Below are positions 1-64,000 of a stretch of DNA of 64,000 bases, one piece after another. The position numbers were made by a program, and so were the translations under genes. Source of the DNA: Candidatus Omnitrophota bacterium. GTDB taxonomy: Bacteria > Omnitrophota > Gorgyraeia > Zapsychrales > Fredricksoniimonadaceae. Below the pieces are notes generated by a model. The model saw only the letters and a program-made list of their open reading frames with translations, was not told where the DNA came from and made no database searches. The DNA lies in the NCBI GenBank assembly GCA_903944345.1, contig CAJARJ010000002.1, positions 65,969-129,968 on the forward strand, written 5' to 3'. How positions within the stretch are numbered: the stretch's first letter is position 1; each line of letters begins with the position of its first letter.

Positions 1-678
1 ACGATCATATATGGTCATCGGCTCGGCAACCTGCTGCACCAGTCCGTTCTTCATGACCACAATGCGGTCGCCCATGGTCATGGCTTCTGTCTGGTCGTGG
101 GTGACATAAATAAAAGTGGTCTGCAAACGCAGGCGCAACTTGTGGATCTCGGTGCGCATGGTCACACGCATCTTGGCATCCAGGTTGCTCAAAGGTTCGT
201 CAAAAAGAAACACCTTGGGCTTGCGGACAATCGCCCGCCCGAGAGCCACGCGCTGACGTTCTCCGCCGGAAAGCTGACGCGGACGACGATTAAGATATTT
301 ATGAATATTGAGAATTTCCGCAGCTTCGTGAACCCGCTTTTCGATCTCGGGCTTGGGATAAGAACGCAACTTGAGCCCGAAAGCCATATTCTCGAAAACG
401 GTCATGTGCGGATAAAGCGCGTAATTCTGGAAAACCATTGCGATGTCGCGGTCTTTGGGAGGAACATCATTGACCCGGCGGTCGCCAATCCAGATATCTC
501 CGGAAGAAATGTCTTCCAGCCCGGCGATCATGCGCAAAGTGGTGGATTTACCGCAACCTGAAGGGCCGACCAGGACAACAAACTCCTTGTCCTTGATCTG
601 AAGATTAACATTATCAACCGCTTTTGCGGCGCCGCCCTTGTAAGTCTTGCAAAGATTTTCTATCCGGATGCTGGCCAT
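1..678 (-). CDS. ABC transporter ATP-binding protein (MalK/UgpC-type importer ATPase); 5' fragment, gene runs off window start
   Basis: Reverse translation from ATG at 678 gives [16 protein letters not shown]...[10 protein letters not shown] (Walker A)...[16 protein letters not shown] (ABC signature)...[10 protein letters not shown] (Walker B). Not in the ORF track because it lacks an in-window stop. The 97..561 plus-strand ORF is its antisense shadow. Confidence 0.85.
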
Positions 679-745
679 ATGCGTCTCACAAGGATGGTTT
701 AAAAATTAAATATATTCTATGCAGAATGTTGCAAAATGCAATCGA

Positions 746-1618
746 TTATTTGGTACTTTTTTCGACCGGAACCTTTTGGCCGGAATAATCAATCATCCGG
801 ACAATGGCAGACTTCATATCTGTCCGCATAACAATCATGTCCAGCAGCCCGTGAGCCAGCATAAACTCGGAAGTCTGGAAACCTTTGGGCATTTTCTGAC
901 GAACCGTCTGCTCGATAACCCGCGGGCCGGCAAAGCCCAGAAGAGCTTTGGGTTCCGCCATGATAATATCACCAACCCCGGCAAAAGACGCCATAATGCC
1001 GCCCATAGTCGGATTGGTCAATACGGAAATATACAGCTGCCGGGCTGCGGCATGCCGGGACAATGCGGCACAGGTCTTGGCCATCTGCATAAGCGAAATG
1101 CACCCCTCATACATACGCGCACCACCGCCGGAACCGGAAACAATCACAATCGGCAGACGATTGCGGGTGGCGTACTCGACGGCACGGGTGATCCGCTCTC
1201 CGACCACCGAGCCCATAGAACCCATAATAAATTGCGAGTCCGTAACCGCGACAACAGCCGGACGGCCGTCCATTGTGCCGTATCCGGTGATGGCTGCATC
1301 CGACAAGCCGGTAGCCTTCTGATCCGCGGCCAGCTTGTCCTTGTACGTCTTGACTCCCTTGAAATTGAGCGGATCTTCTGATAACAGATCAGCATCCATC
1401 TCGACAAAAGAGCCATCATCGATAAGAAGTTCGAGTCTGCGGCGAGCGCACAAAGTCAGGTGAAAAAGGCACTTGGGGCAAACATTCCAGTTATTCTCGA
1501 TTTCTTTGGTATACGACGGCTGCTGGCATTCGGGACACTTCATCCAGATACCATCAGGAATAACCCGACGTTTGTTAACCCGAACAAATGTATTATTACT
1601 TTTACCAAAAAGGCTCAT
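746..1618 (-). CDS. accD: acetyl-CoA carboxylase carboxyltransferase beta subunit
   Basis: N-terminal C4 zinc ribbon (CPECQ...CPKC) followed by a carboxyltransferase domain (GGARMYEG, GFAGPRVIEQT). Typical AccD length and architecture. Confidence 0.9.
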   Translation of the reverse strand: MSLFGKSNNTFVRVNKRRVIPDGIWMKCPECQQPSYTKEIENNWNVCPKCLFHLTLCARRRLELLIDDGSFVEMDADLLSEDPLNFKGVKTYKDKLAADQKATGLSDAAITGYGTMDGRPAVVAVTDSQFIMGSMGSVVGERITRAVEYATRNRLPIVIVSGSGGGARMYEGCISLMQMAKTCAALSRHAAARQLYISVLTNPTMGGIMASFAGVGDIIMAEPKALLGFAGPRVIEQTVRQKMPKGFQTSEFMLAHGLLDMIVMRTDMKSAIVRMIDYSGQKVPVEKSTK

Positions 1619-1668
1619 AAATTCCTGTCGTCTTCTGCCCCGGGGAAAGAACTCCCGTTAATAGTTTT

Positions 1669-2931
1669 TTATAAAGAATGCAAAGCAATTCCGGATAATG
1701 CTTTAGGAAAAAAGTACGTGCTCTTCGGCGGCATCTTTTCGCCATTGAGCGCAATAGCCCGCAACTGCTCGATTTTCACGGGATTCAAAATAAACGCCGC
1801 ATCCGCCTGGCCATTATCCACATAGCTGAAACATTCATCGATATCCTTGTTGGAATACATGATATCTTCCGACTTGATATCCAGCCGGTCAAATACAAAC
1901 GACTTGAGAATAAGCGAATCGAGTCCGCGGTAATCCTTGGAGCCTTCTTTAATATATTCGTCCAACTGGCTGCGGTTTTTCAGCCGCAATAACTGAATTC
2001 CCTTTTTGGTATACAAACCGAAGGTGTGCTCATTGCGTCCGGCCCGGGCCAGCAAAAGAACGAGATCTTCCTTTTTTTTGACCGGATCGATACGAAAAAG
2101 ATTTTCCAGAAAACTGACATCCGCCGGAAAGCGACGGATAATCCGATGAATCGGAAAAATCTGCAAATCTTTGGAATCCATGTTGGTAAAATACGTCATG
2201 ACATAATTCCAGGGCTCTTCCCCCGTGGCCCCGGGATTCCTGGCCAGCTGTTCTTCACGGTAGCGACGGGAAACTTCGTAACGATGATGTCCGTCCGCAA
2301 TAAACAGATTCTGATCCTTGAAAACATCGACAATTTCGGCTATCGCCGCGGACTCATCCAGACGCCAGACCAGAGTGCGGGTTCCGTCATCCTCAACCAC
2401 ATCCATAAAGGGTGCCGTCGGGGCGACCTTGCGATTGAAGATCCCCTCTACTTTCTTCTGCCGGTCGGAAAAACACACAAAAATCGGGCTACAGGCCGCC
2501 TTGAGCGCCGTCCACAGCTTGAAACGATCTTCCTTGGCGCCGGCATGAGTCTTTTCATGCGGATGAAGTTTCGCCGAATCATCCTCGATCTTCATGACCG
2601 CCAGAAAACCCATACGGCTGTATTTCTGTCCAAGAATTTTATATTCCTGCTTGAGAAAATAAATACACGGCTTGTGATCCCGAACCAGAATGCCATCGTG
2701 AAGCCACTTGCGCAGGGTCTCTCCGGCCCGGGCATAACGGGAATCATCTTCACCGTGTTTGGCATCGGCCTTGGCCAGCATCACATGAATAAAATTATAC
2801 GGACTGCGCTTTTGCAGAATCTGTTCCTGTTCAGGAGAGATGACATCGTAAGGAGGGCAGATAACCTTGTTAAAATCGTTGATCTTGCTGGCGCTATAAA
2901 CCAGGCCCTGAAAAGGTTTAACAAGTGACAT
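1669..2931 (-). CDS. DUF1015 family protein
   Basis: 420 aa with the hallmark FIADGHHRYE motif and the overall length of DUF1015 proteins. Confidence 0.7.
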   Translation of the reverse strand: MSLVKPFQGLVYSASKINDFNKVICPPYDVISPEQEQILQKRSPYNFIHVMLAKADAKHGEDDSRYARAGETLRKWLHDGILVRDHKPCIYFLKQEYKILGQKYSRMGFLAVMKIEDDSAKLHPHEKTHAGAKEDRFKLWTALKAACSPIFVCFSDRQKKVEGIFNRKVAPTAPFMDVVEDDGTRTLVWRLDESAAIAEIVDVFKDQNLFIADGHHRYEVSRRYREEQLARNPGATGEEPWNYVMTYFTNMDSKDLQIFPIHRIIRRFPADVSFLENLFRIDPVKKKEDLVLLLARAGRNEHTFGLYTKKGIQLLRLKNRSQLDEYIKEGSKDYRGLDSLILKSFVFDRLDIKSEDIMYSNKDIDECFSYVDNGQADAAFILNPVKIEQLRAIALNGEKMPPKSTYFFPKALSGIALHSL

Positions 2932-2960
2932 TCGATCCAGACTTTCGTTTGGAGGTTAAT

Positions 2961-3017
2961 GAAAAATCCTGCCCGAATTTCTCCGGAAGAAACCTGTCCA
3001 ACCGGAGAGATTCGGGC
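2961..3017 (-). terminator. candidate intrinsic terminator downstream of the giant ORF 3115-9168
   Basis: Near-perfect 16-bp inverted repeat gcccgaatttctccgg / ccggagagattcgggc with a 15-nt loop. It is followed on the minus-strand transcript by a U-rich run (plus strand gaaaaatcc just 5' of the stem). Confidence 0.3.
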
Positions 3018-3114
3018 ATTATACAAAAAAAAGCAGAATTTGACAAGAAATCGTCTTTAAATGCCCGGGAGAACACACAAACGAAGGAACTCGCCCGGGC
3101 AGGCAACAGAAATA

Positions 3115-6100
3115 TCAAATGTCTTTCGTCAACAACGAAAGGGTCATCGCCGGAGCGATCGGCACCGGAACACCGATGTGCGGAATAAACCCGTCGATGG
3201 GTATCTGCTGCAAGTCAGCTTCCGGAAAAGCATCCAATGCTTCACCTGTTTCTTTCAGATCGATACGCCGGCCGTCAAGATCGATACCGCCGGTAGCTTC
3301 CCGATCCTTGTTTATAGCCGTCTTGTCTTGCGGCGGAATCTCGGAAGCATCTGACCCCGCGACAAAAGCTTCTCCGGGCTGCAACGTTGCTGCGGCCACA
3401 GGTTTGGCAAATTCCGGATACACCTCATCATACAAATGCCCTTCACGAATACGGACGTACTCCGCTTCTTCGATCTTGCCTTTCAGGAGCTCTTTCAGAT
3501 AATGCGTTTCTCCCCATGGAGTAGGCGTTGTGTGAACACCCGCCCGGCTCCAGGTCTTGGCAGTCATCCACAGCCGCCCCCCCAGGCTGGAACGCATGGC
3601 GGCCACAGAACCAACCACTTTGGTCGCTGTAAGGATCGAAAAAAGCCCCAGAGAACTTTCTATAATCGCAGTTTCGTCAGGATCCGCTCCCTTCGGAACA
3701 TACACAGGAACATCCACCACGACCGCACTGCCTTTCCATATTCCAAGCCCGAAGAACGCCCCGGTGTTCGGGAAAGACACCTGCCGGACACTCATACGCC
3801 CGCGGTTAAGATCGTGCACCGGAACAAAATTGAGAATAATATCTCCCCGGCCAACATCCGAAGCGTGCCTGGACACAAAGTTATCCAGCGAGTCTCCTTC
3901 GTAAATCGCGGACGGGCTTGTGCCGGAGGTGCCATTGGCCCACAGGCGGGAATAATAATTACGAGTCAGCTCTCCGACGGCCTTCGGGCCGACAATAAAG
4001 ATCTTCCGTGCCCCGGTGCGCCCGAAAGACGACAATCCGGCGATCTTTGAATAGGTTTCGGACAAAAAGAACTTCAACGCGTAATTGATGAAGATAAAAT
4101 CCGCCACCCGGACAACGTAATCCATAAATTGATCCGGATACCAGTTTTGCGGGCCGGCAGAAAACATATAAAGCAGGGTTAAAGGCCCGCCGAAAAGAAA
4201 AACCGCCAAAACAATCAGATCCTTGACCCGGTCAATAACCCAGGGCCGCAGCATGGCCAGGCCGATCTTTTTACCGATCTGCGTCAATTCCTTGTTCACA
4301 TCAGAGGAGAACGAATCCCCCTTCTCATCGGTTCCGGTCATGGCACGCACGGTATCAACTCCACCATCAGCCACCGCCTTTTTGATCTCCTGGAATTTCT
4401 CGGGTGCAAATCGCAGATAAAAACCATCAGTTTCCTGCGCGCCCGCAGACGTCAAGTCCTCGGCTAATTGATAGACCAGACGTTTGGAATGATACATAAG
4501 CTGTATTTCCGATGCGGTTGGCGCCTCCGAAAAGAAATACGTTCCGGTCAGGAAAAACCTCTGATTTTCGGGATCGTCCGCCGGCTTGTCCTTGATCCGC
4601 AGCAAATCCAGAACCATCGCATCCGCACGGGAGGTCATAGCATAAACGTTGCCGACCCCTGCCAGCGCTTTCAATGCCTTGGTGGCCGTTTTTGTCGGAG
4701 ATGTCGCGCCAGACTTGCTGACCACCAGCGCCATGGTGTTTTCGTCCACACGGTAATAGTTCTGGTGCCGTTCAAAAGACTGCACAAACTGGTTGGCCGA
4801 AACAGTCTCGATCTTCAGCCCGTCAACCAGATCATAAAGCAGGTCGAACATCGCCGAGGGGATAATGAAGGAATCATCATAGCCCACCACCAGAAGTCTT
4901 GGCTCTTTGCCGCCGGCTTTAACCTCGCGCAGCTGCCGGGCAAGCCGGCTGGCCGCTTTTCTCAGGTCCGAATCAGCATTGTTCCATCTCTCATTTGCGT
5001 CGGCGACAACGGCTGTGGACATCGACAGCTCCTCGGGAACAATGCGGCTTTCTTTCTTGTACTGGACAGGGGGCGGCGCATGACGCGGATTCTTTTTACC
5101 GTCCACCATCTCCTGTGTAGAATAGAAATCGCCTCTCAGTTCCTCATCCGGGACCGCGAGCCATCCTTTGTTTAAAGGATCGTCTTTCCAGGAACGGATA
5201 TCAAACTTGCCCTCCTGATCATAGGTCAGATTCATCACCTGACCGTCTTGCAGATGAACGATCTCGTCGTACTTCTCTCCGTTTGGCCCGGGGGTCTTCA
5301 GCGTCTGGCTGTCCGATGAGGCGCCGAAAGTCATGTTGGTATGATCCAGCCCTACCGCCACATCCTGCCCGTTATTGAAAACAGTAACACCGTCGGCAAA
5401 TGCCGTGGTCTGTACAAAAATACCATACGTCCCGTCCGCACGCTTGGCAAACTCGCGCACCGCCTGCTCACGGCTTCCGGTAAAATATTTTTTCATGACA
5501 ACCGCTACCCAGAACAAACGCTGCGCCTCGACATCCAGCTTGGAATCCCTCCAGCCCCGCTCCATTCTGGCCAGCACCCTGCCCGCTTCGGAATCCGTAC
5601 CGGACTCCCGGGCCAGTCTTTGGGCCAGACGATCACGGACAGTCAAAAGCATGTCGTACTGCGCTTCCACTCCGGCTTCCGCCGCCTGCTTTCTGGAATC
5701 AAACCACAAGTCACTCAATTCCTTGACTCTCCCGGCAGGCTTGTACCCGGGTCTGGACAAAAGCTGAAGAACTGTTTTCCCGGAACTTACTTTCCGGTCC
5801 ATCTCCTGACGAAACACCTCTCCCAGCGCCTCTTCCTCGCGTTCGGACAAAAGATCTTCCATCGCATTGGACAAGAAGGAGTGGTTCGCAAACACATGTG
5901 CATACCGTACAGCAGTTTTCCAGATCCCCTGGGCCAAAAAAAGATGGATCTGGAAAGGGATGATCGGAGAATCTCCCGGAGGAAGCCCGAAGAGAGCTGA
6001 GTCCAGATGATTAAAGAACGCCTGGGGATATCTATTGAACTGCGCGCGAAAATCGTCATCCACTCCGGCAAACTTTGGCGACACGCGGCCGTTGACAATA

Positions 6101-9100
6101 TATCCGCGCCTGCGAAGTTCCTTAACAATTCTCCTGTAATCGGGGCGAAACCCTCTTTCCAGCACCAAAAGAGGATTAATATCGGCCTTCAGATAAGACG
6201 CCGTAACCTCCCCCTGGAAATAATGATGCAGCAACGCCGGGAAAACCCTGCGCATGGCCGTTGTATCGAGCGTCTGGCCAAACATGCGGGTAACGTTTCC
6301 CCCGCCCATTCTGGCGTTGTCGTTATCTCCATTATGTCCGATCACCACCATCACCTTTCTCCAGATACGCCGTAACACATTATTCTCGTCAAACGCTTCC
6401 ATGACAACCTCTTCCTCGCGGCTGGCATGAGGATGCGTTGCCTTCTTGACCAGAACCCCTCCTGTTGCAAACCGTGTATGATTGAGAATAAAAACCACAA
6501 CCGCACGACCCAGATTGTCTATGGCCTTGGCTTTGGCAGGTATCCCCTTGATGAAGGCCTTGACATTGCGCCCGATCAGATCCGGAGCGAACACCGGACC
6601 GGTTCCTTTCTCCCAACGCAGCCAGCGTTTGGGTTTGAGCATTTTACTGATCCAGGCTTCAGAATTTTCTCCGTCGGAACTATACACCAGTGCCAGCCCG
6701 AGAGCCTGGCCGCCGCGAGCCTCAAGTGTGCGCATCTCACTCTCAAGTTTCGGCATAAGTTCCTGAACCGTTTTGAGAACAACCCCCGGACTATTGTCCT
6801 GCGGAGCAATGCGGCCTCCCCGGACTTCAATGCCGCAACGAACCAGCGCATGACTCAAGGCAGAAGCGTTCACGACCCCCAGAACGGTCATCGCCAGAAG
6901 CGCAGGAATAGCCAGCTGGGTTGCCGCGGCACCTGCGGACAAAACAAGGAAAGTGTGCACGGAGAACCAGCCCAGAGTCAGCAAAGACAACAATCCCCGC
7001 GCCCATAACGGCACGGCATAGGCCGGTTTCGCCTGACGGCTGTTCCCCTCCGGTTTTCCTTCAACCGGAGCGGCCAATATCTCTCCTGTTGCGTCATCCT
7101 GTTCAAGTTCGTGCAGCCCAGACAGAATCTCTGCATTCTCATTGCCCCCCTGCCGGGAGACCGCGGGCCGAGCATCGGCCAAGAGTTCAGCGGCATTCTC
7201 TCTTACGGTAGCCCCCTGACCGGCTGTTGTTGCAGGAGGAACTTCATCACGAAAAACGACCGTTGGATCATCTTTCTCGGGCTCCATTGGAGCTTTTGTT
7301 CCTGTCCTCAAAACTTTCTGCTGTTTTGCGGTACGCTTTTTACCAAAAAGAAATGCTCCGCCCAGAAACAGCAATCCGCCTAACAGAGAATACACCCGGG
7401 GATCCCTCAGGCTGATCTCGGGCCACTCCATCCCGGAAACCCCACCTTTTACTTTATCGATCAGATACTGCCTGAAAGACGTAAACCCGGCCAATTCTTC
7501 GCGGGCAGGCTGTACAAAAGACGGCTCAGCCACAGCTGCGGCGGGAGCCTGCACAGTCGATGAAGCAGGCGGTTGCGTAGTTAGCTCCTTTTGATCCCCC
7601 CCCCGATCTGGAACAGTTACAGGGATCACTGCGGGGGCTTGTTTGACCGGAACAGACAAAGCCGGCAAAGCCCGCAGCACTTCTTCAGGAAGCACCGCAT
7701 TAATTACCAGCGGACGGTACGGAGCAACAGGATCCGCCTGGTCTCCTCCCAAAGTCTTGACCACGCCGCCTTTGCCGTCTTTTCCCCACATGGAGCCGTA
7801 AAATCCCGAATGTTTATACCCTTCGGGATTCAATCTTTTATACGTCGTACGGATCCGTTGAACCGCATGACCGTAGGTCTCCCCGGGCTTTAGTTCGACA
7901 ACTGTTGCCTTTCCGTCGGAAGACGGGGCAAACGCCGCGGCATGCGACATGGCCACAGGCGCCATGGCCAGCGTCACCCCAAGCGCCAGCGAACGAACCA
8001 GTCCGGAAGACAGCATGGCCTGGTCAACCGGCTCAAGCTGCAAAGGCGTACGTAAAAGATCTGAAGACATCGCGCCATCAAGGCCAGTCAAAGGCAATTG
8101 TGTTTCACGGTAAGGCCCAGCTGGCTGATTCAACCCGGAAAGCATCACTCCACCCGAGAAATACTTGCGGGGAATCATCTGCGCATCAACAGGGTCGTTT
8201 TCTTCCTTGATATAGGAATAAACCCCTTCTTCTACCGACCTCAAATACCGTTCAAAAATTTCCTGACGCAATGCCGGAGCAACACTGTCAATGCCGCGCA
8301 CCTTGTTTTGCCCCACATAACGCGTTCCCACTACCGTTGCGGCTTGATGACGTTTGTACCATGTGGCCAACACCAGCGCGTTATAGACCTGCCTTACGGG
8401 AGCAAACAATTCTCCACCATTGACATCCCGGCGTAGAACCGGAAGGATCATCTGACGAAATACATCCGTGTATATCCGGGCCACTCCTTCTTCTTTGGCG
8501 GTCAGCTGCGAATCCTGAAGCAATTGATAGTCGGTATCCGTAAGCACATCTAAAGAGGTATCGGTCACAAAAACGCTGTTATTACGCGTGTAAACAGTTG
8601 CCGTGGATGGAATAATCCACACTTTATTAATATTTCCGGCCGGAATATCTGTTGTTCCATACTCGGCAAACACCCTGCCGTAAACTTCTTTCCAGAAGGC
8701 TGCTCCCAAAGAAGTTTCCGGATAGGTTAAAGAGGCGGCTTTCTGTTTGAGTAAATAATCCTGCTCCATCAACACCTTGCCCATTTCCGTACGAGCAAAT
8801 GTTTCGGGCATAACGCGGTCGCGGCCATCCGGAGAAAGGTTCACCCACATATCCTGGTCGGGAACAGCCAAAGACGCCAGAAGGAACTGACTCAACCGGG
8901 CAATCCCTCCACGCAGATTCTCATTATCGGCCAGCGAAGAGCCTTTATCCACAATCAGATCAAAACGCAACGGATCTGCAGGGTAAACTTTCAACCCCTT
9001 GAGCGTCAACGGATAATAAACCCCCGGGGCCGGTACAGCAGGAAACACAGCCGGCAGACTTCCGACAGACTGTGCCTGCAACAGTTCCGGAAGTATGGCA

Positions 9101-9168
9101 CTCCAGAACACAAAGAACGACACCATACAACAGCACACTCTAAACCATATCGCCCTGCAATCTCTCAT
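3115..9168 (-). CDS. giant (2017 aa) secreted/membrane multidomain protein, paralog-family member 1; hydrophobic leader ending AQS, unassigned conserved N-domain, 3 internal hydrophobic segments, SIS/PGI-like and Ntn-amidotransferase-like motifs, conserved C-terminal tail
   Basis: 6.05-kb uninterrupted ORF. N-domain residues ~35-420 align with ORFs 40793-45073, 45083-49078 and 54725-56869 (WVNLSP, G[RK]xL[LM]xQDYxLKQ, NKVWI[IV]P, PRKYFSGG). Internal VVSKSGATSPTKT (SIS/PGI-like) and VVIGHNGDNDN (HNG-type). C-terminal GGIDLDGRRIDL...DGFIPHIGVPVPIAP tail. Confidence 0.85.
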   Translation of the reverse strand: MRDCRAIWFRVCCCMVSFFVFWSAILPELLQAQSVGSLPAVFPAVPAPGVYYPLTLKGLKVYPADPLRFDLIVDKGSSLADNENLRGGIARLSQFLLASLAVPDQDMWVNLSPDGRDRVMPETFARTEMGKVLMEQDYLLKQKAASLTYPETSLGAAFWKEVYGRVFAEYGTTDIPAGNINKVWIIPSTATVYTRNNSVFVTDTSLDVLTDTDYQLLQDSQLTAKEEGVARIYTDVFRQMILPVLRRDVNGGELFAPVRQVYNALVLATWYKRHQAATVVGTRYVGQNKVRGIDSVAPALRQEIFERYLRSVEEGVYSYIKEENDPVDAQMIPRKYFSGGVMLSGLNQPAGPYRETQLPLTGLDGAMSSDLLRTPLQLEPVDQAMLSSGLVRSLALGVTLAMAPVAMSHAAAFAPSSDGKATVVELKPGETYGHAVQRIRTTYKRLNPEGYKHSGFYGSMWGKDGKGGVVKTLGGDQADPVAPYRPLVINAVLPEEVLRALPALSVPVKQAPAVIPVTVPDRGGDQKELTTQPPASSTVQAPAAAVAEPSFVQPAREELAGFTSFRQYLIDKVKGGVSGMEWPEISLRDPRVYSLLGGLLFLGGAFLFGKKRTAKQQKVLRTGTKAPMEPEKDDPTVVFRDEVPPATTAGQGATVRENAAELLADARPAVSRQGGNENAEILSGLHELEQDDATGEILAAPVEGKPEGNSRQAKPAYAVPLWARGLLSLLTLGWFSVHTFLVLSAGAAATQLAIPALLAMTVLGVVNASALSHALVRCGIEVRGGRIAPQDNSPGVVLKTVQELMPKLESEMRTLEARGGQALGLALVYSSDGENSEAWISKMLKPKRWLRWEKGTGPVFAPDLIGRNVKAFIKGIPAKAKAIDNLGRAVVVFILNHTRFATGGVLVKKATHPHASREEEVVMEAFDENNVLRRIWRKVMVVIGHNGDNDNARMGGGNVTRMFGQTLDTTAMRRVFPALLHHYFQGEVTASYLKADINPLLVLERGFRPDYRRIVKELRRRGYIVNGRVSPKFAGVDDDFRAQFNRYPQAFFNHLDSALFGLPPGDSPIIPFQIHLFLAQGIWKTAVRYAHVFANHSFLSNAMEDLLSEREEEALGEVFRQEMDRKVSSGKTVLQLLSRPGYKPAGRVKELSDLWFDSRKQAAEAGVEAQYDMLLTVRDRLAQRLARESGTDSEAGRVLARMERGWRDSKLDVEAQRLFWVAVVMKKYFTGSREQAVREFAKRADGTYGIFVQTTAFADGVTVFNNGQDVAVGLDHTNMTFGASSDSQTLKTPGPNGEKYDEIVHLQDGQVMNLTYDQEGKFDIRSWKDDPLNKGWLAVPDEELRGDFYSTQEMVDGKKNPRHAPPPVQYKKESRIVPEELSMSTAVVADANERWNNADSDLRKAASRLARQLREVKAGGKEPRLLVVGYDDSFIIPSAMFDLLYDLVDGLKIETVSANQFVQSFERHQNYYRVDENTMALVVSKSGATSPTKTATKALKALAGVGNVYAMTSRADAMVLDLLRIKDKPADDPENQRFFLTGTYFFSEAPTASEIQLMYHSKRLVYQLAEDLTSAGAQETDGFYLRFAPEKFQEIKKAVADGGVDTVRAMTGTDEKGDSFSSDVNKELTQIGKKIGLAMLRPWVIDRVKDLIVLAVFLFGGPLTLLYMFSAGPQNWYPDQFMDYVVRVADFIFINYALKFFLSETYSKIAGLSSFGRTGARKIFIVGPKAVGELTRNYYSRLWANGTSGTSPSAIYEGDSLDNFVSRHASDVGRGDIILNFVPVHDLNRGRMSVRQVSFPNTGAFFGLGIWKGSAVVVDVPVYVPKGADPDETAIIESSLGLFSILTATKVVGSVAAMRSSLGGRLWMTAKTWSRAGVHTTPTPWGETHYLKELLKGKIEEAEYVRIREGHLYDEVYPEFAKPVAAATLQPGEAFVAGSDASEIPPQDKTAINKDREATGGIDLDGRRIDLKETGEALDAFPEADLQQIPIDGFIPHIGVPVPIAPAMTLSLLTKDI

Positions 9169-9207
9169 AACAAACCCCTTTCCATAAAATGAAAAAGCCC
9201 AATAATT

Positions 9208-9250
9208 GTTTCCTCCTCAGGAAACGATCATTGGGCGTCAATGTCCAAAT
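9208..9250. repeat. 43-bp direct repeat copy 1 in the AT-rich leader upstream of the giant ORF; contains palindromes TTTCCTnnnnAGGAAA and TTGGGCn6GTCCAA
   Basis: gtttcctcctcaggaaacgatcattgggcgtcaatgtccaaat; 39 of 43 identical to copy 2 at 9310-9352. Confidence 0.8.
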
Positions 9251-9309
9251 CATCTGTTCTGCCGGGCAACATTGCCCGAGAAACTATTCAACAAAAAAAC
9301 CCAACCAAA

Positions 9310-9352
9310 GTTTCCTACTCAGGAAACGATAATTGGGCATCAGTGTCCAAAT
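9310..9352. repeat. 43-bp direct repeat copy 2 (candidate operator/regulatory module)
   Basis: gtttcctactcaggaaacgataattgggcatcagtgtccaaat; starts 102 bp after copy 1 and keeps the same internal inverted repeats. Confidence 0.8.
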
Positions 9353-9608
9353 ATTTTTGACGAGCGTCTTTACCCGACAAAAAACTGTTCAAAAAGCATC
9401 TTTACTGCTAAATAATAGAACAAATAAACAGCTTTGTCAAGTCCATTGCCTTTGCCGGCAAATTATTCTAAAGAAAATCAAGAAACTGATTTACACGAAC
9501 ACCTGGATCATAAAACATTGCAATATAAATACTTTCACGCGAAGACTTCCAGACATCTTTCCGTCCCATTACTAAAATACATACGGCCTTTTTTATCCCG
9601 AATTGCGC

Positions 9609-9887
9609 TTATGCGGACGAGCAGCCACCAGACTCTTTCATCGGACAAGACGAACAAGAAGTAGAAACCGGGGCCGGTTTTTTATCAGAATCAGGCACAG
9701 TCTTCTTTTTGTAGTCTGTTTCGTAAAAACCCGATCCTTTGAAAATAACTCCGCTGCCGCTGCCAATCAGTCGCGCCAGGCGCGGAGCTTTGCACTCGGG
9801 GCACACGCTCAGCTTGGGTTCGGTGATAGACTGCAAAGCCTCAAAAACATGGCCGCAGGCTGAACATTCATACTCATACGTAGGCAT
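9609..9887 (-). CDS. FmdB-family zinc-ribbon regulatory protein
   Basis: Starts MPTYEYECSACGHVFE with a second CPEC pair, the classic FmdB/CxxC zinc-ribbon signature. Sits directly downstream of dnaJ. Confidence 0.7.
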   Translation of the reverse strand: MPTYEYECSACGHVFEALQSITEPKLSVCPECKAPRLARLIGSGSGVIFKGSGFYETDYKKKTVPDSDKKPAPVSTSCSSCPMKESGGCSSA

Positions 9888-9953
9888 TGCTTGCTCCTTG
9901 TATCCGGCTATCCTGCTTCGAAAGAAACATCCCTTCTTCCTGATCGCAACCGG

Positions 9954-11084
9954 TCATTTGAAAATTTTTTTCATCTTGTCTTTAATCCCTGTGGTGGCAG
10001 CCCCAGCCTCTTCACCACTGACGCGCGCAAACTCTTCCAATAACCGCCTTTGCTCGGCATTCAGCTTCTGGGGAACGGCTATCATAACCCGTACATAAAG
10101 ATCACCAAAGACACCCTCCGAACGCAGATCAGGCATGCCTTTCTCGCGCACCCGAAAAAGCTTGCCGCTGGCTGTGCCGGGAGGAATTTTCATGGACACC
10201 TGCCCGGTCACCGTGGGAACCGTAACTTCGCCTCCCAAAGCCGCCTTGACAAAACTTACCGGCAAATCCATTTCCAGATCCCGTCCATTACGACGGAAAG
10301 TATCATGCTCCCTGATGCGTATCGAAAGATACAAATCTCCGGCCCCGCCGGGGCCAACTTCCCCCTCGTTGCGCACCCGCATCTGGGAATCGGTGTCCAG
10401 ACCCTTGGGGAAATTGACCTCGATCTCGCGCACATGCTTGACCGCGCCGCGTCCCTGGCAGCGGGGACAAATCTCCTTGATCATGCGGCCTTCTCCATGA
10501 CAGGCCGGACAGGTCTGGGCCATACGGAAAAATCCGCTGTTCATCATGACCTGTCCGCGGCCGCCGCAATGACGGCATTCCTCGACCGCGGTTCCATTCT
10601 TGGCTCCGGTGCCCTTACATTCCTGACAAACTTCATTGCGCGGCACCTTGATGGTCTTCTTGACCCCGGTATACGCCTCAACCAGTGTCAGGTCAATCTC
10701 ATACTGGATATCCCTGCCGCGAGCCGCCGAACGGCGCTGCCGGCCTCCGCCTCCGCCCCCTCCGAAAAACTGGCCCAAAATATCATCCAGACCGCCCTCA
10801 CCAAAAACACTGGAGAAATCCGCTCCGCGAAAAATGTCATCCGATGTATAATTCTGGTCAATACCGGAATGACCATACTGGTCGTAGGTCTGGCGTTTCT
10901 GCGGGTCAGAAAGCACTCCGTAAGCTTCGGAAATTTCCTTGAACTTTTCTTCGGCTTGTTTCTTCTCGGCTTCCTCAACCCGGTCGGGATGATAACGCAT
11001 CGCCAGCTGCCGGTAAGTACGTTTGATCTCGGCGGCATCGGCGCCTTTTTTAAGCCCAAGTATTTCGTAGTAGTCTTTTTTCAT
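9954..11084 (-). CDS. dnaJ: molecular chaperone DnaJ
   Basis: J-domain (MRYHPDRV), G/F-rich linker and four CxxCxGxG zinc-finger repeats. Confidence 0.95.
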   Translation of the reverse strand: MKKDYYEILGLKKGADAAEIKRTYRQLAMRYHPDRVEEAEKKQAEEKFKEISEAYGVLSDPQKRQTYDQYGHSGIDQNYTSDDIFRGADFSSVFGEGGLDDILGQFFGGGGGGGRQRRSAARGRDIQYEIDLTLVEAYTGVKKTIKVPRNEVCQECKGTGAKNGTAVEECRHCGGRGQVMMNSGFFRMAQTCPACHGEGRMIKEICPRCQGRGAVKHVREIEVNFPKGLDTDSQMRVRNEGEVGPGGAGDLYLSIRIREHDTFRRNGRDLEMDLPVSFVKAALGGEVTVPTVTGQVSMKIPPGTASGKLFRVREKGMPDLRSEGVFGDLYVRVMIAVPQKLNAEQRRLLEEFARVSGEEAGAATTGIKDKMKKIFK

Positions 11085-11147
11085 AATAATAACACCGGGG
11101 ACGGAAGGCCCTTTGCTGCCCCCGTCCGTCGCCCGGTGTTCATCCTT

Positions 11148-13055
11148 TTATTTTTCTTTATCGTCGTTGACCTTGAAGTCCGCGTCGATCACATCATCTT
11201 TCTTGCCGGAAGACCTCTCCTCGCCGGACGACTTGCCGTCGGACATGGTTTCCGCCTGCGCGCCGGAGTCTTCTGCTCCGGGCTGCTGGGCTGCGGAAGC
11301 CTTGTACATTTCCTCGGCGAGCTTATGGCTGACCTTGGTAAGTGCCTCCATGGACGATTTGATCCGGTCGGCAGCCTTGTCGGTCACCGCCTGTTTGAGC
11401 GACTCCAGTTCCTTGAGAATACTTTCCCGCTCGGACTGGGGGACTTTCTCGCCGTAATCCTTGAGGCCTTTCTCGGTGGAATACACCAGGGCATTGGCCT
11501 GGTTGACCAGCTCGGCGGATTCCTTGTTCTTTTTATCTTCCTCAGCGTACTTTTCAGCCTCCTTGACCATCTTCTGGATTTCTTCCTCGGAAAGCTTCTT
11601 CGGCGAAGTAATCCGGATAGACTGCTCCTTGCCGGTGGCCTTGTCCTTGGCATGTACATGCACAATACCATTAACGTCGATATCGAATGTCACCTCGATC
11701 TGAGGGACCCCGCGCGGAGCCGGAGGAATGCCAATCAGGTCAAAACGTCCTAACTCGACGTTATCATTGGCCATCTGCCGTTCGCCCTGCAGGACACGGA
11801 TCGTGACCGCCGGCTGATTGTCCTCGGCCGTCGAGAACACATTGCTCTTCTTGGTCGGGATCGTGGTGTTACGCTCGATCATCTTGGTCATGATTCCGCC
11901 CATGGTCTCGATCCCCAGAGTCAGGGGAGTGACATCGAGCAACAGCACGTCCTTGACATCGCCACGAATGATGCCCGCCTGAACGGCCGCACCCAAAGCC
12001 ACGCATTCCATCGGATCAATGCCGCGCTCGATCTTCTGCCCAACTTCTTTCTCGACGAAATTCTGCACAATCGGCATGCGGGTCGGACCGCCAACCATGA
12101 TAATCTTGTCAACCTTCACATCTTCACCCAGTTTCGAACTGGCATCCTTGACCGCCTGGCGAATCGGCCCGCGACAGCGATCAACAATCGGTCCAACCAG
12201 ACTCTCCAGTTTGGCACGATCCAATGTCAGCGTCAGGTGCTTGGGTCCAGTAGAATCCGCCGTGATAAACGGCAGGTTAATCTCGGTCTGTACCGTGCTG
12301 GAAAGCTCGACTTTGGCTTTTTCCGCGGCCTCGCGCAGGCGATGAAACGCCATCTTGTCCTGCGAGAGATCCATCCCGTTTTCTTTCTTGAACTCGCCGA
12401 CAATATACGCAATCAGGGCATTGTCCATGTCAGTTCCACCCAGAAGATTGTCACCACTTGTCGAAAGAACCTCGAAAGTTCCGTTCTCACCCATCTCCAG
12501 AATGGTTACGTCCAGCGTTCCTCCGCCCAGATCGAACACCATAATCTTCTGTTCCTTGCCAGCCTTATCAACACCATAAGCCAGACAAGCCGCTGTCGGC
12601 TCATTAATAATACGCATAACCTTGAGGCCAGCAATCTCACCAGCGTCCTTGGTAGCCTGACGCTGATTATCATTAAAATAAGCCGGAACAGTAATGACCG
12701 CCCCCTCCACCACATCACCCAGATATTTCTCGGAATCGGCCTTGATCTTCTGCAAAATAAAAGCTGAAATCTGCTGCGGCGTAAACTCCTTGCCCGTGAC
12801 GGCAAACTTGTGATCCGTCCCCATCTTGCGCTTGGCAGCGTAAATGGTGCCCTGTGAATTCATAGCCGCCTGCCGACGTGCCGGCTCACCCACCAGCCGC
12901 TCACCGTCCTTGGTGAACGCCACGAATGACGGAAACGCCTTGCCTGAGGAAACACCCGCACCCTCCGCCGAAGGAATAATTACCGGACGGCCGCCTTCCA
13001 TGACCGCTGCCGCGGAATTTGATGTCCCCAAATCGATTCCAATATACTTACCCAT
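11148..13055 (-). CDS. dnaK: molecular chaperone DnaK (Hsp70)
   Basis: [22 protein letters not shown] and other Hsp70 signatures; 635 aa. Confidence 0.97.
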
Positions 13056-13094
13056 ATCACTACCTCCCCGTTAATAAACGCAATATTTTCCCCG

Positions 13095-13640
13095 TCAGGC
13101 ACTCTCCGCCGGAAGGCGGGACACCTTGACCTTGGCCGTGCGAACAACCCTGTCGCCCAGTTTGTAGCCTTTTTGAAAGACCTCCAGAATCTGCCCGTCC
13201 TCATGCTCGCTGGAATCCACCGCCAGAAGCACTTCGTGGCAATGATGATCAAACTTGCGGCCAAGCGCTTCGACCTCGCTGACATCATATTTTTTCAACA
13301 ATTCCTGCATTCGCTTGTAGACCATCTCGACACCCTTGAGTAAAACTGCACTCTCTGCCGGATTGCTGCGTGCCGCCGCAACCGTACGTTCGAAATCCTC
13401 GTAAAAGCCCAGAACCTCAACGATAACTTCCTCGTGCGCGTAACGAATCAGCTCGGTACGCTCCCTCTCCACGCGTTTGCGCATATTTTCAAACTCAGCC
13501 AGAATGCGTACATTGCGATCCTTGAGCGAGGCAACGTCCTGCCTGAGCATATCAAGTTCGCTGCCAGCTTCCTCAGAGGAGGGTTCCACACCTTCACCTT
13601 GTTCTGCCGCATTCATTTCCGGAACCTGATCCTTGTCCAT
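13095..13640 (-). CDS. grpE: nucleotide exchange factor GrpE
   Basis: GrpE-like coiled coil plus C-terminal domain. Start moved to the internal ATG (MDKDQ...) to avoid overlap with hrcA; the tracked ORF begins 60 nt further upstream. Confidence 0.88.
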   Translation of the reverse strand: MDKDQVPEMNAAEQGEGVEPSSEEAGSELDMLRQDVASLKDRNVRILAEFENMRKRVERERTELIRYAHEEVIVEVLGFYEDFERTVAAARSNPAESAVLLKGVEMVYKRMQELLKKYDVSEVEALGRKFDHHCHEVLLAVDSSEHEDGQILEVFQKGYKLGDRVVRTAKVKVSRLPAESA

Positions 13641-13666
13641 AATAATCTCTTTCTCCACAAACCGGA

Positions 13667-14398
13667 TTAGACCGTTTCTTTTATCGTCTCGGCCACACAT
13701 TCCAGAACCGATACCACGCGCTCATAATCCATACGAGCCGGTCCAAGAACCGCAATATGTCCGCTGGGGCCGCGACGTGTCTGGAACTTGGCCACCGCCA
13801 TAGCACAATCGTCAAAAGCGGAACAGGCGGTCTCTCTTCCTATATATATGCTGATCTTCTGATCCAGATTCCGGCGAATAACCTCCAGCACCCGCTCTTT
13901 TTCCTCAAGAATCTGCAGAATTTCCGCCATCTTCTGCAATCCCCGCGTGCCGACCGCACTGGCCAGATAATTTGTTCCGCGCATGGAATACGCTCCGCCG
14001 ACTCCGTCTATCGTGACAATGCTCGCGCAATGAGTCAAATCCGCCATCACACGCGAGGTTTTCTCGATAAGCACCTGCAGTTCACGTACACCTTCATTAT
14101 ATTCTCTCTGAATACGAATCCGCTCCTCTTCCAGCAAACAGATCTCTTTCATCAAATAATCAACAAAATAACGGTAACCCCGCAAAGTAGGCATTCGTCC
14201 TGCGGAAGTGTGCGGATGCGTCAGATAGCCCTCTTCTTCAAGTTCAGCCAGGATATTACGAATCGTGGCTGAACTAACCTCCTGCTCATACCCCTCGGCA
14301 ATAAACGCCGAACTGACCGGTTCAAGCGTCTGCACATACTGATGCACAACCATGCTCAGAACAATGTCTTTTCTTTGCCTGGGATCCACTCTAACCAT
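13667..14398 (-). CDS. hrcA: heat-inducible transcription repressor HrcA
   Basis: 243 aa with an N-terminal wHTH, located at the head of the grpE-dnaK-dnaJ operon; typical HrcA length. Confidence 0.85.
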   Translation of the reverse strand: MVRVDPRQRKDIVLSMVVHQYVQTLEPVSSAFIAEGYEQEVSSATIRNILAELEEEGYLTHPHTSAGRMPTLRGYRYFVDYLMKEICLLEEERIRIQREYNEGVRELQVLIEKTSRVMADLTHCASIVTIDGVGGAYSMRGTNYLASAVGTRGLQKMAEILQILEEKERVLEVIRRNLDQKISIYIGRETACSAFDDCAMAVAKFQTRRGPSGHIAVLGPARMDYERVVSVLECVAETIKETV

Positions 14399-14452
14399 AA
14401 GGCCTGTCTCCGTAAGGACAAGATTTACCCATAACTGCGTATTTTTGCTATT

Positions 14453-14479
14453 TTAGCACTCTTGGCGCATGTTTGCCAG
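14453..14479. promoter_or_regulatory. degenerate CIRCE-like element upstream of hrcA
   Basis: Perfect left arm TTAGCACTC and a 9-nt spacer, but the right arm gtttgccag matches GAGTGCTAA at only 4 of 9 positions. Confidence 0.2.
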
Positions 14480-14556
14480 CCCGGCATTATAAGAAAAAGC
14501 ATCCCGAATGTCAAATACACTAATAATAGCCGTTTACGTACCTCACTTTACAATAC

Positions 14557-16695
14557 TTAAAGTATCACAGAGATGCTTAAACCTGCTTCTGCGACATCAA
14601 CACCTATAGTCTGCCCGTCCGTAAATTCGCCTTCCAAAAGCTTCGTGGCAATCGGATCCTGAACCTTGCGCTGGATCAGTCTTTTGAGCGGCCGCGCCCC
14701 GAAATGCGGATCATACCCTTGCTGCGCCAAAAAATCACGGGCCGCAGGAGTAACCCTCAGAACTATCTTGCGCCCGCTCAGACGAGAGATCAGCTGACGC
14801 AGCTGAATATCGACAATCGCAACCATATCTGTCTGACGCAGGCGCTCAAACACAACAATCTCGTCAATCCGGTTAAGAAATTCCGGACGGAACACCTGCT
14901 GCATGGCCTCGCGTACCTTAGCCTCGATTCCGGCACGGGAGCCTTCTTCCAGCGTATAATCAGTTCCTACATTCGAGGTCATAATCACAATCGTATTACA
15001 GAAATTGACCACCCGACCCTGCCCGTCGGTCAGCCGCCCGTCATCCAGCAGCTGCAGCAAAAGATTAAACACATCCGGATGAGCCTTCTCTATCTCGTCG
15101 AACAGAAGAACACTGTAGGGCTTGCGCCGAACCGCCTCGGTCAGCTGTCCGCCTTCGTCGTAACCCACATACCCCGGAGGAGCCCCGATCAGACGCGCCA
15201 CCGCATGCTTCTCCATATACTCGCTCATATCAATCCGGGTCATGGCCCCCTCGTCGTCAAAAAGAAATTCCGCCAGGGCCTTGGCGAGTTCCGTTTTTCC
15301 CACACCGGTTGGCCCGACAAAGATGAACGAACCTACCGGACGATGCGGATCACTCAGCCCCGCGCGGGAACGGCGCACACAACTACCCACCAAAGACAAA
15401 GCTTCATCCTGACCCACCACCCGGCGCCGAAGATTTTCTTCAATCCGCACCAGCTTCTGAGCCTCCCCTTCCATCAGCCGTTCCAGCGGAATGCGGGTCC
15501 ATTTGGAGATCACCGCAGCTACGTCGGAGTCCTCCACTTCTTCTTTCAGAAGCGGCTGCCCCTGCTGCACCTCTTGCAACTGGCGATTCTTTTCCTGCAA
15601 ATTCTTTTCCAGCTCGACCAGACGACCATAGCGGATCTCGGCCGCACGGCCAAGATTCCCTTCACGTTCGGCCCGCGCCCCTTCGAGCCTCAGTTCCTCT
15701 TCACGTTTCTTGATACTGCGAATATCTTCTATAAACACCTTCTCCTGCTTCCAGCGCGTGCGTAAAAACTCGCTCTCCTTGCCCAGCTGTTGAAGCTGAA
15801 GCTCCAGCTTTTCCAGACGTTCCCGCGAAGCCTGGTCCTTTTCTTTCTTGAGTGCTTGTCTTTCAATTTCCAGCTGACGAATACGCCGCTCATTCTGGTC
15901 AAGCACCTGAGGCATACTGTCAATCTCGATCCTCAGCCGGGACGCCGCCTCATCAATCAGGTCAATAGCCTTGTCCGGAAGAAAACGATCACTGATATAA
16001 CGCTCGGACATGACCGCGGCCGCTACCAGCGCATTGTCACGAATCCGAACGCCATGATGAATCTCGTAGCGTTCCTTAAGGCCGCGCAGAATGGCAATGG
16101 TATCCTCCACCGACGGCTCGCTGACCACCACCGGCTGGAAGCGCCTTTCGAGCGCGGCATCTTTTTCGATATACTGACGATATTCATCAAGCGTCGTAGC
16201 CCCGATGCAGCGCAGAGATCCGCGGGCCAGCGCCGGCTTGAGCATATTGGAAGCATCCATGGACCCTTCCGCCCGCCCGGTGCCGACGATGGTGTGCAAT
16301 TCATCAATAAAAAGGATCACCTCGCCGTCGCGCTCTTCAACCTCCTTGAGCACGGCGCGCAGCCTTTCCTCGAACTCGCCGCGAAACTTGGCTCCGGCCA
16401 CCAGAGCCCCCATATCCAGAACTATCACCTTGCGGTTCTTAAGGCTTTCGGGCACATCCGCCGACTGCACCCGCTGGGCGAGCCCTTCGACAATAGCGGT
16501 TTTCCCCACACCCGGGTCTCCGATCAGGACCGGATTGTTCTTTGTCCGACGCGCCAGAACCTGGATCACGCGGCGAATCTCCTCATCGCGCCCGATAACA
16601 GGATCCAATTTTCCCCGCGCGGCCAGCGCGGTCAAATCCCGTCCGTACTTCTCCAGCGCTTTCTGTGCTGTCTGTTCCGGTTCCTGTGAATACAC
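14557..16695 (-). CDS. clpB: ATP-dependent chaperone ClpB, N-domain-less form (712 aa)
   Basis: Two AAA+ modules (GDPGVGKT and GPTGVGKT Walker A motifs) and a long coiled-coil middle domain. The protein starts at the NBD1 boundary, so the ~150-aa N-domain is absent and there is no upstream coding room. Confidence 0.9.
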
Positions 16696-16709
16696 CCTGC
16701 ACCCCCCTG

Positions 16710-17393
16710 TTACTTCACTTCAACTTTTCTGCTATCTGCCTTCTGATCGGCAGCAGGCTTTCTGGCCACCGTCACCGTCAAAACACCGTTCTCGTAAGCC
16801 GCCTGCACATTCTCCCCCGAGGCATCTTCCGGCAAAGCGATAGCCCGTGAAAAATACCCGAAACTTCTTTGCTGACGATAGAAACGCCCCTGGTTTTCTT
16901 CCTTACTCTCACCGGAACGTTCCCCCGATATAACCAGGACTCCGTTTTTGACCTCGACATTGATACTGGCCTTATCCATTCCGGGGATATCGAATGTCAG
17001 CACATATTCCTTCTCATTTTCCTTAATATCATAATCCGGATCAAAAGATCCGGTGTGCCCCGGCATCAACATGCCCGGATGAGAGCCCGTTCCCGGAAAA
17101 CCGCCCATCAAAGCCTGCATCCGGCGCTGAAGAATGTCCATCTGGGTAAAAGGATCCCAGGCATCATATCCCGCCAAAGAAGGGCCCGAAAGATTGGCCG
17201 TGCTGCGGGCAGTGACGGCCGCAGGAGCCGCCATCGCCCTGGCCTCTAATCCTGCCACCTGACGCCGAAGCTGAAGCACTTCTTTCCTGAGATCGTCCAC
17301 ATTTTCGCCCTTGCCCCACACCTTGACAGCGAGAACCAGAATAATAATTCCCAAAGCAATAAAACCGTAACCCGTTCTTCCTATCTTACCCAT
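16710..17393 (-). CDS. small heat shock protein (Hsp20/alpha-crystallin) with N-terminal transmembrane anchor
   Basis: C-terminal alpha-crystallin domain ([18 protein letters not shown]...GVLTVTV) preceded by a hydrophobic segment [17 protein letters not shown]. Confidence 0.8.
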
Positions 17394-17495
17394 GATAAGC
17401 CTCCTCTGTTGTCTTCATCTGCCCGCATGAAAGAATCACACGAGAAAGAATATCCACCAGAAAAATATTACCCATAATCCATCACCTTCCACTTC

Positions 17496-17963
17496 TTATT
17501 TAACCTCAACCCGGATTTGCCGGGGCTTAGCATCTTCTTTCTTGGCGATCGTCAGCTCAAGAACTCCATTATGGAATTTTGCATTCACGCGTGCGGAATC
17601 AACGCTGGACGGCAGCGTGAAAGCCCGGTGAAAAACACCATAATAGCGTTCCGACCGGACAACCTCCGCTTCTTTCTGTTCATGCTCCTGTTTCTTTTCT
17701 CCACGAATGGAAAGCACGTTATTCTCGATAGTTACCTCAATGTCTTCTTTGACCAGACCCGGCAACTCGGCTCTGACGATCACATTATCCTTATGATCAA
17801 GCACTTCCACCGCCGGAGTCCAGTAGCCGGCCAAAAGAGAGGCATCCTGATCAGCCATACCTTGGCCAAGGTCAAAAAACCGGTTCAAATCTCTTTGGAA
17901 CTTGTCGAGTTCGTAAAAAGGGTTCTTCCAGCCTGCATTGGATTTTCTTGGAACAATCATCAT
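17496..17963 (-). CDS. small heat shock protein Hsp20
   Basis: 155 aa alpha-crystallin-domain protein (VIVRAELPGLVKEDIEVTIENNVLSIRGEK). Confidence 0.85.
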   Translation of the reverse strand: MMIVPRKSNAGWKNPFYELDKFQRDLNRFFDLGQGMADQDASLLAGYWTPAVEVLDHKDNVIVRAELPGLVKEDIEVTIENNVLSIRGEKKQEHEQKEAEVVRSERYYGVFHRAFTLPSSVDSARVNAKFHNGVLELTIAKKEDAKPRQIRVEVK

Positions 17964-18057
17964 AGTCCCCTCCTTGTGTTTTAGAAGTTTTTGGTTTTCT
18001 CAAGCGCTCGACCTGTCACTCTACCAGCCAGAGTGCTAATTACTGTCTAAAAAATTT

Positions 18058-18345
18058 TTAGCTTTCTCTCTGCGAAATTTTTAGAACCACTTTGACGCTG
18101 CTGATGCTCACCTGCTGATCTTCCATAAGATACCTTATATAATTCAGCGTACGAATCTGTTCCTGGGAGTAACATCTAGTCCTGACCCCGACTCTCCGGG
18201 GGCTGACCACACCCATCTCATCCAGCTTTCTCAAAGTCCATATCGGCATACCCACCAGATCACAAGCAACGCCGATTACAAACAACGGAGCTTGCGGATC
18301 AATCTGAAAATCAAAGTTTCCGATATTCTTGACGTTTTCTTTCAT
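18058..18345 (-). CDS. MerR-family transcriptional regulator, HspR-like
   Basis: 95 aa MerR-type HTH (LFVIGVACDLVGMPIWTLRKLDEMGVV). Sits directly upstream of, and is co-oriented with, the hsp20-hsp20-clpB genes. Confidence 0.65.
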   Translation of the reverse strand: MKENVKNIGNFDFQIDPQAPLFVIGVACDLVGMPIWTLRKLDEMGVVSPRRVGVRTRCYSQEQIRTLNYIRYLMEDQQVSISSVKVVLKISQRES

Positions 18346-18411
18346 AGCCGCGCATCCGAGTAAATTTATAATACAAAATCACCACTATGTCAAGAAAATA
18401 TTTCCATTATG

Positions 18412-18426
18412 GTTAGATAATCTAAC
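18412..18426. promoter_or_regulatory. perfect 7-1-7 palindrome GTTAGATAATCTAAC; candidate operator for the HspR-like regulator/hsp20-clpB unit
   Basis: Lies in the 95-bp gap between the hflX stop and the MerR-like start, about 70 bp upstream of that start. Confidence 0.35.
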
Positions 18427-18439
18427 TGACAAAGTTGTC

Positions 18440-19861
18440 CTACTCAACTGTCGCCCCACTCCCCGTTGCCACCGGAGAGAGTCGTCCGGCCAGATGCCGT
18501 GGTACATGCGCCTGCAAATGAATCCCCTCGGGTAAATATTCCTCCAGCACAACATCTCCCTGCGCGTAAGCCAGGCTGACCAGATCCATGCGTGTTGCAG
18601 GCAGAACAACATCAACCGTGACAATGAGGTCCGCCAGCTGCAACTCAACTTTTTCCAGCAACCCTTCCAGATTCATCCGCTCGGAAGCCGAAACCAGAAC
18701 AGTATTTCCGCTGCGGGCACGCAAAGCCTCGAGATCGGCCGGGTCATGCAGCAAATCAATCTTGTTAAACACCAGAACTGTCGGCTTGTCCAGACAGTCA
18801 AGCTGCCCAAGCACCTCGTCAACCGACAGCTTGAACTTGTGGTAATGAGGATTGCTGACATCAATCACATGCAGCAAAAGATCGGCGGATCGCACCTCTT
18901 CCAGCGTGGCCTTAAACGCCTCGATCAGCCGATGCGGCAAGGCGTGCATAAAACCGACGGTATCAGAAAAAACAACCTTCTGCCGATTGGGTAATAAACA
19001 CTGCCGGGCCACAGAATCCAGAGTTGTGAACAACCCGTTACGTGTCAGCTGATCCGCTCCGGTCAAGGCATTCAGCAAAGTCGACTTGCCCGCATTGGTA
19101 TAACCCACCAGAGATACCAGCGGAACATACCGCCCTTCCCGGCGTTTACGTTTGACCTCCCGAACCCGGGTCACATCCTGCAGTTCCTTGCGCAGGCGGT
19201 CAATCCGCTGTTCAATACGCCGCCGGTCCGACTCCAGCTTGGTTTCGCCGGGCCCCAAAGTGCCGATGCCGCCGCCCTGCCGGGAAAGCTGTTCGTAATT
19301 CCCGGCCAAACGGGGCAAGCGATATTCCAGCTGGGCCAGCTCGACCTGCAACTTCCCTTCCTGCGATTTCGCCCTCCGGGCAAAAATATCCAGAATAAGC
19401 GTCGTACGATCCAGCGTCTTGACCAGGAAAGCTTCCTCCAGATTCCGCTGATGATGCCCCTTAAGCTCCTCGCTAAAAACCACCATCTGTATGCTTTGAT
19501 CCCGTACCAGTCCGGAAATCTCTTCCACCTTGCCTTTATGAATAAGGGTCGCAGGCGTCGGCGGATCAGCCGGACAGTAAACAACAGTAACCGGATCTCC
19601 TCCACAAGCCCTGACCAGTTCCTGCATTTCACCGGCCATATCCGCAGCCGACCAGGCTGACCGGTCTTTAAAATCAATCACCGCAACCAGAACTTTTTCA
19701 ACCACAACTCCCCCCGATCCTTCCTGAGCCAAACTTTTTCTGAACGCCTTAACAACAATTACACCTCTGCCAGGCGTTGGGCAATGAATGCCGCGGTCTG
19801 TGCTGGCGACTGCCCACAAGGAATCCCGATATGTTCCAGCCGGGCCTCCCGGCGGAACCAC
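18440..19861 (-). CDS. hflX: GTPase HflX
   Basis: HflX N-domain plus G-domain (GYTNAGKSTLLNALT, DTVGF). The tracked start overlaps miaA by ~100 nt, so the true start is probably downstream. Confidence 0.85.
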   Translation of the reverse strand: MVPPGGPAGTYRDSLWAVASTDRGIHCPTPGRGVIVVKAFRKSLAQEGSGGVVVEKVLVAVIDFKDRSAWSAADMAGEMQELVRACGGDPVTVVYCPADPPTPATLIHKGKVEEISGLVRDQSIQMVVFSEELKGHHQRNLEEAFLVKTLDRTTLILDIFARRAKSQEGKLQVELAQLEYRLPRLAGNYEQLSRQGGGIGTLGPGETKLESDRRRIEQRIDRLRKELQDVTRVREVKRKRREGRYVPLVSLVGYTNAGKSTLLNALTGADQLTRNGLFTTLDSVARQCLLPNRQKVVFSDTVGFMHALPHRLIEAFKATLEEVRSADLLLHVIDVSNPHYHKFKLSVDEVLGQLDCLDKPTVLVFNKIDLLHDPADLEALRARSGNTVLVSASERMNLEGLLEKVELQLADLIVTVDVVLPATRMDLVSLAYAQGDVVLEEYLPEGIHLQAHVPRHLAGRLSPVATGSGATVE

Positions 19862-20700
19862 GTCAATTGACGCTTGATATAACGCCGGGTATTGCGCTGG
19901 ATAAGATCCCTGGAGCGCTGCAAATCATAAGCTCCGCAAAGAAAACCGGTAATCTCCGGCACTCCGATCATTTTGGCGGCGGAAGCAGACAATTTCAGCT
20001 CCTGCAAAGCTTTTATCTCCTCGACCAGTCCAAGGGCGAACATATCCTCAACCCGGGCATCAGCCCGTGCGTAAAGTTCCTCCCGGGGACGATCCAGAAA
20101 AAACAATCTTACCCGATAACGCCCCCCCCACAGGCCAACCCTTTCTCCCTGCAGGGAAGAAAGCGTGCGTCCTTCCAGGGCAAATATCTCCAGTGCACGA
20201 ATAATCCGCTGACGATCATTGGTCTTGATCTTTGCCGCCGAGACCGGATCAACCGCGCACAGCCGGTCATACAAGCATGAACAGCCGCGCCGCGCACATT
20301 CGTCCTCGAGCGCCTGACGCAAGGCCGGATCCGGTTGACGGGAGGATTCGAATATCCCGTCCAGAAGAACCGCCATATACATCCCGCTGCCTCCGCAGAA
20401 TACCGGCAAACGGCCACGGGACAAAACATCCTCAAAAGCAGAACAGGCTAGCGTACGGTAACGCCCTGCATTGAAAAGCTCCTCAACCGAAACACAACCG
20501 AAAAGATGATGCCTGACGGCTGCCATAGCCGCAGCAGAAGGCCGGTCACTGGCAATCCGGATTTCCCGATAGACCTGCAAAGCGTCACAGGAAATAATTT
20601 CCCCCTGCAGACAAGCGGCCAGCTCAAGAGCAACGGCGGACTTGCCCACCGCGCTGGGGCCAACAATAAAAACAATATCGCTCGATAACGATGTCTTCAC
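19759..20700 (-). CDS. miaA: tRNA dimethylallyltransferase
   Basis: P-loop GPSAVGKS near the N-terminus; MiaA length and motifs. Confidence 0.9.
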   Translation of the reverse strand: MKTSLSSDIVFIVGPSAVGKSAVALELAACLQGEIISCDALQVYREIRIASDRPSAAAMAAVRHHLFGCVSVEELFNAGRYRTLACSAFEDVLSRGRLPVFCGGSGMYMAVLLDGIFESSRQPDPALRQALEDECARRGCSCLYDRLCAVDPVSAAKIKTNDRQRIIRALEIFALEGRTLSSLQGERVGLWGGRYRVRLFFLDRPREELYARADARVEDMFALGLVEEIKALQELKLSASAAKMIGVPEITGFLCGAYDLQRSRDLIQRNTRRYIKRQLTWFRREARLEHIGIPCGQSPAQTAAFIAQRLAEV

Positions 20701-21503
20701 GGGTAAATAAGCGTAGGATAGCCCAGTCCGGCCAGCTTGGCCTCCAGAGTTACGGCATCCCGCAGATTGGAAAGACGCCCGACACGAACACGAAAATTGG
20801 TACGGCCGTCGGAAGCGCGCGATTCAACAATAAAAGCATACTCCTGTCGCCGGGTTAGCTCGTCCACCAGGCGCTGGGCCAGGGCCTTGTCCGTAAAAGA
20901 TCCAACCTGCACAGTAAAATACTGCTGCTCCTCGAGCAACTGGCGAGCCACATCGCTTTCAAACGACAAAGGATACTCCTCGGCCAACCGGCGCAATAAC
21001 TCGCCCGCCTTGACCCAACGGGCCAGCTTGAGATTTGCCCGGGCAGCTTTGAGGTAAAACGCACTGGACATGGCCGATCCTCTCCGGCGAGCCAGCGCCC
21101 GTCCGGACTCCTGCAGGGCCTTCTCATAAAAACCCTGTAAATAAAGCGCATCAATCAGTCCGGCCGTAACCTGGTCGGAAAGCTCTTCCTGCAATCGGGA
21201 GGCCTCCAGGCGGCGAAAAACATTCTCGGCTTCGGCATAACGCCCCAGGCGCAAGGCACTCAGACCGGAATAATAACGTAAGGTCGCTTCCTGCTCGGCG
21301 GAAGGACGCTCCTTGAGCAACACTCGGACAATCTCACCAACCCGGACAAAATCCCGGTTCATGAGCGCGGCCTGCAGAGTCGACAGATCTTCCTGAGCGG
21401 CCAAGACACAAAAAGCGCTAAAAAACAGCAGGCCCCCTGCGGACAAGAATCCGGCGATCAATTTTCCTGCAAAAACCGGCACACACACCCCCTTGTAAAA
21501 CAT
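20697..21503 (-). CDS. SPOR domain-containing protein with TPR-like N-terminal region
   Basis: N-terminal TM segment and helical repeats, then a C-terminal SPOR-like domain (FTVQVGSF...RVRVGRL). Confidence 0.65.
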   Translation of the reverse strand: MFYKGVCVPVFAGKLIAGFLSAGGLLFFSAFCVLAAQEDLSTLQAALMNRDFVRVGEIVRVLLKERPSAEQEATLRYYSGLSALRLGRYAEAENVFRRLEASRLQEELSDQVTAGLIDALYLQGFYEKALQESGRALARRRGSAMSSAFYLKAARANLKLARWVKAGELLRRLAEEYPLSFESDVARQLLEEQQYFTVQVGSFTDKALAQRLVDELTRRQEYAFIVESRASDGRTNFRVRVGRLSNLRDAVTLEAKLAGLGYPTLIYP

Positions 21504-21574
21504 AAACCAGGCAACTCCATAGTATACCTTTTACAAATATTTTCAACTGCAAGGAACAAAGCCACTCAGATATA

Positions 21575-22123
21575 TCAACGCAAACGGGTTCTTGAAATCA
21601 CCATAGTGCCGCGCAATTCCAGAAAAGATTCGGAATACTTCTCCAGTCGCAAACTCCGGATCTCCACACGATCACTTGCCGATCCGGTCTCGAACAAAAA
21701 CCGGGCAACCCCTTTCCATCCCCCCTCGAAAGACACCTCAAGCGGATAAATAAAATAATACTCCTCCCCGATCACTGAAGCGGGCTGAATATTGAGAATC
21801 CGCACGCCGGACTTCCTGGCCAGAGCATGAACCCGGGAAGACATCGAAGATATCTCCGCCCCCTCTCCCGATGACCTGCCAAAAACACCAGCCAGAACCC
21901 CAAGCTTCTTTTCATAAAGCTGTTCCCGCGCCAGCTCGGCCCGGGCTTCACGCAGACGAAAAGCGGCCGCTTTAATCTGATCCCGCGTTGCACTGCCATA
22001 ACCCGGCAATCCGTCAGCAAAGAAATTTCTGGCTGCGAAAAACAGACACAACACAACACAGATCAGCGCAATAAATTTTTCACGCGCGGACACCTTGATC
22101 ACAAGTCCTCCTTCATGCGACAA
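21575..22123 (-). CDS. gspM: type II secretion system protein M-like (GspM/PilO-like)
   Basis: 182 aa bitopic protein at the end of a gspC-to-L co-linear operon. Confidence 0.45.
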   Translation of the reverse strand: MSHEGGLVIKVSAREKFIALICVVLCLFFAARNFFADGLPGYGSATRDQIKAAAFRLREARAELAREQLYEKKLGVLAGVFGRSSGEGAEISSMSSRVHALARKSGVRILNIQPASVIGEEYYFIYPLEVSFEGGWKGVARFLFETGSASDRVEIRSLRLEKYSESFLELRGTMVISRTRLR

Positions 22124-23544
22124 CTAACACGAAAATAGTCGACCTCGCCACTCTCCAGAACTCGCTTGTTAATGTATTCAATACGGACATCTCCAAACAG
22201 CGGCGAAAGACCCAGCCGCTCGTAAAGAAGGTTAACGGCCTCATGGGCCGGAGAATAGCCTTCCATTGAAATTTCGCCCGCATTGCTGAAATCCAGCACC
22301 GTCAGGACAATATCCTTGCCGACCAGATCCCATATTTCCCTGAGCGCAACCGGAACCCGCATGCCGCCATAGGCCAGCAACTCCAGGCTCTGCACCTGAC
22401 GAGCTTTCTCCTTGACGCGCGCCACCTCCGGCTTTAAACGCAGCAACTCCCCGTTGAGTTGTTCCAGCTGCGCATTTTGCCGGAACCAAGGAACGCTCAG
22501 GACTCCCGCCAGGGACACGGCTCCGGCCAGACCAACCAAAAGCGAACGCCACAGCATCTGCCTGGCTGTTTTACGCAGAGCCTGCTTGCGCTGGTCTTCG
22601 GCCACCAGGTCCACCGGCAAACGACCCGGAAAAAGAGCCGCGCCAGAAACTGCAGCCAAAGAAACCTCTCCGGATAACACTTGCTCCGGCCAGGAAAAAC
22701 GGGAAGCAACAAACTTCTTCCCCGGAAGAGCCGCAACATGAACAGTCATATCCAAAACATGATCGGGCCCGAAAACAAGAACCGGATCGATCCCGGTAAA
22801 AAAACAGTAGATATTCCGGACAGAGCAATCCGGCAAGCCTTCCTTGCCACAAGCCGCAACCGTCAAAGCATACTGTCGGGCCAGCTCACGGCTGCGCGTT
22901 TCCCCTGCCACTCTCTCGTCCAGCAAGGACTGACGGCTGAAAACCAGTGCCTCCGAGCGAATAAAACATGTTTCAACCATTTCGGCATCCGCATCCATAA
23001 CAGCAAAGGCATTCTTGCCTCCGGTCAAAACCCCCCAACCGACCAGACCGACCGAAGAAATCGTCACCTGGCCCGGAAGCACACCTGCCAGCAGACACAC
23101 ATTACGATAACGTTGCACAACAACAGCCGGAACCATAACCGCCAGCAGACGAGTGTACCCGGAAGACATCTTCTCCTGCACCAGATGGTCAATCACCAGC
23201 TCCTCGCGAGTATACGGTGTATGTCCGGCAGCCTGCAACTCCACCATCCGCCGCAGTTCATCGGCATCATGTGAGGGCAAATCAAGCCGCTTGACAAGAG
23301 CATGGCGACGCTCGATCAACAAGATTATTTGATCCCCCGGAAGAGCGAGCTGACGTGCCTGTCGCCATTTGCGCAAAATAGCCGCCAACTCCTCGTCCGT
23401 CAGGCTGTCCAGCGGACAGACTCCGCACCATAACAGGGAGGAGCTTCCTGCGCTGCAACGGGAACGCGCGCCCTTGATAAAACGGGAAGAAATTTCAATA
23501 ACCGTTCTGTAGCCTGTAGCCATAACTGTTAATCCCTGTGCCAA
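22099..23544 (-). CDS. gspL: type II secretion system protein L-like (fused PilM-like cytoplasmic domain, TM segment and PilN-like periplasmic domain)
   Basis: 481 aa: actin-like N-terminal domain, one TM segment, periplasmic C-domain; occupies the L position in the operon. Confidence 0.55.
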   Translation of the reverse strand: MAQGLTVMATGYRTVIEISSRFIKGARSRCSAGSSSLLWCGVCPLDSLTDEELAAILRKWRQARQLALPGDQIILLIERRHALVKRLDLPSHDADELRRMVELQAAGHTPYTREELVIDHLVQEKMSSGYTRLLAVMVPAVVVQRYRNVCLLAGVLPGQVTISSVGLVGWGVLTGGKNAFAVMDADAEMVETCFIRSEALVFSRQSLLDERVAGETRSRELARQYALTVAACGKEGLPDCSVRNIYCFFTGIDPVLVFGPDHVLDMTVHVAALPGKKFVASRFSWPEQVLSGEVSLAAVSGAALFPGRLPVDLVAEDQRKQALRKTARQMLWRSLLVGLAGAVSLAGVLSVPWFRQNAQLEQLNGELLRLKPEVARVKEKARQVQSLELLAYGGMRVPVALREIWDLVGKDIVLTVLDFSNAGEISMEGYSPAHEAVNLLYERLGLSPLFGDVRIEYINKRVLESGEVDYFRVSCRMKEDL

Positions 23545-24545
23545 TACAGAATTTGTACACCCTGACGCCCCGCCCCGGAAAGACTGACCACTTCCTCGAT
23601 CGAAAGCCTCATACCACTGGAAGAATCGACGCCTGTCGACCGAATCCGGTATAATGTCCCGGAAGAAGACTTCGACGAAGCCATAACGCCAAGATACGCC
23701 GGCAGAGCGCAGTGCCGTTGTGGATCAACGGAGCGCTCCCGGCATTGCAAAAAGCTGCGGCTGTCCGCCGCGGCATTCGCCCCCACATAAGTGGCCGCAG
23801 CCTGAAACGCCGCCTCGACCAACAAAGCGTCCGCTTCAAAAATATTAAGCTGAAAGACACCTGTCCGTTCGTACGGATAAACTGTCAGCATGCTACGAAG
23901 CCGACGAAAAACCTCTGCGGAGACTCCCGAAACATACAACAACTCCTCAAGCGCATAAAATGGCCGGATTGTTCCTTTGCGCTCCAGGCCATTACGGAAA
24001 TCGATAATGCCGCGCACCCAGGCTTCGCCTTCCCCCGCCGCTACGCGATCCACCAGTAACCGGAGAGTATCGGCCGCAACTCCGGGGCCATCAAGCATAT
24101 TGATGTTATACCGCGCGGCTTCATCGGCCGGCCCCCAGAACATTCCGGAGTCTACGCCTGCCCGTTTAAATCCAACATCAAAATATGTCCCGGATCCCAC
24201 CGACACACCGGCATAAAGTTTCTTGCGCTCGTCATAAGACATTGCACCCGCCTGAGCCTGGACATTATTTTCGTTGAGCAACCTTTGCTCGGTTACCGCC
24301 AGCCCGGAACGTGCGGCGGCATAAGCCCGTAAACGCCCCAGAGAAATCCGCGCAAGGGACAGCTCCTCTGTCCCCAGCCGCCCAAGTCCCAAAGCCAGCA
24401 TCCCGACAAGAAACAGAATCCACAACACAGTAACAAGAATAACGCCGCGCCGGTCTTTCACATATCCCCCTGCGCAGCCAGTGTCCGGACAACCGGAAAA
24501 ACATCGACAGTCACTCTCGTCTGCGGCTGAGCAAAAAGCGAACAA
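23529..24545 (-). CDS. gspK: type II secretion minor pseudopilin GspK-like
   Basis: 338 aa with an N-terminal hydrophobic segment (ILVTVLWILFLVGMLALGL) and a large globular domain; K position in the operon. Confidence 0.5.
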   Translation of the reverse strand: MFAFCSAADESDCRCFSGCPDTGCAGGYVKDRRGVILVTVLWILFLVGMLALGLGRLGTEELSLARISLGRLRAYAAARSGLAVTEQRLLNENNVQAQAGAMSYDERKKLYAGVSVGSGTYFDVGFKRAGVDSGMFWGPADEAARYNINMLDGPGVAADTLRLLVDRVAAGEGEAWVRGIIDFRNGLERKGTIRPFYALEELLYVSGVSAEVFRRLRSMLTVYPYERTGVFQLNIFEADALLVEAAFQAAATYVGANAAADSRSFLQCRERSVDPQRHCALPAYLGVMASSKSSSGTLYRIRSTGVDSSSGMRLSIEEVVSLSGAGRQGVQILYWHRD

Positions 24546-25135
24546 CGTATCCGCACCACATCCGGCAAATGATCAGCCTTCCATTCATCGCGAAACGCCA
24601 CCCGGCCCTGGACGTCTATTTCCCCGAAGCTGAATTCTGCCCCCGGCCCGGCCAGCCCGGCGGCCACCCCCATAACCTCGACACTACCAGGAACTCGCCG
24701 CCAGAAATCCGGCAAAGCCTGGGAACTCCGCAACAGATAAAGCGATTTGGTTTCTTTGACAGAGTCCCGGGCCAGCTCACGAACATTGGAAAGGTGCCGG
24801 ACTTCCGTCGTCATTGTACGGGCCAGGTCTCCGGAAAAATATTCCACGCGCCGCAAGCCGTCCGGCTGGGCCAGATAAAACATAATCCGGCCACGCTCCC
24901 CTTCGAACGCCACCGTCCGCCCGTCAACAACCTGTGGATAAGCGAAAGCATTCTCGATCTCCCTGGCCAACATGTCAATCCCCAGGCGGATATCACGGGA
25001 AGACGCGTGCAATCTGCGGGCCGACAAATCAAAACGCAAAGCCCCGTGCAAAACTCCATACAATCCCGAGGACAACAACGCAAAAACCAACAGAGCCAGC
25101 AAAAGCTCCACCAGGGTAAACCCTTGACGCCTCAT
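24458..25135 (-). CDS. gspJ: type II secretion minor pseudopilin GspJ-like
   Basis: Prepilin-type N-terminus RRQGFTLVELLLALLVFALL. Confidence 0.6.
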   Translation of the reverse strand: MRRQGFTLVELLLALLVFALLSSGLYGVLHGALRFDLSARRLHASSRDIRLGIDMLAREIENAFAYPQVVDGRTVAFEGERGRIMFYLAQPDGLRRVEYFSGDLARTMTTEVRHLSNVRELARDSVKETKSLYLLRSSQALPDFWRRVPGSVEVMGVAAGLAGPGAEFSFGEIDVQGRVAFRDEWKADHLPDVVRIRCSLFAQPQTRVTVDVFPVVRTLAAQGDM

Positions 25136-25557
25136 TCGAGCCCCCTGCCGCTGCTATCACGAACATAGAAAACAAGCGAACGCGACTCCCCTGAAGAACC
25201 GCCGGAATAAAGCGCCAAATGAACCTGCTTTAATCCGCTGATCCCCAGCGGCTCGTCTCTGGAAGTCCGGCGAACCTGCGTACCGGAACATGACCCTTGA
25301 TCCGGCCGCACTCCCGCATAAACCGCCCCGGTACATGTCTGCAAAACAAGAAGCATCTGTGTCATCTGCGCATTGGCGGTTACGGCCCTGCGCTGCATCG
25401 CAAAAGACTGCATGACACCAACCAGTCCGACAGCCAGAACGCCGCAGGCGACCGCCGCTTCAAGCAACAACGATCCTCTACTTACCGTTGTCTTCTTCCC
25501 GGATCGTAACATGCCCGATATACTCCTGGGTTGATATGACAAACCCTGCATCCGCAC
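25132..25557 (-). CDS. gspI: type II secretion minor pseudopilin GspI-like
   Basis: 141 aa with a hydrophobic N-terminal helix LLLEAAVACGVLAVGLVGV; I position in the operon. Confidence 0.45.
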   Translation of the reverse strand: MRMQGLSYQPRSISGMLRSGKKTTVSRGSLLLEAAVACGVLAVGLVGVMQSFAMQRRAVTANAQMTQMLLVLQTCTGAVYAGVRPDQGSCSGTQVRRTSRDEPLGISGLKQVHLALYSGGSSGESRSLVFYVRDSSGRGLE

Positions 25558-25966
25558 TTCTTACAAAAAAACGCACACGGTCTATTCGACCATCGGGATA
25601 ACAAAAAACCTCCTGCGGCTGCCCGTAAAAAGAAGCCTTCGCGGGCAAAACACGCACACGGCCCGATGAACCCTCCAGATTCGAGAAAAGCGTACGCTCC
25701 GGAGATTCGGAAAAATCCACCGCCCGAAGTAATACAAACTCCCGGTCAGAAAAGTCCACCTTGTACAGGGTCTGTTCGGTCATGGCCCGCACCCGGGCAT
25801 ATCGCAGAAGATAAACTGTCTCGTCGGCTGCCCGGCGCACCTCACGCAGTTCATGGCTTCGGGAAAACAACGGACTGCCCATTGCCGATACAAGCGCAGT
25901 AATCAAAACAACCAACAATAATTCCGGCAATGTAAACGCCCGAGCATTCACTTGACGGGCGCCCAA
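25478..25966 (-). CDS. gspH: type II secretion minor pseudopilin GspH-like
   Basis: Prepilin N-terminus RAFTLPELLLVVLITALV. Confidence 0.55.
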   Translation of the reverse strand: MGARQVNARAFTLPELLLVVLITALVSAMGSPLFSRSHELREVRRAADETVYLLRYARVRAMTEQTLYKVDFSDREFVLLRAVDFSESPERTLFSNLEGSSGRVRVLPAKASFYGQPQEVFCYPDGRIDRVRFFVRSADAGFVISTQEYIGHVTIREEDNGK

Positions 25967-26382
25967 TTGGTCACATCATCCTCGCTGGCCACGCCATCTG
26001 CGCCCAGTGATGAAAGATCATAGGAATCCCGGTTCTTTTCCCCGGGAGACTTGTAAACATATTCCCGACCCCAGGGGTCACGGGGCGTGCGTCTTTTTTT
26101 AAGATACGGCCCCTTCCAGCCCGTCAGCGCAACTCCGGACGAGGGCTTCTCCAGCAAAGACGCCAACCCTTGCTCTGTGGTCGGATAGCGACTATTGTCC
26201 ATATAGAAAAGATCCAGTGCCGTAGACAGATTGGCCTCAATATCCGTCTGGGCAGCTGTCGCCCGCGCCTGCTCGCTGCGCCCGGCTATATTGGGAACAA
26301 CCATTGCCGCCAACACTCCGATAATAATGACCACCAACATGATTTCGATAAGCGTAAACCCTGATTTCCTGTCTGCACTCAT
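25948..26382 (-). CDS. gspG: type II secretion major pseudopilin GspG
   Basis: KSGFTLIEIMLVVIIIGVLAAMVVPN prepilin leader and core. Start reset to the ATG at 26382 (MSADRKSGFTLIEIM), which has an upstream GGGAGA RBS. The tracked ORF's extra 81 N-terminal residues overlap gspF and are Gly/Arg-rich junk. Confidence 0.85.
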   Translation of the reverse strand: MSADRKSGFTLIEIMLVVIIIGVLAAMVVPNIAGRSEQARATAAQTDIEANLSTALDLFYMDNSRYPTTEQGLASLLEKPSSGVALTGWKGPYLKKRRTPRDPWGREYVYKSPGEKNRDSYDLSSLGADGVASEDDVTNWAPVK

Positions 26383-26396
26383 AACAATCTCCCGGT

Positions 26397-27641
26397 TTAC
26401 TGAATCATCATATTCATCTGAAATAGCGGAAGAAGCATGGCAGCTATCATGGCCCCCACTACTCCGACAACCAGTAAAAGCACCAGTGGCCCCAGAACCG
26501 TCGTAAAAACACCTGCGGTAGCTTCCAGCTCTCTTTCCAGCGACGAGGCCAACTTGAACATCCCCTTGGAAAGCGAACCGGTCGCCTCTCCGACCGCCAC
26601 CATGCTGACCGCCGCCTCCGGCCACAAGGAAGGCTTGTTGCCCAAAGCCCCGGCAAAACTGATCCCGGATTTGACCTCGCGCAAAACATCGGCCAGCTCC
26701 TGCCTAAGGACTGTATTAGAAACCATATCCAGTGCCGTTGCCAGTGCCAGCGGAAGAGGAACTCCGCCTTCCACCAGCATGCCCAGAGCCCGGGCCACCC
26801 GGACAGTCTCCCCGCGCCGAACCAGATCAGAAAGAACCGGAACCCTTAACAAGGCCGTATCCCATAACAAACGTCCCGTGCCTTGTGAGAAATAACGCTT
26901 TCCTGCCAGAACCACCACTACCCCTACAGCAAGCACCAGCCACCAGAAATCCGCCATAAAGCGGCTCATGCCAATAACCAGCTGTGTCGCCATCGGCAAA
27001 GCCGTATCAAAATCTTCAAAAAGTACAACCAGCCTGGGCATCAGTACGGTCAGCATGACAAAAACCGTAAGAACTCCAACCAGCAGAACCATTAATGGAT
27101 ATAGCAGGCTGGCCTGAATTTTTTCCTGCAAAACAACATCTTTCTCCGTCATGCTCTGCATGCTGCTCAAGACCTCCGGCAGTCTGCCGGCAGCCTCTCC
27201 TGAACGCAACATCGGCACATAAATTGCCGGGAAGGCTTGCGGATACGCCGCCAGCGCTGCCGACAAACTCTCGCCGGAAAAAAGCCGCTGACGGATACCG
27301 GAAAGAATCTTCCTGAATTCCGGATGTGACGTGCCCCGCTCCACCAGTTCCACAGCCCCGACCACCGTCACTCCGGCGTCAATCAGATCATAAATCTGCC
27401 GGAGAAACTCGCACAGCTGACGCTGGGAAATCTTCCTGCCCCAGACAAATGCCGGCCTGCCGGAAGAAACTGCACTGCGGCGAACTTGAACCGTCTCTCC
27501 TGCACGGGCAGGACGAATTTCCAAAGGAACATACCCCAAGGCTGTAACCAGTCGTAAAGCCTCCTCGGACGTACCCGCCTCTATAACTCCACGAACCGTC
27601 TCGACAGGGTCCTTTTTGGCAATATAATAAAAACCACCCAT
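26397..27641 (-). CDS. gspF: type II secretion inner-membrane platform protein GspF
   Basis: Two GspF-type repeats with three TM segments; 414 aa. Confidence 0.9.
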   Translation of the reverse strand: MGGFYYIAKKDPVETVRGVIEAGTSEEALRLVTALGYVPLEIRPARAGETVQVRRSAVSSGRPAFVWGRKISQRQLCEFLRQIYDLIDAGVTVVGAVELVERGTSHPEFRKILSGIRQRLFSGESLSAALAAYPQAFPAIYVPMLRSGEAAGRLPEVLSSMQSMTEKDVVLQEKIQASLLYPLMVLLVGVLTVFVMLTVLMPRLVVLFEDFDTALPMATQLVIGMSRFMADFWWLVLAVGVVVVLAGKRYFSQGTGRLLWDTALLRVPVLSDLVRRGETVRVARALGMLVEGGVPLPLALATALDMVSNTVLRQELADVLREVKSGISFAGALGNKPSLWPEAAVSMVAVGEATGSLSKGMFKLASSLERELEATAGVFTTVLGPLVLLLVVGVVGAMIAAMLLPLFQMNMMIQ

Positions 27642-27650
27642 ACCATGTAC

Positions 27651-29330
27651 CTATTGGATAACCCTTAAAACTTCCTGAGCCGAAGTCAGTCCGGCTCTTA
27701 CTTTCTCCCAGCCATTGCTCCGTAGCGTTTTCATTCCGCGCTGCAAGGCCAGCTGCCGAAGTTCGGCAGCAGAAGCCCGCTGCATGATCAGTCCGCCCAA
27801 CTCATCGTTCATCATCAAAAATTCCGCAATTGCCAGCCGGCCATCATACCCGCTCATCCGGCACGACTTGCAACCGCGGGCCTCGTAAATACCGGACTGA
27901 CACTCTTCTTTCGACAGGGCAAACTCCCGCTCAATCTGTGGCGAAACCGGCACAGCCACCCGACAAAGCGGACACAACCGCCGCACCAGCCGCTGGGCTA
28001 TAACTGTCTGCACTGCCGAAGCAATCAGAAACGGCTCCACTCCCATATCCAGCAGCCGGGCCACACTGCTGGGCGCATCATTGGTATGCAGTGTGGAAAA
28101 AACCAGATGCCCAGTCAAAGCCGACTGAATGGTAATCTGGGCTGTTTCCCGGTCACGAACTTCACCAACCATAAGCATATCCGGGTCATGACGCAACATC
28201 GAACGCAGTGTGGCCGCAAAGGTCAATCCGATCCCGGTATTGGTCTGCACCTGGGTAATCCCCTTGATCTGGGCTTCGACCGGGTCTTCGACCGTGATAA
28301 TCTTGTTCGACTCCGCATTGACCGCCGCCAGACAGGCATACAAAGTTGTTGTTTTACCGGATCCGGTCGGACCGGTCACAAATATAATCCCGTGTGGGCG
28401 GGCTAGGGCATTCTTGAGCCAGACCAGTTCCTGTCCGGTAAACCCCAGCTCTTCAAGGCTGTAAAGCCGCACCGCATTAAGAATACGGATGACCACGCTC
28501 TCACCCAAAGGCGTGGGCAGAAAAGAAACACGTAAGTCCATATCGCGACCTTCAATCTGGACATAAATACGCCCATCCTGAGGTAAACGCTTCTCGGCGA
28601 TATTCAGATTAGCCATAATCTTGATGCGCGAAATCAGAATATCCCGGAAATAGCGCAAATTCTCCGGAGCATTGGCATCCCGCAGGACGCCGTCGATCCG
28701 GTAACGGATACGCAATTCATCCTCAAAAGATTCGATATGAATATCTGAAGCACGGTCATTGTGCGCCTGCAGCAGCATCTGATTAAAGAACCGACTGATG
28801 CTGGCCTCCGAACCGTCCGCATCAATCGCTTCAACCGAAAGACGGTCTTCCTGCTCCTCCCGTCCGGTCATCATCCGATCAACCGCGTCCGCCCCAAGAC
28901 CATAATGAACCCTTAGAGCTTCCAGAACCTCTTTCTCCGAAGCCATCACCGGATTGACACGACACCCCGCAACAAGAGCCACACCATCAATAACTTCAGC
29001 ATCCCGGGGATCGGACATGGCCACACAAAGAACCCGCCCGTCATAGCGTAGAGGCAAAACCTTGAAGTGATTGGCAAACTTGACCGGCAGGCGGGCCAGG
29101 GCTTCCGGCTGAGGAACAATATCCCGAACGTGCTCGAAATCAACGCCGATCTGGTGTGCTGCCAGGGCCAGGGACAGAGATTCTTCCGGCAGCATTCCCG
29201 GCCGGGCCAGAACATCCTCCAGACTGGCTCCGGAAGACTTCTGCAAAACCAATACCTGCTCCAGCTGTTCTGCGGACAACCAGCCTTTCGCAACCAGAAG
29301 CTCTCCGAAAGATCTTTGCAATGACAACAT
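27651..29330 (-). CDS. gspE: type II secretion ATPase GspE
   Basis: GspE_N domain, Walker A GPTGSGKTTT, Asp/His boxes, and a tetracysteine motif (CPLC...CKSC). Confidence 0.92.
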   Translation of the reverse strand: MLSLQRSFGELLVAKGWLSAEQLEQVLVLQKSSGASLEDVLARPGMLPEESLSLALAAHQIGVDFEHVRDIVPQPEALARLPVKFANHFKVLPLRYDGRVLCVAMSDPRDAEVIDGVALVAGCRVNPVMASEKEVLEALRVHYGLGADAVDRMMTGREEQEDRLSVEAIDADGSEASISRFFNQMLLQAHNDRASDIHIESFEDELRIRYRIDGVLRDANAPENLRYFRDILISRIKIMANLNIAEKRLPQDGRIYVQIEGRDMDLRVSFLPTPLGESVVIRILNAVRLYSLEELGFTGQELVWLKNALARPHGIIFVTGPTGSGKTTTLYACLAAVNAESNKIITVEDPVEAQIKGITQVQTNTGIGLTFAATLRSMLRHDPDMLMVGEVRDRETAQITIQSALTGHLVFSTLHTNDAPSSVARLLDMGVEPFLIASAVQTVIAQRLVRRLCPLCRVAVPVSPQIEREFALSKEECQSGIYEARGCKSCRMSGYDGRLAIAEFLMMNDELGGLIMQRASAAELRQLALQRGMKTLRSNGWEKVRAGLTSAQEVLRVIQ

Positions 29331-29365
29331 TATGATAGCCCCGGAATATTCTCGTCCAGAAAGAA

Positions 29366-30964
29366 TTAGTACGGTTTATAACCTTTGAGCAGAAAATATG
29401 TATCGGGATCAACCGGGGCATCCCCACTGATAATATGCGGCGTAAGAAAAATAACAATCTCTTCCTTGGTGGTGCTGCGAGTGTCACTGCGAAAGGCCCT
29501 GCCCAGAAAAGGAATATCTCCGAGAACCGGAACGCGGGAATTACCAATAGCCGCATCATCTTTGATCAGTCCGCCAATCACAATGGTCACCCCGTCTTTT
29601 ACCCTGACAGTGGTCTCAACCTCGGAAGTATTGACAATCGGAATCTGGTTCTTCTGCTCACCGGTCGTAATAAACTCGGTTGCGGTAGACACCTCGGGGC
29701 GGATCTTCATGGTGATATAGCCGTCATCATGAATCATTGGCGTGACGTTGAGCTTGACGCCAACATCGATAAAATTTACTGTTTCCGCGGTCGTGGACGG
29801 CCCCGTGGCGCTAACCGTCTGGGAAGTTGTCACATACGGCTGGGTCTTGCCGATATGTATCCGGGCCTCCTGGTTATTGATCACGGCAATGCTCGGTTTG
29901 GAAAGGGTCTTGGTCGTTCCCATCGTGGCCAACGCCTGGATAACAGCCTGGTAGCCATCGCGGCTAAGGGTGCCGATGGTGGCAATCTTGTTAACCGACC
30001 CCAGCTCAAAATCACCGGTCAACTCGACATGATACCGCTCCTGCTGCGGAATCCAGGCTGACCAGTCGACACCCGAATTCTGTCCCTCGCTTAAAGACAG
30101 CTGCACAATCCGGGCCTCAATCAGGGCTTCTTTCTGATGCTTGTCCAGCGACTCGACAACCCGGCGGACACGCTCGACATTCCGGACCGTATCGGTCACC
30201 ACCAGAGCATTGGAAGCCTGGTCAATATCAATTTTTCCGGACTCTTTGGTCATTACGGACACCAGGCTCCGGGCAGCATCTTCAGCCTTGAGATAGCTGA
30301 GTTTAAAGACTTCCGTCCGGGTTTCTTTCTGCGGTTTGTCCAGTGCCGCAATCATCCTGCGCACACGTTCCATATTGACAACCGTATCGGTCACAATCAA
30401 CTCCCCGGAAGCATCGTCGAGCTGGATCGTACCGGTATCTTTGGTCAGGATAGAACCCAGTGCCTTGGCCGCTGTGTCGGCCCCGATATAGTCAAGATTA
30501 AAAAGCTCGGTTTGCATATCAATGCCAAACGCCGCTCCATGCCTTCTTTCGTACTCCTCTGCGCTCATAACCTCGATAATTCCGGAATGCTCCTCATAGG
30601 CAAAACCATTAGACTTAAGGATCAGAGCCAGCACTGCGCGAGCATCCACGTCCTTCAGAAACATGGTCACCCGGCCCTGAACTCCTTTCCCGGCAACAAT
30701 ATTCAGACCTGTCCGCGAAGAGAGCAGGTTAAGCACATCATTGATATCCATATCCTTTAACTGCAGAACATCCAGCCGACCGGAAGGATTCACGGATGGC
30801 AGTTTACGGGTCTGCCCGACAAGGTCTTGCCCCACGACAGCGTCCGGCAAAGGAAAAAATTCATCGGCAACGCTGCTCCCCTCTTCCTGGGCATACACGC
30901 CAACTGTTGCCATCGCTGCACAACAAAGAAAAGCCAGCAAGACTGGCCGCAGGCTAGTGATCAT
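29366..30964 (-). CDS. gspD: type II secretion secretin GspD
   Basis: Signal peptide, repeated N-domains (two near-identical IQLDDASGELIVTDTV / IDIDQASNALVVTDTV modules) and a C-terminal secretin domain (VIGGLIKD...VPVLGDIPFLGRAF). Confidence 0.85.
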   Translation of the reverse strand: MITSLRPVLLAFLCCAAMATVGVYAQEEGSSVADEFFPLPDAVVGQDLVGQTRKLPSVNPSGRLDVLQLKDMDINDVLNLLSSRTGLNIVAGKGVQGRVTMFLKDVDARAVLALILKSNGFAYEEHSGIIEVMSAEEYERRHGAAFGIDMQTELFNLDYIGADTAAKALGSILTKDTGTIQLDDASGELIVTDTVVNMERVRRMIAALDKPQKETRTEVFKLSYLKAEDAARSLVSVMTKESGKIDIDQASNALVVTDTVRNVERVRRVVESLDKHQKEALIEARIVQLSLSEGQNSGVDWSAWIPQQERYHVELTGDFELGSVNKIATIGTLSRDGYQAVIQALATMGTTKTLSKPSIAVINNQEARIHIGKTQPYVTTSQTVSATGPSTTAETVNFIDVGVKLNVTPMIHDDGYITMKIRPEVSTATEFITTGEQKNQIPIVNTSEVETTVRVKDGVTIVIGGLIKDDAAIGNSRVPVLGDIPFLGRAFRSDTRSTTKEEIVIFLTPHIISGDAPVDPDTYFLLKGYKPY

Positions 30965-31443
30965 TGTGCCCCCTCCAGCGTAATACGATATTGCTGTCCC
31001 ATATACTCCAGCTGCACTTGCTCCGTCGATATGCTCAGCACCGAAAGACCTCCTTCTTGACGACCTTCGGAAATAAAATACGTCTTTCCGGCCGGCAAAT
31101 CCTCAACAACAATCTGCGGAAAACTGTCCACCACAACTCCTGCCAGACGAAAACGCCCGGGCAACGAGGAAGGCATGTTTTTACTTTCCGGTGGCGAGCT
31201 GACGGCAACCGGCGTTACGTGACTGAAGATATCCCGGCCTTCCTCGGGAAAAACAAATTCTTCTACAGTCCATTCATTATAAACGGCAGCATCAAGCTCG
31301 ATATCCGAAGAAATGGCCGGCAGCTCCGGCTCCACGACCAACTGCCCGGAACGGAAATAAAGCCATCCCCCGTAAACAGCAGCTATCAGCAGGCAAAGAA
31401 GCCCGACTCGCTCAATCAGGGAAACAAAAAAGTTTTTTTTCAT
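30961..31443 (-). CDS. GspC/PilP-like small bitopic protein, first gene of the gsp operon
   Basis: 160 aa with an N-terminal TM segment and a periplasmic domain; C position of the operon. Sequence is not diagnostic. Confidence 0.35.
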   Translation of the reverse strand: MKKNFFVSLIERVGLLCLLIAAVYGGWLYFRSGQLVVEPELPAISSDIELDAAVYNEWTVEEFVFPEEGRDIFSHVTPVAVSSPPESKNMPSSLPGRFRLAGVVVDSFPQIVVEDLPAGKTYFISEGRQEGGLSVLSISTEQVQLEYMGQQYRITLEGAQ

Positions 31444-31516
31444 TTTGAGATTTCGACCCGAATCTATTATAAATTCATTCGCTGCTTAAGAAAGGAATTA
31501 TCCAGAAAAAAACACA

Positions 31517-32137
31517 TCAACCCCGGGCCTGCCAGACAGGGTGAGCAGCAATCCGGCCCAAAGCCTGGCGCAACAGGGTCTTGCCCGGTTCCTTGCGATG
31601 CCAGGGGGACGCGCCTGAGGGGTGAGGGAGAGGAACCACATCAAATGACACCGCAGCACGGCTTGCCTGAAAAGGTCGCCCGATCATATGCTCCAGCTTC
31701 TCTGCAGGCAAAAAGCAGCTAATCGCCAGACGCCCCACAGGGATCACCAGTCCGGGACGAAGGATTTGTATCTCCTGAGTAAGCCAGTCTGCACAATTCT
31801 CAACCTCAACCGGAGAAGGCACACGATCACCACCTGCAGGAATCTTACCGGGAAAACAACGGCAGACCGCCGCCATGTAAACCGATGAACGAAAACACTC
31901 TTCGCTTGTTCCGCAAAACTCTTCAAACCAGCGAAATAAAGTTTTCCCCGCAGTCCAGGCAAAAGGACGGCCTAACAGCGGCTCCTTATCCCCCGGAGCC
32001 TGCCCAACCAGAAGCACCCGGCTCAGAACGGGCCCCCCGCTGACGACCGGAGGATGCATTAAAGGACATTTTCGGCAGTTGCGCAGGAGGCGTACATGTT
32101 CTTCCAGCTTTTGTTGCTCCTTTTTACTGAAAGACAC
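31517..32137 (-). CDS. uracil-DNA glycosylase family 4/5 (UDG-like)
   Basis: GQAPG motif (family-4 GE[AG]PG-like), four Cys residues, C-terminal HPSG. Confidence 0.7.
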   Translation of the reverse strand: MSFSKKEQQKLEEHVRLLRNCRKCPLMHPPVVSGGPVLSRVLLVGQAPGDKEPLLGRPFAWTAGKTLFRWFEEFCGTSEECFRSSVYMAAVCRCFPGKIPAGGDRVPSPVEVENCADWLTQEIQILRPGLVIPVGRLAISCFLPAEKLEHMIGRPFQASRAAVSFDVVPLPHPSGASPWHRKEPGKTLLRQALGRIAAHPVWQARG

Positions 32138-32175
32138 GAAATCCTCCCGAGAAATCCTGATAAGCTCAAAACACC

Positions 32176-33732
32176 TCAGCCTCTTCTCAACCAGACCAGC
32201 AAACCGGCGACAAGAATGCCGACCGGCAACAGAAAAAGAATCGAGGCCACTACACGTTTCTGCCGGCTGGTCAAATTAAGGGCTTCGATCTTCACTCCTT
32301 TTCGATCCTGAAAAACACGATAATCCAGTTCCGAAAGCCAGTTGATAGCATTCATTCCCAGCGCACCGTTGCTGTACTGGTCAATATAGGCATTGGTCAG
32401 GAAATCCGCGTCGGTAAAAACCATAAAACGGGTATCGCTGCGCTCTGCCCCTTCCTTGTCTTCCATCCCGACATACGCCAACGCCACCGGTCCGGGCACA
32501 TCAATGCCCTCATCATAAAAAACCTTGAGCGTCCGGCTGGTTTCGCCCCAGCTTTTATCTTCTGTCGCGGTCAGAATCGCGGGCACCAGCTTGATCGTCG
32601 GCCGTCGGGGAACAAGGCTGATCGAACGCGGACGGACAAAAAAAGTATAGTCCAGTCCCTGGGTAATCGCTTTATGCGGCAGATAATTTCTGGTTGCCGG
32701 GCTGCCAACATCTTCTCCGGCGTGGCTGACCAGATCAACCACAATATCATCCCCGATACGCAACCCCCAGCTGTTAAGCAGCTCGTTAAGGGAAGGATTC
32801 CTGCGCAAGTCCTCCGGATTCAGCGGCTGGTCCGGCGTAGTCACAACAACATGTTCAATCATAAACAGCACATCACCGCCGGCTTTCATATAAAAATCGA
32901 TATGCCCGCGGTCAGCCGCTGTTAATTCGTCGCGCGGCCCGGCAATCACCAGCACATCACAGTCCTCGGCCACGCGGTTTTCCTGAGCCAAAAGAAGCTC
33001 CCGACTGTGAATATTGCTGGCCTCCAGCAGTTCGGCCAGCCGGCTCAGGCCCTGATCAGACTTGTCTTGCAGGGAAGGTTCCTGATGGCCGGTCAGAAAA
33101 CAGGCCTGCCGGGGGGGGCGGGTGACCCGCACAATGGCATTGGTCAACTGTTCTTCGCTTAAAGGCTTGTCGGAAAAATCCACATCCCGGCGTTCCTTGC
33201 CGGATTGCACCACTACTTTTTCCTGACGGCCATCTATAATATTGCCAAAACGGGCGGCATAACCAATCTCCTGAACAGGATCTATAATGGCCGTCGTTAT
33301 CCGTCCGGAAGAAAGCCGTTCATATTCCCGAAAAAGATCCTCAAGATATGATGGCGGAAAACCGGGAACCAGAGCCGTAATCTCGATATCACCGGGAAGA
33401 TTCTGAATAAAATCCGCAGTGGCCGGCGTTAATGTATGCTGGCGCGCCCGGGTCAAATCCAGTCGCCAGGAAAAACGTGCCGCTCCCGCATTGATCAAAA
33501 ACCAGGTTAGCAGCACCAATAGTGTCAACGCGACCCCCCAAACCCTGCCCGCCCAGCACGCCTTTGTTCCGGGTGTGCGCAACGCCCCGCCTGAAAAAAG
33601 AAACGCGGCCCCCAGGCCCACTCCCGAAATGAAACAGACAACTCCCGCCCAGTGCAACCGCTGTTCCACATAACAAAAAACAAGTCCCAGTGCCGCCAGC
33701 AACACAGCGGCCGCCACAAGGATGGCTCGCAT
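32176..33732 (-). CDS. GldG-like ABC-2 transporter auxiliary (Gld-type) subunit
   Basis: Large periplasmic protein with N- and C-terminal TM anchors, last gene of a GldA/GldF/GldG-type gene triad. Start set at the internal Met (MRAILVAAAV...). Confidence 0.55.
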   Translation of the reverse strand: MRAILVAAAVLLAALGLVFCYVEQRLHWAGVVCFISGVGLGAAFLFSGGALRTPGTKACWAGRVWGVALTLLVLLTWFLINAGAARFSWRLDLTRARQHTLTPATADFIQNLPGDIEITALVPGFPPSYLEDLFREYERLSSGRITTAIIDPVQEIGYAARFGNIIDGRQEKVVVQSGKERRDVDFSDKPLSEEQLTNAIVRVTRPPRQACFLTGHQEPSLQDKSDQGLSRLAELLEASNIHSRELLLAQENRVAEDCDVLVIAGPRDELTAADRGHIDFYMKAGGDVLFMIEHVVVTTPDQPLNPEDLRRNPSLNELLNSWGLRIGDDIVVDLVSHAGEDVGSPATRNYLPHKAITQGLDYTFFVRPRSISLVPRRPTIKLVPAILTATEDKSWGETSRTLKVFYDEGIDVPGPVALAYVGMEDKEGAERSDTRFMVFTDADFLTNAYIDQYSNGALGMNAINWLSELDYRVFQDRKGVKIEALNLTSRQKRVVASILFLLPVGILVAGLLVWLRRG

Positions 33733-33749
33733 ATTACGGTTATGAAAAT

Positions 33750-34466
33750 CTATTCCTGATGCCACAAACGTTCCTCCAGACTCAAAAGCGTCAGCACAAG
33801 ACACAACAGAATCCCGGCCGGATAATACACGAGGTCGCCAGCCGTAACCAAGCCAGCGGAGAAATTCTCCAGATGTCCTGCTGTGGCGATCTGACGGAAA
33901 ACTTCACCCGCCGGGCCACTAAAATATTTCACAAAAGCAGACGAAAAATACAACAAGAAAAGAATTCCGTATGCGGTTATGGCCGCTACAAGTTGATTGG
34001 CTGTCCAGGAAGAGGCCATAACCCCGACAGCAACAAAAAACGACCCCTCCAGCCATATCCCGACGTAGCCGCTAGCCACAACCCCGCGATCGGGCGTGCC
34101 AAAATATTCAATGATTCCATAATAAACAAAGGTCAGCGCAATCAGGAGCGTATAAAAAGCCAGTATCCCGGCATATTTCCCCAGAACAATCGACACCGTT
34201 CGCAAAGGGGCTGTGCGCAGAAGCTCCATGGTCCCGGAAGAACGTTCTTCGGCAAAAGTCCGCATCGTCAAGAGCGGCACAATAAAAAGCAGCATAAACT
34301 CCATAGCCTGAAAAACGCTTTTGAGCACCGCCTCCCGATCCTGATCAATGATCATAAAAAAGAAAATGCTGAAAATCCCGCTGGCCAGCACAAGCACAAT
34401 ATAGGCCATCGCAGAAGTAAAGCAGGCTGCCAGCTCCTTGTGGGCAATCGCCAGCGCTTTATTCAA
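33750..34466 (-). CDS. ABC-2 family permease (GldF-like)
   Basis: Six-TM ABC-2 permease. Proposed TTG start (LNKALAIAHKEL...) lies 5 nt downstream of an AGGAGGT RBS and overlaps the upstream ATPase stop; the tracked ATG at 34571 would overlap that gene by 110 nt. Confidence 0.6.
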   Translation of the reverse strand: MNKALAIAHKELAACFTSAMAYIVLVLASGIFSIFFFMIIDQDREAVLKSVFQAMEFMLLFIVPLLTMRTFAEERSSGTMELLRTAPLRTVSIVLGKYAGILAFYTLLIALTFVYYGIIEYFGTPDRGVVASGYVGIWLEGSFFVAVGVMASSWTANQLVAAITAYGILFLLYFSSAFVKYFSGPAGEVFRQIATAGHLENFSAGLVTAGDLVYYPAGILLCLVLTLLSLEERLWHQE

Positions 34467-35196
34467 GAGGCACCTCCTGATCTTGCGCGTGACAACGGAT
34501 AAAAATATCCTCCAGGGTTGTCCCCTCGGGGGATGCACCCAGAAGCTCCGGCAGCCGGCCATCCAGAACAATGGCTCCGCGCCGAATCACCAAAACTCGC
34601 TGGGCGGTTTGTTCTATTTCGGGAAGAATATGGGTACTTAAAAGAACTGTCCGCTCGTGCCGCAGGGACATGATCAACCGGCGCACTTGCAGAATCTGGA
34701 TGGGATCCAGCCCGCTGGTAGGCTCGTCAAGCAGAAGCAACTTTGGCTCATGAATAATGGCCTGGGCAATCCCGACCCGCTGACGCGTTCCTTTGGAAAG
34801 GACTGCAATAACCCGGTCGCGAGAATCCTCCAGCTGGCACTCGGCCAGCACCCGGTCAACCTGAACGGTGATCCTGCGCACAGGAACATCCTTGATCCGG
34901 GCGGTAAAACGCAGGTAGTCCCTCACGGTCATACCGGGATAAAGCGGCGGAGTCTCCGGCAAATAACCGATGTTCGCGCGCACCTTGAAAGACTGCCGGA
35001 CAATATCGGCTCCGTCAATCTCGACTGTCCCTGAAGAAGGCGGGAAATAGGCGGACAGGATTCGCATCAACGTGGTTTTGCCGGCTCCGTTCTGTCCAAG
35101 CAGGCCCACGATTTCACCCGGACGGATATGAAAAGAAATATCCTGAAGTATCCGGCGACTCCCGAGAAACTTTGTAATATTTCTGGCAACAATCAT
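34459..35196 (-). CDS. ABC transporter ATP-binding protein (GldA-like)
   Basis: Walker A GQNGAGKTT, LSKGTRQRVGIAQA signature, Walker B LLLLDEPTSGLD. Start set at the internal ATG (MIVARNITKF). Confidence 0.85.
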   Translation of the reverse strand: MIVARNITKFLGSRRILQDISFHIRPGEIVGLLGQNGAGKTTLMRILSAYFPPSSGTVEIDGADIVRQSFKVRANIGYLPETPPLYPGMTVRDYLRFTARIKDVPVRRITVQVDRVLAECQLEDSRDRVIAVLSKGTRQRVGIAQAIIHEPKLLLLDEPTSGLDPIQILQVRRLIMSLRHERTVLLSTHILPEIEQTAQRVLVIRRGAIVLDGRLPELLGASPEGTTLEDIFIRCHAQDQEVPLE

Positions 35197-35224
35197 GCTG
35201 TCTTTTCCGTTACGGCTGCACCTC

Positions 35225-38212
35225 TTAGCGTCCGCAGCACTTTTTGTATTTCTTGCCGCTACCGCAGGAACAAAGATCATTGCGTCCGACCTTGTTCAGC
35301 GCCGAAGGCTGATGCGCCACCGGAATATGCCTTGCCGGATCGCCGGCAGAATCTACAGTTATATCGCCGGCTTGCTGCGGATCAATCTTGCCGGTCAAAC
35401 CCGAAAAATCCTGGTGAACAAACTCCTGCCGGGAGCCAAAAACACTGCGTACAGGTTGCTCTTCCTGCGCGGGACGAATCTTGAAAATCATTTCGGCCAC
35501 ATCCACGTGAATGGTTTCAAACATTGTACGGAACATATGAAAACCTTCGCGCTTGTATTCCACAACCGGATCCCGCTGACCCAAAGCGCGCAAACCCACA
35601 CCTTCCTTCAGACGATCCATGGAATACAGATGCTCTTTCCATTTGGAATCGATGGTATGCAGAAGAAACATCCGCTCCAGCTGACGAATATGCGCGGAAC
35701 CGATCTCCTTCTCTTTCTTTTCGTAACAACCGCTCAGCAGAGCAAACAATGAACCGGAAGCTTCCGCAACCGACACGCCTTCAAGCATCTTGAAGGACGC
35801 GCGAATGTCCACGCCAAACTTGTTGAAGCAATATTCCGCCAGCCCGGTAAGATCCGGCGTCTTGCCGCCTTCATCCGACAGAAAACGCTCTGTCGCGTCA
35901 TCCACGGTCGAAGCCACCGACTCAAGAATAAGTTCGCGCGTATCTTCGCCTTCTATAATCGAACGCCGCAGGCTGTAAATAACCTCACGCTGCCGGTTCA
36001 TGGTGGAATCATATTCCAGAAGCTGCTTGCGGATTTCAAAATTGAAACCTTCCACTCTTTTTTGCGCAATCTCGATAGCCTTGGAAACCATGCCGGACTC
36101 GATCATTTCACCGGCCTCAAACCCGAAGTGCCCCATCATGGCCTTGATACGGTCACCGGCAAACAGGCGCATCAGATCGTCTTCCAGCGACACATAAAAA
36201 CGCGAAGCACCCGGATCGCCCTGCCGGCCGGAACGGCCGCGCAGCTGATTGTCTATACGCCGCGACTCGTGCCGTTCGGTTCCGATAATATGCAGCCCGC
36301 CAGCCTGCGTCACCTGTTCGCGTTCTTTCTTGACCGCCTCCCGGAACTGAGCGACAAACTGCGCGGTCAAATCTTCCTGCGAAGGAGCTTCCTGATTATT
36401 TGCTTTGGCTTCCTCGAATTTCTGGAAAGCCAGCGCACGCGCCATAAACTCGGCATTGCCTCCGAGCATAATGTCGGTGCCGCGTCCGGCCATATTGGTG
36501 GCAATGGTGACCGCCTTGAAGCGCCCTGCCTGGGAAATAATAGAGGCTTCCAGTTCATGATATTTGGCATTCAGAACCTGATGCCGGACTCCGCGTGCCT
36601 TGAGCAAGCGGGAGATGTACTCGGACTTTTCAATGGAAACCGTACCGACAAGAACCGGTTGCCCTTTTTCATGGCACACCTCAATCTCCTGGACTACCGC
36701 TTCATACTTTTCCTGCTGGCTGCGAAAAACACAATCCGGGTGATTAATCCTCTGCAGTGGACGATTGGTAGGAATCACCACCACATCCAGGCTGTAAATC
36801 TGCTTGAATTCATTGGCTTCCGTATAGGCCGTTCCGGTCATGCCCGAAAGCTTGTTGTACATACGAAAATAATTCTGGAACGTGATCGTGGCCAGAGTCT
36901 GGTTTTCCCGCTCGATCTTGATGCCTTCTTTTGCTTCCACCGCCTGGTGGAGGCCGTCCGACCAGCGGCGGCCGGGCATCATGCGTCCGGTAAATTCGTC
37001 GACAATCAGCACCTTGCCATCGCGAACAACATAGTCAATATCGGCACGAAAAAACTCCTTGGCGCGCAAGGATTGCAGCACATGATGACGATACTCGACG
37101 GTATCCATATCATGGAGATTCTTGACCCCGAACAAGCTGGCGGCTTTTTCCTCACCAGATTCGGTCAGGGCCACCGACTTGTTTTTTTCATCCGCCAGAT
37201 AATCATAGCCTTCACCGAGATTAACGCCCTTGTGCTTGGCATCCACTTCATCCGACTCGGTGATACGCCGGCCCTTGAGCTGGAGGGATATCTGCTGGGC
37301 CCGGTAATACTTGTCGGTGGATTCTTCCGCCGGGCCGGAAATAATCAGCGGCGTACGCGCCTCGTCAACAAGAATGCTGTCAACCTCGTCAACAATGGCG
37401 AAGTGATGCCCGCGCTGGACCATTTCGTCCTTGTACATGACCATGTTGTCGCGCAAATAATCAAAACCAAACTCGTTGTTGGTGCCATAAGCAATATCCG
37501 CGTTATACGCCAGCTGACGCTGCTGCGGTGTCATGTCATGCTGGATCACCCCGACAGTAAGCCCTAGAAACTCGTACAGCGGCCCCATCCATTCCCGGTC
37601 ACGGCGGGCGAGATAATCGTTAACCGTCACCACATGCACCCCGTCACCGGTCAGCGCATTAAGATACGCGGGCAAGGTTGCCATCAGGGTTTTCCCCTCA
37701 CCGGTGGTCATTTCGGCAATATTCCCGTAATGCAAAACCATTCCGCCAATAAGCTGCACATCAAAATGACGCATCCCCATCACCCGTCGTCCGGCCTCGC
37801 GTACCACCGCAAAGGCCTCGGGAAGAATAACATCCAGAGCCCGCCACTTGGCTTGCAGAAGAGCCTTCTCCCGACGCTTGGATTCTTCCTTGGCGGCCTG
37901 GCGTTCATCGATGGTCGGCGCCTTCACCCACGCCTCGCGGGACTGGCGCAAATCCTCGACTTCTTTTGCAATGAGCTCTTTGATACGTTCCCGGAAACGC
38001 GCGGTCTGCCCCTGAAGTTCCGCGGTGGTCAGTTTTTCTGTCTGCGGCTCCAGCTGATTGATCAAGGAAACCTTGTCCGCCAAGCGACGAACCTCTTTGA
38101 TGGACGGCAAGGGGGCATCTTCACTCAAATGAATATTAACTTTAGGATCCAGCCGGGCGATATGTTTGCGCGCCGCATTAAGGACCGGTTTCTTGATAAA
38201 CATTTCGATCAT
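35225..38212 (-). CDS. secA: preprotein translocase ATPase SecA
   Basis: 995 aa with DEAD motor motifs and the C-terminal zinc-binding CSCGSGKKYKKCCG. Confidence 0.97.
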   Translation of the reverse strand: MIEMFIKKPVLNAARKHIARLDPKVNIHLSEDAPLPSIKEVRRLADKVSLINQLEPQTEKLTTAELQGQTARFRERIKELIAKEVEDLRQSREAWVKAPTIDERQAAKEESKRREKALLQAKWRALDVILPEAFAVVREAGRRVMGMRHFDVQLIGGMVLHYGNIAEMTTGEGKTLMATLPAYLNALTGDGVHVVTVNDYLARRDREWMGPLYEFLGLTVGVIQHDMTPQQRQLAYNADIAYGTNNEFGFDYLRDNMVMYKDEMVQRGHHFAIVDEVDSILVDEARTPLIISGPAEESTDKYYRAQQISLQLKGRRITESDEVDAKHKGVNLGEGYDYLADEKNKSVALTESGEEKAASLFGVKNLHDMDTVEYRHHVLQSLRAKEFFRADIDYVVRDGKVLIVDEFTGRMMPGRRWSDGLHQAVEAKEGIKIERENQTLATITFQNYFRMYNKLSGMTGTAYTEANEFKQIYSLDVVVIPTNRPLQRINHPDCVFRSQQEKYEAVVQEIEVCHEKGQPVLVGTVSIEKSEYISRLLKARGVRHQVLNAKYHELEASIISQAGRFKAVTIATNMAGRGTDIMLGGNAEFMARALAFQKFEEAKANNQEAPSQEDLTAQFVAQFREAVKKEREQVTQAGGLHIIGTERHESRRIDNQLRGRSGRQGDPGASRFYVSLEDDLMRLFAGDRIKAMMGHFGFEAGEMIESGMVSKAIEIAQKRVEGFNFEIRKQLLEYDSTMNRQREVIYSLRRSIIEGEDTRELILESVASTVDDATERFLSDEGGKTPDLTGLAEYCFNKFGVDIRASFKMLEGVSVAEASGSLFALLSGCYEKKEKEIGSAHIRQLERMFLLHTIDSKWKEHLYSMDRLKEGVGLRALGQRDPVVEYKREGFHMFRTMFETIHVDVAEMIFKIRPAQEEQPVRSVFGSRQEFVHQDFSGLTGKIDPQQAGDITVDSAGDPARHIPVAHQPSALNKVGRNDLCSCGSGKKYKKCCGR

Positions 38213-39321
38213 ACGGCGTCTCCCTGTTTTCCGTCGGGTCTCATTTTCAAGAAAGCTTCTATAAACATATCGATATCTCCGTCCATAACCTTCTGCACAT
38301 TTCCTGTTTCAGCGTCGGTACGATGATCCTTGACCATCTGATAAGGCTGCATGACATAGGAGCGAATCTGGCTGCCCCACTCGATCTTCTGTTTCTGGCC
38401 CGACTCGGCCGCAAGCTTTTTGTCAAATTCCTGCTGTTTAAGTTCAAACAGTTTGGCCTTGAGCACTTTCATGCAACGGGCCTTGTTCTGCAGCTGGGAG
38501 CGCTCGACCTGGCTCTGGGTCACAATACCGGTAGGCATGTGGGTAATCCGCACCGCCGAATCCGCAGTATTGACACTTTGCCCCCCCGGCCCGGAAGAAC
38601 GAAAAACATCAACCTTCAGGTCGTCGGGATTGATCTCGACTTCAATATCATCATCAATCTCGGGGATCACATCCACCGAGGCAAACGAAGTGTGCCGGCG
38701 CTTGTTGGCGTCAAAAGGCGAGATCCGTACCAGGCGGTGCACACCCTTCTCGGCCTTAAGATAACCATAGGCTTTCTCGCCCTCGATACGCACCGAAACA
38801 TTCTTGAGACCCGCGTCTTCTCCGGCCAGAACATCATAAACATCCACCTTGAAGCCTTTGTTCTCGGCCCAACGGGTGTACATGCGAAACAGCATACTGG
38901 TCCAGTCACAGGACTCTGTCCCCCCCGCGCCTGAGTTCAGATTCAGAAGGGCATTGCAGTTATCGTAAGGCCCCGAAAGCAGAACCTGAATCTCGAAACG
39001 ATCAACCTCCTGCTCCAGCTGGGAGGCCTCCTGCTCCAGGGACTGCTCCATCCCGGAATCGCCATCAGCCATATCCAGCAGCTCGCGGGCATCCTGCACA
39101 CGCTTTTGCAAATCCATGGAAGGCTCGTTCACCGCTTTAAGGGCCTTAAGCTCGCGGATCATCCGGTTGGCGTTATCCTGATTATTCCAGAAATCCGCGG
39201 CTGTCATTTTGTCGTCAATCTCGCGGATGCGGGCCGCCATGACCGGCAAATCAAGAAAACCCCGAAGATCGGACAGTTTCTGGGCCAGAGCGTTAATTCT
39301 GCGAGACAATAATTCGTTCAT
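38209..39321 (-). CDS. prfB: peptide chain release factor 2
   Basis: GGQ motif (SGPGGQSVN) plus SPF tripeptide (VRISPFD). It is one continuous ORF with no frameshift site. Confidence 0.88.
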   Translation of the reverse strand: MNELLSRRINALAQKLSDLRGFLDLPVMAARIREIDDKMTAADFWNNQDNANRMIRELKALKAVNEPSMDLQKRVQDARELLDMADGDSGMEQSLEQEASQLEQEVDRFEIQVLLSGPYDNCNALLNLNSGAGGTESCDWTSMLFRMYTRWAENKGFKVDVYDVLAGEDAGLKNVSVRIEGEKAYGYLKAEKGVHRLVRISPFDANKRRHTSFASVDVIPEIDDDIEVEINPDDLKVDVFRSSGPGGQSVNTADSAVRITHMPTGIVTQSQVERSQLQNKARCMKVLKAKLFELKQQEFDKKLAAESGQKQKIEWGSQIRSYVMQPYQMVKDHRTDAETGNVQKVMDGDIDMFIEAFLKMRPDGKQGDAV

Positions 39322-39327
39322 GCTTCC

Positions 39328-40404
39328 TCACACGCTAAACCGGAAATACACCACATCGCCCTCCTGCATCTCATAATCCTTGCCCTCGAGGGTGATCTTT
39401 TTGGCTTCCTGGACCGCTTTATAGGATCCCAACTCGACCATATCTTTATAGCGGTAAATCTCGGCCCGAATAAATCCGCGCTCAATATCACTGTGAATTT
39501 TTCCCGCCGCCCTGGATGCCTTGGTGCCCTTGTTGATCAGCCAGGCGCGGGTTTCCTGTTCACCGGCGGTAAAAAAACAGGTCAACCCCAACATTTCCCG
39601 TCCGGCCTGCGCCAGACGCTGCAGGCCCGGAGAACCGATACCGGCGGCATCATAGTATTCCTTGCGCTCTTCCGGCGGCAACTGCACGATCTCGGCCTCA
39701 AACTTGGTGCACAAGGCAATCATGGCCGCACCGTCTTTCTGCGCGCGGGCGCGCAGGACATCCAGAAGTCCCTCGTCGGGAGCGCCTTCTCCGGTATTGG
39801 CCACATACAAGACCGGCTTGGCCGTAATAAACTGGAATTCCGCGGCCACCAGCGGATCCGCCGTCTTGAGCGCCCGCACCGGTACTCCCTGATCAAGGCT
39901 TTTGACCACCAGATCCAAAAACTCGCATTTGGCCTTGGCTTCCTTGTCGCCGCACTTGGCCGGACGCAGCCATTTGTCCAAGGCTTTCTGCGCCTGCTGA
40001 AGATCGGAGAGCATGAGCTCTGTCTCAATAATATCAACCGCCTCGCCGGGATCAAGGTCGTTCATGACATTGACCACATTGTCGTCACGGAAACAGCGCA
40101 CCACATGCGCGATAGCATCCACCGAACGGATATTACCCAAAAACTGATTGCCCAACCCTTCACCCTGGCTGGCGCCCTTGACCAGTCCGGCAATATCCAC
40201 AAAACGGATACCCGCCGGAGTGATTTTAGCCGAATTCCATTCTTCCGCCAAACGAACAAGCCTTTCGTCAGGAATCGGCACCACACCGACATTCGGTTCA
40301 ATGGTGGTAAAAGGAAAATTCGAAGCCGCCGCGGCCGCGCCGGTCAAGGCATTAAAAAGAGTGGACTTGCCCACATTGGGCAGCCCGACAATACCGATTT
40401 CCAT
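39328..40404 (-). CDS. ychF: ribosome-binding ATPase YchF (Obg family)
   Basis: MEIGIVGLPNVGKSTLFNALT start and a TGS-like C-terminus; 358 aa. Confidence 0.92.
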   Translation of the reverse strand: MEIGIVGLPNVGKSTLFNALTGAAAAASNFPFTTIEPNVGVVPIPDERLVRLAEEWNSAKITPAGIRFVDIAGLVKGASQGEGLGNQFLGNIRSVDAIAHVVRCFRDDNVVNVMNDLDPGEAVDIIETELMLSDLQQAQKALDKWLRPAKCGDKEAKAKCEFLDLVVKSLDQGVPVRALKTADPLVAAEFQFITAKPVLYVANTGEGAPDEGLLDVLRARAQKDGAAMIALCTKFEAEIVQLPPEERKEYYDAAGIGSPGLQRLAQAGREMLGLTCFFTAGEQETRAWLINKGTKASRAAGKIHSDIERGFIRAEIYRYKDMVELGSYKAVQEAKKITLEGKDYEMQEGDVVYFRFSV

Positions 40405-40446
40405 AAATTCCTTGCTGCTGAGCGATTAGTGTTATCAAGCGAAAGG

Positions 40447-40785
40447 TTATCTTACCTTCCGGGGGGCATTCTGTCCAAGGAAAATACGGACAAATGCCTC
40501 CTGAAGTTCTCGTTCAAGACGGATCAGTTCTTCCTTGCGGCCGTCCTTCCGGCCAAAATAGGCGCCCACAGAACCGTTCGTGTGAACAACCCGGTGACAG
40601 GGAACAAGAAGAGGATACGGATTGCGACGCAAGGCCTGCCCCACCGCGCGCACGGCTTTGGGTTTCCCGATTTTGGCCGCTACCCACGCATAGGTGCGTG
40701 TTTCACCGAAAGGAATTTCTGTAACAACCCTGAAAACTTCACGCTGGAATGCGGTCAATCGCGGATTCCCTGTGTCCATAAACAA
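40447..40785 (-). CDS. ogt: methylated-DNA-protein-cysteine methyltransferase (DNA-binding domain type)
   Basis: PCHRVV active-site motif in a 112-aa protein. Confidence 0.8.
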   Translation of the reverse strand: MFMDTGNPRLTAFQREVFRVVTEIPFGETRTYAWVAAKIGKPKAVRAVGQALRRNPYPLLVPCHRVVHTNGSVGAYFGRKDGRKEELIRLERELQEAFVRIFLGQNAPRKVR

Positions 40786-40792
40786 ATGCCTT

Positions 40793-43700
40793 TTAAAGAA
40801 GCTTCAATAACTGCCGGAGGTCCTCAACATAAGTCACACCGGAAATCTCCGGATAAAAACCGCGAAACCCCTGCCCAAGACCTCCCCGCGGGATAGCAAT
40901 ATCCGCAAATTCTGTCGACGAGCCTTCTTGCGGATCCAAAGAAATATTCTTGATATCAATTCCGCCATCAATAACCGTCTTTTGCGGATTGACCGGCATG
41001 GCGGCATCGGCCCTGGCCTCTATCACCTGCTGCAGGAATTCAAACGTGGCCTGGGTTTCAAACCCGATAAGGGTCACATTGTCCGGTTTGCCTTTTGAAC
41101 CCTGCGTATTGACCCCCAGGAACCTGACACTGGAAAGCCGCTCATTCTGCGTCAGTTCAAAGTCATTGCCTGCCAGATACTCTCCGCTCTCTGTTACATA
41201 ACGGTACAACTCATCCGCAAAATAAAAAACAAACCCGGGATTCAGCCGGTTGGTATCTATAAAATCCAGCATGGCCAATGCTTTACCCGCATTGGAACTT
41301 GTCATATCGCTGGAACTTGTGCCCGCAGGCCCCATTTTGTAGTAAAGACCGTCCCGGGCTTCTTCTTCACTCATCGGCAGGGCAACAGCCCGCCGAAGCG
41401 CAGGACGCACATCTGTTGAAACACCATCCCGTCTGAACGGCGGCAAAGGGCGCACCGTCACGCTGGCCGCGGCCCCGCTCGTAATCACATTCGCCTCTCC
41501 CCTCATCTCGATCCACGGAGATGCCAAAGCCTCTCCGGCGGACAAGCGCCGGGACACCTCCTCAGGCGTCAGAATTTCTGCCTGCCAGGAATCATCGGTC
41601 AGCCAGGGAAGAACAATATTGGCATTCGTGGATTCCTTGACAATATAAGCCCGCACCGCTTCCAAATAGGCCTGCCCGTCACCCAGCCAGTCTTTCAGGT
41701 TCTGCGGCGACAAGGCCGCGCGCAAAGCCTCCCCGGCAGGCGGCAAGGAAAAAGCATGTGCGATGTTATACGCGTCATCCAGACGAGCCTCTCCTTCCCC
41801 GGAAAAACCTACTTTTGTAGCGCCGCCATCGACGTAAAGGATCAATTTCTGCAAAGCCTGCGGGTGATCCCGCATCTCTTCTCTGATCGCCTGATAAATT
41901 CTTTTTATCTGCTCCTTTCGGGAGTTTCCCGATATAATAGCCACCCGTACGTCCATCCGTAAAAGCAGCATGAACAAATGGGCCAGTTGCCTGTACTCCG
42001 CCAACCCGCCCGAGCCTTTTGGCAAAATCGTCTTGTCGACATCAAACACAAAAGCTCCGGATTCCTTGATCTGAGTCCAGTTGGATACAATATAACGAAT
42101 AATTTTTTCTACCGAGCTCTTCCCATGAAAAAGTCCAAGTTCGCTTTCTTTGCCCCGCACGTCCTCGGAAAAGATCAGTCCGGTTGTTGAAGAAAGGGCA
42201 AAGCCGGCCTGCTGCAGCCCCCGCAGAGTCAAAACCGAATCAATCAGCGCCGTGAACGAGGCCGTTGAACCAAGGCTTGATCCATCGGAAGAACGAACGT
42301 TCAACGCCCGCACACGATGTCCGGCTTGCGCTTCCATCTGTTTGAGTTTCTGAGGAAGCCCCTGAACATCAACATCTTCCTGCACGCCAGCCAGCACATA
42401 ATCCACCAAAGATCCCCGAATTGGCAGCGCTTCGGGTTGCATTTGCGAATACGTAGAAACTTTCTTGAGCGCCTCCGGCAATCGCTCAACCGCTTCCGGA
42501 GAAAGATCCTCTGACACAAGAACCTTGAGGGCCTTCTGGGCTTTGGCTATAGCCTGAGCGCCTCCCGGAACAACCAAAACTCCGCCCACATCGGTTTCAA
42601 TATTACCCGAATAAAACAGAATATCCGCCGAGGAAAGAATATTTTCAACTCTTTCTTCCAGGGGCTTTTTCATGGCTGAGGATGAAAGATACACGGAAAA
42701 ATCATTCAGCCGGTCTGCGGGAAGCCTGCGGGTTGTTTCCTCGATTTCCTGACGAGTGTCCTCGGGAAGAGTTTCTTCCTTGTATTCCATGAGAGCTACA
42801 TCATTAATATTATCTTTCCGAAGCGTTTTGTGCAACAAGGGATCAACCAGCCATAAGCCCAGCATTTCCTCTTTCCTGCTGAAATAATTGAGTGCGGTCT
42901 GGGACGTTAACAGGAGTCCCGTTTTTGTTAACCCCACCATAAACCCTCTGTCCCGAACAGGAAAAACCACTTCGTGCCCTTCCCGCACATCCAGCAAGCC
43001 CGCCAAGGCATCAACCGCGCCCTGCCAGTCATCTTTTTTCCCTTCCAGAACACCTTTTTGTACCATCCCCAATAAAAGAATGGTTCGGATGGGAACATCG
43101 TTCAAAGAAAACTCCCTGTTCCCTCCGGAAGTTCGGGGCAAATCTTTCCAGGTTCTGAGGAAAGCATCAAGATATCCGGCAATCTGCTTTCTCTTGTCAA
43201 GATCCATGGAAAGCGCCAGATTAAAAAGTTTTTTGATATCCGGGTGAAGGTCGCTTCCTTTGCTTGGATCAAACAGACTCTGAACGAGCTTATAAAATTC
43301 ATCCTCGAGAACATTCGGAGACAATGCTTCCGAAAACCGGGCATCGCAAAAGTCGGCCACATAACTGTCCCTGGCCAGATCCACAAGAGCACGCCCCGCC
43401 GCTGTAATCCCCGTGGCGTTAAAAACCCTGGCTCCATAAAACCAGCTGAGCCCGTCTCCGGTCCCACTGGCAATAACTTTAATATTAACATTGGGGCGAG
43501 CCTTGAGTTTTCGCGTCAGCGAACGCTGGCCTCCCTGATGAAAGAAAACGACATTAAGGGGTTTTCCCTCGGAGGCCATCGAATCAATCATGGCCTCCTG
43601 ATCAAAGAAAGAATTGAAAAGCTGTACTGCTTTCTGACTCTCGATCCCGCCCAGCACCGGCTTCTTCGGAGTGCCCTGGCGGACATTCTGTTCGGCATGC

Positions 43701-45073
43701 AGTCGCCACAAAAGAATACGATAAATATCTTCCGCGCGCTTGAGGATCGTCCGGTCCTGGATACTTTGCACCAGCAATGCCGGATGCCCGATGAAAGATC
43801 CGAGATCCTGGCCTTCCACTTTGGCGTGAATACCCAAATTGCTCAATTCATCAACGAGCCGCGCAATGCGTGCATTACGCACGGAAACAAGACGCGCTTC
43901 CTCATCCCTTTCATAAGAAGATGGCTGTGCCGCATCCGCCGGAGGGGCTGTCATTTCCATCCGGACAAGGCTGGCCTGCCCCAAAGACCGCACGGCGGCA
44001 GCGGAATCCGTCTCAACAAGCCGGATATCGCCCAAACGCTCTCCGCCGGAGAAATACCGGCGTGCGACTACGGCGGTGTCAGGCAAAGCGTCCTCCCGGA
44101 TATAATCAAAAACGCCTTGCCGGAAAGCTTCCATATAGCGGGCATAAAGGGCTTCTTTCCATTCCTGCTCGTCGCTCAAAACACCCGACACAAGGCGGCG
44201 ATCCATGTATGTCCCGCCCAGAAACGATCCGCGGATCTGCCCGCGATACCATTTGGCCAGAATAGCGGCATAATAGATCTGGCGCATGGGCGCAAACGCG
44301 GCCCCCTCGTTGATTTCGCGTTCCAGACGAGGAAGGATGACTTTTCGCAGAGCAGACCGGGCGGCCTCACTGCTGCCGGGATTCTGCCCGGACAAAACCT
44401 GATCCTCATCCATCATAACCCGAAGAGTGGCTTGTGTGATATAAACGGCATGTCCTTTGACAAATATCTGCGCTTCCTGCGGCATGATCCAGATCTTGCT
44501 GAAAATATCCACCGGGATATCGGCTCCCGCGGCATTCTCCCTTATCCCGGCATACACCCCGGACCAGAACTCCCGCCCCAAAGCGGTTTCCGGATAGATC
44601 AACGAAGCGGACAGCTGTTTGAGAATATAATCCTGCGCCAGCATGTCGCGGCCAAGAACCGTCCGCCCAAGATCTTCATCAATCATGCGGTCTTTTTCGT
44701 AAGGAGAAAGATTGACCCAAAGCTGATCTTCCGGAACCGTGACCGCGGCCAGAAAATACTGCGCCATGCGTTGTGTTTCGCTGCGGATAAAAGCCTCGTC
44801 CGACTTGTCCTGGCCGGAATCCATAATAAAGTCAAGTGTAAACGGACTCTCGGGGTGGATCACCAGTCCACGGGGAAGAATCGGCGTTCTTGCCCCGGAT
44901 AAATTGATCCGTTCCCCCGGTCGGGGAAGCCCGGAAACAAAAAAGCTTTGAGCGTGTCCCGTTGTTGCGGACACACTCAAAGCCAGAGACAAGGTCACCG
45001 ATAAAATACGACGAACCCGAACGGAGTTAATCAGCGCCGGCATAATCCCTGTCTCCTTGAAAAAACACGGCAA
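40793..45073 (-). CDS. giant (1426 aa) secreted multidomain protein, paralog-family member 2; HAD-like DxDxT module near the C-terminal third
   Basis: Signal peptide ...GHAQS, the conserved N-domain, internal VFDVDKTILP...AIISGNS...YVDGG (HAD-like motifs I/II/IV), and C-terminal GGIDIKNISL...RGFYPEISGVTYVED tail. Confidence 0.85.
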   Translation of the reverse strand: MPCFFKETGIMPALINSVRVRRILSVTLSLALSVSATTGHAQSFFVSGLPRPGERINLSGARTPILPRGLVIHPESPFTLDFIMDSGQDKSDEAFIRSETQRMAQYFLAAVTVPEDQLWVNLSPYEKDRMIDEDLGRTVLGRDMLAQDYILKQLSASLIYPETALGREFWSGVYAGIRENAAGADIPVDIFSKIWIMPQEAQIFVKGHAVYITQATLRVMMDEDQVLSGQNPGSSEAARSALRKVILPRLEREINEGAAFAPMRQIYYAAILAKWYRGQIRGSFLGGTYMDRRLVSGVLSDEQEWKEALYARYMEAFRQGVFDYIREDALPDTAVVARRYFSGGERLGDIRLVETDSAAAVRSLGQASLVRMEMTAPPADAAQPSSYERDEEARLVSVRNARIARLVDELSNLGIHAKVEGQDLGSFIGHPALLVQSIQDRTILKRAEDIYRILLWRLHAEQNVRQGTPKKPVLGGIESQKAVQLFNSFFDQEAMIDSMASEGKPLNVVFFHQGGQRSLTRKLKARPNVNIKVIASGTGDGLSWFYGARVFNATGITAAGRALVDLARDSYVADFCDARFSEALSPNVLEDEFYKLVQSLFDPSKGSDLHPDIKKLFNLALSMDLDKRKQIAGYLDAFLRTWKDLPRTSGGNREFSLNDVPIRTILLLGMVQKGVLEGKKDDWQGAVDALAGLLDVREGHEVVFPVRDRGFMVGLTKTGLLLTSQTALNYFSRKEEMLGLWLVDPLLHKTLRKDNINDVALMEYKEETLPEDTRQEIEETTRRLPADRLNDFSVYLSSSAMKKPLEERVENILSSADILFYSGNIETDVGGVLVVPGGAQAIAKAQKALKVLVSEDLSPEAVERLPEALKKVSTYSQMQPEALPIRGSLVDYVLAGVQEDVDVQGLPQKLKQMEAQAGHRVRALNVRSSDGSSLGSTASFTALIDSVLTLRGLQQAGFALSSTTGLIFSEDVRGKESELGLFHGKSSVEKIIRYIVSNWTQIKESGAFVFDVDKTILPKGSGGLAEYRQLAHLFMLLLRMDVRVAIISGNSRKEQIKRIYQAIREEMRDHPQALQKLILYVDGGATKVGFSGEGEARLDDAYNIAHAFSLPPAGEALRAALSPQNLKDWLGDGQAYLEAVRAYIVKESTNANIVLPWLTDDSWQAEILTPEEVSRRLSAGEALASPWIEMRGEANVITSGAAASVTVRPLPPFRRDGVSTDVRPALRRAVALPMSEEEARDGLYYKMGPAGTSSSDMTSSNAGKALAMLDFIDTNRLNPGFVFYFADELYRYVTESGEYLAGNDFELTQNERLSSVRFLGVNTQGSKGKPDNVTLIGFETQATFEFLQQVIEARADAAMPVNPQKTVIDGGIDIKNISLDPQEGSSTEFADIAIPRGGLGQGFRGFYPEISGVTYVEDLRQLLKLL

Positions 45074-45082
45074 ACTCTTTTT

Positions 45083-48000
45083 TCAGCGTGAAGGAACAAT
45101 CCCCAGCAAGCCGGCCAACCCCGTCATGGGAGTAATCCTGATAATCGTCCCCCTCAATCCGCGAGACTGCTCAACGAGAGTTTCCAACGACTGGCCACCC
45201 AAAACATCCGCGCTCCATTCTCCGCTGCGCTCGACATCCAAAGCGCGGGCATCGATACCACCAGTTCGCTCAACCGCTTGGGAAGCGTCCAGTGCCGCGA
45301 CCAAATCACCCAAAAAAGCTTTCAGGTTTTCACTGCGCTGATAGAGTGTCACAGGAGCTTTCTGCCAGGCCTCAAGCCAGGCATCAAGGGCGCTTCTTGA
45401 CTCGCTGAATTGATCAGCAGGGAAAAAGGCCCTCAAATAATCCGGAAAATACGGCATCATGCCGTCGAGTGAATTAAAACCATGTCTCCTTTGAACATCT
45501 ACAATCGTCTTATAGAAACCTTCCAGCCCGGGCCGGGATTCTTCGGAGAACATAAACCCGTTAAACTGGAAAAGTCCAACGCCATCGGGATTCTCTGTCC
45601 GGACTTTCGTCCGTACCGTCTGGTCAGGCAAGCCCACGGCAATAGCTTGGACGGCCAATATTTTTTCGCGCGCCTCATCTTTCTTCTTTTTCAGGACGTC
45701 CTGGGCCCGGTACAACATCGCCGCCGCTGTAATGGCTCCCGTCTGGGTCTTGTTCAACAACCGGCCCAAAGCCGCCCCGCGAAAAAATCGATCCCGCTCC
45801 AGATCCCAGACGTTCTTCATCTCTCTGAATTTCTGTTCCCAGGAAGACGGATCCTGATAGCTCAACATCAACAGGTTCCCGACCGAATTAGCCTCCCCCG
45901 GGTTCCATGGTTTCATATTATCCGTTGTGCCGCCATCCCGATGATCAAATGCAATCTGGATCGCCATGTTGGGCTGAGGGTTTTCCTCCAGCACTTCATG
46001 CGCCCCCAATGTTCTCTTGTTAAGAATAATATATCCGTTCACCATTCCCAGAAGCGCAATTTTCTGCTCCTCGGTAAAATGCTGTACAAAGAAAAACTGT
46101 CCGGGATAACGGTTTTCGCCTCTGGCCTTGGCCTCTCTGCGTTCACGATTAATCTTGAACTCTATATCCCGGTATTTGCGAGCCAGCTCACGACTGGGAT
46201 CTGTATCCTGAAGATTTCCCTGGATCACAACTGAATACCCCATATCCACCAGCATCGGAATCAGCCAATAGGGGTCGAATGCATTCTTTTCATCCACCAG
46301 CCGGCGGGCGTTCCCCAAAATAGGGTTATCCGTGTTCACATCCACATACAAAGCCGCACGAACCTGATCCGTGGCTGTAAAGCCGGCATTCAGAGTCTCA
46401 TTGGCCCATTTAAGAATGACCGCAAGCTCCATATTGTTGAGTGCTTCAACAGATCTTCCGTACTGCTCTCTGGCCCTGGCCTCAAGCAGTTCTCCGTTAG
46501 CTGTTCTGACCTTCATCTGATTGTAGCCTTGCGCGGTTCTTTTCTTGAGACGCGCAACATCTGTGGGAGACAAATAATCGATATCCGCAGTTGCTGCGAT
46601 CTCTCCTTCCTGTTGAATGCGACTAAACGTCTGTTCAAGAAACGCCGCTATCTGTTTAGGATTGTCTCCATTGGTCGCCGCCGTCAAAGGAAGCCCATAA
46701 AGAGTACTCATGTGCGCAGCATGACTCCGGCTGACACCCAGTCCGGCATCGGCCAGCCTCAGCCCTCCCCAGGTAAGATTCCCAAACAGGCTGGAACCCG
46801 CTGCAGGCCCTCCCTGCTCCGGATCCCACCATCTGTCAATGTAAGCCGCTCCGGAAAACTGCGCCGGAAGGTGCATCAAATTTTCTGCCAGATGTCTGGC
46901 CTGTTCCAAAGGCAGTGTCTGGGCGTTAAGAATGGTATGCGTCGAGTCCAGGATCACCACATTGTCCCGGGACAAGCCCGGCAACTCATGCCCTCTGATG
47001 GCCTGCACAAGAGGTGCCGCCTGTCCATCCTGGGTATGTACTATAATTAAAGGGTAACTTCCGTCAGCCTTCCGGTCCCTGATCTGCTGACGAGACAAAA
47101 ACGCCTCGGAGGCCAACGCAAAAAACGCGACCGACTCTTCCATAGTGACGGGATTATTCGGCGCTTCAGCAGATTTATACATATATAATCTGTTGGAGAA
47201 CTTGTTCCATTCGTCACGGATATAATATCCTGTGACCCCGGCCCGGTTTTCACCTTCCTCAACAATGACCGGAACCCGCTCGGATCCCACTTCAATATCA
47301 AATCTGTCAACTTCATGCAAATTCTTCACTCCGAGATTCCTTCTTCCCGAACCGTCATCATCATAATATAGCGGTTCTCCCCCGGGAACTCCGGTATCAA
47401 ATCGCATGGCGTACTTAAGCTGAATCGACCGAACCCTGGCTCCCAGCCGTGTCAGAAACATGGAATGCGTCTCATTAACAGGGCCCAATCCTCCTTGTTT
47501 ATAATCCATCTCAACTGTAGCGAAATAATACGTTATATCGTTCAGAAGAGGCATGCTTTCTTTGACAAACGCATCTGTATACCGACCCGTCATCAACAGC
47601 ATCATATTCATGAGTCTCGTCCTGTCTTTTGCAGGAACCGACTCGATCGCATCCATCAACCCGTTGAGCTGCTCTTGCGGCAATAGCGCCACAGCCTTGG
47701 TGACAGCCCACATCCCCTGAACAGGATTCCCCCGGATAACCTCAACATCGTACTGAAGAGAATACCGTGTCATCAGTTTTTTGAACTCTTCCTTGAATCT
47801 GCGTACTGAGAGCCTTGCCAAGCCCTGAAACTCGACTAAAATTTTCTCAAACCGTCCGATTGCGTTCCACTGCTCTGTTGTTTCCGGAACAAACTGCGCC
47901 CTGACAGCTTCGTCAATAATCTGGGAACCGTCCACCGCTTCAAGGCTGGCCGCGATCCTTTGTAAAGGACGTTCTGCAAAAGCCTCGACTTCCTGTGCCT

Positions 48001-49078
48001 GGGCCGCGTCCTGGCGAATATCCCCAACCGCAAACCCGCCGGAGAAATACTTCCTCGGGAAATCCTCACCGGTGACAGGATCGGTTTCTTCCTTTATATA
48101 GTTAAAAACACCTGTCCGGTAAGCCGCCATATACTGCTCGTAGATCAGTTCCTTGTTCTTCGGATCACTTAAATCGATCCCGGCAACCTTGCTCTTTCCG
48201 GAATAAACTTTGTTAAGAACGCTATCCTTGAGCGCCTTCTGGTACCACTGCGCCAGAACCAGCGCATAAACAACCTGACGCAGGCGGGCAAAATTGGCCC
48301 CTTCATTCACTTCCTGTTCAATGGCCGGAACGATCAGCTCGCGTAAAATATTCTTGGTCAGTTCTTCTTCGGGAGTACCTGTTGCAACGGCATTCTCCTG
48401 CTGGGCCTGATGGTCCGCATCCAGCATGACCTTCATTTCCGCTCCGGTTATAAAAACAGTATTACCTTTCTCGAACACCCGGGCCCGCTGAGGCACAATC
48501 CAGACTTTATTGAACGCATCAACCGGAAGATCCGTCACACCAAATTTTTCCCAGGCCTGTGCATATATTTTTTGCCAGAAATCATGCCCGAGATTCTCTT
48601 CAGGATAAATCAGAGAAGCCGTCAGCTGTTTCAGAACATAATCCTGTGCCAACAAATCCCGGCCCAACTCTGTCCGAATCAATGCTTCGGGAACAATCCG
48701 GTCTGATTCGACCGGCGAAAGGTTGACCCACAGATCCTGTTGCGGAACAGTAAGCGCAGCAAGAAAGTAGTTAATCATACGCTGGGAGTCATCACGCAAC
48801 TCCGCTTCACTTACAAGCAAAGAACCGGGGTCAACAATAAAATCAAGATCAAGCGGACGGGAGGGATCAATTGTAATTCCGCGCAACAAAACAGGTTCGA
48901 TCGCTGCTGAAAAACGCACCATCTGTCCCGGTGCAGGCAGCACCTCTCCGGTTACCAGAGCCTGGGCGTAACCAAGAGCAGGCTCACAACAAAGAATAAC
49001 CGCTAATAGAAATGCCAGAAAACGCCGCATGAAATGTCCTCCCGGTTTTGGATGGTTACGAAGAACGTGATTAAACAA
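45083..49078 (-). CDS. giant (1331 aa) secreted multidomain protein, paralog-family member 3; possible GT-B glycosyltransferase/glucan-phosphorylase-like module
   Basis: Signal peptide ...GYAQA and the conserved N-domain. Internal DYKQGGLGPVNETHSMFL and GGTTDNMKPWNPGEANSVGNL weakly recall GT-B/GT35 motifs. C-terminal GGIDARALDV...RGLRGTIIRITPMTG tail. Sits 9 nt upstream of member 2. Confidence 0.85.
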   Translation of the reverse strand: MFNHVLRNHPKPGGHFMRRFLAFLLAVILCCEPALGYAQALVTGEVLPAPGQMVRFSAAIEPVLLRGITIDPSRPLDLDFIVDPGSLLVSEAELRDDSQRMINYFLAALTVPQQDLWVNLSPVESDRIVPEALIRTELGRDLLAQDYVLKQLTASLIYPEENLGHDFWQKIYAQAWEKFGVTDLPVDAFNKVWIVPQRARVFEKGNTVFITGAEMKVMLDADHQAQQENAVATGTPEEELTKNILRELIVPAIEQEVNEGANFARLRQVVYALVLAQWYQKALKDSVLNKVYSGKSKVAGIDLSDPKNKELIYEQYMAAYRTGVFNYIKEETDPVTGEDFPRKYFSGGFAVGDIRQDAAQAQEVEAFAERPLQRIAASLEAVDGSQIIDEAVRAQFVPETTEQWNAIGRFEKILVEFQGLARLSVRRFKEEFKKLMTRYSLQYDVEVIRGNPVQGMWAVTKAVALLPQEQLNGLMDAIESVPAKDRTRLMNMMLLMTGRYTDAFVKESMPLLNDITYYFATVEMDYKQGGLGPVNETHSMFLTRLGARVRSIQLKYAMRFDTGVPGGEPLYYDDDGSGRRNLGVKNLHEVDRFDIEVGSERVPVIVEEGENRAGVTGYYIRDEWNKFSNRLYMYKSAEAPNNPVTMEESVAFFALASEAFLSRQQIRDRKADGSYPLIIVHTQDGQAAPLVQAIRGHELPGLSRDNVVILDSTHTILNAQTLPLEQARHLAENLMHLPAQFSGAAYIDRWWDPEQGGPAAGSSLFGNLTWGGLRLADAGLGVSRSHAAHMSTLYGLPLTAATNGDNPKQIAAFLEQTFSRIQQEGEIAATADIDYLSPTDVARLKKRTAQGYNQMKVRTANGELLEARAREQYGRSVEALNNMELAVILKWANETLNAGFTATDQVRAALYVDVNTDNPILGNARRLVDEKNAFDPYWLIPMLVDMGYSVVIQGNLQDTDPSRELARKYRDIEFKINRERREAKARGENRYPGQFFFVQHFTEEQKIALLGMVNGYIILNKRTLGAHEVLEENPQPNMAIQIAFDHRDGGTTDNMKPWNPGEANSVGNLLMLSYQDPSSWEQKFREMKNVWDLERDRFFRGAALGRLLNKTQTGAITAAAMLYRAQDVLKKKKDEAREKILAVQAIAVGLPDQTVRTKVRTENPDGVGLFQFNGFMFSEESRPGLEGFYKTIVDVQRRHGFNSLDGMMPYFPDYLRAFFPADQFSESRSALDAWLEAWQKAPVTLYQRSENLKAFLGDLVAALDASQAVERTGGIDARALDVERSGEWSADVLGGQSLETLVEQSRGLRGTIIRITPMTGLAGLLGIVPSR

Positions 49079-49155
49079 TACTATAAGTCATAGAATGTTA
49101 GAAATATATCATTGGCAGCATTAACTGTCAATCAGCTAACTACAAAATTAGACAT

Positions 49156-50421
49156 CTAAGCCGGATTTTTCCCCGAAAAAAGATTTTTATTCCGCAAAAG
49201 ACGATGGTAAGACACAGCAAAGCGATGGGCCTCATCGCGCAAGCGCTGCAGCAGGCGCAGGGCCAGGGAGTCCCGGGACAAGATCAGCGCCGCGCGTTTT
49301 CCGGGAACAAAGATTTCCTCTTCCTTTTTAGCCAAACCGATTAGGGGAATATCCAAACCTAAAGCACGTAATTCTCCGGCGGCCGCCTGCAGCTGCCCCT
49401 TGCCGCCATCAATAACCACAAGATCAGGGTATGCCTTGCCTTCTTTCTTGAGCCGGCTGTAGCGGCGGCGAACAACCTCGGCAATCATTCTAAAATCATC
49501 TATGCCCTCAACTGTCCTGATCCGGAACCTGCGGTAATTTGACTTGTCGGGGGTACCATTCAGAAAAGAAACCATCGAGCCAACAGAAAATGACCCCATC
49601 GTATTTGATATATCAAAACATTCCAGCCGTTCAGGAGGACGCGCCAGTCCCAGTGCCCGCTGCAACTGCTCGGTCTCCTTGAAACAATTAATATCGGGAC
49701 TGGAAGAATATAACGCCCCTACCGCCCGCATCCGATCCCGAACCCGGGCGGCTTCCTCGAAATTTTTTGTACGCGCCAACTCTTCCATTTCCTGCCTGAG
49801 TTCCCGGTAGAGATCGTCTTTTTTCCCATCAAGAACATGTGCAATGTGCCGAATCGAACGAGCATATTCTGCCGCCGTCACCTGCCCGACACAAGGCGCC
49901 TGACAAAGACCGAGATCATGATAGAGACATGTGCTGCCAGACAAGGGCTCGCAGGAACGAAAAGGGAAAATTTTCCTGATCAAAGTCAGCGCCTCACGAA
50001 TCAGCGTCGCATCGGTATACGGCCCAAACAGCTTCCCGCCGGAGGCTTCCCCCGCAGCTCTGGAAGGAAGTCTCACGATGCTGACCAAAGGAAAGGGATC
50101 ATCAGAAATACGAATATACGGATAAGATTTCCCGTCTTTAAGTTCAACATTATATTTGGGCAGGTGCCGCTTGACCAAAGCCGCCTCAAGCACCAGGGCT
50201 TCGGCCTCGCTATGCGTTTGAATAAAATCAATATCTGAAATGTTCTCTACCAGAAGAGCGGTTCGCACATTGTCGATCCTGCCGCGAAAATAGGACTGCA
50301 CCCTGCGCCGCAGATTGACCGCCTTGCCGACATAGATCACGGTCCCTGCGCCATCTTTCATCAGATAAACACCGCTGGTCAAAGGTAATCCCGCAATCCG
50401 GGCGCGTAATTGATCAAGCAT
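49156..50421 (-). CDS. GIY-YIG UvrC-homolog nuclease lacking the C-terminal HhH region (Cho-like)
   Basis: GIY-YIG at the N-terminus (SGVYLMKDGAGTVIYVGKAVNLRRR), a UvrB-interacting-like segment and an endonuclease V-like domain. At 421 aa it is ~180 aa shorter than canonical UvrC. Confidence 0.7.
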   Translation of the reverse strand: MLDQLRARIAGLPLTSGVYLMKDGAGTVIYVGKAVNLRRRVQSYFRGRIDNVRTALLVENISDIDFIQTHSEAEALVLEAALVKRHLPKYNVELKDGKSYPYIRISDDPFPLVSIVRLPSRAAGEASGGKLFGPYTDATLIREALTLIRKIFPFRSCEPLSGSTCLYHDLGLCQAPCVGQVTAAEYARSIRHIAHVLDGKKDDLYRELRQEMEELARTKNFEEAARVRDRMRAVGALYSSSPDINCFKETEQLQRALGLARPPERLECFDISNTMGSFSVGSMVSFLNGTPDKSNYRRFRIRTVEGIDDFRMIAEVVRRRYSRLKKEGKAYPDLVVIDGGKGQLQAAAGELRALGLDIPLIGLAKKEEEIFVPGKRAALILSRDSLALRLLQRLRDEAHRFAVSYHRLLRNKNLFSGKNPA

Positions 50422-50439
50422 AGCTGCTCCCGAAAAATC

Positions 50440-52005
50440 CTAACGACGAAAAAGTTTCAGCATCTGTCCGGCTTGTTCAAAGCCCATCGCGCGCGCGCAA
50501 AGAAAATAGGCAACAACAAAAAGACATACCGAAAACACGAGCCCGGCGACCTCCGGCAAAGAAGAAAAGAACGCCATTCCCGCGCAAGCCACAACCGCCG
50601 CCACGGCGGAACACAACAACACCCGGACAAAAAACGCAGCCGACACCAAAACAGGAGTAAGCAATCTTGCACGCAGAAACTTCCTTAACAGAAAAACATT
50701 CACAACAGAAGAAAAGGCCGAAGCCAGAGCCAGTCCCGACAGCCCCAGAGGAAACATTAAAACGACATCCAGCACCGCATTAACCCCCAGACAGATCAGG
50801 GCCACAATAACCGGTGTCCGCGTATCCTGCAAAGCATGAAAAGCCGATGCCAGAATCCGGCTTGCACCGTATCCGGTCAATGCCAGACTATAAAACAATA
50901 AAGCCGATGCGGTCTGGTATGTCGAATGAGCGTCAAAAGCGCCGCGTTCGAACAACACCCTCACCACCGAAACCGCAAAACATACCAGAAAAATACTGGC
51001 CGGCAGCATGACAAAAACAATATTCCGCAGCGCAAAAACCAGCGTTTTGTCAAACTCTTCTTTACGCCCGGCCGCGGCATGCGCCGAAAGCGAAGGTAAA
51101 GACGCTGTAGACAAGGCCACCGCAAACAACCCCATCGGCAACTGAACCAAACGAGTAGCATAATAAATCGCCGCGATGCCTCCCAATCCAACTACTGATC
51201 CCAAAGAAGCACAGACGGTATCCACAAAAACATTCAGCTGATAAACAGCGGATCCGGCAATACGCGGCACAATCAAACGCCCCACCCGGGAAGCGCCCTC
51301 ATTAAACATCTGGCGGGGAGGCACAATCCAAAGACCGACACGGCGCAGTGCCGCCTGCTGAAACAGATACTGGACCAAGCCTCCGGCCAGCACCCCGAAA
51401 GCCATTCCGTAAACCGGATTATCCGAAAAAAACACTATCGAAACAAAAATAGAAAAGATCAGAACAACGTTCATCAGCGCCGGACCCAGAGCCGGAGCAA
51501 AAAATGCCCCATAAGTAAACTGCACCGCCGAAAGCAAAGCGGTCAATCCGATCAGAATCAGATAAGGAAACATGATCCTGGTCAGCATGACTGTCAGCTC
51601 GAACTTACCCGGCGTGTCCGCAAAGCCGGGGGCGATACAACGAATCAGCTGCGGAGCAAAAAGCATCCCCGCGGCGGTAATGCCCGAAAGAATCACCAAT
51701 GCCCAAAAGAAACAGGCCCCAAGAAATTCCCCAACCTCTCCGGACTGTTTGTGCTTGTACTGCATCATAACCGGAACAAACGCCGAATTGGCCGCCCCCT
51801 CACCCATAATATCCCGAAAAAGATTGGGCAGGCGAAAAGCCGTCACAAATGCATCCGCTCCCACGCCGGTTCCAAAGAAACGTGCAAAAAGGATGTCCCG
51901 CACAAAACCCAGTATCCGGCTTAACAATGTGCCGGAAGTCAGAACCGACGTGGAACGGGCAATGCTGCCGGCCGAAAAACTGGGTATCTCTTTAACAGTT
52001 GACAT
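50440..52005 (-). CDS. murJ: lipid II flippase MurJ
   Basis: 521 aa polytopic protein with the MurJ/MviN N-terminal signature (LSRILGFVRDILFARFFG...AFVTAFRLPNLFRDI). Confidence 0.9.
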   Translation of the reverse strand: MSTVKEIPSFSAGSIARSTSVLTSGTLLSRILGFVRDILFARFFGTGVGADAFVTAFRLPNLFRDIMGEGAANSAFVPVMMQYKHKQSGEVGEFLGACFFWALVILSGITAAGMLFAPQLIRCIAPGFADTPGKFELTVMLTRIMFPYLILIGLTALLSAVQFTYGAFFAPALGPALMNVVLIFSIFVSIVFFSDNPVYGMAFGVLAGGLVQYLFQQAALRRVGLWIVPPRQMFNEGASRVGRLIVPRIAGSAVYQLNVFVDTVCASLGSVVGLGGIAAIYYATRLVQLPMGLFAVALSTASLPSLSAHAAAGRKEEFDKTLVFALRNIVFVMLPASIFLVCFAVSVVRVLFERGAFDAHSTYQTASALLFYSLALTGYGASRILASAFHALQDTRTPVIVALICLGVNAVLDVVLMFPLGLSGLALASAFSSVVNVFLLRKFLRARLLTPVLVSAAFFVRVLLCSAVAAVVACAGMAFFSSLPEVAGLVFSVCLFVVAYFLCARAMGFEQAGQMLKLFRR

Positions 52006-52095
52006 ATAAAATAGGGTTTGTTATACTTTCGCCTTATCGTGCTATCGGGCCGTTCACAGTGAACGCCCCGCGTCCAATAACAAGGAGTTGCTCAA

Positions 52096-52359
52096 GTGCC
52101 TCAACGTAAATGTTCTGTCAAATCGCTCAAACAAAGCCAGAAGCGTCGTCTGCATAATCTTGATATCAAGACCGCGCTCAGAAAAACCGTCAAAGAATAC
52201 GTAGAAACCACCAAGACCGATCCCGCCAAAGCGGTTGGATTGCTTTCTTTGGCCTACAAAAAGATTGATAAAGCTGCCAAGCGTAATGTTCTGCACAAGA
52301 ACACGGCTTCTCGCCGTAAAGCTTCCCTTGCTAAGCTTTTAAAAGCGACCAAAGCTTGA
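52096..52359 (+). CDS. rpsT: 30S ribosomal protein S20
   Basis: 87 aa basic protein with S20 family features (KSLKQSQKRRLHN...KKIDKAAK). GTG start preceded by AAGGAG. Confidence 0.9.
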   Translation: MPQRKCSVKSLKQSQKRRLHNLDIKTALRKTVKEYVETTKTDPAKAVGLLSLAYKKIDKAAKRNVLHKNTASRRKASLAKLLKATKA

Positions 52360-52996
52360 CCACTGCAACTTCCAGCGCCTGTTCGCGTTGAACAAACCGG
52401 CTGTGCTTTAAAGCTTCGTCGGCCTCCTGCAAAATCAGGAGGCCTTTTTTATATTTGTCAGCGGAAACCCGGCCCTGAACACGATTACCCCAGTACCAGA
52501 CTACTCCACCCAAAAGCTGCTCTGCGGAATCGCCCCGGTCAAAAAGTTCCTTGAGAATCTTGAGGGCCGATACCGCACTTCTCCCCAGCAATTCATCCAT
52601 CATCTGAAAAATGGTTAAAAGCGGCTTCTCTGCGGCACTGATTACCTGCAGTTTTTTACGCAGAGACTTGCGGGGTTCTGCGCGCCCGTCCCAGGAAACG
52701 GCATCAAGCACCAAAACAGGATTCTCCGGCGTATCCTCAAGAAAGCGCATGACAAGCTCAAGATTTTCCTTGGAAAGTTTCTCGGCATTGCGTACCACCA
52801 CCAGCTTGCGCACCGACATGGCTGGAACCGAAGCCAGGGCAACCTTGAAGTCTTCCGCACTCAGCCCGAAAGCATCCAGCGTTTCCACGTCAAAACGGGC
52901 AGCGGTTTCATTCTCGAATAAGTTAGCCTTGAGCTGGGCAATCTTTTCCTGACGCCGCTCCAGTTCCAGTCCGATAAAAAGATAATGATTCGCCAT
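52331..52996 (-). CDS. holA: DNA polymerase III delta subunit-like (short, 221 aa)
   Basis: Delta-subunit-like N-terminal segment (MANHYLFIGLE...). Placed just downstream of lptE as in the conserved lptE-holA arrangement. About 120 aa shorter than E. coli HolA. Confidence 0.55.
   Translation of the reverse strand: MANHYLFIGLELERRQEKIAQLKANLFENETAARFDVETLDAFGLSAEDFKVALASVPAMSVRKLVVVRNAEKLSKENLELVMRFLEDTPENPVLVLDAVSWDGRAEPRKSLRKKLQVISAAEKPLLTIFQMMDELLGRSAVSALKILKELFDRGDSAEQLLGGVVWYWGNRVQGRVSADKYKKGLLILQEADEALKHSRFVQREQALEVAVVKLWSLLKA
52421..52452 (+). terminator. candidate rho-independent terminator of rpsT, embedded in the 3' coding region of the convergent holA-like gene
   Basis: 8-bp perfect stem ggcctcct / aggaggcc, 8-nt loop, then TTTTTT. 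Confidence 0.4.
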
Positions 52997-53098
52997 TCTT
53001 CTTCTCCCCCGAAAGCAATCAAGCCTTAAGCGGTCCGCTTAAGGCTTGTTCCGTCCGGTTTACAGATATATCGTGGCAATAACCAGGCAACACGCAGA

Positions 53099-53635
53099 TT
53101 ACCAGTCTTCAATCGTTCGCGCCACCACACGGCGGGCCACATCAACCAGAGCATCGGCAATGGCACTTTCCTCGGACTTGGCCAAAGCACCGGAAACATA
53201 ATACGTGGTGTCACCCGAAAAAGCCGGCTCCTGCCAGACCACCTTTTCATTGACCGGATCCCAGAGAGTCAATGCCAGAGTCACGGTCAAACGGTACTCC
53301 TTCACATCTTCATCATCGGTCAAGCGCAAATCTCCCCGTTCGAAGGAAAGCACCTGACCCTGCAAAACAAGATCAGCCCCCGCCTGGTCCGCGATTTTGA
53401 GATTGCCGTCAAAAATAAAGCGATCCACCACCGCATTGCGAATTTTGGTTTCCAGACCGGGAATATAAATCTTGCGCTGATCCTGGTTAAGGTAATCGAT
53501 ATTGTTGGCAAACGGCTGAACAAAGATAGTCTGATAACGGCTGGAAATAACCGAACCCGTTGTATAGGCACAACCGGGCAAAGAAAGAAGAAAACACCCA
53601 AGAAGCCCGGTCAACAGCGCGGGAAACGTTCTCAT
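53099..53635 (-). CDS. lptE: LPS-assembly lipoprotein LptE-like
   Basis: Lipobox LSLPGC, ~180 aa, positioned immediately upstream of holA. Confidence 0.6.
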   Translation of the reverse strand: MRTFPALLTGLLGCFLLSLPGCAYTTGSVISSRYQTIFVQPFANNIDYLNQDQRKIYIPGLETKIRNAVVDRFIFDGNLKIADQAGADLVLQGQVLSFERGDLRLTDDEDVKEYRLTVTLALTLWDPVNEKVVWQEPAFSGDTTYYVSGALAKSEESAIADALVDVARRVVARTIEDW

Positions 53636-54591
53636 TTAACCTCCGTCGGGATTTCAGCCAGCAAGGCTCTGGCCTGGTCGGCCCAGGTTGTCTGGCCATA
53701 TTTCTGCAGAATCTGCTGACAATAAATACGTGCGGACGCATACTTCTTGTTCTTCATGTAATACTTGGCAACAACATACGCATTCTCCGCTTCTTTCTCG
53801 CTCAAAAGACGAATTTGTTCCCTGGCCTCCGCCGTCAACTCGGAATCCGGATTGGTCTTCACAAAATCCTCAAACCCGGCAACTGCCGCACTGGTGACCT
53901 GCTGATCATACTGCGGGGCTACCGAGCGCTTGGCGTCGGACACCGCAATCTGATAACGCGCAGGCTCGGCCCATTCGGAATCGGGATAATCATCCAGGGT
54001 TTTCTCAAACTCTTCACGCGCCAGCTGATGCTCTCCTCTGGCCTGGAAATAAAGAGCAATCTTGTATTGCGCCGAAGCCGCAAACTGCCCGTAAGGATCA
54101 TTTTTGATAACCTTGCGAAAAATTTCCACAACACGATGCTCGGTGCCCAGCAGCGTTTCAGCCAGCTTTCCATCACGGGCTTTGCCTTCCATTAAAGCAA
54201 TCGCCAGTGCATACTGACGCTCAACGGCCTTGGGGCCCAGCTCGCTAAAAGGATACTTGTCCAGAACCAGTTGATAAGCCTCCACCGCCACCGCATATTT
54301 GCCCAGGATTTCATAAACACGGCCAATGTCAAACTGCGCGTCGGCCGCTTCACGGGCTTTGGAATAATGCTTGATCAATTTTTTGAATTCCCGTAACGCC
54401 TCCGCATTCTGTCCGGCATCCAGGAAACTGCGGGCATACGCCAGCTGCTCTTTGGGAGAGTCCTTAACAGCATATTTGGGATTCATCCAGGTACCGCTCT
54501 CAGGAGTCCATATCCAGAACGCCTGCGCCGGAAGAGCCGGGATCAGCAGAAAAAAAGAAAACAACACGCTAACCAGAAGACGATATGACAT
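53632..54591 (-). CDS. TPR-repeat lipoprotein, BamD-like
   Basis: Start set at the internal Met giving a signal peptide (MSYRLLVSVLFSFFLLIPALPAQA). Multiple TPR motifs throughout. Confidence 0.5.
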   Translation of the reverse strand: MSYRLLVSVLFSFFLLIPALPAQAFWIWTPESGTWMNPKYAVKDSPKEQLAYARSFLDAGQNAEALREFKKLIKHYSKAREAADAQFDIGRVYEILGKYAVAVEAYQLVLDKYPFSELGPKAVERQYALAIALMEGKARDGKLAETLLGTEHRVVEIFRKVIKNDPYGQFAASAQYKIALYFQARGEHQLAREEFEKTLDDYPDSEWAEPARYQIAVSDAKRSVAPQYDQQVTSAAVAGFEDFVKTNPDSELTAEAREQIRLLSEKEAENAYVVAKYYMKNKKYASARIYCQQILQKYGQTTWADQARALLAEIPTEVK

Positions 54592-54724
54592 AGGAATGGC
54601 CGGTAAAGGTTGTGTGCTGATATATTCGTGGGTCAATCTAACACAGCCAGCCTGGTTTGTCAACGCAGTGCGCGGGCAAAAAAACACCCCTCTTCGGTAA
54701 CGAAAAAGAAGGTAACGGCAGGAA

Positions 54725-56869
54725 TTATATTGATATCCCGGCAACCGGACGAATGGACAAAATGGTGGGCACAAAGCCGTCCACCTGCAGGCTTTCCAGA
54801 TCCTGTTGCGCCACCGGCAAAGGAACCCCCTTGCCGTCCCGGCGAATCTGCATGTCCCAGTTGGCAGAATTCAGATCAATACCACCAACGGCATCCTTGT
54901 TCTGCAAAGACGCAGCCTCGCTAACAGCCTGCCCCGCATCAATATTGGAGCGAGCCTGAACTGCAGTCAAAACCGCTCTGATATCCGAAGCGTCAAACCG
55001 AAACTCAGATAACTGCAAGCCGCGCCCGAACTGATCATCCGTAAGAACTCTATCTATATCCAAACCCGGGTCAAAATAAGCAACCCGATCATTGCTCTGG
55101 TCTGGCAACAATAGACCATGTCCAAGCAAGGCATCAAATATGTCCGGAGCCCTGTCCTTGAAGACCGCAACAAAATCCGCGGGGGTCACACGCACTTCAA
55201 AATCCGGTCTCTGCCTTTCAGCCCAGACGCGGGCCAAGGCTCTTAAAACATAGTTGACAACATTAACCTCATTGGCCGGATTCACCCGCGAACTCTGCTG
55301 CATCAAGATTGTCAGCAGACGCCTGATCGATGGCAGTTGCTTGACTTCATTCCAAAGACGCTCCAGCTGATTGATATCCTTAACATCGTCTGGATTCATC
55401 CTCACTTGCTTTGCCGAAAAGTCAAATGCCGGCAGCAACCGTCGCCACTCTTTGGTCATGATGGAAACGGACACATTAAAAGCCTCTATGTCTATAGGAC
55501 TTCTCTCGCCATCGGCTTGCGCGCTGCCTTCTTGCAATATCTGCTCTATCTCGGGAACATCTACCTCGTCTCGCCCCAGAATATCCGAAGCATCCAACCC
55601 AAGACTTTCCAACAATAGCGGCAAAACATACGACACCGGAGCCCCGTTCTGAGCGGCATCGGCGATATCGCCCATTCTCTTTGGTTCCAGAAGTGCTGCA
55701 GCAGAATCAAAAGCCGCGTCTTCCAGTTGCCGCGCGGCATCACGGGCCGCCAACGGCAAAGCGGCATAATCAGAAACAATTTGTAATTGGGCTGGATCCT
55801 GTCCGCGCGCCAACCCGCCGGAAAAATATTTACGGGGGATAAGTTCCTGCGAATACTGATCCACATCCTCCCGGATCATGTTAAAAACCCCCTTGCGAAA
55901 AGCCTCCATATATTGTTCCCAAATCATGCGATTGGCCGAACATTCTGCGCCCTTGCCGGAACAGTCAGACTGGTCAATCCCTGCCACCCGGGACTGATCG
56001 GCATAGACCCGCCCCAGAATAGATTCCTTGAGCGCCCGCTTGTACCAGGTGGCCAGAACCATAGCTGTACAAATCTGGCGCAGAACAGTAAAACTTTTTC
56101 CCTGGTTAACCTCGCGCTCTATTTCCGGAACAATAACATCCCGTAAAACTTCGGACGACAAACGGACAAACTCCTCGTCATCACCCACCGGACTGTTGAG
56201 CACGGGCGCGGCCTGTCCAGCCTGGCTCTTGTAGGCCAGATAATCTCTTTCGGTCATAACCCGCAGGCGCTGGGTCAGAAGATAGGCTGTTGTTCCTTTT
56301 TCGTAGACAACAGCCGTGTCCGGAATAATCCAGACCTTGTTAAAACTTTCCAGCGGCACATCCGCAGAACCAAATTTCTCATGCGCCCGGCGATAGAACT
56401 CACTCCAGTACTTTTTCCCCAGCTCGGTATCGGGATGCGTCAAGGAGGCCGCCAACTGTTTAAGCAGATAGTCCTGAGCCAGAAGGTCTCGCCCCATAGC
56501 TGTCAAACCAAACTGATCATCAACCAGCCGATCCCCCTCATAGGGCGAAAGGTTAACCCACTGATCGGTATCAGGAATAGTCAACGCCGTCAGGAAATAT
56601 TTGACCAACCGGGTATATTCTTCCTGTTTCTGATCCGGCGTCAGGGCTGCGTCTCCCTTACGAATAAGAAAATCAAATTTCAGGGCATTCATCGGATCAA
56701 TGGTTACGCCCTGCAAATAGGCCGGAGTGAAAGCCTCCGATGGGGGCAGCAGTGTTCCGGGTTCAGGCATAAGCTGCATAACAGATTGTGCCTGCGCCAG
56801 ACCGGTCGGCGGACGCACACAGCTCCAGCCAAATATAACCAATAAAAATATCGCAGTGACTCTTTTCAT
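54725..56869 (-). CDS. secreted protein (714 aa), minimal member 4 of the giant-protein paralog family (N-domain plus C-terminal tail, short middle)
   Basis: Signal peptide ...GLAQAQS and the conserved N-domain (WVNLSPYEGDR, GRDLLAQDYLLKQL, NKVWIIP, PRKYFSGG). C-terminal GGIDLNSANW...DGFVPTILSIRPVAG tail. Confidence 0.85.
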   Translation of the reverse strand: MKRVTAIFLLVIFGWSCVRPPTGLAQAQSVMQLMPEPGTLLPPSEAFTPAYLQGVTIDPMNALKFDFLIRKGDAALTPDQKQEEYTRLVKYFLTALTIPDTDQWVNLSPYEGDRLVDDQFGLTAMGRDLLAQDYLLKQLAASLTHPDTELGKKYWSEFYRRAHEKFGSADVPLESFNKVWIIPDTAVVYEKGTTAYLLTQRLRVMTERDYLAYKSQAGQAAPVLNSPVGDDEEFVRLSSEVLRDVIVPEIEREVNQGKSFTVLRQICTAMVLATWYKRALKESILGRVYADQSRVAGIDQSDCSGKGAECSANRMIWEQYMEAFRKGVFNMIREDVDQYSQELIPRKYFSGGLARGQDPAQLQIVSDYAALPLAARDAARQLEDAAFDSAAALLEPKRMGDIADAAQNGAPVSYVLPLLLESLGLDASDILGRDEVDVPEIEQILQEGSAQADGERSPIDIEAFNVSVSIMTKEWRRLLPAFDFSAKQVRMNPDDVKDINQLERLWNEVKQLPSIRRLLTILMQQSSRVNPANEVNVVNYVLRALARVWAERQRPDFEVRVTPADFVAVFKDRAPDIFDALLGHGLLLPDQSNDRVAYFDPGLDIDRVLTDDQFGRGLQLSEFRFDASDIRAVLTAVQARSNIDAGQAVSEAASLQNKDAVGGIDLNSANWDMQIRRDGKGVPLPVAQQDLESLQVDGFVPTILSIRPVAGISI

Positions 56870-56958
56870 AACAACTCCCGGGATAATTGAAAAAACCTTA
56901 TCACACCACTAATAAGTATGGAACATTACCCGCCAAAAGGCAACCCGGCCGGCAAAAG

Positions 56959-57717
56959 CTAATTTGTTGACACGTATCTGTTTCTGACAAAACAAAGCCC
57001 CGCCACAAAAAGAATGTAATACCCGCACACAATGCCGGTGGAAACCTGCGGCAGCGCCCAGACGCCACCCGGGACCAGACTGAAAAACCAGGCAGCGGCT
57101 ACCAGAAGATTGAGCGCAATATGCAGACTCCCCGCCACGAGCTCTCCCAGCGGAGAAAAAAGACTTCCTGTCATAACCACTCCCACTCCCAGCGCAGTAA
57201 CCAGCGTGGCCAAAGGCACCACCGGCAAATTGGCCAGCAGTCCAACAGGGGTCAAGTTCCCGAAAACATACGCAGTAATCCCGGCCGATCCGGCCCAGGC
57301 CGCCAGGGAAACAATCAGGCCTTCTCTGAGCCAGCGCAGTAAAGATGAACCGCCTTCTGTCCCTACCCACGGCAGAAGAAACATTGGAGAAACAAGAACA
57401 ATAGAAAGGACACAAATAAAAGAGAGCTGAAATCCAACATCAAAAAGCTGACGCGGATCTGCCAATGCCATAGCCAGCAATGCAAACCCGACCGTATTGA
57501 GCATGTCCTGATCGCGCTCGATCACAAAAGCCAGCAAAAAAACCGTACTCATCCACGCAGCGCGTACCACCGGCGGTTCTCCTCCAACCATAAATGCGTA
57601 AAACCAGGCCAGCAGCAAAGACAAAACAAAACTTGCCCGGCGGCCAACCCTGAGCGCACCCAGAAGCATGACAAATATCGAAACCAGCAGCGTAATATTG
57701 AGCCCACTGATGGCCAC
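56959..57717 (-). CDS. ComEC/Rec2 competence-domain membrane protein; probably the 3' remnant of a comEC gene split by the adjacent integrated element
   Basis: Polytopic Competence-domain-like sequence. The upstream end coincides with the GC drop and the recombinase 3' end, and the recombinase frame reads ~60 aa into this gene. Confidence 0.5.
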   Translation of the reverse strand: MAISGLNITLLVSIFVMLLGALRVGRRASFVLSLLLAWFYAFMVGGEPPVVRAAWMSTVFLLAFVIERDQDMLNTVGFALLAMALADPRQLFDVGFQLSFICVLSIVLVSPMFLLPWVGTEGGSSLLRWLREGLIVSLAAWAGSAGITAYVFGNLTPVGLLANLPVVPLATLVTALGVGVVMTGSLFSPLGELVAGSLHIALNLLVAAAWFFSLVPGGVWALPQVSTGIVCGYYILFVAGLCFVRNRYVSTN

Positions 57718-59312
57718 AATATGGGTCTTGGCAGGTCAATGCAGGGGAAAGAATCCTTGCTTTGGATGGATGCAACTGCTGGAAGGAAACAGTCAATGTC
57801 GATTTTACCGTCGATATTGACCTTTATTGAAGTATTCAGAAGCTGAAGCACAGCTTTTTTCTGCTGATATGTAAACTGCTTCATTCCCTCTTTGATTTTC
57901 TTGACATAATCAATCGCATTCTTTATCTCTTCTCTCTTATCTTCCTTATTCAATGACAATGTCAAGTCCTGCTTTGTTCTCTCAAGCGTCTCCCGATTCT
58001 TTCTTAATGAATCCATCTGCTCTCTTAACTGCTCAATTGTAATAATAGACTGCCTGTACGCTTCAAGAATCCTATGCTCTTCTTTATCCAAGCTGTCGAG
58101 AAGCATCGAAATCCTTGAAAGCTCTTTTTCAGCAGCTTCCCTGCCAAGTTTCTCGACATCCGGTTTGTTCCTAACAGCATGCTCAATCAAATCCGGGTTC
58201 TGAAATATCTTTACAACTTCGTTCCAGACTGAATCTTCAAGCTTTCTTGCCTGAACATATCTGAGCTTGCACTTCACAACCTTATCAAACCTGTTTTTTA
58301 CAAAGTGCGTGCACCGATAATACAGCATAAAATACGGGCCATACTTCTTGCCTTTCTTTACCGTCACCTGCTTATCTGCTGTCCCCGCAACAGTATTTCC
58401 GCAATCCCCGCATTTCACCATGCCTTGAAGAAGATAATCGTATTTTGCGTTTCGCTCTGAATAATTCCTCCTGTTTAAAAGAAGTTCCTGTGCGCGATAA
58501 AACTCTTCGTCAGAAACAATCCTCGGAACATCAACCAGAATCCAGTCCTTTGAGGGCTTAAGCCCTCCTGTCTTTGAGTCATGCTTATTCGCGTGCCATT
58601 TCCCAATATAGATTGAATCACGGAGAATGTCATGAACCGCATCCTCTCTCATCTCATGACCTTCTTTTGTCCTATAGCCAAGCTCTCTTAATTTTCTTGT
58701 GACCTTAAGGATTGAGAAATCAGGCTGGTTATAAAACTCAAAAGCTAACCTAACAACCTCTGCTTCTTTCTCATCAACAGTAATTTTCTTTGTCGCCTTA
58801 TCATATGAATACCCAAATCTTGCATTAGCAGAACCTGAATAATACCCTTCCTTCGCTCTCCTTAATTTCCCAAGCTTTGACCGTTCCATAAAAGTATTCC
58901 GCTCAAGTTCAGCAATCGAACCGAACAGCGATAGAACGAAATTTCCAAGATAAGTCGAGGTATCAAATGGCTCAGTGATTGAACGGATGCTGACGCTTGA
59001 TTTCTTTAGCTCATCGACTGTGTTTAGAAGATGCTTGTTGTTTCTGAAGAATCGGTCAACTCTGTAGACAAGGACAAGCTGAAACCTTCCTTCTCTTGAA
59101 TCTTCCATCAGTCTTTGAAACTGTGGTCTTTCAAAGCTCGTGCCTGAATAGCCGTCATCAATGTATTCGCCAAATACATCATACTTATTGTCTGCCGCAT
59201 GTTTTCTTAATAGCTCCATCTGGGAGGCAAGCGAGAAATTCGAAGTCTGCTCCTCTGTAGAGACACGGGCGTATAAAGCAACTTTTGTGATTTCCTTGTT
59301 CTCAGTCATCAC
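57549..59312 (-). CDS. large serine recombinase (integrase); annotated 3' end runs into host comEC sequence
   Basis: N-terminal resolvase catalytic domain (VALYARVSTEEQ...S..QMELL), recombinase domain, zinc ribbon (CGDCGN...C) and C-terminal coiled coil. The last ~60 codons are GC-rich host sequence. Confidence 0.85.
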   Translation of the reverse strand: MMTENKEITKVALYARVSTEEQTSNFSLASQMELLRKHAADNKYDVFGEYIDDGYSGTSFERPQFQRLMEDSREGRFQLVLVYRVDRFFRNNKHLLNTVDELKKSSVSIRSITEPFDTSTYLGNFVLSLFGSIAELERNTFMERSKLGKLRRAKEGYYSGSANARFGYSYDKATKKITVDEKEAEVVRLAFEFYNQPDFSILKVTRKLRELGYRTKEGHEMREDAVHDILRDSIYIGKWHANKHDSKTGGLKPSKDWILVDVPRIVSDEEFYRAQELLLNRRNYSERNAKYDYLLQGMVKCGDCGNTVAGTADKQVTVKKGKKYGPYFMLYYRCTHFVKNRFDKVVKCKLRYVQARKLEDSVWNEVVKIFQNPDLIEHAVRNKPDVEKLGREAAEKELSRISMLLDSLDKEEHRILEAYRQSIITIEQLREQMDSLRKNRETLERTKQDLTLSLNKEDKREEIKNAIDYVKKIKEGMKQFTYQQKKAVLQLLNTSIKVNIDGKIDIDCFLPAVASIQSKDSFPCIDLPRPILWPSVGSILRCWFRYLSCFWVRSGLAAGQVLFCLCCWPGFTHLWLEENRRWYALRG

Positions 59313-59524
59313 TGCCTGCCTGTTAGTTTTTTAAGCTTCTTTAAGTCTTCTTCTGTCCAATACCGATAATTATTCATCGGGTCACGCTTTGCTTTAGGCA
59401 CTTTTCCGGCATTCTCCCAGTTGTAATACGTCCACCGGGTTATGCAAAGCTCGCGCTCAATGTCTTCAATATAGTATCGTTCTTCCATACCGTATACTTT
59501 ACTATAGTTTGTAATAGTAGTCAA
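59309..59524 (-). CDS. small MerR/excisionase-family HTH protein (candidate recombination directionality factor)
   Basis: 71 aa; a central helix-turn-helix is plausible (ELCITRWTYYNWENAGKVPKAKRD); overlaps the recombinase start by 4 nt. Confidence 0.45.
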   Translation of the reverse strand: MTTITNYSKVYGMEERYYIEDIERELCITRWTYYNWENAGKVPKAKRDPMNNYRYWTEEDLKKLKKLTGRQ

Positions 59525-59532
59525 TCCATAGA

Positions 59533-59862
59533 TTACCCCCTGCCTTCATTCTTCTCTGATAACTCAATTGCATACAGAACAACCTTCACTATATCCTTTA
59601 GTAATGCCGGATTGTCCGACGTATGAACTTTCAAATTAGGTCTTAGAATCTGTTTTCTAGTCGGAAGAATAGCGATGACCTCCTTTAATATTTCTTCCCT
59701 GTCCTTGTCAGAAAAATATTTTGAGTCAGCCCATTCATCAAACAGCGACAGCAAGTCTCTATCCGGGAATTTACTTTCGTAATCCCGGAACTTTTCTGCC
59801 TGTTCTCTGATAAAGGCTTTGGATGCCATATTGGCAGTCTCCATAATCAAAACTTCGTCCAC
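59533..59862 (-). CDS. hypothetical protein (element cargo)
   Basis: 109-aa ORF in the AT-rich element, tightly packed with its neighbours; no recognisable motif. Confidence 0.4.
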   Translation of the reverse strand: MDEVLIMETANMASKAFIREQAEKFRDYESKFPDRDLLSLFDEWADSKYFSDKDREEILKEVIAILPTRKQILRPNLKVHTSDNPALLKDIVKVVLYAIELSEKNEGRG

Positions 59863-60488
59863 AGGTTCTTGTATTTTCTAAGCGAAAGAATGTAATTCTT
59901 GATGACGTTCTTCCCATTCCTTATTAGCTCGACTCTTGAAATGTATTCAAAGGAATGAGGAGCATATTTCCTTAACGCTTCGGTAAAATCAGCGAAAACT
60001 TCCTCACACTGTTCATAGTTGCGCTCGTTCCAACACTCGTTCATCACGTTATCAACGTAGTTGTTCAGCATTTCCCTTTTCCATGCTTCAGAGATTGCAG
60101 AAAGAACACTGCCAAGCCCGCCCTCAGTGCCGGATGTTGCACGAAACAAAGCCTCGTCAAAATCCAAAATCTGCTTTAAAAGCCGTTTTGCTTCTCCAAG
60201 GGCAAAATTATTGCCGGGGTCAAAACCATGAAACATTCTCATGTAGTAAAACCGCATGAAGTCAGCAAGAACGCTCTCAAACTCTTCGCTGGAATAGACG
60301 ACTGAACTTTTTAGCTGATACGCGCCCCGGACAGTGTCATGTGGCACTTCGATTTCTCTTACCAATCGTGCGGGGTGAAGCCTCTCAAGCATTCGTGCAA
60401 ATCTTCCGGGCATAAATTCCTCCTTGTTAAATCTGGTCAAAAATTTTCTTTTGCGGTTGAACTTTCTCAGCCTTCTTTTCGACGCCAT
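59847..60488 (-). CDS. hypothetical protein with highly basic N-terminus (element cargo)
   Basis: 213 aa; starts KRRLRKFNRKRKFLTRF then an acidic/aromatic globular region; no known motif. Confidence 0.4.
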   Translation of the reverse strand: MASKRRLRKFNRKRKFLTRFNKEEFMPGRFARMLERLHPARLVREIEVPHDTVRGAYQLKSSVVYSSEEFESVLADFMRFYYMRMFHGFDPGNNFALGEAKRLLKQILDFDEALFRATSGTEGGLGSVLSAISEAWKREMLNNYVDNVMNECWNERNYEQCEEVFADFTEALRKYAPHSFEYISRVELIRNGKNVIKNYILSLRKYKNLWTKF

Positions 60489-62733
60489 GTTTCATGTAAT
60501 ACTTTTCAAAGCACATTGCCTTAATTTGCTCAGACAAGTCTTCTCTGTCAGAGCCAGGCCTTGGAGTGTTGATTTTCACAACCTCGTTATCACGGCAGAC
60601 AAATGCTGTGAACGGTTTTAGTTTCGTAAACTCTTCCGGCGGGATTCTTGTCGATTTTGAGATTTCCTCCGCATCTTCCCGGCGGAGCTTGAAATAAATC
60701 TGAGTGCCTGCAATCGCAAGAACATCCCTTGTCTTGCCCTCGACCTGACTCAAATATTGATGCGCAAAAATTACAGAAAGTTGATACTTAGATAATGCCG
60801 ATACCTGAATATCTAAGTCACCCGGCCCCATATAAAATTCGTCTTTTATCAGGGTGAACGGTTTTCTCTCGTGGAATGGAATGTTCGCTCGCTGAATTAT
60901 GAGATTGTTTACAAACGAATCGAACAAGCCCGCGAGAAGCGATGCTCTTTGTTTTCCGATTGAGCCGCAGGAAAGATTGACGAGACAAAGCTTGCCATTC
61001 TCCATTATGTCCTTAAGAGAAATCTTGTTTTTATCGTCTTCAAGTGTAAAGAATCTTAGACTGCCCTCATCGAGCAAGAGATGACTAAGCCTGCTTAAAA
61101 CAGGAGCCATCGAGTCATAATTTGAATACTGGATTTCATCGAGAAAATTAATGACAATCGGATGGGTTATTTTTGATTTAATTTTTTCACGGATTACTTT
61201 TCCCTTTGCGCTTTTTGAAAGAAGAAGTCTTAAATCAGCGAAATTGATTTCCGGAACGCTCGCATAAATATAAAACACGCACGAAAAGCCGAACGCCATC
61301 TTTGGCCCAAACCAAGCCTGACTATTCTTTGTGCTGGTGATTGTTTCCATGCTTGCGCTCATGTCATCACTGAACTTTCCAGCTCCGACAAGAGAAGCAT
61401 TAAGATTTTCTCTAATGGTCAACAACGGGGTCAGACCTTTTATCCCAAAATCAATGAAAACAACCTTACTAATTAAATGAACAGGGATGCGCGACATAAT
61501 GCCCGAATTCAAATCACCTTGAAAATCAACGACCATGACTGACTCGCCATTCTCAACTTTCTTAATAGCCAAATCAGCCAGTAAGACTGACTTTCCTGCA
61601 CGGGGCGCACCCATGATATGGATGTGCGGATTGAATCGCTGGACTGGTGAAAAGACACCAACCCCCTGCCCGCAAGCCCATGTCCCAAGTAGCACGTCAG
61701 ACTTTTCTGCTGTCTTCTTTGGATAATCTCCGGCAGGAACTCTTAAAAAAATATCATCAAACTCCTTATCTCCCATGATACCGACAGGCATATGAAGAAT
61801 GCCAGCAAGCTCATGCGAATTGACAAGAAAGCCAGAATGAAATGACACGCGGTCATTTGCCATCTGCAATATTGCTTCCGGGGTGAAATCTTTTCTAATC
61901 AGGAAAGCTTTATCGTCGTAAACGTAATTCGCTATGAAGGCATTAATAGATGCTTCGCATGTTATGTCAGGGAGTAGAAGGCGAAAACTGCACGAGTAAT
62001 ACGACCTGAATTCCGGGCTTTTGTATTCAAGCTTTTTGTTTACCGACCCTGCCTGTTCGCTGGGACTTGTCACGCGGTCAATCCCGTGAATTGCCTTCCA
62101 TTCAGTATCAACGCATTCTGAAACTATGGCATGTACTGCTCCTGAAAGTCCCATGATTAGAACCTGGTAGATTCCCTTCTTATCCTCAGGAATTTGAAGG
62201 AACATCTGAGCAAGAAGATTAAGAGGACTTACGATAAAACCGCGATATGAGCTCATGTTTTTATAGAACGGGGCTGAAATATCAGGGACAAAGTCATAGA
62301 CGACAAGACTCCCTTCATTCTTTTCCGGTTCAACAATCTCCGTATGAACATGTGAAAAGAAAGTCTTTACTGCTGCATCAACAATCCGGATATCCGACTC
62401 CTCACCATAAAAACTGATAAGGATTTCTTTGCAGTTGCCCCTAATTTCAAAGACAATTTGCGAAGCTGTATTGTGTAGACTTTCAGCAAATTGTTCCGAG
62501 AGCAGGAAGAAATTCTCAACATCTGCTTTCGCAGGATAGACATTCAGCGTCTTTGGATTCTTGTATGAGAATTCAGTTACAGGAGAAAGAAGCCTCGGCG
62601 TCAGATTAACTGGCTTATCTGAAACCTCGTGCGTGCAGGCATTCATGTTATTGTTCTGAAGCTCACACAAAGACATCTTCTTCAGCGATTCTTCGACGAA
62701 GTATTTAAGAAAATGCGAACAAGGAACTGACAT
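60427..62733 (-). CDS. P-loop NTPase of the FtsK/TraD(VirD4)/HerA-DUF87 type with a ~370-aa unique N-terminal region
   Basis: Walker A IMGAPRAGKS near residue 385 and Walker B-like TLIKDEFY near residue 640. No N-terminal TM segments. Confidence 0.65.
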   Translation of the reverse strand: MSVPCSHFLKYFVEESLKKMSLCELQNNNMNACTHEVSDKPVNLTPRLLSPVTEFSYKNPKTLNVYPAKADVENFFLLSEQFAESLHNTASQIVFEIRGNCKEILISFYGEESDIRIVDAAVKTFFSHVHTEIVEPEKNEGSLVVYDFVPDISAPFYKNMSSYRGFIVSPLNLLAQMFLQIPEDKKGIYQVLIMGLSGAVHAIVSECVDTEWKAIHGIDRVTSPSEQAGSVNKKLEYKSPEFRSYYSCSFRLLLPDITCEASINAFIANYVYDDKAFLIRKDFTPEAILQMANDRVSFHSGFLVNSHELAGILHMPVGIMGDKEFDDIFLRVPAGDYPKKTAEKSDVLLGTWACGQGVGVFSPVQRFNPHIHIMGAPRAGKSVLLADLAIKKVENGESVMVVDFQGDLNSGIMSRIPVHLISKVVFIDFGIKGLTPLLTIRENLNASLVGAGKFSDDMSASMETITSTKNSQAWFGPKMAFGFSCVFYIYASVPEINFADLRLLLSKSAKGKVIREKIKSKITHPIVINFLDEIQYSNYDSMAPVLSRLSHLLLDEGSLRFFTLEDDKNKISLKDIMENGKLCLVNLSCGSIGKQRASLLAGLFDSFVNNLIIQRANIPFHERKPFTLIKDEFYMGPGDLDIQVSALSKYQLSVIFAHQYLSQVEGKTRDVLAIAGTQIYFKLRREDAEEISKSTRIPPEEFTKLKPFTAFVCRDNEVVKINTPRPGSDREDLSEQIKAMCFEKYYMKHGVEKKAEKVQPQKKIFDQI

Positions 62734-62742
62734 AACCTTCTC

Positions 62743-63516
62743 CTATATGATTGCTTTCCCCGTTTCACCCGCACCCGGCACAGACCAGATGTTTGCCTTT
62801 ATTCCCGATTGAATCAGTTGCGGCATGGTGGTTATCCAGATGAACCCATCCCTGTCTACCGACGATATAATTCTGGATATGGATTTAAGCCTAGCTGTGT
62901 TGTTTGCAATGAAGAGAACTCTAAAACGGGTAAAGTTACAGCTGAACCATTCTTCATATTCTTTCGTCTCGTTCTCCTGAAACATCGAGACGTATTTGAG
63001 AAATTTTTTCTCAATATCCTCGTTATAGGAAGGGGCGGGCGAAGATATAATTTCCGTTCCTGAACAAATTTCCAGAAGGAATAATGCATGCTTGTTGTTC
63101 CGCTTTAGAACAAAAACGCCGTCCGGAATTATCTTGAGTTGATATCTCTCTCTCAAAATATGTTCCGGCATCACCTCGCATTCAACATCACCGCCTTTAA
63201 ACTGGCTATAGATATCGACGAGAGTCTTAATGTTTTCCTGCTGGTGCCCAAGCTTTAAGGATATGCGGGGCTTTGAGTACCGGACGCCAAAAGACTTGGC
63301 GCAATCTTCAGTGAGGTAAAATAGATGCGCCGACTTCCCCACGTTGACACTCGGCAACATGACAAAAGACAATAGACCGCCGCTGACAAGCTTTCTCATA
63401 CGACGCTGAACTGCCTTGATGTGCATACCAAACAACTCAGATATATGCCCGGAAGAAAGGCAATGAAACCTCGCTATGAAACTTAATATTTGTTTGTCCC
63501 GTTCCTGTAGCCTCAT
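62743..63516 (-). CDS. replication-relaxation (Replic_Relax) family wHTH protein
   Basis: N-terminal LQERDKQILSFIARFHCLSSGHISELFG...AVQRRMRKLVSGGLL matches the Replic_Relax wHTH pattern; 257 aa. Confidence 0.6.
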   Translation of the reverse strand: MRLQERDKQILSFIARFHCLSSGHISELFGMHIKAVQRRMRKLVSGGLLSFVMLPSVNVGKSAHLFYLTEDCAKSFGVRYSKPRISLKLGHQQENIKTLVDIYSQFKGGDVECEVMPEHILRERYQLKIIPDGVFVLKRNNKHALFLLEICSGTEIISSPAPSYNEDIEKKFLKYVSMFQENETKEYEEWFSCNFTRFRVLFIANNTARLKSISRIISSVDRDGFIWITTMPQLIQSGIKANIWSVPGAGETGKAII

Positions 63517-63530
63517 TGCCCTTCCTTTCC

Positions 63531-63779
63531 TTAGAATTGTTCTTCGTCCAACGACAGTTTGAATGGCTCAAAAACAAAAACTCCACCAATCCCGCCACAA
63601 CACATGCATTTAATTGCAGTAGGTTTCTGCACCCACTGCTCCCCGCCAAAAATGTCAGCCTTTATTTCTACCCCCATATGCACCTGCCATCCGGAACCAT
63701 TGCAAATCGAACATCTTTTCCACTTATGCATAAACGCCTCCTTAGAAAACGATTCGTTCTTTTCCTGTGTCACAATCAA
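63531..63779 (-). CDS. small CxxCxGxG zinc-finger protein (paralog A)
   Basis: 82 aa with CSICNGSGW and CMCCGGIGG, a DnaJ-type CxxCxGxG pair. Confidence 0.4.
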   Translation of the reverse strand: MIVTQEKNESFSKEAFMHKWKRCSICNGSGWQVHMGVEIKADIFGGEQWVQKPTAIKCMCCGGIGGVFVFEPFKLSLDEEQF

Positions 63780-63999
63780 CTTTCACAATCTGCCATCCCC
63801 TGCCATGACAAACACTGCATGGACGAACATGAGGCGTTCCACAAAATTCATTCGATGAATATGACCTTCTTGATACTCCGCTTACTTCAAAGCCCTTGCC
63901 GTTACAGCAATAACAGTCACGTTTCTCGTCGTATTCGAACATAAATTGCCTCCATTTTCTTGAATCGGTTAATTTGATTTTTTCCCTCTTACGCATCAA
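63742..63999 (-). CDS. small CxxCxGxG zinc-finger protein (paralog B)
   Basis: 85 aa with CYCCNGKGF and CSVCHGRGW. Overlaps paralog A by 38 nt in a different frame; start lies at the window edge. Confidence 0.35.
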   Translation of the reverse strand: MMRKREKIKLTDSRKWRQFMFEYDEKRDCYCCNGKGFEVSGVSRRSYSSNEFCGTPHVRPCSVCHGRGWQIVKVDCDTGKERIVF

Positions 64000-64000
64000 C

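Follow-up and report, generated by a model that had tools for sequence, protein, structure and literature searches.

A 714-residue Omnitrophota protein with a short insert and its very large, uncatalogued family

Omnitrophota are widespread, ultra-small and uncultured bacteria, believed either to rely on other microbes or to prey upon them. A 714-residue protein encoded in the Omnitrophota window analysed here (the whole stretch of DNA, 64,000 nucleotides) resembles three larger proteins of the same window at its two ends. This raises the question of what the conserved ends do, and whether the variable middle is cargo that they carry.

The 714-residue protein and its paralogs in the window

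The sequence-only reading had described the protein as a signal peptide, a conserved N-domain, a linker of ~250 residues and a conserved C-tail. All four parts were present, with a linker of 300–310 residues in place of the proposed length (Table 1). The identical protein was found on several metagenome contigs of up to 630 kb, where the gene caller likewise gave the 714-residue gene. For the present analysis, family membership was defined operationally by the N-domain, the C-tail and the signal peptide. The 714-residue protein has a profile-matching N-domain (E 8e-154) ending in the invariant motif R.YFSGG, a C-tail of the form GGID...R.G...G[FL].P[VI]I..I.P at ~50–75 residues from the C-terminus, and an N-terminal Sec-type signal peptide by rule-based assignment. 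The signal peptide reads MKR, then the h-region AIFLLVIFGWSCV, then PPTGLA/QA/Q, with slashes at the two candidate cleavage sites (residues 1–25 or 1–27). The C-tail (residues 658–714) is GGIDLNSANWDMQIRRDGKGVPLPVAQQDLESLQVDGFVPTILSIRPVAGISI and follows the pattern GGIDLN...QIRRDGKGVPLP...VDGFVPTILSIRP; 118 of the 120 top homologs carry such a tail, 53–75 residues from the C-terminus. In the AF2 model, the N-domain was predicted as an alpha/beta domain with three beta-hairpins and ~7 helices (pLDDT 75–93), and the linker (residues 355–657) was modelled at low confidence, with pLDDT below 50.

Table 1. Features of the 714-residue gene, its neighbours and its paralogs, in positions of the window
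Feature	Position	Strand	Remarks
714-aa family member, whole ORF including stop codon	54725..56869	-	ATG start
Sec-type signal peptide, aa 1-27	56789..56869	-	sequence reading, rule-based; cleavage after A25 or A27
Conserved N-domain, aa 34-354 (~320 aa)	55808..56770	-	HMM E 8e-154; ends at R.YFSGG
Lineage-specific linker/insert, aa 355-657	54899..55807	-	~300-310 aa; acidic, helical
Conserved C-tail, aa 658-714 (~55 aa)	54728..54898	-	tail HMM 97.5 bits
Terminator-like hairpin (54710-54687), then promoter-like site (54663-54635)	54635..54710	-	consensus scans only; between 714-aa gene and bamD
bamD, 319 aa	53632..54591	-	downstream neighbour of 714-aa gene, outside family
lptE	53099..53635	-	downstream neighbour, outside family
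Paralog, 1331-aa ORF (1315 aa counted from MRRFLAF)	45083..49078	-	N-domain HMM
1331-aa paralog, N-domain	about 48032..48940	-
1331-aa paralog, type B tail	about 45086..45262	-
Paralog, 1426-aa ORF, in tandem with the 1331-aa one	40793..45073	-	N-domain HMM
1426-aa paralog, N-domain	about 44039..44929	-
1426-aa paralog, type C-like tail	about 40796..40966	-
Paralog, 2017 aa	3115..9168	-	N-domain HMM
2017-aa paralog, N-domain	about 8146..9030	-
2017-aa paralog, A-like tail	about 3118..3300	-

An N-domain HMM was built from homologs and run on the ORFs of the window, where it matched exactly four: the 714-residue protein and the paralogs of 1331 (E 1.5e-119), 1426 (E 1.9e-95) and 2017 residues (E 1.7e-94), which share 30–36% pairwise identity with the 714-residue protein. 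The tail had also been read as common to all four, and this stood in part. The canonical tail HMM gave 97.5 bits on the 714-residue protein, 11.8 bits on the 2017-residue paralog and no significant score on the other two, whose tails fit the conserved variants of their own subfamilies: type B (GGIDARNIxVxRxG...GLxGVIVxITPI) and type C (GGIDIxNIDVxKxG...GFxGFTPVxIxxTPV). The N-domain is therefore present in all four proteins, and the tail similarity survives as the graded divergence of one module, with three diverged, subfamily-specific versions.

The insert of the 1331-residue paralog may be GT5/alpha-glucan-enzyme-like: it scored 19.5 bits against PF08323, the GT5 glycogen/starch synthase family, below the cutoff of 22.7, has the K-Q-G-G-L motif, and PF08323 is precomputed on its orthologs; the subfamily profile matched starch synthases in the PDB weakly and at the motif region only (E 0.002). 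The 1426-residue paralog has a weakly CofD-like insert, and in the insert of the 2017-residue paralog a short stretch resembling GlmS accompanies several hydrophobic helices.

Extent of the family and constraint on its parts

The family comprises 8,521 representatives at 50% identity (E<=1e-3), or 6,038 at E<=1e-30, nearly all of which aligned in two stretches corresponding to the N-domain and the tail. Members are essentially all from Omnitrophota, as are the named matches, with several paralogs per genome, some of them in tandem. Hundreds of homologs share 45–59% identity with the 714-residue protein, and member length ranges from 580 to 2300 residues. Both modules occurred in 187 of the 189 members examined, around inserts of 159–1805 residues, and no complete N-only or tail-only protein was seen in ~950 kb of related loci. 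The 714-residue gene had been taken for the minimal member, in which the N-domain is joined directly to the C-tail. Given the range of insert lengths, it is short and not minimal, and no member with directly joined modules occurred among those examined.

Searches of Pfam and NCBIfam with the four paralogs, and of Pfam with 54 members, gave no match for the N-domain, the tail or the linker. Sequence searches of the PDB with single sequences and profiles found nothing for the N-domain or the tail; matches to huntingtin, moesin and TolA were rejected as composition artefacts. A Foldseek search of the AF2 model against the PDB and BFVD returned nothing below E 0.1, and a MakA/NheA-type toxin fold was rejected, as the top rows had a probability of 0.06 or less and a TM score below 0.1. 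No description of the family was found in literature searches. The 714-residue gene thus belongs, with its short insert, to a protein family of Omnitrophota that is very large and absent from these catalogues.

In a comparison with the ortholog at 84% identity, dN/dS was 0.054 in the N-domain and 0.055 in the tail; in the linker it was 0.32. The N-domain and the tail are thus under strong purifying selection and the insert is weakly constrained, which, together with the near-constant presence of both modules, supports the earlier view of a constrained core around an interchangeable middle. That view would be weakened by an enzymatic domain inside the 714-residue linker itself; searches of Pfam, NCBIfam and the PDB all gave no match to a recognisable domain there. 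A local jackhmmer search with the linker recovered the 84% ortholog as its only relative, and when the isolated linker was used as a database query, there were zero matches and even its own protein was missed, so that this search is uninformative. The insert of the 714-residue protein is a fast-evolving, lineage-specific helical region of no recognisable function.

Across the family, many inserts carry cytoplasmic-type domains, namely GT5 glycogen synthase, phosphorylase, PGM, UDPGP, PPDK, transketolase and NDK, as well as CheY, DnaJ, methyltransferases, HEAT, WD40 and others; most inserts have no recognisable domain. It is odd, and counts against export, that Sec-exported proteins should carry enzymes of cytoplasmic type which depend on ATP or NDP-sugars.

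The constraint on the N-domain also permits another reading, in which the N-domain, with or without the tail, would be the active part (an envelope or glycan binder, or an enzyme) and the variable middles accessory tuning modules in place of cargo. Its very low dN/dS, the absence of a recognisable domain in most inserts and the many invariant polar residues are in keeping with this: N106, S108, E111, R114, D133, K137, Q138, S142, K178, E190, D209, E253, N255, R264, Q265, K277, R346 and K347. The N-domain, however, has no likeness to a known catalytic or binding family or fold, and it is difficult to imagine a single activity on which modules as unlike as glycogen synthase, transketolase, CheY, DnaJ and WD40 would all act as tuners. 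We consider this reading rather improbable.

Coupling between the N-domain and the tail

Direct coupling analysis (DCA) was performed on 339 sequences, a low depth (Meff 240) at which shared phylogeny can inflate couplings, and gave T97 of the N-domain with F699 of the tail as the second-strongest coupling of ~65,000 pairs. The hairpin ladders of the N-domain were recovered as an internal control. When tails were re-paired at random, the maximum N-domain/tail score was 1.17–1.44, compared to 2.47 observed. Together with the pair 97–188, this coupling forms a triad in which T/V/F contrasts with A/I/L, and the combination A+F was never seen; positions 97 and 699 changed on the same tree branch three times, against 0.38 expected. 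In the AF2 model of the full-length protein, the tail formed three beta-strands (pLDDT up to 88), and the tail modelled alone with the same homolog set formed none. The covariation of T97/V188 with F699 and the loss of strands in the isolated tail suggest that the tail docks on the N-domain, so that the two would make up one split module.

Inserts were also scanned for hydrophobic segments with a crude hydropathy scan that has known false positives, such as a SAM-binding motif; 52 of 187 had exactly one TM-like segment and 122 had none beyond the N-terminal one. If real, these single spans would place the N-domain and the tail on opposite sides of the membrane, which argues against docking in cis in those members.

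The covariation cannot distinguish contacts within a chain from those between chains. Donor-strand exchange might accordingly bring the tail strands of one subunit into the N-domain of the next and build fibres or sheets that display the inserts, an arrangement to which the need of the tail for a partner to form strands and the presence of one compatible module in many paralogs per genome would be suited. In the AF2 model of a monomer, however, the tail has its strands in cis already, and chaperone, usher or pilin-processing genes do not recur beside members. This idea is purely speculative and, in our opinion, very improbable.

A further possibility is that the tail acts by itself as a C-terminal sorting signal, read by a dedicated Omnitrophota machine in the manner of a T9SS CTD or a T1SS signal, with a separate role for the N-domain. 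Cargo of the T9SS of Bacteroidota consists of a Sec signal peptide, a passenger and a conserved CTD, which is a beta-sandwich of 70–100 residues. The Omnitrophota proteins are similar in that an N-terminal Sec signal and a conserved C-terminal module enclose diverse passengers in many paralogs per genome. The tail is also the most conserved stretch and, in the 118 homologs noted above, keeps a constant spacing to the C-terminus, Sec signals are found in all members as in T9SS cargo, and the window encodes a secretin-based system. Unlike the T9SS CTD, the Omnitrophota tail has only ~55 residues and always accompanies a covarying N-domain of 320 residues; it was never seen without this domain in the sampled loci, and its strands in the AF2 models depend on that context. 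Tail variants follow the N-domain subfamilies, and several diverged types per genome are unexpected for one shared receptor.

Curated models of sorting domains did not support the sorting-signal reading either. There was no match to Por_Secre_tail or the type B CTD (TIGR04183/TIGR04131 and Pfam equivalents) in the four paralogs and 54 members, and no T9SS genes were seen. HemolysinCabind was not matched, and the Sec-type signal is unlike RTX/T1SS substrates. Pfam gave no autotransporter (T5SS) translocator, a beta-barrel of at least ~250 residues compared to the ~55 of the conserved C-terminal module, and no dockerin (PF00404); the tail has no internal duplication. We therefore regard an autonomous sorting signal as unlikely, and docking of the tail on the N-domain as the preferred reading.

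Export, genomic context and meaning for the Omnitrophota

Signal peptides were judged by rules on the n-, h- and c-regions and not by a trained predictor. Among 287 family N-termini, the h-region had a median of 15 residues (range 11–17), the n-region was net positive in 96%, and the c-region was of the AxA type (PP..[AG]xA-Q). A lipoprotein reading was rejected as a general feature, as a Cys in a lipobox-like context was found in one subgroup only; the GWSC of the 714-residue protein does not fit the lipobox rule.

The N-terminal hydrophobic segment might alternatively be no cleaved export signal, so that the proteins would stay on the cytoplasmic side and their inserts would be cytoplasmic enzymes of the ordinary sort, fixed to the membrane or to one another. 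In favour of this, the inserts are of a kind usually found in the cytoplasm and depend on nucleotide cofactors, and a preprint on the giant proteins of Omnitrophota is likewise doubtful of predictions that place glycolytic domains outside the cell (West-Roberts et al., 2023; 10.1101/2023.11.21.568195). The combination of h-region, positive n-region and AxA-type c-region in ~96% of the 287 members is, however, like that of cleavable Sec signals, h-regions of 11–17 residues are too short for membrane anchors, and the 122 inserts without a further hydrophobic segment could not return the chain to the cytoplasm. Retention on the cytoplasmic side is thus highly improbable, and we continue with the reading of the family as exported.

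The window encodes secA and gspD/E/F (T2SS). We clustered ~540 neighbouring ORFs from 80 loci and found no conserved gene or machinery recurring beside members, only generic families such as response regulators, ABC ATPases, GT2 and histidine kinases; nothing ties the family specifically to T2SS. The sequence-only reading had placed the 714-residue gene immediately downstream of lptE/bamD. On the coding strand it lies upstream of them, separated by terminator-like and promoter-like sites. The 84% ortholog has the same neighbours, and just one further genome was found in which a family member occupies the bamD-lptE-holA position. The member there has 1551 residues and a PP-binding domain, and no evidence emerged that the short form is ancestral. 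Among 80 bamD loci from metagenomes, none of those extending 1 kb or more upstream had a family member directly upstream of bamD, and a functional link to bamD/lptE as a general family feature was rejected on this ground. The upstream position, the intervening sites and the absence at metagenome loci leave the outer-membrane-biogenesis context with little weight; the adjacency is lineage-specific and probably not an operon.

The explanation that we prefer, and to which we would give an even chance of being right as a whole, is that of modular exported proteins specific to Omnitrophota, in which a split N-domain/tail module serves as a common handle after export. Each member consists of a classical Sec signal peptide, an alpha/beta N-domain of ~320 residues, a hypervariable insert of 159 to >1800 residues and a C-tail of ~55 residues. 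The tail would probably fold back and add beta-strands to the N-domain sheet, and the cargo would probably be a domain insertion in a loop of the resulting single structural module. Following Sec export, the constant module might provide the handle for a later step common to all members. Candidates for this step are crossing the outer membrane or being held there (the window encodes a T2SS), display at the cell surface, and assembly with a partner that all members share. The insert might be the source of member-specific activity. An export, anchoring or assembly handle is our best guess for the function of the module.

Several known systems share parts of this design. In domain-insertion ('split domain') proteins, a guest lies in a loop of a host domain whose two segments still fold together; that a single host module should have taken up unrelated guests by the thousand throughout a phylum has no precedent known to us. 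PE/PPE proteins of mycobacteria and polymorphic toxins are large, lineage-specific paralog families, in which a conserved terminal module is thought to traffic variable and sometimes enzymatic regions; one end is conserved, the variable part is C-terminal, and T7SS, T5SS or T6SS are used with no Sec signal. The Omnitrophota family, in contrast, is conserved at both ends with an internal variable part, and no immunity-type partner was noticed. Gehre and colleagues reportedly found in 2016 that glycogen-metabolism enzymes of Chlamydia (GlgA and others) are exported by T3SS. Both cases concern PVC-related, host-dependent groups with export signals on glycogen enzymes; they differ in that Chlamydia uses N-terminal T3SS signals, whereas a Sec signal and an N-domain/tail bracket are found here, with no evidence of host delivery.

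The giant proteins of Omnitrophota ('Archaeovorins') have 10,000 to >100,000 residues and many TM helices (West-Roberts et al., 2023; 10.1101/2023.11.21.568195). They come from the same phylum and share the unusual domain repertoire of the present family: GT5 glycogen-synthase-like, HEAT_2, PGM, HATPase, PPDK_N, NUDIX and HAD domains, which are found in proteins with signal peptides or TM helices and have T2SS genes nearby. The present family differs in its length of 580–2300 residues and in being defined by the N-domain/tail bracket, which is absent from the passages of the giant-protein papers that term searches retrieved.

A bolder reading, which we hold tentatively and regard as doubtful, is that of a phylum-wide split-domain carrier. 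Pieces of 320 and 55 residues would fold together and take thousands of unrelated inserts out through Sec, including complete enzymes of central metabolism and signalling. Part of the sugar, glycogen and signalling biochemistry of these nanobacteria would then take place in the periplasm, at the cell surface or within a host cell, and the trafficking or display mechanism behind it would be one for which no counterpart has been described. Protein engineers may also take an interest in the module, provided that it is portable and accepts whatever insert it is given. The 714-residue member, being the simplest paralog of its genome, would be convenient for structure determination and localisation studies. 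Thousands of clusters and several paralogs per genome point to a general, lineage-specific means of export, anchoring or assembly outside the cytoplasm, and the family offers a tractable, small-protein handle on the puzzle posed by the giant proteins, namely cytoplasm-type enzyme domains in apparently exported polypeptides.

Architecture and spread of the family

Among 1.84 billion representatives searched exhaustively with phmmer, 8,521 proteins matched at E<=1e-3 and 6,038 at E<=1e-30, with the N-domain and tail forming two matching stretches in nearly all of the matches listed. Informative source names of the homologs were all Candidatus Omnitrophota or Omnitrophica; a few member MAGs carried other labels ('uncultured Planctomycetales', Elusimicrobia, Ca. 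Elulimicrobium and one Desulfobulbaceae). At least 585 family loci were confirmed in the GTDB species representatives and, among the best 80 of these, 21 assemblies held 2–4 loci each. Family copies often lay in tandem, like the 1331/1426-aa pair of the window, where an N-domain profile made from homologs matched exactly four ORFs (E 1e-94 to 1e-154).

The 714-aa feature is real, and the identical protein is called on several metagenome contigs (longest 630 kb). Its layout of signal peptide, N-domain, linker and tail was as the sequence-only reading had described, apart from the linker, which is a little longer than the proposed ~250 aa. The scaffold idea in that reading was largely right, while the label 'minimal' did not hold. 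Both motifs were present in 187 of 189 members, and because the inserts between them range from 159 to 1805 aa (median 621), the protein, with its insert of 310 aa, is short, yet not minimal. None of the 189 members joined the modules directly. No complete single-module protein was observed in ~950 kb of related loci, and the 13 tail-only pieces found there were all truncated by locus ends or frameshifts.

Features of the window and of selected family members
Feature	Position	Strand	Details
714-aa family member	54725..56869	-	ATG start
Its signal peptide			MKR, 13-residue hydrophobic core, then PPTGLA|QA|Q
Its N-domain	aa ~34-354		end motif R.YFSGG
Its linker			300-310 aa
Its tail	aa 658-714
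Paralog, 2017 aa	3115..9168		front part common with 714-aa protein
Paralog, 1426 aa	40793..45073	-	front part common with 714-aa protein
Paralog, 1331 aa	45083..49078	-	1315 aa from likely start; front part common with 714-aa protein
Internal signal/lipobox-like sequence, database member P0040	aa 370-394
Same, database member P0029	aa 549-572
Same, database member P0088	aa 421-442
Same, 2017-aa paralog	aa ~398-428
T2SS/type IV pilus-like cluster	22099..30964
PilN-like protein	22099..23544
Four small pilin-sized ORFs	24458..26625
gspF	26397..27641
gspE ATPase	27651..29330
gspD secretin	29366..30964
secA	35225..38212
comEC fragments	56959..57717		C-terminal ComEC piece of 203-252 aa only
Large serine recombinase	57549..59312		Resolvase + Recombinase + Zn_ribbon_recom; precedes ComEC piece
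ORFs of comEC insertion	59533..62733		several small ORFs and one 768-aa ORF; whole region 56959..63000

The tail motif, with the consensus 'GGID[LFM]n.anL.[LM]QIKRDG.GVPLP..QQ..... I.G[LF]vP.I..I.P', was located 53–75 residues from the C-terminus in 118 of the 120 best database homologs; that the tail is an autonomous C-terminal sorting signal was considered unlikely. Against the canonical tail profile, the 714-aa protein scored 97.5 bits and the 2017-aa paralog a marginal 11.8 bits, with no significant match in the 1331-aa and 1426-aa paralogs. The database relatives of the 1331-aa paralog carry their own variant, 'GGIDARNIxVxRxG..VSDxALE...GLxGVIVxITPI', which its tail fits, and a third variant, 'GGIDIxNIDVxKxG.AKIxFxD...GFxGFTPVxIxxTPV', is similar to the 1426-aa tail. 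Since these tails fit subfamily variants, the tail is, judged by its sequence, a single module of graded, subfamily-specific divergence, and the similarity proposed earlier survives alignment.

Signal statistics were obtained from 287 members with complete N-termini. A strongly hydrophobic core was present in 97% and a net-positive n-region in 96%; the h-region spanned 11–17 aa (median 15), and the c-region was typically PP..[AG]xA-Q. By established n/h/c rules, these segments are predicted to be cleavable Sec signal peptides rather than membrane anchors, and a mistaken export call is very improbable.

Neither Pfam (2025) nor NCBIfam (2026) contains a model that fitted the N-domain or tail of the four paralogs and 54 members. 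PDB sequence profiles and Foldseek searches against PDB and BFVD gave no credible match, and no description of the family was found in the Omnitrophota literature searched. The reading that the conserved domain is itself intrinsically active was regarded as quite doubtful.

Proposed association of the N-domain with the tail

Comparison with the 84% ortholog put dN/dS at 0.054 in the N-domain and 0.055 in the tail, which are 95% and 96.5% identical, and at 0.32 in the linker, which is 71% identical. Mean-field DCA of 339 sequences (Meff 240) recovered the predicted N-domain hairpin ladders (187-195, 187-199 and 185-199; also 55-195 and 197-343), and the coupling ranked second overall joined position 97 in the N-domain to position 699 in the tail, followed by 97-188. 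The triad 97/188/699 occurs as T/V/F or A/I/L, with the A+F combination absent. An NJ tree placed 17 changes at position 97 and 15 at position 699, with three same-branch changes against 0.38 expected. When tails were re-paired at random, the maximum N-tail score fell to 1.17–1.44, with 1–2 pairs above 1.125, compared with 2.47 and 20 pairs in the real data; this control strips phylogeny along with contact and is necessary, not sufficient. In the AF2 model of the full protein, the N-domain was confident (pLDDT 75–93), the linker was unconfident and the tail formed three strands (663-665, 672-677 and 699-708; pLDDT up to 88), while the tail modelled by itself from the same 53 homologs had zero strands (pTM 0.30).

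Taken together, these indirect lines of evidence (selection, covariation, the tree test, the shuffle control and structure prediction) lead us to favour docking, in which the N-domain sheet would gain strands from the tail, close to strand 179-191 and helix 78-97. The two parts would thereby form one split module, and the cargo would be a domain insertion inside it. These data fit contact within one chain or between chains alike; docking in trans to give polymers is highly unlikely. A crude scan, clear false positives included, found one hydrophobic TM-like segment in 52 of 187 inserts. Real single spans would place the N-domain and tail on opposite membrane sides and therefore argue against docking.

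Linker and inserts

The 714-aa protein has an acidic linker (49 D+E, 31 K+R) that is predicted helical at low confidence and carries no domain recognised by Pfam or NCBIfam. The linker's sole relative among ~310 family proteins and ~1.6 Mb of loci was its own ortholog; a database search with the 309-aa linker alone gave zero matches, missing even the identical database protein P0001, and exact matches can escape such a search. It evolves ~6 times faster than its flanks, with some constraint remaining. We read it as a probable lineage-specific variable region, neither a mere spacer nor a known enzyme.

The majority of inserts had no match in precomputed Pfam annotations, which sorted the remaining domains into three groups. 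The first comprised sugar and central metabolism: GT5 glycogen/starch synthase (~30 proteins), glycogen phosphorylase, 4-alpha-glucanotransferase with a debranching domain, phosphoglucomutase, UDP-glucose pyrophosphorylase, epimerases, PPDK/PEP synthase, transketolase, NDK, NUDIX, one ELFV dehydrogenase, ROK kinase and phosphoribosyltransferase. The others were signalling or chaperone types (CheY receivers, HATPase, DnaJ, LMW phosphatase, methyltransferases, GT2) and repeat or binding types (HEAT, ankyrin, WD40, TPR, fn3, LysM). A study of giant Omnitrophota proteins describes the same repertoire (GT5, HEAT_2, PGM, glycolytic domains), with some domains predicted extracellular and its authors cautious on the prediction (10.1101/2023.11.21.568195). 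A 1551-aa member in another Omnitrophota genome (locus L053, 5893..10548) has a PP-binding (phosphopantetheine-attachment, acyl-carrier-like) domain at aa 1406-1473, just ahead of the tail.

The inserts of the window's large paralogs are very diverged: the 1331-aa paralog has a GT5 match below threshold with K-Q-G-G-L present, the 1426-aa paralog a weak CofD match and the 2017-aa paralog a GlmS-like stretch of 29 residues; a PDB sequence search with the three gave no match. Some inserts begin with a second signal peptide- or lipobox-like sequence (…FLFVTGC, …LSLTGC, …LCSSGC, …VAMSHAAAFA), which suggests that whole, possibly exported, genes were captured between N-domain and tail.

Gene neighbourhood and putative role

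Along the minus strand, comEC, which an inserted serine-recombinase element splits, is followed by the 714-aa gene, bamD, lptE and holA, then rpsT (opposite strand), murJ, uvrC, the 1331-aa and 1426-aa paralogs, ychF, a release-factor gene and secA. The 714-aa gene, described earlier as immediately downstream of lptE/bamD, is thus upstream, and the 133-nt gap to bamD holds a terminator-like hairpin and a promoter-like site. The arrangement with bamD is conserved at the 84% ortholog locus. The proposed bamD/lptE link was not borne out, as no member lay directly upstream of bamD in those of 80 metagenome bamD loci that had 1 kb or more of sequence ahead of the gene. Nor was an ancestral short form supported, the L053 member, between miaA-hflX and bamD-lptE-holA, being the 1551-aa protein. 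Neighbour clustering of 80 family loci gave no specific partner.

The holA homolog (DNA polymerase III delta; usual length ~340 aa) has 214–221 aa and weak Pfam scores in the window (52331..52996) and L053 (12175..12819). At the ortholog locus, an intact 512-aa ComEC lies directly upstream of the family gene, and what looks like a mobile element or prophage has probably integrated in the window's comEC; a Replic_Relax-like gene lies beyond the insertion ORFs. Nearly all long ORFs of the window are on the minus strand, among them the housekeeping genes dnaK, dnaJ, clpB, hflX, miaA, secA, release factor, ychF, uvrC and murJ, with rpsT an exception. The T2SS cluster demonstrates a secretion route at the outer membrane, without a link to the family; the Omnitrophota giant-gene papers report that a conserved T2SS locus lies close to giant genes.

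Our best guess is that the N-domain/tail module would be a handle common to the members, acting after Sec in their export, retention or assembly. We rate the family as belonging with modular exported families having conserved trafficking ends; tentatively, and with limited credence, it may be more unusual than that, namely a split-domain carrier spread across the phylum that moves central-metabolism enzymes out of the cytoplasm.

Follow-up and report, generated by a model that had tools for sequence, protein, structure and literature searches.

Mobile elements often disrupt competence genes, among them comM, comK, comYC and comEC, and several elements that encode a large serine recombinase (LSR) are known to split a host gene, such as A118 and phi10403S in comK of Listeria or, in B. 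subtilis, SPbeta (SprA) in spsM and skin (SpoIVCA) in sigK. Excision of the comK, spsM and sigK elements restores the gene precisely and was shown by experiment to be developmentally or infection regulated. In other elements, the attachment site belongs to the integrase gene itself. Thus, Magrini et al. reportedly described in 1999 an attP located inside the integrase gene of the Myxococcus phage Mx8 (IntP/IntX), and She et al. are said to have reported that integrases of the SSV1 type carry the attachment site in their reading frame, integration splitting or changing the protein. Serine integrases are also genome-engineering tools in wide use. One such engineered protein, phiC31 Int-gp3, is a serine integrase-RDF fusion (PMC5737554). 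Tn1207.1, Phi1207.3 (Tn1207.3) and Phi10394.4 are serine-recombinase elements of Streptococcus pyogenes and S. pneumoniae that insert at one specific dinucleotide within comEC (celB), disrupting this competence gene (PMC4260502). Serine-recombinase insertion into comEC is therefore already known in streptococci (Tn1207.1, Phi1207.3). A literature search returned nothing on Omnitrophota together with a serine recombinase, nor on "large serine recombinase" together with comEC.

The window analysed here, a whole stretch of 64,000 nucleotides from a Candidatus Omnitrophota bacterium, ends in a segment (57724-64000) that is very probably the right end of an island of at least 34 kb, put into the chromosomal comEC by its own LSR. 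The features found at the junction are the following:

56959..57721, minus strand, 3' half of comEC (B' side of attR), from the Pfam Competence match and alignment with ComEC
C = 57723, A = 57722, minus strand, crossover dinucleotide 5'-CA-3', as deduced from relatives
57724..57753, minus strand, element-side arm (P arm) of attR, TTCTTTCCCCTGCATTGACCTGCCAAGACC, conserved in relatives
57549..59312, minus strand, LSR open reading frame (ORF), 587 aa from GTG 59312 or 586 aa from ATG 59309
57724..64000, no strand assigned, right-hand part of the element, 6.3 kb, 42.5% G+C, extending a further 27.8 kb or more outside the window

Judging from its predicted protein, the 587-aa ORF encodes an intact LSR. 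It matches the Pfam families Resolvase (PF00239, 1.2e-37, residues 11-157), Recombinase (PF07508, 1.9e-16) and Zn_ribbon_recom (PF13408, 5.4e-11), exceeding the cut-offs of the latter two, presents the motif YARVSTEEQ, and keeps every column that is invariant among 32 family members, including Y13, R15 and S17. Its PDB matches are the SPbeta integrase (17-498) and the C-terminal domain of the A118 integrase (142-462), and they appear to span the coiled-coil region. The native part of the LSR covers 57724-59312, and its last 57 codons, stop codon included (57549-57721), are comEC read in another frame. As in relatives, the LSR ORF has no stop ahead of the crossover, so that its integrated form ends in 57 junk comEC codons. 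The preliminary description had proposed a serine-recombinase element inside comEC and an LSR reading across the junction into about 60 host codons, and both claims hold: the same comEC position is occupied in many Omnitrophota, and both halves of the gene flank one such element in a metagenome-assembled genome (MAG).

The crossover position derives from the comparison of related elements and not from attB and attP of one strain. Among these relatives, L024 and L025 agree up to ..AAGACCCAT and then diverge, comEC is retained up to CA in the attL of L094 and L176, and this CA forms positions 1 and 2 of the codon for the invariant His of the ComEC motif GTxH(I/L)xAxSG. The P arm is conserved across L022, L023, L025, L027, L028, L030 and L031, and L023 shares its final 16 nt (TTGACCTGCCAAGACC) without a mismatch. 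Two relative contigs show an unintegrated attP, and in one of them, L095, the arms form an inverted repeat centred on CA with 18 of 27 positions matching; a terminal overlap was looked for in L095 and none was found, so that this contig documents the attP form and not a closed circle. In L026, the core is flipped (TG) together with a flipped orientation. The attL, attR, attP and attB of relatives are mutually consistent and present the imperfect inverted-repeat arms and 2-bp crossover of LSR-type att sites. Moreover, the binned MAG GCA_028713875.1 harbors both junctions on two separate contigs, contig 14 with attL (leuS, comEA, comEC N-half, ribbon-helix-helix (RHH) gene, element) and contig 15 with attR (Replic_Relax, orf71, LSR, comEC C-half, bamD). 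Once joined, the two halves read ..MVKSGTIHILVVSGFNVGIV.. and encode a 468-aa ComEC with a perfect motif, and the attP rebuilt from this genome presents 5 differences in 57 nt over both arms from the real attP of L095. In the window organism, an element attP would similarly have recombined with a comEC-internal attB at the CA that opens this His codon, and the window would hold attR in the order P arm, CA, comEC C-half. The predicted attB is the comEC N-half followed by CA and TATTGTGGCCATCAGTGGG, the predicted attP is ..CCTGCCAAGACC followed by CA and a non-comEC arm, and the comEC N-half (about 245-255 codons, with DUF4131) should lie at the opposite end of the element.

In the attP of relatives, the LSR frame continues into an RHH ORF, and the excised form encodes an LSR-RHH protein of 730-742 aa, an in-frame architecture seen at the DNA level in four of them (L024, L095, L094, L176). 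Since the LSR of these relatives lacks a stop and the RHH module follows in frame, integration splits a composite integrase gene. The window LSR is open-ended in the same phase (..P-R-P | I..), and the excised form of its element may, by comparison with relatives, have the same LSR-RHH continuation. The LSR tails of the family bear the trace of the junction in 18 of 65 cases, where they read ..I-S/F-W-x-S-A-G.., a frame-shifted H-I-L-A-x-S-G, and a further 25 of 65 end right after RP(I/M/T). It is conceivable, though rather unlikely, that attP lies inside a composite integrase gene, that the LSR of the circular form is fused to a tandem RHH module, and that the recombination state rewrites the recombinase. 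Integration would then detach the tandem RHH module from the LSR. One end of the island would keep the LSR with its junk tail, and the RHH ORF at the opposite end would directly follow the comEC N-half and thereby stand downstream of the comEA-comEC promoter. A DNA-binding module gained or lost at each recombination event could set directionality and could link excision to competence-operon expression.

The part of the island upstream of the LSR encodes, within the window:

59309..59524, minus strand, orf71, small helix-turn-helix (HTH) protein of 71 aa, conserved upstream of the LSR
59533..60488, minus strand, orf109 and orf213, element genes without family matches
60427..62733, minus strand, 768-aa P-loop ATPase, weakly TraD/HerA/CedD DNA translocase-like (coupling-protein-like)
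62743..63516, minus strand, Replication-relaxation family protein of 257 aa, Pfam Replic_Relax

The stop of orf71 overlaps the LSR start (CAGTGATGA), and in 8 of the 10 genome loci orf71 immediately precedes the LSR, with 50-73% identity. It weakly matches phrog_66 'excisionase and transcriptional regulator' (E 5.8e-4) and MerR_1/HTH_3 (E about 0.01-0.03). Being conserved and apparently translationally coupled, it would be the strongest candidate for a role as directionality factor or regulator. Its neighbor orf109 is 54% identical in L022. The ATPase matches phrog_5156 (1.9e-18) and, under the cut-off of that model, TIGR03743 SXT_TraD (E 2.4e-4), with distant homologues in L024 and L025, and the 257-aa protein matches Pfam Replic_Relax with 35.2 bits (cut-off 25.3) as well as phrog_9381 'replication initiation by nicking'. 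Beyond the window, the element was followed along the ENA contig k141_428928 and amounts to at least 34 kb in all, with defence-gene cargo and two extra tyrosine recombinases. No phage structural genes were seen in this island of at least 34 kb, no T4SS genes were present among the Pfam labels of the recovered 34 kb, and the window contains no tRNA genes. A scan of viral_contigs with the single LSR gave no match, and with the family alignment only LSRs of at most 36% identity; the absence of this LSR clade from IMG/VR fits a non-phage element. With Replic_Relax present and the ATPase weakly TraD-like, the island would resemble a mobilisable element more than a conjugative one, and at about 42% G+C it would carry relaxase-like and coupling-ATPase-like genes alongside the LSR.

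The preliminary description had suggested extending the sequence past 64000 to reach the other att site; the extension fell short of it, the contig beginning at an IS21 inside the element. The only contig bridging this IS21 (L020) was rejected as a route to the left junction, leading to unrelated minus-strand genes (adh_short, PNPOx, BrnT/BrnA, DsbD-like) and no comEC. Neither the attL of the window organism nor its comEC N-half was found in the 260-kb contig and L020. The N-terminal part of comEC had been expected beyond the window, and indeed no DUF4131 is encoded within it, but the N-half was not recovered past its end either. Metagenome contigs scanned with the 333-aa protein of the far end yielded two 55%-identical fragments only, and a query that combined the far-end protein with ComEC N-halves gave only full-length ComECs, recovering neither the far-end protein nor an N-half fragment of the species. 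The recovered 34 kb harbor no inverted P-arm copy, GTxH+tail motif, L024 P' arm or RHH homologue, and the lack of an inverted P arm and of an RHH gene suggests that the element may be rearranged or immobilised. Similarly, the protein collection contains no intact comEC and no alternative LSR C-terminus from the window species, and thus no sign of excision. For the gene-splitting regulatory switch raised in the preliminary description, the attP-form contigs of relatives would be indirect evidence, and the collections contain neither attB nor attP of the window species.

A serious possibility, which we place only a little short of an even chance, is that the insertion is real and a dead end, the element being decayed or immobilised and comEC permanently inactivated by selfish anti-competence sabotage or plain gene loss, instead of being switched reversibly. 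The missing attL, the IS21 at the far side together with the two extra tyrosine recombinases, the presence of the insertion on all five contigs of the species with no intact allele found, and the frequent disruption of competence genes by mobile elements all agree with such a fate. On the contrary, the LSR retains every family-invariant residue, the reading frame of the comEC C-half is open throughout, with all 19 invariant columns kept, the orf71-LSR module is intact, and relatives exist in attP form, indicating that the element family is active. With the channel half of ComEC severed from its OB-fold/DUF4131 half, a cell carrying the integrated element should be unable to take up DNA through ComEC.

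Far less plausible, and indeed very improbable, is the reading of the 252-aa ORF as a complete stand-alone Competence-domain gene beside an unrelated island. The listed ORF (56959..57717, minus strand) does present a GTG start at 57717, and databases include ComEC-like proteins of 229-267 aa, one of which, P0004 (267 aa), starts at the same motif (VHILAISG). However, P0004 had to be discarded as a stand-alone gene, being a gene-caller artefact that starts 16 codons past an in-frame TGA of an otherwise continuous 520-aa gene. In the window, ComEC homology begins upstream of the GTG, at the His codon 57723-57721, the alignment with intact ComEC starting at THIVAISG, and just six codons (PAKTHI) precede the ORF in frame before a stop. 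The match to Pfam Competence (PF03772, E 1.4e-44) covers profile positions 26-266 of 270, so that the domain start is missing, the match to TIGR00361 ComEC_Rec2 begins at model position 161, and in a tblastn search with a 520-aa ComEC the window ORF covered residues about 243/256-496. The full ComEC/Rec2 architecture is not found in the window, which lacks DUF4131; this is the expected state for a split gene, since the intact ComEC of relatives (515-521 aa) carry DUF4131 and Competence domains, with DUF4131 upstream in all full-length ones. Thus, the stand-alone protein set beforehand by the preliminary description as the outcome that would speak against a split gene did not materialise. In addition, the identical break point occurs next to related LSRs, and one MAG yields two halves that fit together exactly. 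The 252-aa ORF represents only the C-terminal half of a ComEC of the short form, which measures about 470-520 aa, and it stands in its native place, as the gene order comEC, 714-aa gene, bamD is kept in relatives.

Relaxed target choice is established for some large serine recombinases, and a low-specificity transposase-like enzyme (cf. TnpX/TndX elements) might have landed in comEC by chance, a scenario that we find equally hard to sustain. About 65 LSR clusters share 45-73% identity, and their source names are Omnitrophota or Omnitrophica save two (Elusimicrobia, Diapherotrites). The close genome set consists of 10 Omnitrophota loci with an LSR 50-71% identical; the comEC C-half directly follows the LSR on the same strand in seven of them, and the other three correspond to a comEC N-half on the opposite strand, an attP and a locus at a contig end. 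At the more distant LSR loci, of 25-45% identity, comEC is not a neighbor. Eight of the 10 loci use the identical codon position in comEC genes that have strongly diverged, and numerous N-half fragments share one end point: in about 12 of the 150 best comEC N-half cluster representatives, the comEC-derived sequence stops at GTxH and the P' arm of the element encodes the remaining tail. Such family-wide conservation of the site contradicts a low-specificity reading.

The base composition changes at the same place, with a G+C of 0.528 for positions 1-57721 (0.516 for 50001-57721) and 0.425 for 57724-64000, the 300-nt profile passing from 0.51 to 0.42-0.38 between 57500 and 57950. The fall from about 58% to about 40% reported earlier at the comEC ORF start is thus real as a step, but the higher value is a local peak only (57050-57349, 0.59) and the host averages about 52%. 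A stretch of high A/T skew at 50.4-52.0 kb corresponds to murJ. Finally, the source being a metagenome assembly whose contigs break inside the element, a chimera joining a genome of 52% G+C to an element of 42% G+C was considered and is practically out of the question, since the junction recurs in independent assemblies (an ENA contig of 260,609 bp, L001, is 100% identical to the window across it over 11,258 nt, and the 586-aa LSR with the same comEC-derived tail occurs on five contigs from NCBI, JGI and ENA, P0001 sitting on a JGI contig of 123,934 bp) and homologous junctions were found in eight other genomes.

Insertion by a site-specific LSR being the preferred reading, the little-studied phylum Omnitrophota would host an LSR clade that has specialised on a codon ranking among the most conserved in ComEC, the DNA-uptake channel. 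The His codon is the point of interruption in about 8% of the best-matching ComEC N-half cluster representatives, suggesting that sabotage or control of competence by mobile elements is common outside Firmicutes. The LSR family also offers natural, well-defined attB, attP, attL and attR sets, including a flipped-core variant of opposite orientation. If the RHH module affects directionality, it would represent a new and directly testable regulation of serine integrases, and LSR-RHH would be a natural counterpart of the engineered integrase-RDF fusions.

The Omnitrophota element has in common with the Tn1207.1/Phi1207.3 type a site-specific insertion in the comEC coding sequence, but the latter resides in Firmicutes and uses a GA core, whereas the core is CA here. 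Moreover, the streptococcal elements are a prophage and a defective transposon with mef(A)/msr(D) and two or three recombinase genes, for which no attP-spanning integrase ORF was reported, unlike the Omnitrophota relatives, which have one. The best LSR matches in the phage collection are only 28-30% identical and belong to Leuconostoc, Lactobacillus and Streptococcus phages. As in A118, SPbeta and skin, an LSR element splits a host gene, and the window LSR aligns with the SPbeta and A118 integrases; the target gene, the phylum and the type of element (non-phage) differ, and regulated excision is established by experiment for these three. The location of the attachment site within the integrase reading frame recalls Mx8 and SSV1, whose integrases are tyrosine recombinases, whereas it is an LSR that loses a C-terminal tandem RHH module in Omnitrophota. 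Lastly, the integrase-RDF fusions, among which a PDB match of the window LSR (9dxd, SPbeta integrase-YotN) is another engineered example, similarly join an LSR and a small C-terminal accessory protein in one polypeptide; they are man-made and promote recombination between attL and attR, whereas the LSR-RHH protein of Omnitrophota is natural and restricted to the attP state.

The G+C content of the window is ~50-56% from position 1 to ~57,700 and 41-43% thence to 64,000, and the drop that the preliminary description placed at the start of the comEC ORF is indeed present, with 0.528 and 0.425 on the two sides of the inferred junction. The features concerned are listed below.

57724 onward: element DNA
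57723-57722, minus strand: inferred crossover dinucleotide CA
57721 downward: comEC-derived DNA
57549-59312, minus strand: large serine recombinase (LSR) ORF, 587 aa, with Resolvase, Recombinase and Zn_ribbon_recom domains
56959-57717, minus strand: ORF of the comEC C-half, 252 aa (Pfam Competence PF03772, E 1.4e-44)
54725-56869, minus strand: 714-aa protein, with no Pfam, NCBIfam or PHROG match
49156-57721, minus strand: comEC C-half followed co-directionally by the 714-aa gene, bamD, lptE, holA, murJ and uvrC

The 252-aa ORF matches PF03772 at profile positions 26-266 of 270 only and the ComEC_Rec2 model TIGR00361 from position 161 only; upstream, six in-frame codons (PAKTHI) are preceded by a stop. 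Its nearest full-length relatives are short-form ComEC proteins of 515-521 aa (DUF4131 and Competence, without the metallo-beta-lactamase domain), several of them labeled Candidatus Omnitrophica, to which the window protein aligns from residue ~250 on only, starting within the motif GTxH(I/L)xAxSG (..AK-THIVAISGLN in the window). By comparison with these uninterrupted genes, the ORF is a truncated ComEC, limited to the C-terminal part. The same alignments contradict a stand-alone Competence gene, the alternative raised at the outset, for which the only candidate was P0004, a 267-aa database protein beginning at the same motif (VHILAISG). It was rejected: in its DNA (loci L007 and L006) comEC runs on for 520 aa apart from one in-frame TGA, located 16 codons before the P0004 start, and gene calling had resumed at the next GTG. 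This TGA, from another Omnitrophota lineage (L007 2157-2159, L006 107-109, also L008), stands between GE and RDVPP where relatives have Arg; the codon was seen directly in the DNA of L007 and L006, and P0004, encoded downstream of it, has the same sequence in three separate JGI metagenomes. It may be either a persisting nonsense allele or a recoded or read-through codon.

The genes downstream of the comEC C-half are all on the minus strand and represent ordinary chromosome, the order comEC, 714-aa gene, bamD being also found in relatives. The 714-aa protein adjoins comEC in L027 too (28% identity over 376 aa). Read-out transcription from the LSR across the junction could reach these partly essential genes, so that the insertion may have polar effects.

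As previously described, the LSR reads across the junction into comEC: its final 57 codons, close to the ~60 proposed, overlap the comEC ORF in a different frame. Relatives of this LSR number ~65 at the cluster level (45-73% identity), and their source names are all Omnitrophota or Omnitrophica save two (Elusimicrobia and Diapherotrites). GTDB species genomes were scanned with the LSR family alignment and the flanks checked by tblastn with ComEC, yielding ten Omnitrophota loci with at least 50% LSR identity. In seven of them (L022, L023, L025, L027, L028, L030, L031) the LSR is directly followed by a same-strand comEC C-half (reference residues ~250 to end); L026 has the N-half (residues ~6-260) adjoining its LSR but encoded on the opposite strand, the L029 sequence stops at the LSR, and L024 is without comEC. 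No comEC adjacency was found at the remaining, more distant LSR loci (25-45% identity), where the only other ComEC match was a full-length comEC ~6 kb off, in L090. Aligned junctions present a conserved element arm (..TTTYCCCTGCATTGACCYGCCAAGACC), then CAT, then codons for (I/L)-x-A-x-S-G. The LSR tails ..I-S/F-W-x-S-A-G.. of 18 of the 65 proteins are frame-shifted H-I-L-A-x-S-G, and another 25 terminate no more than a few codons from RP(I/M/T). A ComEC N-half profile gave 16,331 matches among 1.84 billion cluster representatives; among the best 150, ~12 are N-half-only proteins ending just past GTxH with short related tails, e.g., HILPRLYTKMPSVAL, HILAGQHTKMPPASL or HVLPA(Q). The use of one comEC site across related LSR loci contradicts a chance landing by a low-specificity recombinase. 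Nor is the junction an assembly chimera, since the ENA contig k141_428928 (260,609 bp) matches the window across it at 100% identity and a 586-aa LSR with the identical comEC-derived tail lies on five contigs from three sources (NCBI, JGI and ENA). One of the two closest ComEC C-halves, P0003 (~50% identical; ENA ERZ1426844, contig of 2,176 bp), is preceded by a 392-aa cut gene with a 16-nt overlap, a layout like that of LSR and comEC in the window; this contig is probably another occupied comEC site.

The crossover could be mapped by comparing relatives. The LSR ends of L024 and L025 are nearly identical, and identical up to ..GCCAAGACCCAT, past which L025 enters comEC and L024 a different sequence. 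Element DNA rather than comEC comes after the LSR in L024 and in L095, an independent Logan contig that encodes the 742-aa protein P0184; the two are colinear on either side, and this layout is that of attP, the site of the element. In L095, the arms are inverted repeats of each other at 18 of 27 positions, with CA at the center (TTTTATCCCATTTTGACCCGCCAAGACC-CA-TATCCTGGCGGGGCAATACAGGAAAA). The opposite junction, attL, retains comEC exactly to CA: L094 encodes a comEA-like gene and then an N-half ending ..RTGTAH/VLPA (slashes marking the crossover), and the N-half of L176 ends ..KSGTIH/ILAGQHTKMPPASL. L176 and L023 are contigs 14 and 15 of one MAG (GCA_028713875.1, isolate STA_64). Joining their comEC arms, B (L176) and B' (L023), restores ..MVKSGTIHILVVSGFNVGIVAF.. 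in a 468-aa ComEC, and joining their element arms, P (L023) and P' (L176), gives a sequence close to the L095 attP, with 5 differences in 57 nt across both arms. Since attL, attR, the rebuilt attB and attP and the L095 attP are consistent, all four site types agree. In serine integrases, the central dinucleotide sets polarity. The arrangement of L026 (~11480-12300; PCVY01000016.1, Omnitrophica CG11; LSR 57% identical), in which TG, the reverse complement of CA, comes after the element arm and comEC has the opposite orientation, is therefore as expected. The protein P0278 has a tail resembling this case (AH/SFPTQCTK), so that the flipped sub-family is not a one-off.

Throughout the LSR family, the reading frame reaches the crossover without a stop codon, and the phase there is constant (..CCA AGA CCC/ATN, i.e., P-R-P-I/M/T). 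On attP contigs the frame continues without stop into an ORF with two ribbon-helix-helix (RHH) motifs (RHH_1 29.8 bits, RHH_3 29.5 bits, both exceeding the cut-offs), for totals of 730 aa (L024) and 742 aa (P0184). At attL the RHH ORF begins at the crossover in the same phase; its start in L094 and L024 is an ATG overlapping the core (C ATG TC.), and L176 and L095 have no such ATG, their first codon being ATA. The tails of the N-half proteins are the other-frame reading of this conserved start (..KCLQLHF..). Because the frame is unbroken across attP and in phase at attL, integration in relatives splits a composite LSR-RHH gene. The window presents an open-ended LSR in the right phase and nothing further; by analogy with the relatives, its element would carry the same split gene. 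A 71-aa HTH gene lies upstream, with its stop codon overlapping the start of the LSR, and is conserved in 8 of 10 loci; its product, weakly similar to excisionase/MerR-type HTH proteins, is the most plausible candidate for a directionality factor or regulator.

Beyond position 64,000, the element was followed along k141_428928 via proteins from exact look-up, the first 34.2 kb of this contig having ~40% G+C throughout. Outward from the LSR come the 71-aa HTH gene, two unknown ORFs, a 768-aa TraD/HerA-like ATPase, a Replic_Relax protein, an M48-like protein, two tyrosine recombinases, ArdA, an outer-membrane beta-barrel protein, a DUF87 ATPase, RadC, Abi_C, a BsuBI/PstI-type restriction-modification pair, an SMC-like ATPase, a nuclease/phosphatase and a lipase-like protein. 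Phage structural genes are missing from the labels of the recovered genes, and IMG/VR contains no member of the LSR clade; the element has the appearance of a mobilisable genomic island with defence genes. Its cargo loci (L001 1-9500, L011 10500-20483, L015 1-10000) are rich in defence and anti-defence genes, with an N6-methyltransferase beside the BsuBI/PstI-type endonuclease, Abi_C, ArdA and RadC, as well as an 820-aa SMC/AAA ATPase adjoining an MPN635_N protein. The tyrosine recombinases (231 aa and 352/422 aa) suggest nested elements, and variant contigs of the island diverge at L001 7789 and 9150.

On the far side, next to the lipase-like gene, k141_428928 begins at an IS21-family element (istA/istB, L020 5491-8234; IstA 510 aa, IstB 225 aa and a basic 175-aa ORF). 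It is probably multi-copy, as three assemblies break precisely at its borders, and it may have rearranged the left part of the island; the sole contig bridging it leads to unrelated minus-strand genes. Extension confirmed that the element continues, but the other att site and comEC N-half anticipated there were not found in the recovered DNA of this organism, nor were an inverted copy of the junction arm or an RHH gene.

The best-supported account, which we consider very probable, is that the LSR integrated the element conservatively and site-specifically at the CA of the ComEC His codon: the integration into comEC proposed initially is borne out by the truncated ComEC at a firmly established right junction, by the same site throughout the family and by the agreeing att sites of relatives. 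ComEC function would be lost while the element is integrated and precisely restored upon excision, the insertion may act as the regulatory switch suggested in the preliminary description, and the RHH module and the 71-aa HTH protein may have roles in recombination. That this copy is still mobile is favored by an LSR retaining every invariant residue, by an intact C-half ORF with all invariant columns kept and by relatives in attP form; against it stand the unrecovered attL, the presence of IS21 and nested recombinases, and the collections searched, in which this species has neither an intact comEC nor another LSR C-terminus.

Gene splitting by such elements is a general strategy, as for A118 in comK, SPbeta in spsM and skin in sigK; the integrases of SPbeta and A118 align with this LSR and share the strategy, identity to any phage LSR in the collection being at most 30%. 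Serine-recombinase insertion into comEC is already described in streptococci, where Tn1207.1, Phi1207.3 and Phi10394.4 have a GA dinucleotide inside comEC/celB as their integration site (PMC4260502), whereas the core is CA here. In full-text searches, no paper connected comEC with Omnitrophota or with large serine recombinases. What is new here is the phylum, the use of a single invariant ComEC codon throughout the clade, a core naturally flipped together with the orientation, and an attP inside the LSR-RHH reading frame. For an attP within an integrase frame, the nearest analogues are Mx8 IntP/IntX and SSV1, which are tyrosine integrases, in contrast to the serine integrase here. Engineered integrase-RDF fusions (PMC5737554; PDB 9dxd) are also near analogues of the LSR-RHH frame, which is natural in these elements.

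Follow-up and report, generated by a model that had tools for sequence, protein, structure and literature searches.

A tightly spaced run of genes abuts a broken competence gene in a Candidatus Omnitrophota contig (CAJARJ010000002.1, assembly GCA_903944345.1), and raises the question of whether these genes serve transfer, replication or defence. The window is the whole stretch of 64,000 nucleotides that was analysed, and positions are counted from its first letter. The segment in question is low in GC (0.42 vs 0.51 for host DNA, with the shift at about 57.6-57.7 kb) and is inserted in comEC, the remaining fragment of which matches the Competence domain (PF03772) from profile position 26 (positions 26-266 of 270) and has its frame closed by a stop codon at 57741-57743. 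An imperfect palindrome, ATATTGTGGCCA-TCAG-TGGGCTCAATAT, lies in the junction region at 57695-57722 and is a candidate pair of att half-sites. The host DNA is that of a diderm, as the initial annotation had recognised, because LptE, BamD/YfiO and MurJ adjoin the island. The island measures at least 32 kb, its far end lying beyond the 32 kb read. The reading favoured here, which is given an about even chance of being right, is that an integrative mobilizable element occupies comEC and that 57.5-63.9 kb of the window are its conserved backbone, at its right-hand end.

The eight ORFs that had been described for this block are real, all on the minus strand and at or near the positions given for them, although several details (overlaps, lengths, Cys/His content and range) required revision (Table 1). 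The range first proposed, 59309-63999, stopped short of the integrase (57549-59309) and of the junction with comEC, both of which are parts of the island unit. The run comprises, in one orientation, two zinc mini-proteins, a Replic_Relax protein, an ATPase, p188, p98, a small HTH protein and a serine recombinase. An ORF of 109 aa is called as 98 aa (p98) and one of 213 aa as 188 aa (p188), and the supposed overlap of the latter with the ATPase gene therefore disappears. The recombinase contains Resolvase (1.2e-37), Recombinase (1.9e-16) and Zn_ribbon_recom (5.4e-11) domains and matches the phrog_95 integrase profile at 2e-113; about 523 of its codons are native, after which the ORF reads through about 63 codons of comEC DNA. 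Its ATG shares 1 nt with the stop codon of the HTH protein, the description of which as Xis-like is borne out by matches to phrog_66 'excisionase and transcriptional regulator' (5.8e-4) and PADLOC mad1 (2.5e-8). MerR_1 and HTH_3 are matched below threshold only, the Smithella orthologue has precomputed MerR_1/HTH_17 matches, and the protein is probably an excision directionality factor or a regulator. p98 has a partial match in only one of the related loci (L008), and no family was found for it in Pfam, PHROG and PADLOC profile searches.

At the other end of the run, the two mini-proteins had been read as overlapping paralogues. The overlap arises only when the longest ORFs are taken: the source gene calls start the proteins at internal ATGs (63942 and 63731), which have strong ribosome-binding sites (GGAGG and AAGGAGG) 6-8 nt ahead of them, giving two separate genes in tandem, mini 2 first, with 10 nt between them. 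Each product does contain two CxxCxGxG motifs, but their relation as paralogues is weak, with BLASTP matches (E 4e-5 to 2e-4) limited to the motif regions. Mini 2 matches DnaJ_CXXCXGXG below threshold (E 0.022), has no tblastn match in related loci and, judged by sequence, is specific to the present element and outside the conserved backbone.

Table 1. Features of the island end and its junction with comEC (window coordinates).
Feature	Coordinates	Strand	Basis
comEC 3' fragment (host), interrupted by island	56959..57738	-	PF03772 1.4e-44; frame analysis
Large serine recombinase (integrase)	57549..59309	-	Pfam and phrog profile matches
Island/comEC junction region	57695..57745	.	Frame analysis; GC shift
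Small HTH protein, 71 aa (59 aa from internal ATG)	59309..59524	-	PADLOC, phrog matches
p98, small, poorly conserved	59533..59829	-	Called as 98 aa
p188, conserved ATPase partner, 188 aa	59847..60413	-	Collinearity in 8 close loci
768-aa soluble ATPase	60427..62733	-	AF2 model, Foldseek, profiles
Walker B LIKDE	60838..60852	-	Translation
Walker A GAPRAGKS	61588..61611	-	Translation
ATPase N-terminal domain, aa 1-345	61699..62733	-	AF2, Foldseek, hhalign
Replic_Relax / MOBC-type protein, 257 aa	62743..63516	-	PF13814
Mini zinc-finger protein 1, 66 aa	63531..63731	-	AAGGAGG before ATG
Mini zinc-finger protein 2, 66 aa	63742..63942	-	GGAGG before ATG; source gene call

The Replic_Relax assignment is upheld by a PF13814 score of 35.2 bits (cut-off 25.3), and all eight orthologues pass the gathering score. 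PF13814 is the MobC profile of CONJscan (PMC5357655) and represents the MOBC relaxase family (PMC5357655; PMC12857230). The protein, which is soluble, combines an N-terminal wHTH with a PD-(D/E)XK-like domain; H91, N95, P117-E118-H119, P131-D132, E149-x-C151 and G153-T154-E155 are invariant, and in E149-x-C151 a cysteine replaces the lysine of PD-(D/E)XK. It aligns with gp200 of phage 0305phi8-36 (hhalign probability 79%, E 1.6e-5), gave a single marginal tblastn match among plasmids, and is a putative relaxase or nicking initiator. A replication/maintenance module would fit the matches to phrog_2190 'replication initiation protein' and, at 1.4e-5, to phrog_9381 'replication initiation by nicking'. 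In such a module, which involves no transfer between cells, this protein would start replication of the excised circle by nicking, while the ATPase, together with p188, would pump DNA or work in the manner of a helicase as the circle is copied or partitioned. The family owes the name 'replication-relaxation' to members that have been linked to plasmid replication (PMC3424549, table entry 119), Bacillus phage papers count Replic_Relax and FtsK-like proteins among plasmid-maintenance genes (PMC9658697, PMC7685451), and at a distant ATPase locus (L015) an AEP primase stands in place of Replic_Relax. Such a module is nevertheless considered unlikely, since the best fold and sequence matches of the motor are conjugation ATPases, the presence of ArdA and RadC on the island suggests arrival via conjugation, and replication and transfer roles are compatible, some relaxases performing both. 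Moreover, the FtsK/HerA/T4CP clade is not known as a source of replicative helicases.

The adjacent protein is, as had been proposed, a P-loop ATPase devoid of transmembrane helices, with no 19-residue window exceeding a Kyte-Doolittle hydropathy of 1.6. Across 21 sequences, G375, R378, G380, K381 and S382 of Walker A and I629, D631 and E632 of Walker B are invariant. A DUF8128-like or VirB4-NTD-like N-domain precedes a TrwB-like nucleotide-binding domain with an all-alpha insertion. In Foldseek, the full-length AF2 model (pLDDT 80.6) matched TrwK/VirB4 at E 3e-14 and TrwB with a target-normalised TM-score of 0.64, and PDB sequence profiles gave TrwB at E 1.4e-3. HerA defence complexes (8j4u, 8xav and 9c1m) are among the fold matches, and TrwB and VirB4 outscore HerA in profile and fold searches. 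The ATPase itself falls below the cut-off of every T4CP Pfam model and has no CagE_TrbE_VirB match in the Pfam search, whereas distant homologues exceed the cut-offs of TrwB_AAD_bind, T4SS-DNA_transf and TraG-D_C. Plasmid tblastn matches are confined to the ATPase domain, at 20-28% identity, and carry type IV coupling protein annotation; gp201 of phage 0305phi8-36 aligns with an hhalign probability of 96% (E 3e-9).

The N-terminus had been regarded as Cys/His-rich and without recognisable motif. Its 345 aa are not notably rich in either residue, because they hold 7 Cys (2.0%) and 10 His (2.9%), and the only invariant Cys/His positions in the ATPase family are H201, H314 and C354. The AF2 model of the N-domain (pLDDT 83.3, pTM 0.85) has two alpha/beta ferredoxin-like units, and the motif NSHELxxxLHxP is conserved. 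The best nine Foldseek matches in the PDB are all TrwK/VirB4 (E 2.7e-5 to 3e-3; query-normalised TM-score 0.37-0.42). In BFVD, gp94 of Bacillus phage Slash is matched at E 3.9e-14, and Bacillus phages JL and G share the fold with Slash. Alignment with DUF8128 proteins reaches an hhalign probability of 90%, the N-domain has 322 cluster representatives at E<=1e-3, and one DUF8128 homologue (P0031) adjoins PrgI, TraC-like and VirB4-like genes. The N-domain is thus a remote homologue of Pfam DUF8128, and resembles the VirB4 N-domain in fold. The initial annotation had named clear homology of the whole block to a described phage or conjugative-element module, with a known domain at this N-terminus, as what would overturn it; the findings go part of the way, with remote homology of the pair to gp200/gp201 and a relation of the N-domain to a catalogued family.

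Replic_Relax, ATPase and p188 are collinear in eight of eight close loci, all from MAGs of uncultured diderm lineages. The trio always lies just upstream of the integrase, which in some loci is a large serine recombinase and in others a tyrosine recombinase. Upstream of the trio, the gene content differs between loci and has the appearance of defence systems. The backbone consists of the trio, which does not vary, and the cargo of the genes upstream, which do. The recognition of a DNA-processing or transfer-type module of an integrated element, made from the Replic_Relax wHTH protein and the FtsK/TraD/HerA-superfamily ATPase, has therefore stood, whereas its labels as cargo and as Gram-positive-type have not; CloDF13 is one of the Gram-negative systems in which MOBC/Replic_Relax is found as well (PMC12857230). 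p188 has an invariant GG motif and no TM helix, and no match in Pfam, PHROG, PADLOC, NCBIfam or the PDB. The distant ATPases of L015 and L016 have two p188 paralogues upstream, and at P0026 ORFs of p188-like size hold the same position relative to a distant ATPase. No relative was found in IMG/VR.

By analogy with HerA-nuclease systems or the mad8 component of MADS, the HerA/T4CP-like ATPase might be part of an anti-phage system in which the Replic_Relax protein is the PD-(D/E)XK nuclease and p188 the adaptor. PADLOC does match the ATPase to mad8 (1.5e-9) in addition to the mad1 match of the HTH protein, HerA complexes occur among the fold matches, and defence cargo is abundant on the island and its relatives. 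A defence function would seem decidedly improbable all the same: MADS requires mad6 and mad7 (10.1101/2023.03.30.534895), and neither occurs in the block or among the ten other island proteins tested; mad1 is a generic regulator, and its deletion had limited effect in the same study. HerA scores worse than TrwB and VirB4, and it is the defence genes that vary, not the trio, which is invariant and lies near the integrase. The HerA-like defence reading of the ATPase is disfavoured because its backbone position is conserved.

Genes on the island include Lamassu-like, restriction-modification and Abi genes, together with ArdA and RadC, which are typical of DNA entering cells via conjugation; type IV secretion, capsid and terminase genes are absent from the precomputed Pfam calls across the 32 kb read. 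Further products are an outer-membrane beta-barrel protein, a 631-aa polytopic membrane protein and a second, HerA/T4CP-like ATPase of 474 aa (DUF87/TrwB_AAD_bind) flanked by two small genes, a set kept in the Smithella locus and L008. These genes, and the position of TrwK/VirB4 as best fold match of both the full-length ATPase and its N-domain, would suit a novel minimal self-transfer apparatus, the island being an ICE whose mating-pair formation is of a new type, with the 768-aa protein as a divergent VirB4, the 474-aa ATPase as coupling protein, and a channel formed by the membrane and outer-membrane proteins. This is highly improbable, as VirB3, B6, B8, B9, B10 and pilin families are absent from the 32 kb read, the other close loci lack those membrane genes inside 10 kb, the 768-aa protein has no CagE_TrbE_VirB signal, and its neighbours p188 and Replic_Relax are soluble.

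Most likely the module, a relaxase with a coupling ATPase, serves mobilization, allowing the island once excised to use the conjugation machine of another element. The HTH protein and serine recombinase would excise the island as a circle, on which the MOBC-type relaxase would bind and nick an origin of transfer, and might also prime rolling-circle copying. The nucleoprotein would be recognised by the soluble ATPase with its TrwB-like motor, probably together with p188, and handed to the type IV secretion channel of a co-resident conjugative element, the VirB4-NTD-like/DUF8128 N-domain possibly acting as a docking surface in place of the usual membrane anchor; the recombinase would then return the island to comEC in the recipient. 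In the standard layout, the relaxase gene adjoins a T4CP gene (PMC12857230), and the MOBC plasmid CloDF13, a mobilizable replicon, brings a T4CP of its own (PMC7431656); both points favour this reading.

Several observations count for this mobilizable-element reading. Pfam places the putative relaxase in the MOBC family in all eight orthologues, TrwB is the nearest match of the motor in sequence profile and in fold, distant homologues pass coupling-protein models, plasmid matches are so annotated, and the pair is remotely homologous to gp200/gp201. The conjugation-type neighbours of P0031, the fixed order of the trio amid switching integrase types and variable upstream genes, and the presence of ArdA and RadC on an island with no secretion, capsid or terminase genes in the Pfam calls across 32 kb point the same way. 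Against it count the absence of convincing origin-of-transfer repeats in the intergenic regions searched, the sub-threshold T4CP scores and missing membrane anchor of the ATPase, and the cysteine at the PD-(D/E)XK lysine position. Transfer genes in cis may also lie in the part of the island beyond the 32 kb read. We know of no helper type IV secretion system in the host and, because 11 of 11 contigs bearing the flanking host gene contain the island, no mobility was observed.

Among known systems, CloDF13 is a mobilizable MOBC plasmid of a Gram-negative host, in which a PD-(D/E)XK-type relaxase (MobC) lies beside an element-borne coupling ATPase (MobB), and which borrows a type IV secretion system, not being self-transmissible (PMC12857230, PMC7431656). 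The island differs in being integrated, with a serine or tyrosine integrase, in having p188 as a third conserved gene, and in carrying the 345-aa DUF8128/VirB4-NTD-like domain where MobB has a transmembrane domain essential for mobilization; deletion of that domain inactivates MobB, TrwB and PcfC (PMC7431656). In tblastn, the island pair shows very little sequence similarity with plasmid proteins. The 'DNA translocation operon' of phage 0305phi8-36 encodes a MobC-like relaxase (gp200) and a TM-less coupling ATPase (gp201), has relatives in SPO1, GBSV1 and Gamma-like phages, and adjoins integration genes in temperate phages (PMC3357382). Both proteins are remotely homologous to those of the island, and the ATPases are of similar length (802 vs 768 aa). 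The phage order is ATPase then relaxase, as opposed to relaxase-ATPase-p188, and these are Firmicute phages with VirB6-like and MreB-like genes alongside, whereas the island has a diderm host and no virion genes were seen on it. This closest described relative is without demonstrated function, because deletion of the operon gave no detectable growth defect (PMC3357382), which counts against the mobilizable-element reading. TrwK/VirB4 of R388 shares the two-domain architecture and is the best Foldseek match of both domains, but at low N-domain TM-scores, without CagE_TrbE_VirB sequence signal and without VirB3, B6 or B8 neighbours in the island. Streptococcal integrative and mobilizable elements mostly use TcpA/FtsK-type coupling proteins with PF01580 in Firmicute hosts, in contrast to the VirD4/TrwB-like island motor with its DUF8128 N-domain; they resemble the island in their compact module of integrase, non-canonical relaxase and element-encoded coupling ATPase and in their exchangeable integration modules, and a few use PF13814/MOBC (PMC5357655).

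Eight co-oriented minus-strand genes lie in one low-GC segment of the window, which starts at ~57.7 kb and has a GC content of ~0.42, against 0.51 in the adjoining host DNA. Gene starts were fixed from the gene calls of the source contig together with ribosome-binding sites, and neighbouring genes are separated by gaps of 8-17 nt or overlap by 1 nt, a spacing consistent with an operon arrangement. The initial annotation had described the two CxxCxGxG mini-proteins as overlapping, but with GGAGG and AAGGAGG preceding internal ATG codons they are parted by a 10-nt spacer, and ORFs of 213 aa and 109 aa prove to have been over-extended, the corrected products being 188 aa (p188) and 98 aa (p98). 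The mutual likeness of the two mini-proteins is confined to the surroundings of their CxxCxGxG motifs.

Genes of the block and the adjoining comEC remnant (window coordinates)
Feature	Position	Strand	Remark
Mini-protein, 66 aa	63742-63942	-	zinc
Mini-protein, 66 aa	63531-63731	-	zinc
Replic_Relax protein, 257 aa	62743-63516	-	
ATPase, 768 aa	60427-62733	-	
p188, 188 aa	59847-60413	-	
p98, 98 aa	59533-59829	-	
HTH protein, 71 aa	59309-59524	-	
Large serine recombinase	57549-59309	-	
comEC remnant	56959-57738	-	Competence domain alone

The recombinase contains Resolvase (1.2e-37), Recombinase (1.9e-16) and Zn_ribbon_recom (5.4e-11) domains, and its gene is abutted by a 3' fragment of comEC (PF03772, profile positions 26-266), downstream of whose end at 56959 no metallo-beta-lactamase domain was found. 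A stop at 57741-57743 closes the comEC reading frame, and the recombinase ORF crosses the junction between island and comEC (57549-57745), its last ~63 codons being an out-of-frame reading of host comEC DNA. Since the ORF crosses this junction, the C-terminus of the integrase would differ between the integrated and the excised form. Within the comEC codons for IVAISGLNI there is an imperfect 12+12-nt palindrome, ATATTGTGGCCA-TCAG-TGGGCTCAATAT (57695-57722), which is a candidate for a recombinase half-site pair or crossover region. When the flanking 714-aa host protein was looked up, 11 of 11 contigs bore the island, with neither an empty comEC site (attB) nor an intact comEC allele among them, and no mobility of the island was observed. 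Insertion into comEC would also abolish natural transformation, a loss of possible relevance to conflicts among mobile elements.

The island was followed outward on the ENA contig that contains the window (k141_428928, contig positions 2021-34233). Low GC and foreign genes continue for at least 32 kb, and neither the 5' half of comEC nor the far island end was met down to contig position 2021, where GC is still low. Two stretches beyond the right end of the window (L034 1-9000 and L029 1-8900; source contig 2021-19500) encode an MPN635_N protein followed by a Lamassu-like LmuB ATPase (PADLOC 8e-28); also present there are a type II methyltransferase with its BsuBI/PstI-type restriction enzyme, PDC-M14A, an AbiJ-like protein, RadC and ArdA. 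Also encoded on the island are a beta-barrel protein of the outer membrane and an M48-like membrane protein, and there is a second ATPase set (L029 2977-5298) in which a 474-aa DUF87/TrwB_AAD_bind-like ATPase (PADLOC mad8 5e-14, HerA 1e-9) is flanked by two small proteins. This set, which may serve in defence or in transfer, recurs in a Smithella element (L005 6130-8424) and in L008 (1-468). Besides the terminal serine recombinase, two tyrosine recombinase genes are located inside the island (L029 5618-6313 and 10774-11832), which suggests that the island is a composite formed by accretion. When metagenomes were scanned with the ArdA fragment, the matches were confined to relatives of 73% identity with a rearranged gene order and did not include the contig of the window; one related contig, L025, has the same genes in an altered order.

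Precomputed Pfam calls for contig positions 2021-34233 include no capsid, portal, terminase or packaging genes, no relative was found in IMG/VR, and a phage tblastn gave one weak match only. A prophage or phage satellite was rejected because structural genes and IMG/VR relatives are absent. The same Pfam calls contain no mating-pair-formation genes of the element's own (VirB4 plus channel components), which speaks against a self-transmissible ICE, and no type IV secretion genes were seen in cis over 32 kb of the island; that the block instead encodes a novel apparatus for self-transfer is considered highly improbable.

Full-length homologues of the ATPase number ~25 among 5.8 billion clusters, at 45-59% identity, and the genome collection yielded 16 loci, all but one in MAGs. 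Their hosts include Smithella, a deltaproteobacterium, Auribacterota, an alphaproteobacterium and Victivallales, with more distant loci in Hydrogenedentota, Phycisphaerae and Kordia. The order Replic_Relax, ATPase, p188 is kept in all eight close loci, just upstream of an integrase, and the ATPase gene, which is 9 nt from the Replic_Relax gene in the window, is collinear with it in eight loci. The integrase is a serine recombinase in the window element and in L005, L006, L011 and L014; L010 has a Xis-like HTH protein and an apparent tyrosine integrase, and L012 and L013 have integrase-like ORFs, these last three loci having been judged by N-terminal sequence only, without a domain search. L008 has a serine recombinase ~6 kb downstream of the three genes and oppositely oriented. 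Upstream gene content varies, comprising NACHT and VWA-PP2C-FHA-kinase sets, E2/ThiF/JAB sets or an nSTAND3/DUF87 ATPase set. Directly upstream of the three genes stands either a VWA-PP2C-FHA-Ser/Thr kinase set (L006, L011, L013) or an E2/ThiF(E1)/JAB-like set (L008, L010, L012), and both appear to be recurrent, defence-like cargo modules. A constant trio beside variable upstream genes is what one would expect of a module that serves the element's life cycle, and the initial description of the block as element cargo is therefore not upheld. The mini-proteins and p98 showed no conservation in the related loci compared.

The trio could alternatively be a replication or maintenance module, which is regarded as rather unlikely. 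Proteins with an AEP-TOTE primase domain occur near distant or related ATPase loci (L015 13678-14760 and L008 21375-22310), which suggests that in some relatives a primase-type replication module, in place of Replic_Relax, accompanies the ATPase and p188. A defence system would be a further alternative, and PADLOC returned a mad8-like (1.5e-9) and a mad1-like (2.5e-8) match in the gene block. However, MADS has mad6, mad7 and mad8 as its mandatory genes (10.1101/2023.03.30.534895), and neither mad6 nor mad7 was found among the 18 island proteins scanned, so that membership of MADS was rejected. A defensive role for the trio appears very unlikely.

The Replic_Relax protein matches PF13814 at 35.2 bits, against a gathering score of 25.3, and the family is matched by all eight orthologues (best E 1.5e-14). 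Its N-terminus contains a winged helix-turn-helix (HTH_24, E 3.5e-3 over aa 4-48; E<=0.01 in five of the eight orthologues) with K34, R38-R39, R41 and L43 invariant, and TraX of pAD1 likewise has an N-terminal winged helix-turn-helix. Further invariant residues are P131-D132, E149-x-C151 and G153-T154-E155, in which the lysine position of the PD-(D/E)XK motif is held by the invariant cysteine, with an invariant K171 further downstream. PF13814 has a PD-(D/E)XK fold (PMC3424549) and corresponds to the MOBC relaxase family (PMC5357655), and the window protein is a putative MOBC relaxase. No convincing origin-of-transfer repeats, direct or inverted, were found in the intergenic regions.

The ATPase has a Walker A motif (GAPRAGKS) and a Walker B motif (LIKDE), and an AF2 model built from a 21-sequence alignment (pLDDT 80.6) places an all-alpha insertion between them (helices 451-553). 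By fold, the C-terminal half matches TrwB, HerA and VirB4, the TrwB match having a TM-score of 0.64, an rmsd of ~5 A and an E of 1e-10, and sequence-profile relatives in the PDB are limited to TrwB (E 1.4e-3) and, more weakly, HerA (E 0.11). In the Pfam scan, T4SS-DNA_transf, TrwB_AAD_bind and TraG-D_C gave no match above cut-off and the only matches, to AAA_14 and HerA_C, were sub-threshold; the distant homologues P0027, P0028, P0034 and P0036 do pass the TrwB_AAD_bind, T4SS-DNA_transf and TraG-D_C models. No transmembrane anchor was detected, with no 19-residue window exceeding a hydropathy of 1.6, which is compatible with a coupling function because a class of type IV coupling proteins (T4CPs) that lack a transmembrane domain has been recognised (PMC7431656). 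Identification of the ATPase as a VirB4 is not supported, since CagE_TrbE_VirB (PF03135) has no match in it and its neighbours are the soluble Replic_Relax and p188 and not the VirB3, B6 and B8 genes of a type IV secretion operon; the resemblance is one of fold only.

The N-terminal half of the ATPase had been considered Cys/His-rich and without a recognised motif. With 2.0% Cys and 2.9% His it is not rich in either, nor is it an orphan. Modelled alone (pLDDT 83.3, pTM 0.85), the N-terminal 345 aa form two alpha/beta units, whose nine best PDB matches are all to TrwK/VirB4 (E 2.7e-5 to 3e-3, TM-score 0.37-0.42), and the domain is matched more strongly by proteins from Bacillus phages Slash, JL and G that are uncharacterised (E down to 3.9e-14). 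With the domain profile, 322 cluster representatives were retrieved, the majority of them 800-830 aa long. Its alignment (A2) was compared by hhalign with two distant homologues bearing DUF8128 (PF26449), giving a probability of 90.3% (E 1.5e-6, 247 columns) with P0027 and of 90.6% with P0031. The DUF8128 model was missing from the Pfam copy scanned and the precomputed Pfam field is blank for close homologues, so the assignment is to a divergent relative and not a direct match; together, the hhalign and fold results indicate a divergent member of the catalogued DUF8128 family with a VirB4-NTD-like fold. The best structural match, Slash gp94 (551 aa), belongs to a small cluster of plus-strand genes (L032 14018-17734, genes 90-95) close to an integrase/recombinase gene; the proteins of this cluster have no Pfam matches, and as a sequence relative of the N-domain gp94 is marginal only (hhalign probability 45%). 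On a JGI contig (L035 5202-12355), the neighbours of P0031, which combines DUF8128 with a T4CP-like ATPase, are PrgI, TraC-like and VirB4-like genes together with RadC, and dnaA and dnaN are close by. The locus represents a minimal secretion locus of Gram-positive type, for which P0031 would be the coupling protein.

For p188, neither Pfam, PHROGs, PADLOC and NCBIfam nor the PDB sequence profile gave a match. Two p188 paralogues precede the ATPase gene even in the distant loci L015 and L016, and p188-sized ORFs occupy the same position before that of P0026. The DUF8128 ATPase and an obligate partner p188 might form a soluble machine for coupling or translocation that belongs to a separate class not yet recognised, with the VirB4-like N-domain plugging into the inner-membrane complex of a foreign type IV secretion system or working without one. 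This is thought quite unlikely; if true, an undescribed route of DNA export would be common to the defence islands found in uncultured diderm phyla and to the related operons of Bacillus phages.

The best-supported reading, to which we give roughly an even chance, is that the island is an integrative mobilizable element with its own excision and integration functions, a MOBC relaxase, a soluble coupling ATPase, p188 and defence cargo. Excision and integration would be performed by the HTH protein and the serine recombinase, the MOBC relaxase would act with the element's own soluble coupling ATPase and its partner p188, and the island would be moved through a conjugation channel supplied in trans. 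This reading is weakened by the failure to find an origin of transfer, by the lack of a direct Pfam T4CP match, of a membrane anchor and of a known helper system, by the cysteine at the expected catalytic lysine, by the absence of observed mobility and by the fact that the closest described relative, an operon of Bacillus phage 0305phi8-36, has no demonstrated function. If correct, it would mean that defence-laden islands of poorly known diderm phyla (Auribacterota, Smithella/Desulfobacterota, Victivallales and others) move by borrowed conjugation machines, and it would provide the first functional context for Pfam DUF8128 and the p188 family.

A relaxase gene beside a coupling-protein gene is the canonical layout of a DNA-transfer (Dtr) module (PMC12857230), and CloDF13 is one of the mobilizable plasmids of the rare MOBC1 group, which encode their own coupling protein (PMC7431656). 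Like CloDF13, the window element couples a gene for a putative MOBC-type relaxase with its own coupling-type ATPase gene. The block is largely explicable by this scheme, in a variant found in diderm MAG lineages whose N-domain (DUF8128) and p188 are uncharacterised; no current concept is overturned, and the scheme is extended. The 'DNA translocation operon' of Bacillus phage 0305phi8-36 comprises a MobC-like relaxase, gp200, and a coupling ATPase without transmembrane segments, gp201 (Pathria et al., PMC3357382), and its relatives in temperate phages adjoin integration genes (PMC3357382). By hhalign, gp201 is related to the ATPase family with a probability of 96% (E 3e-9, 425 columns), and gp200 is related to the Replic_Relax family with a probability of 79% (E 1.6e-5). 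On the mobilizable-element reading, the islands would thereby be tied to the Bacillus phage operons, unexplained since 2012.
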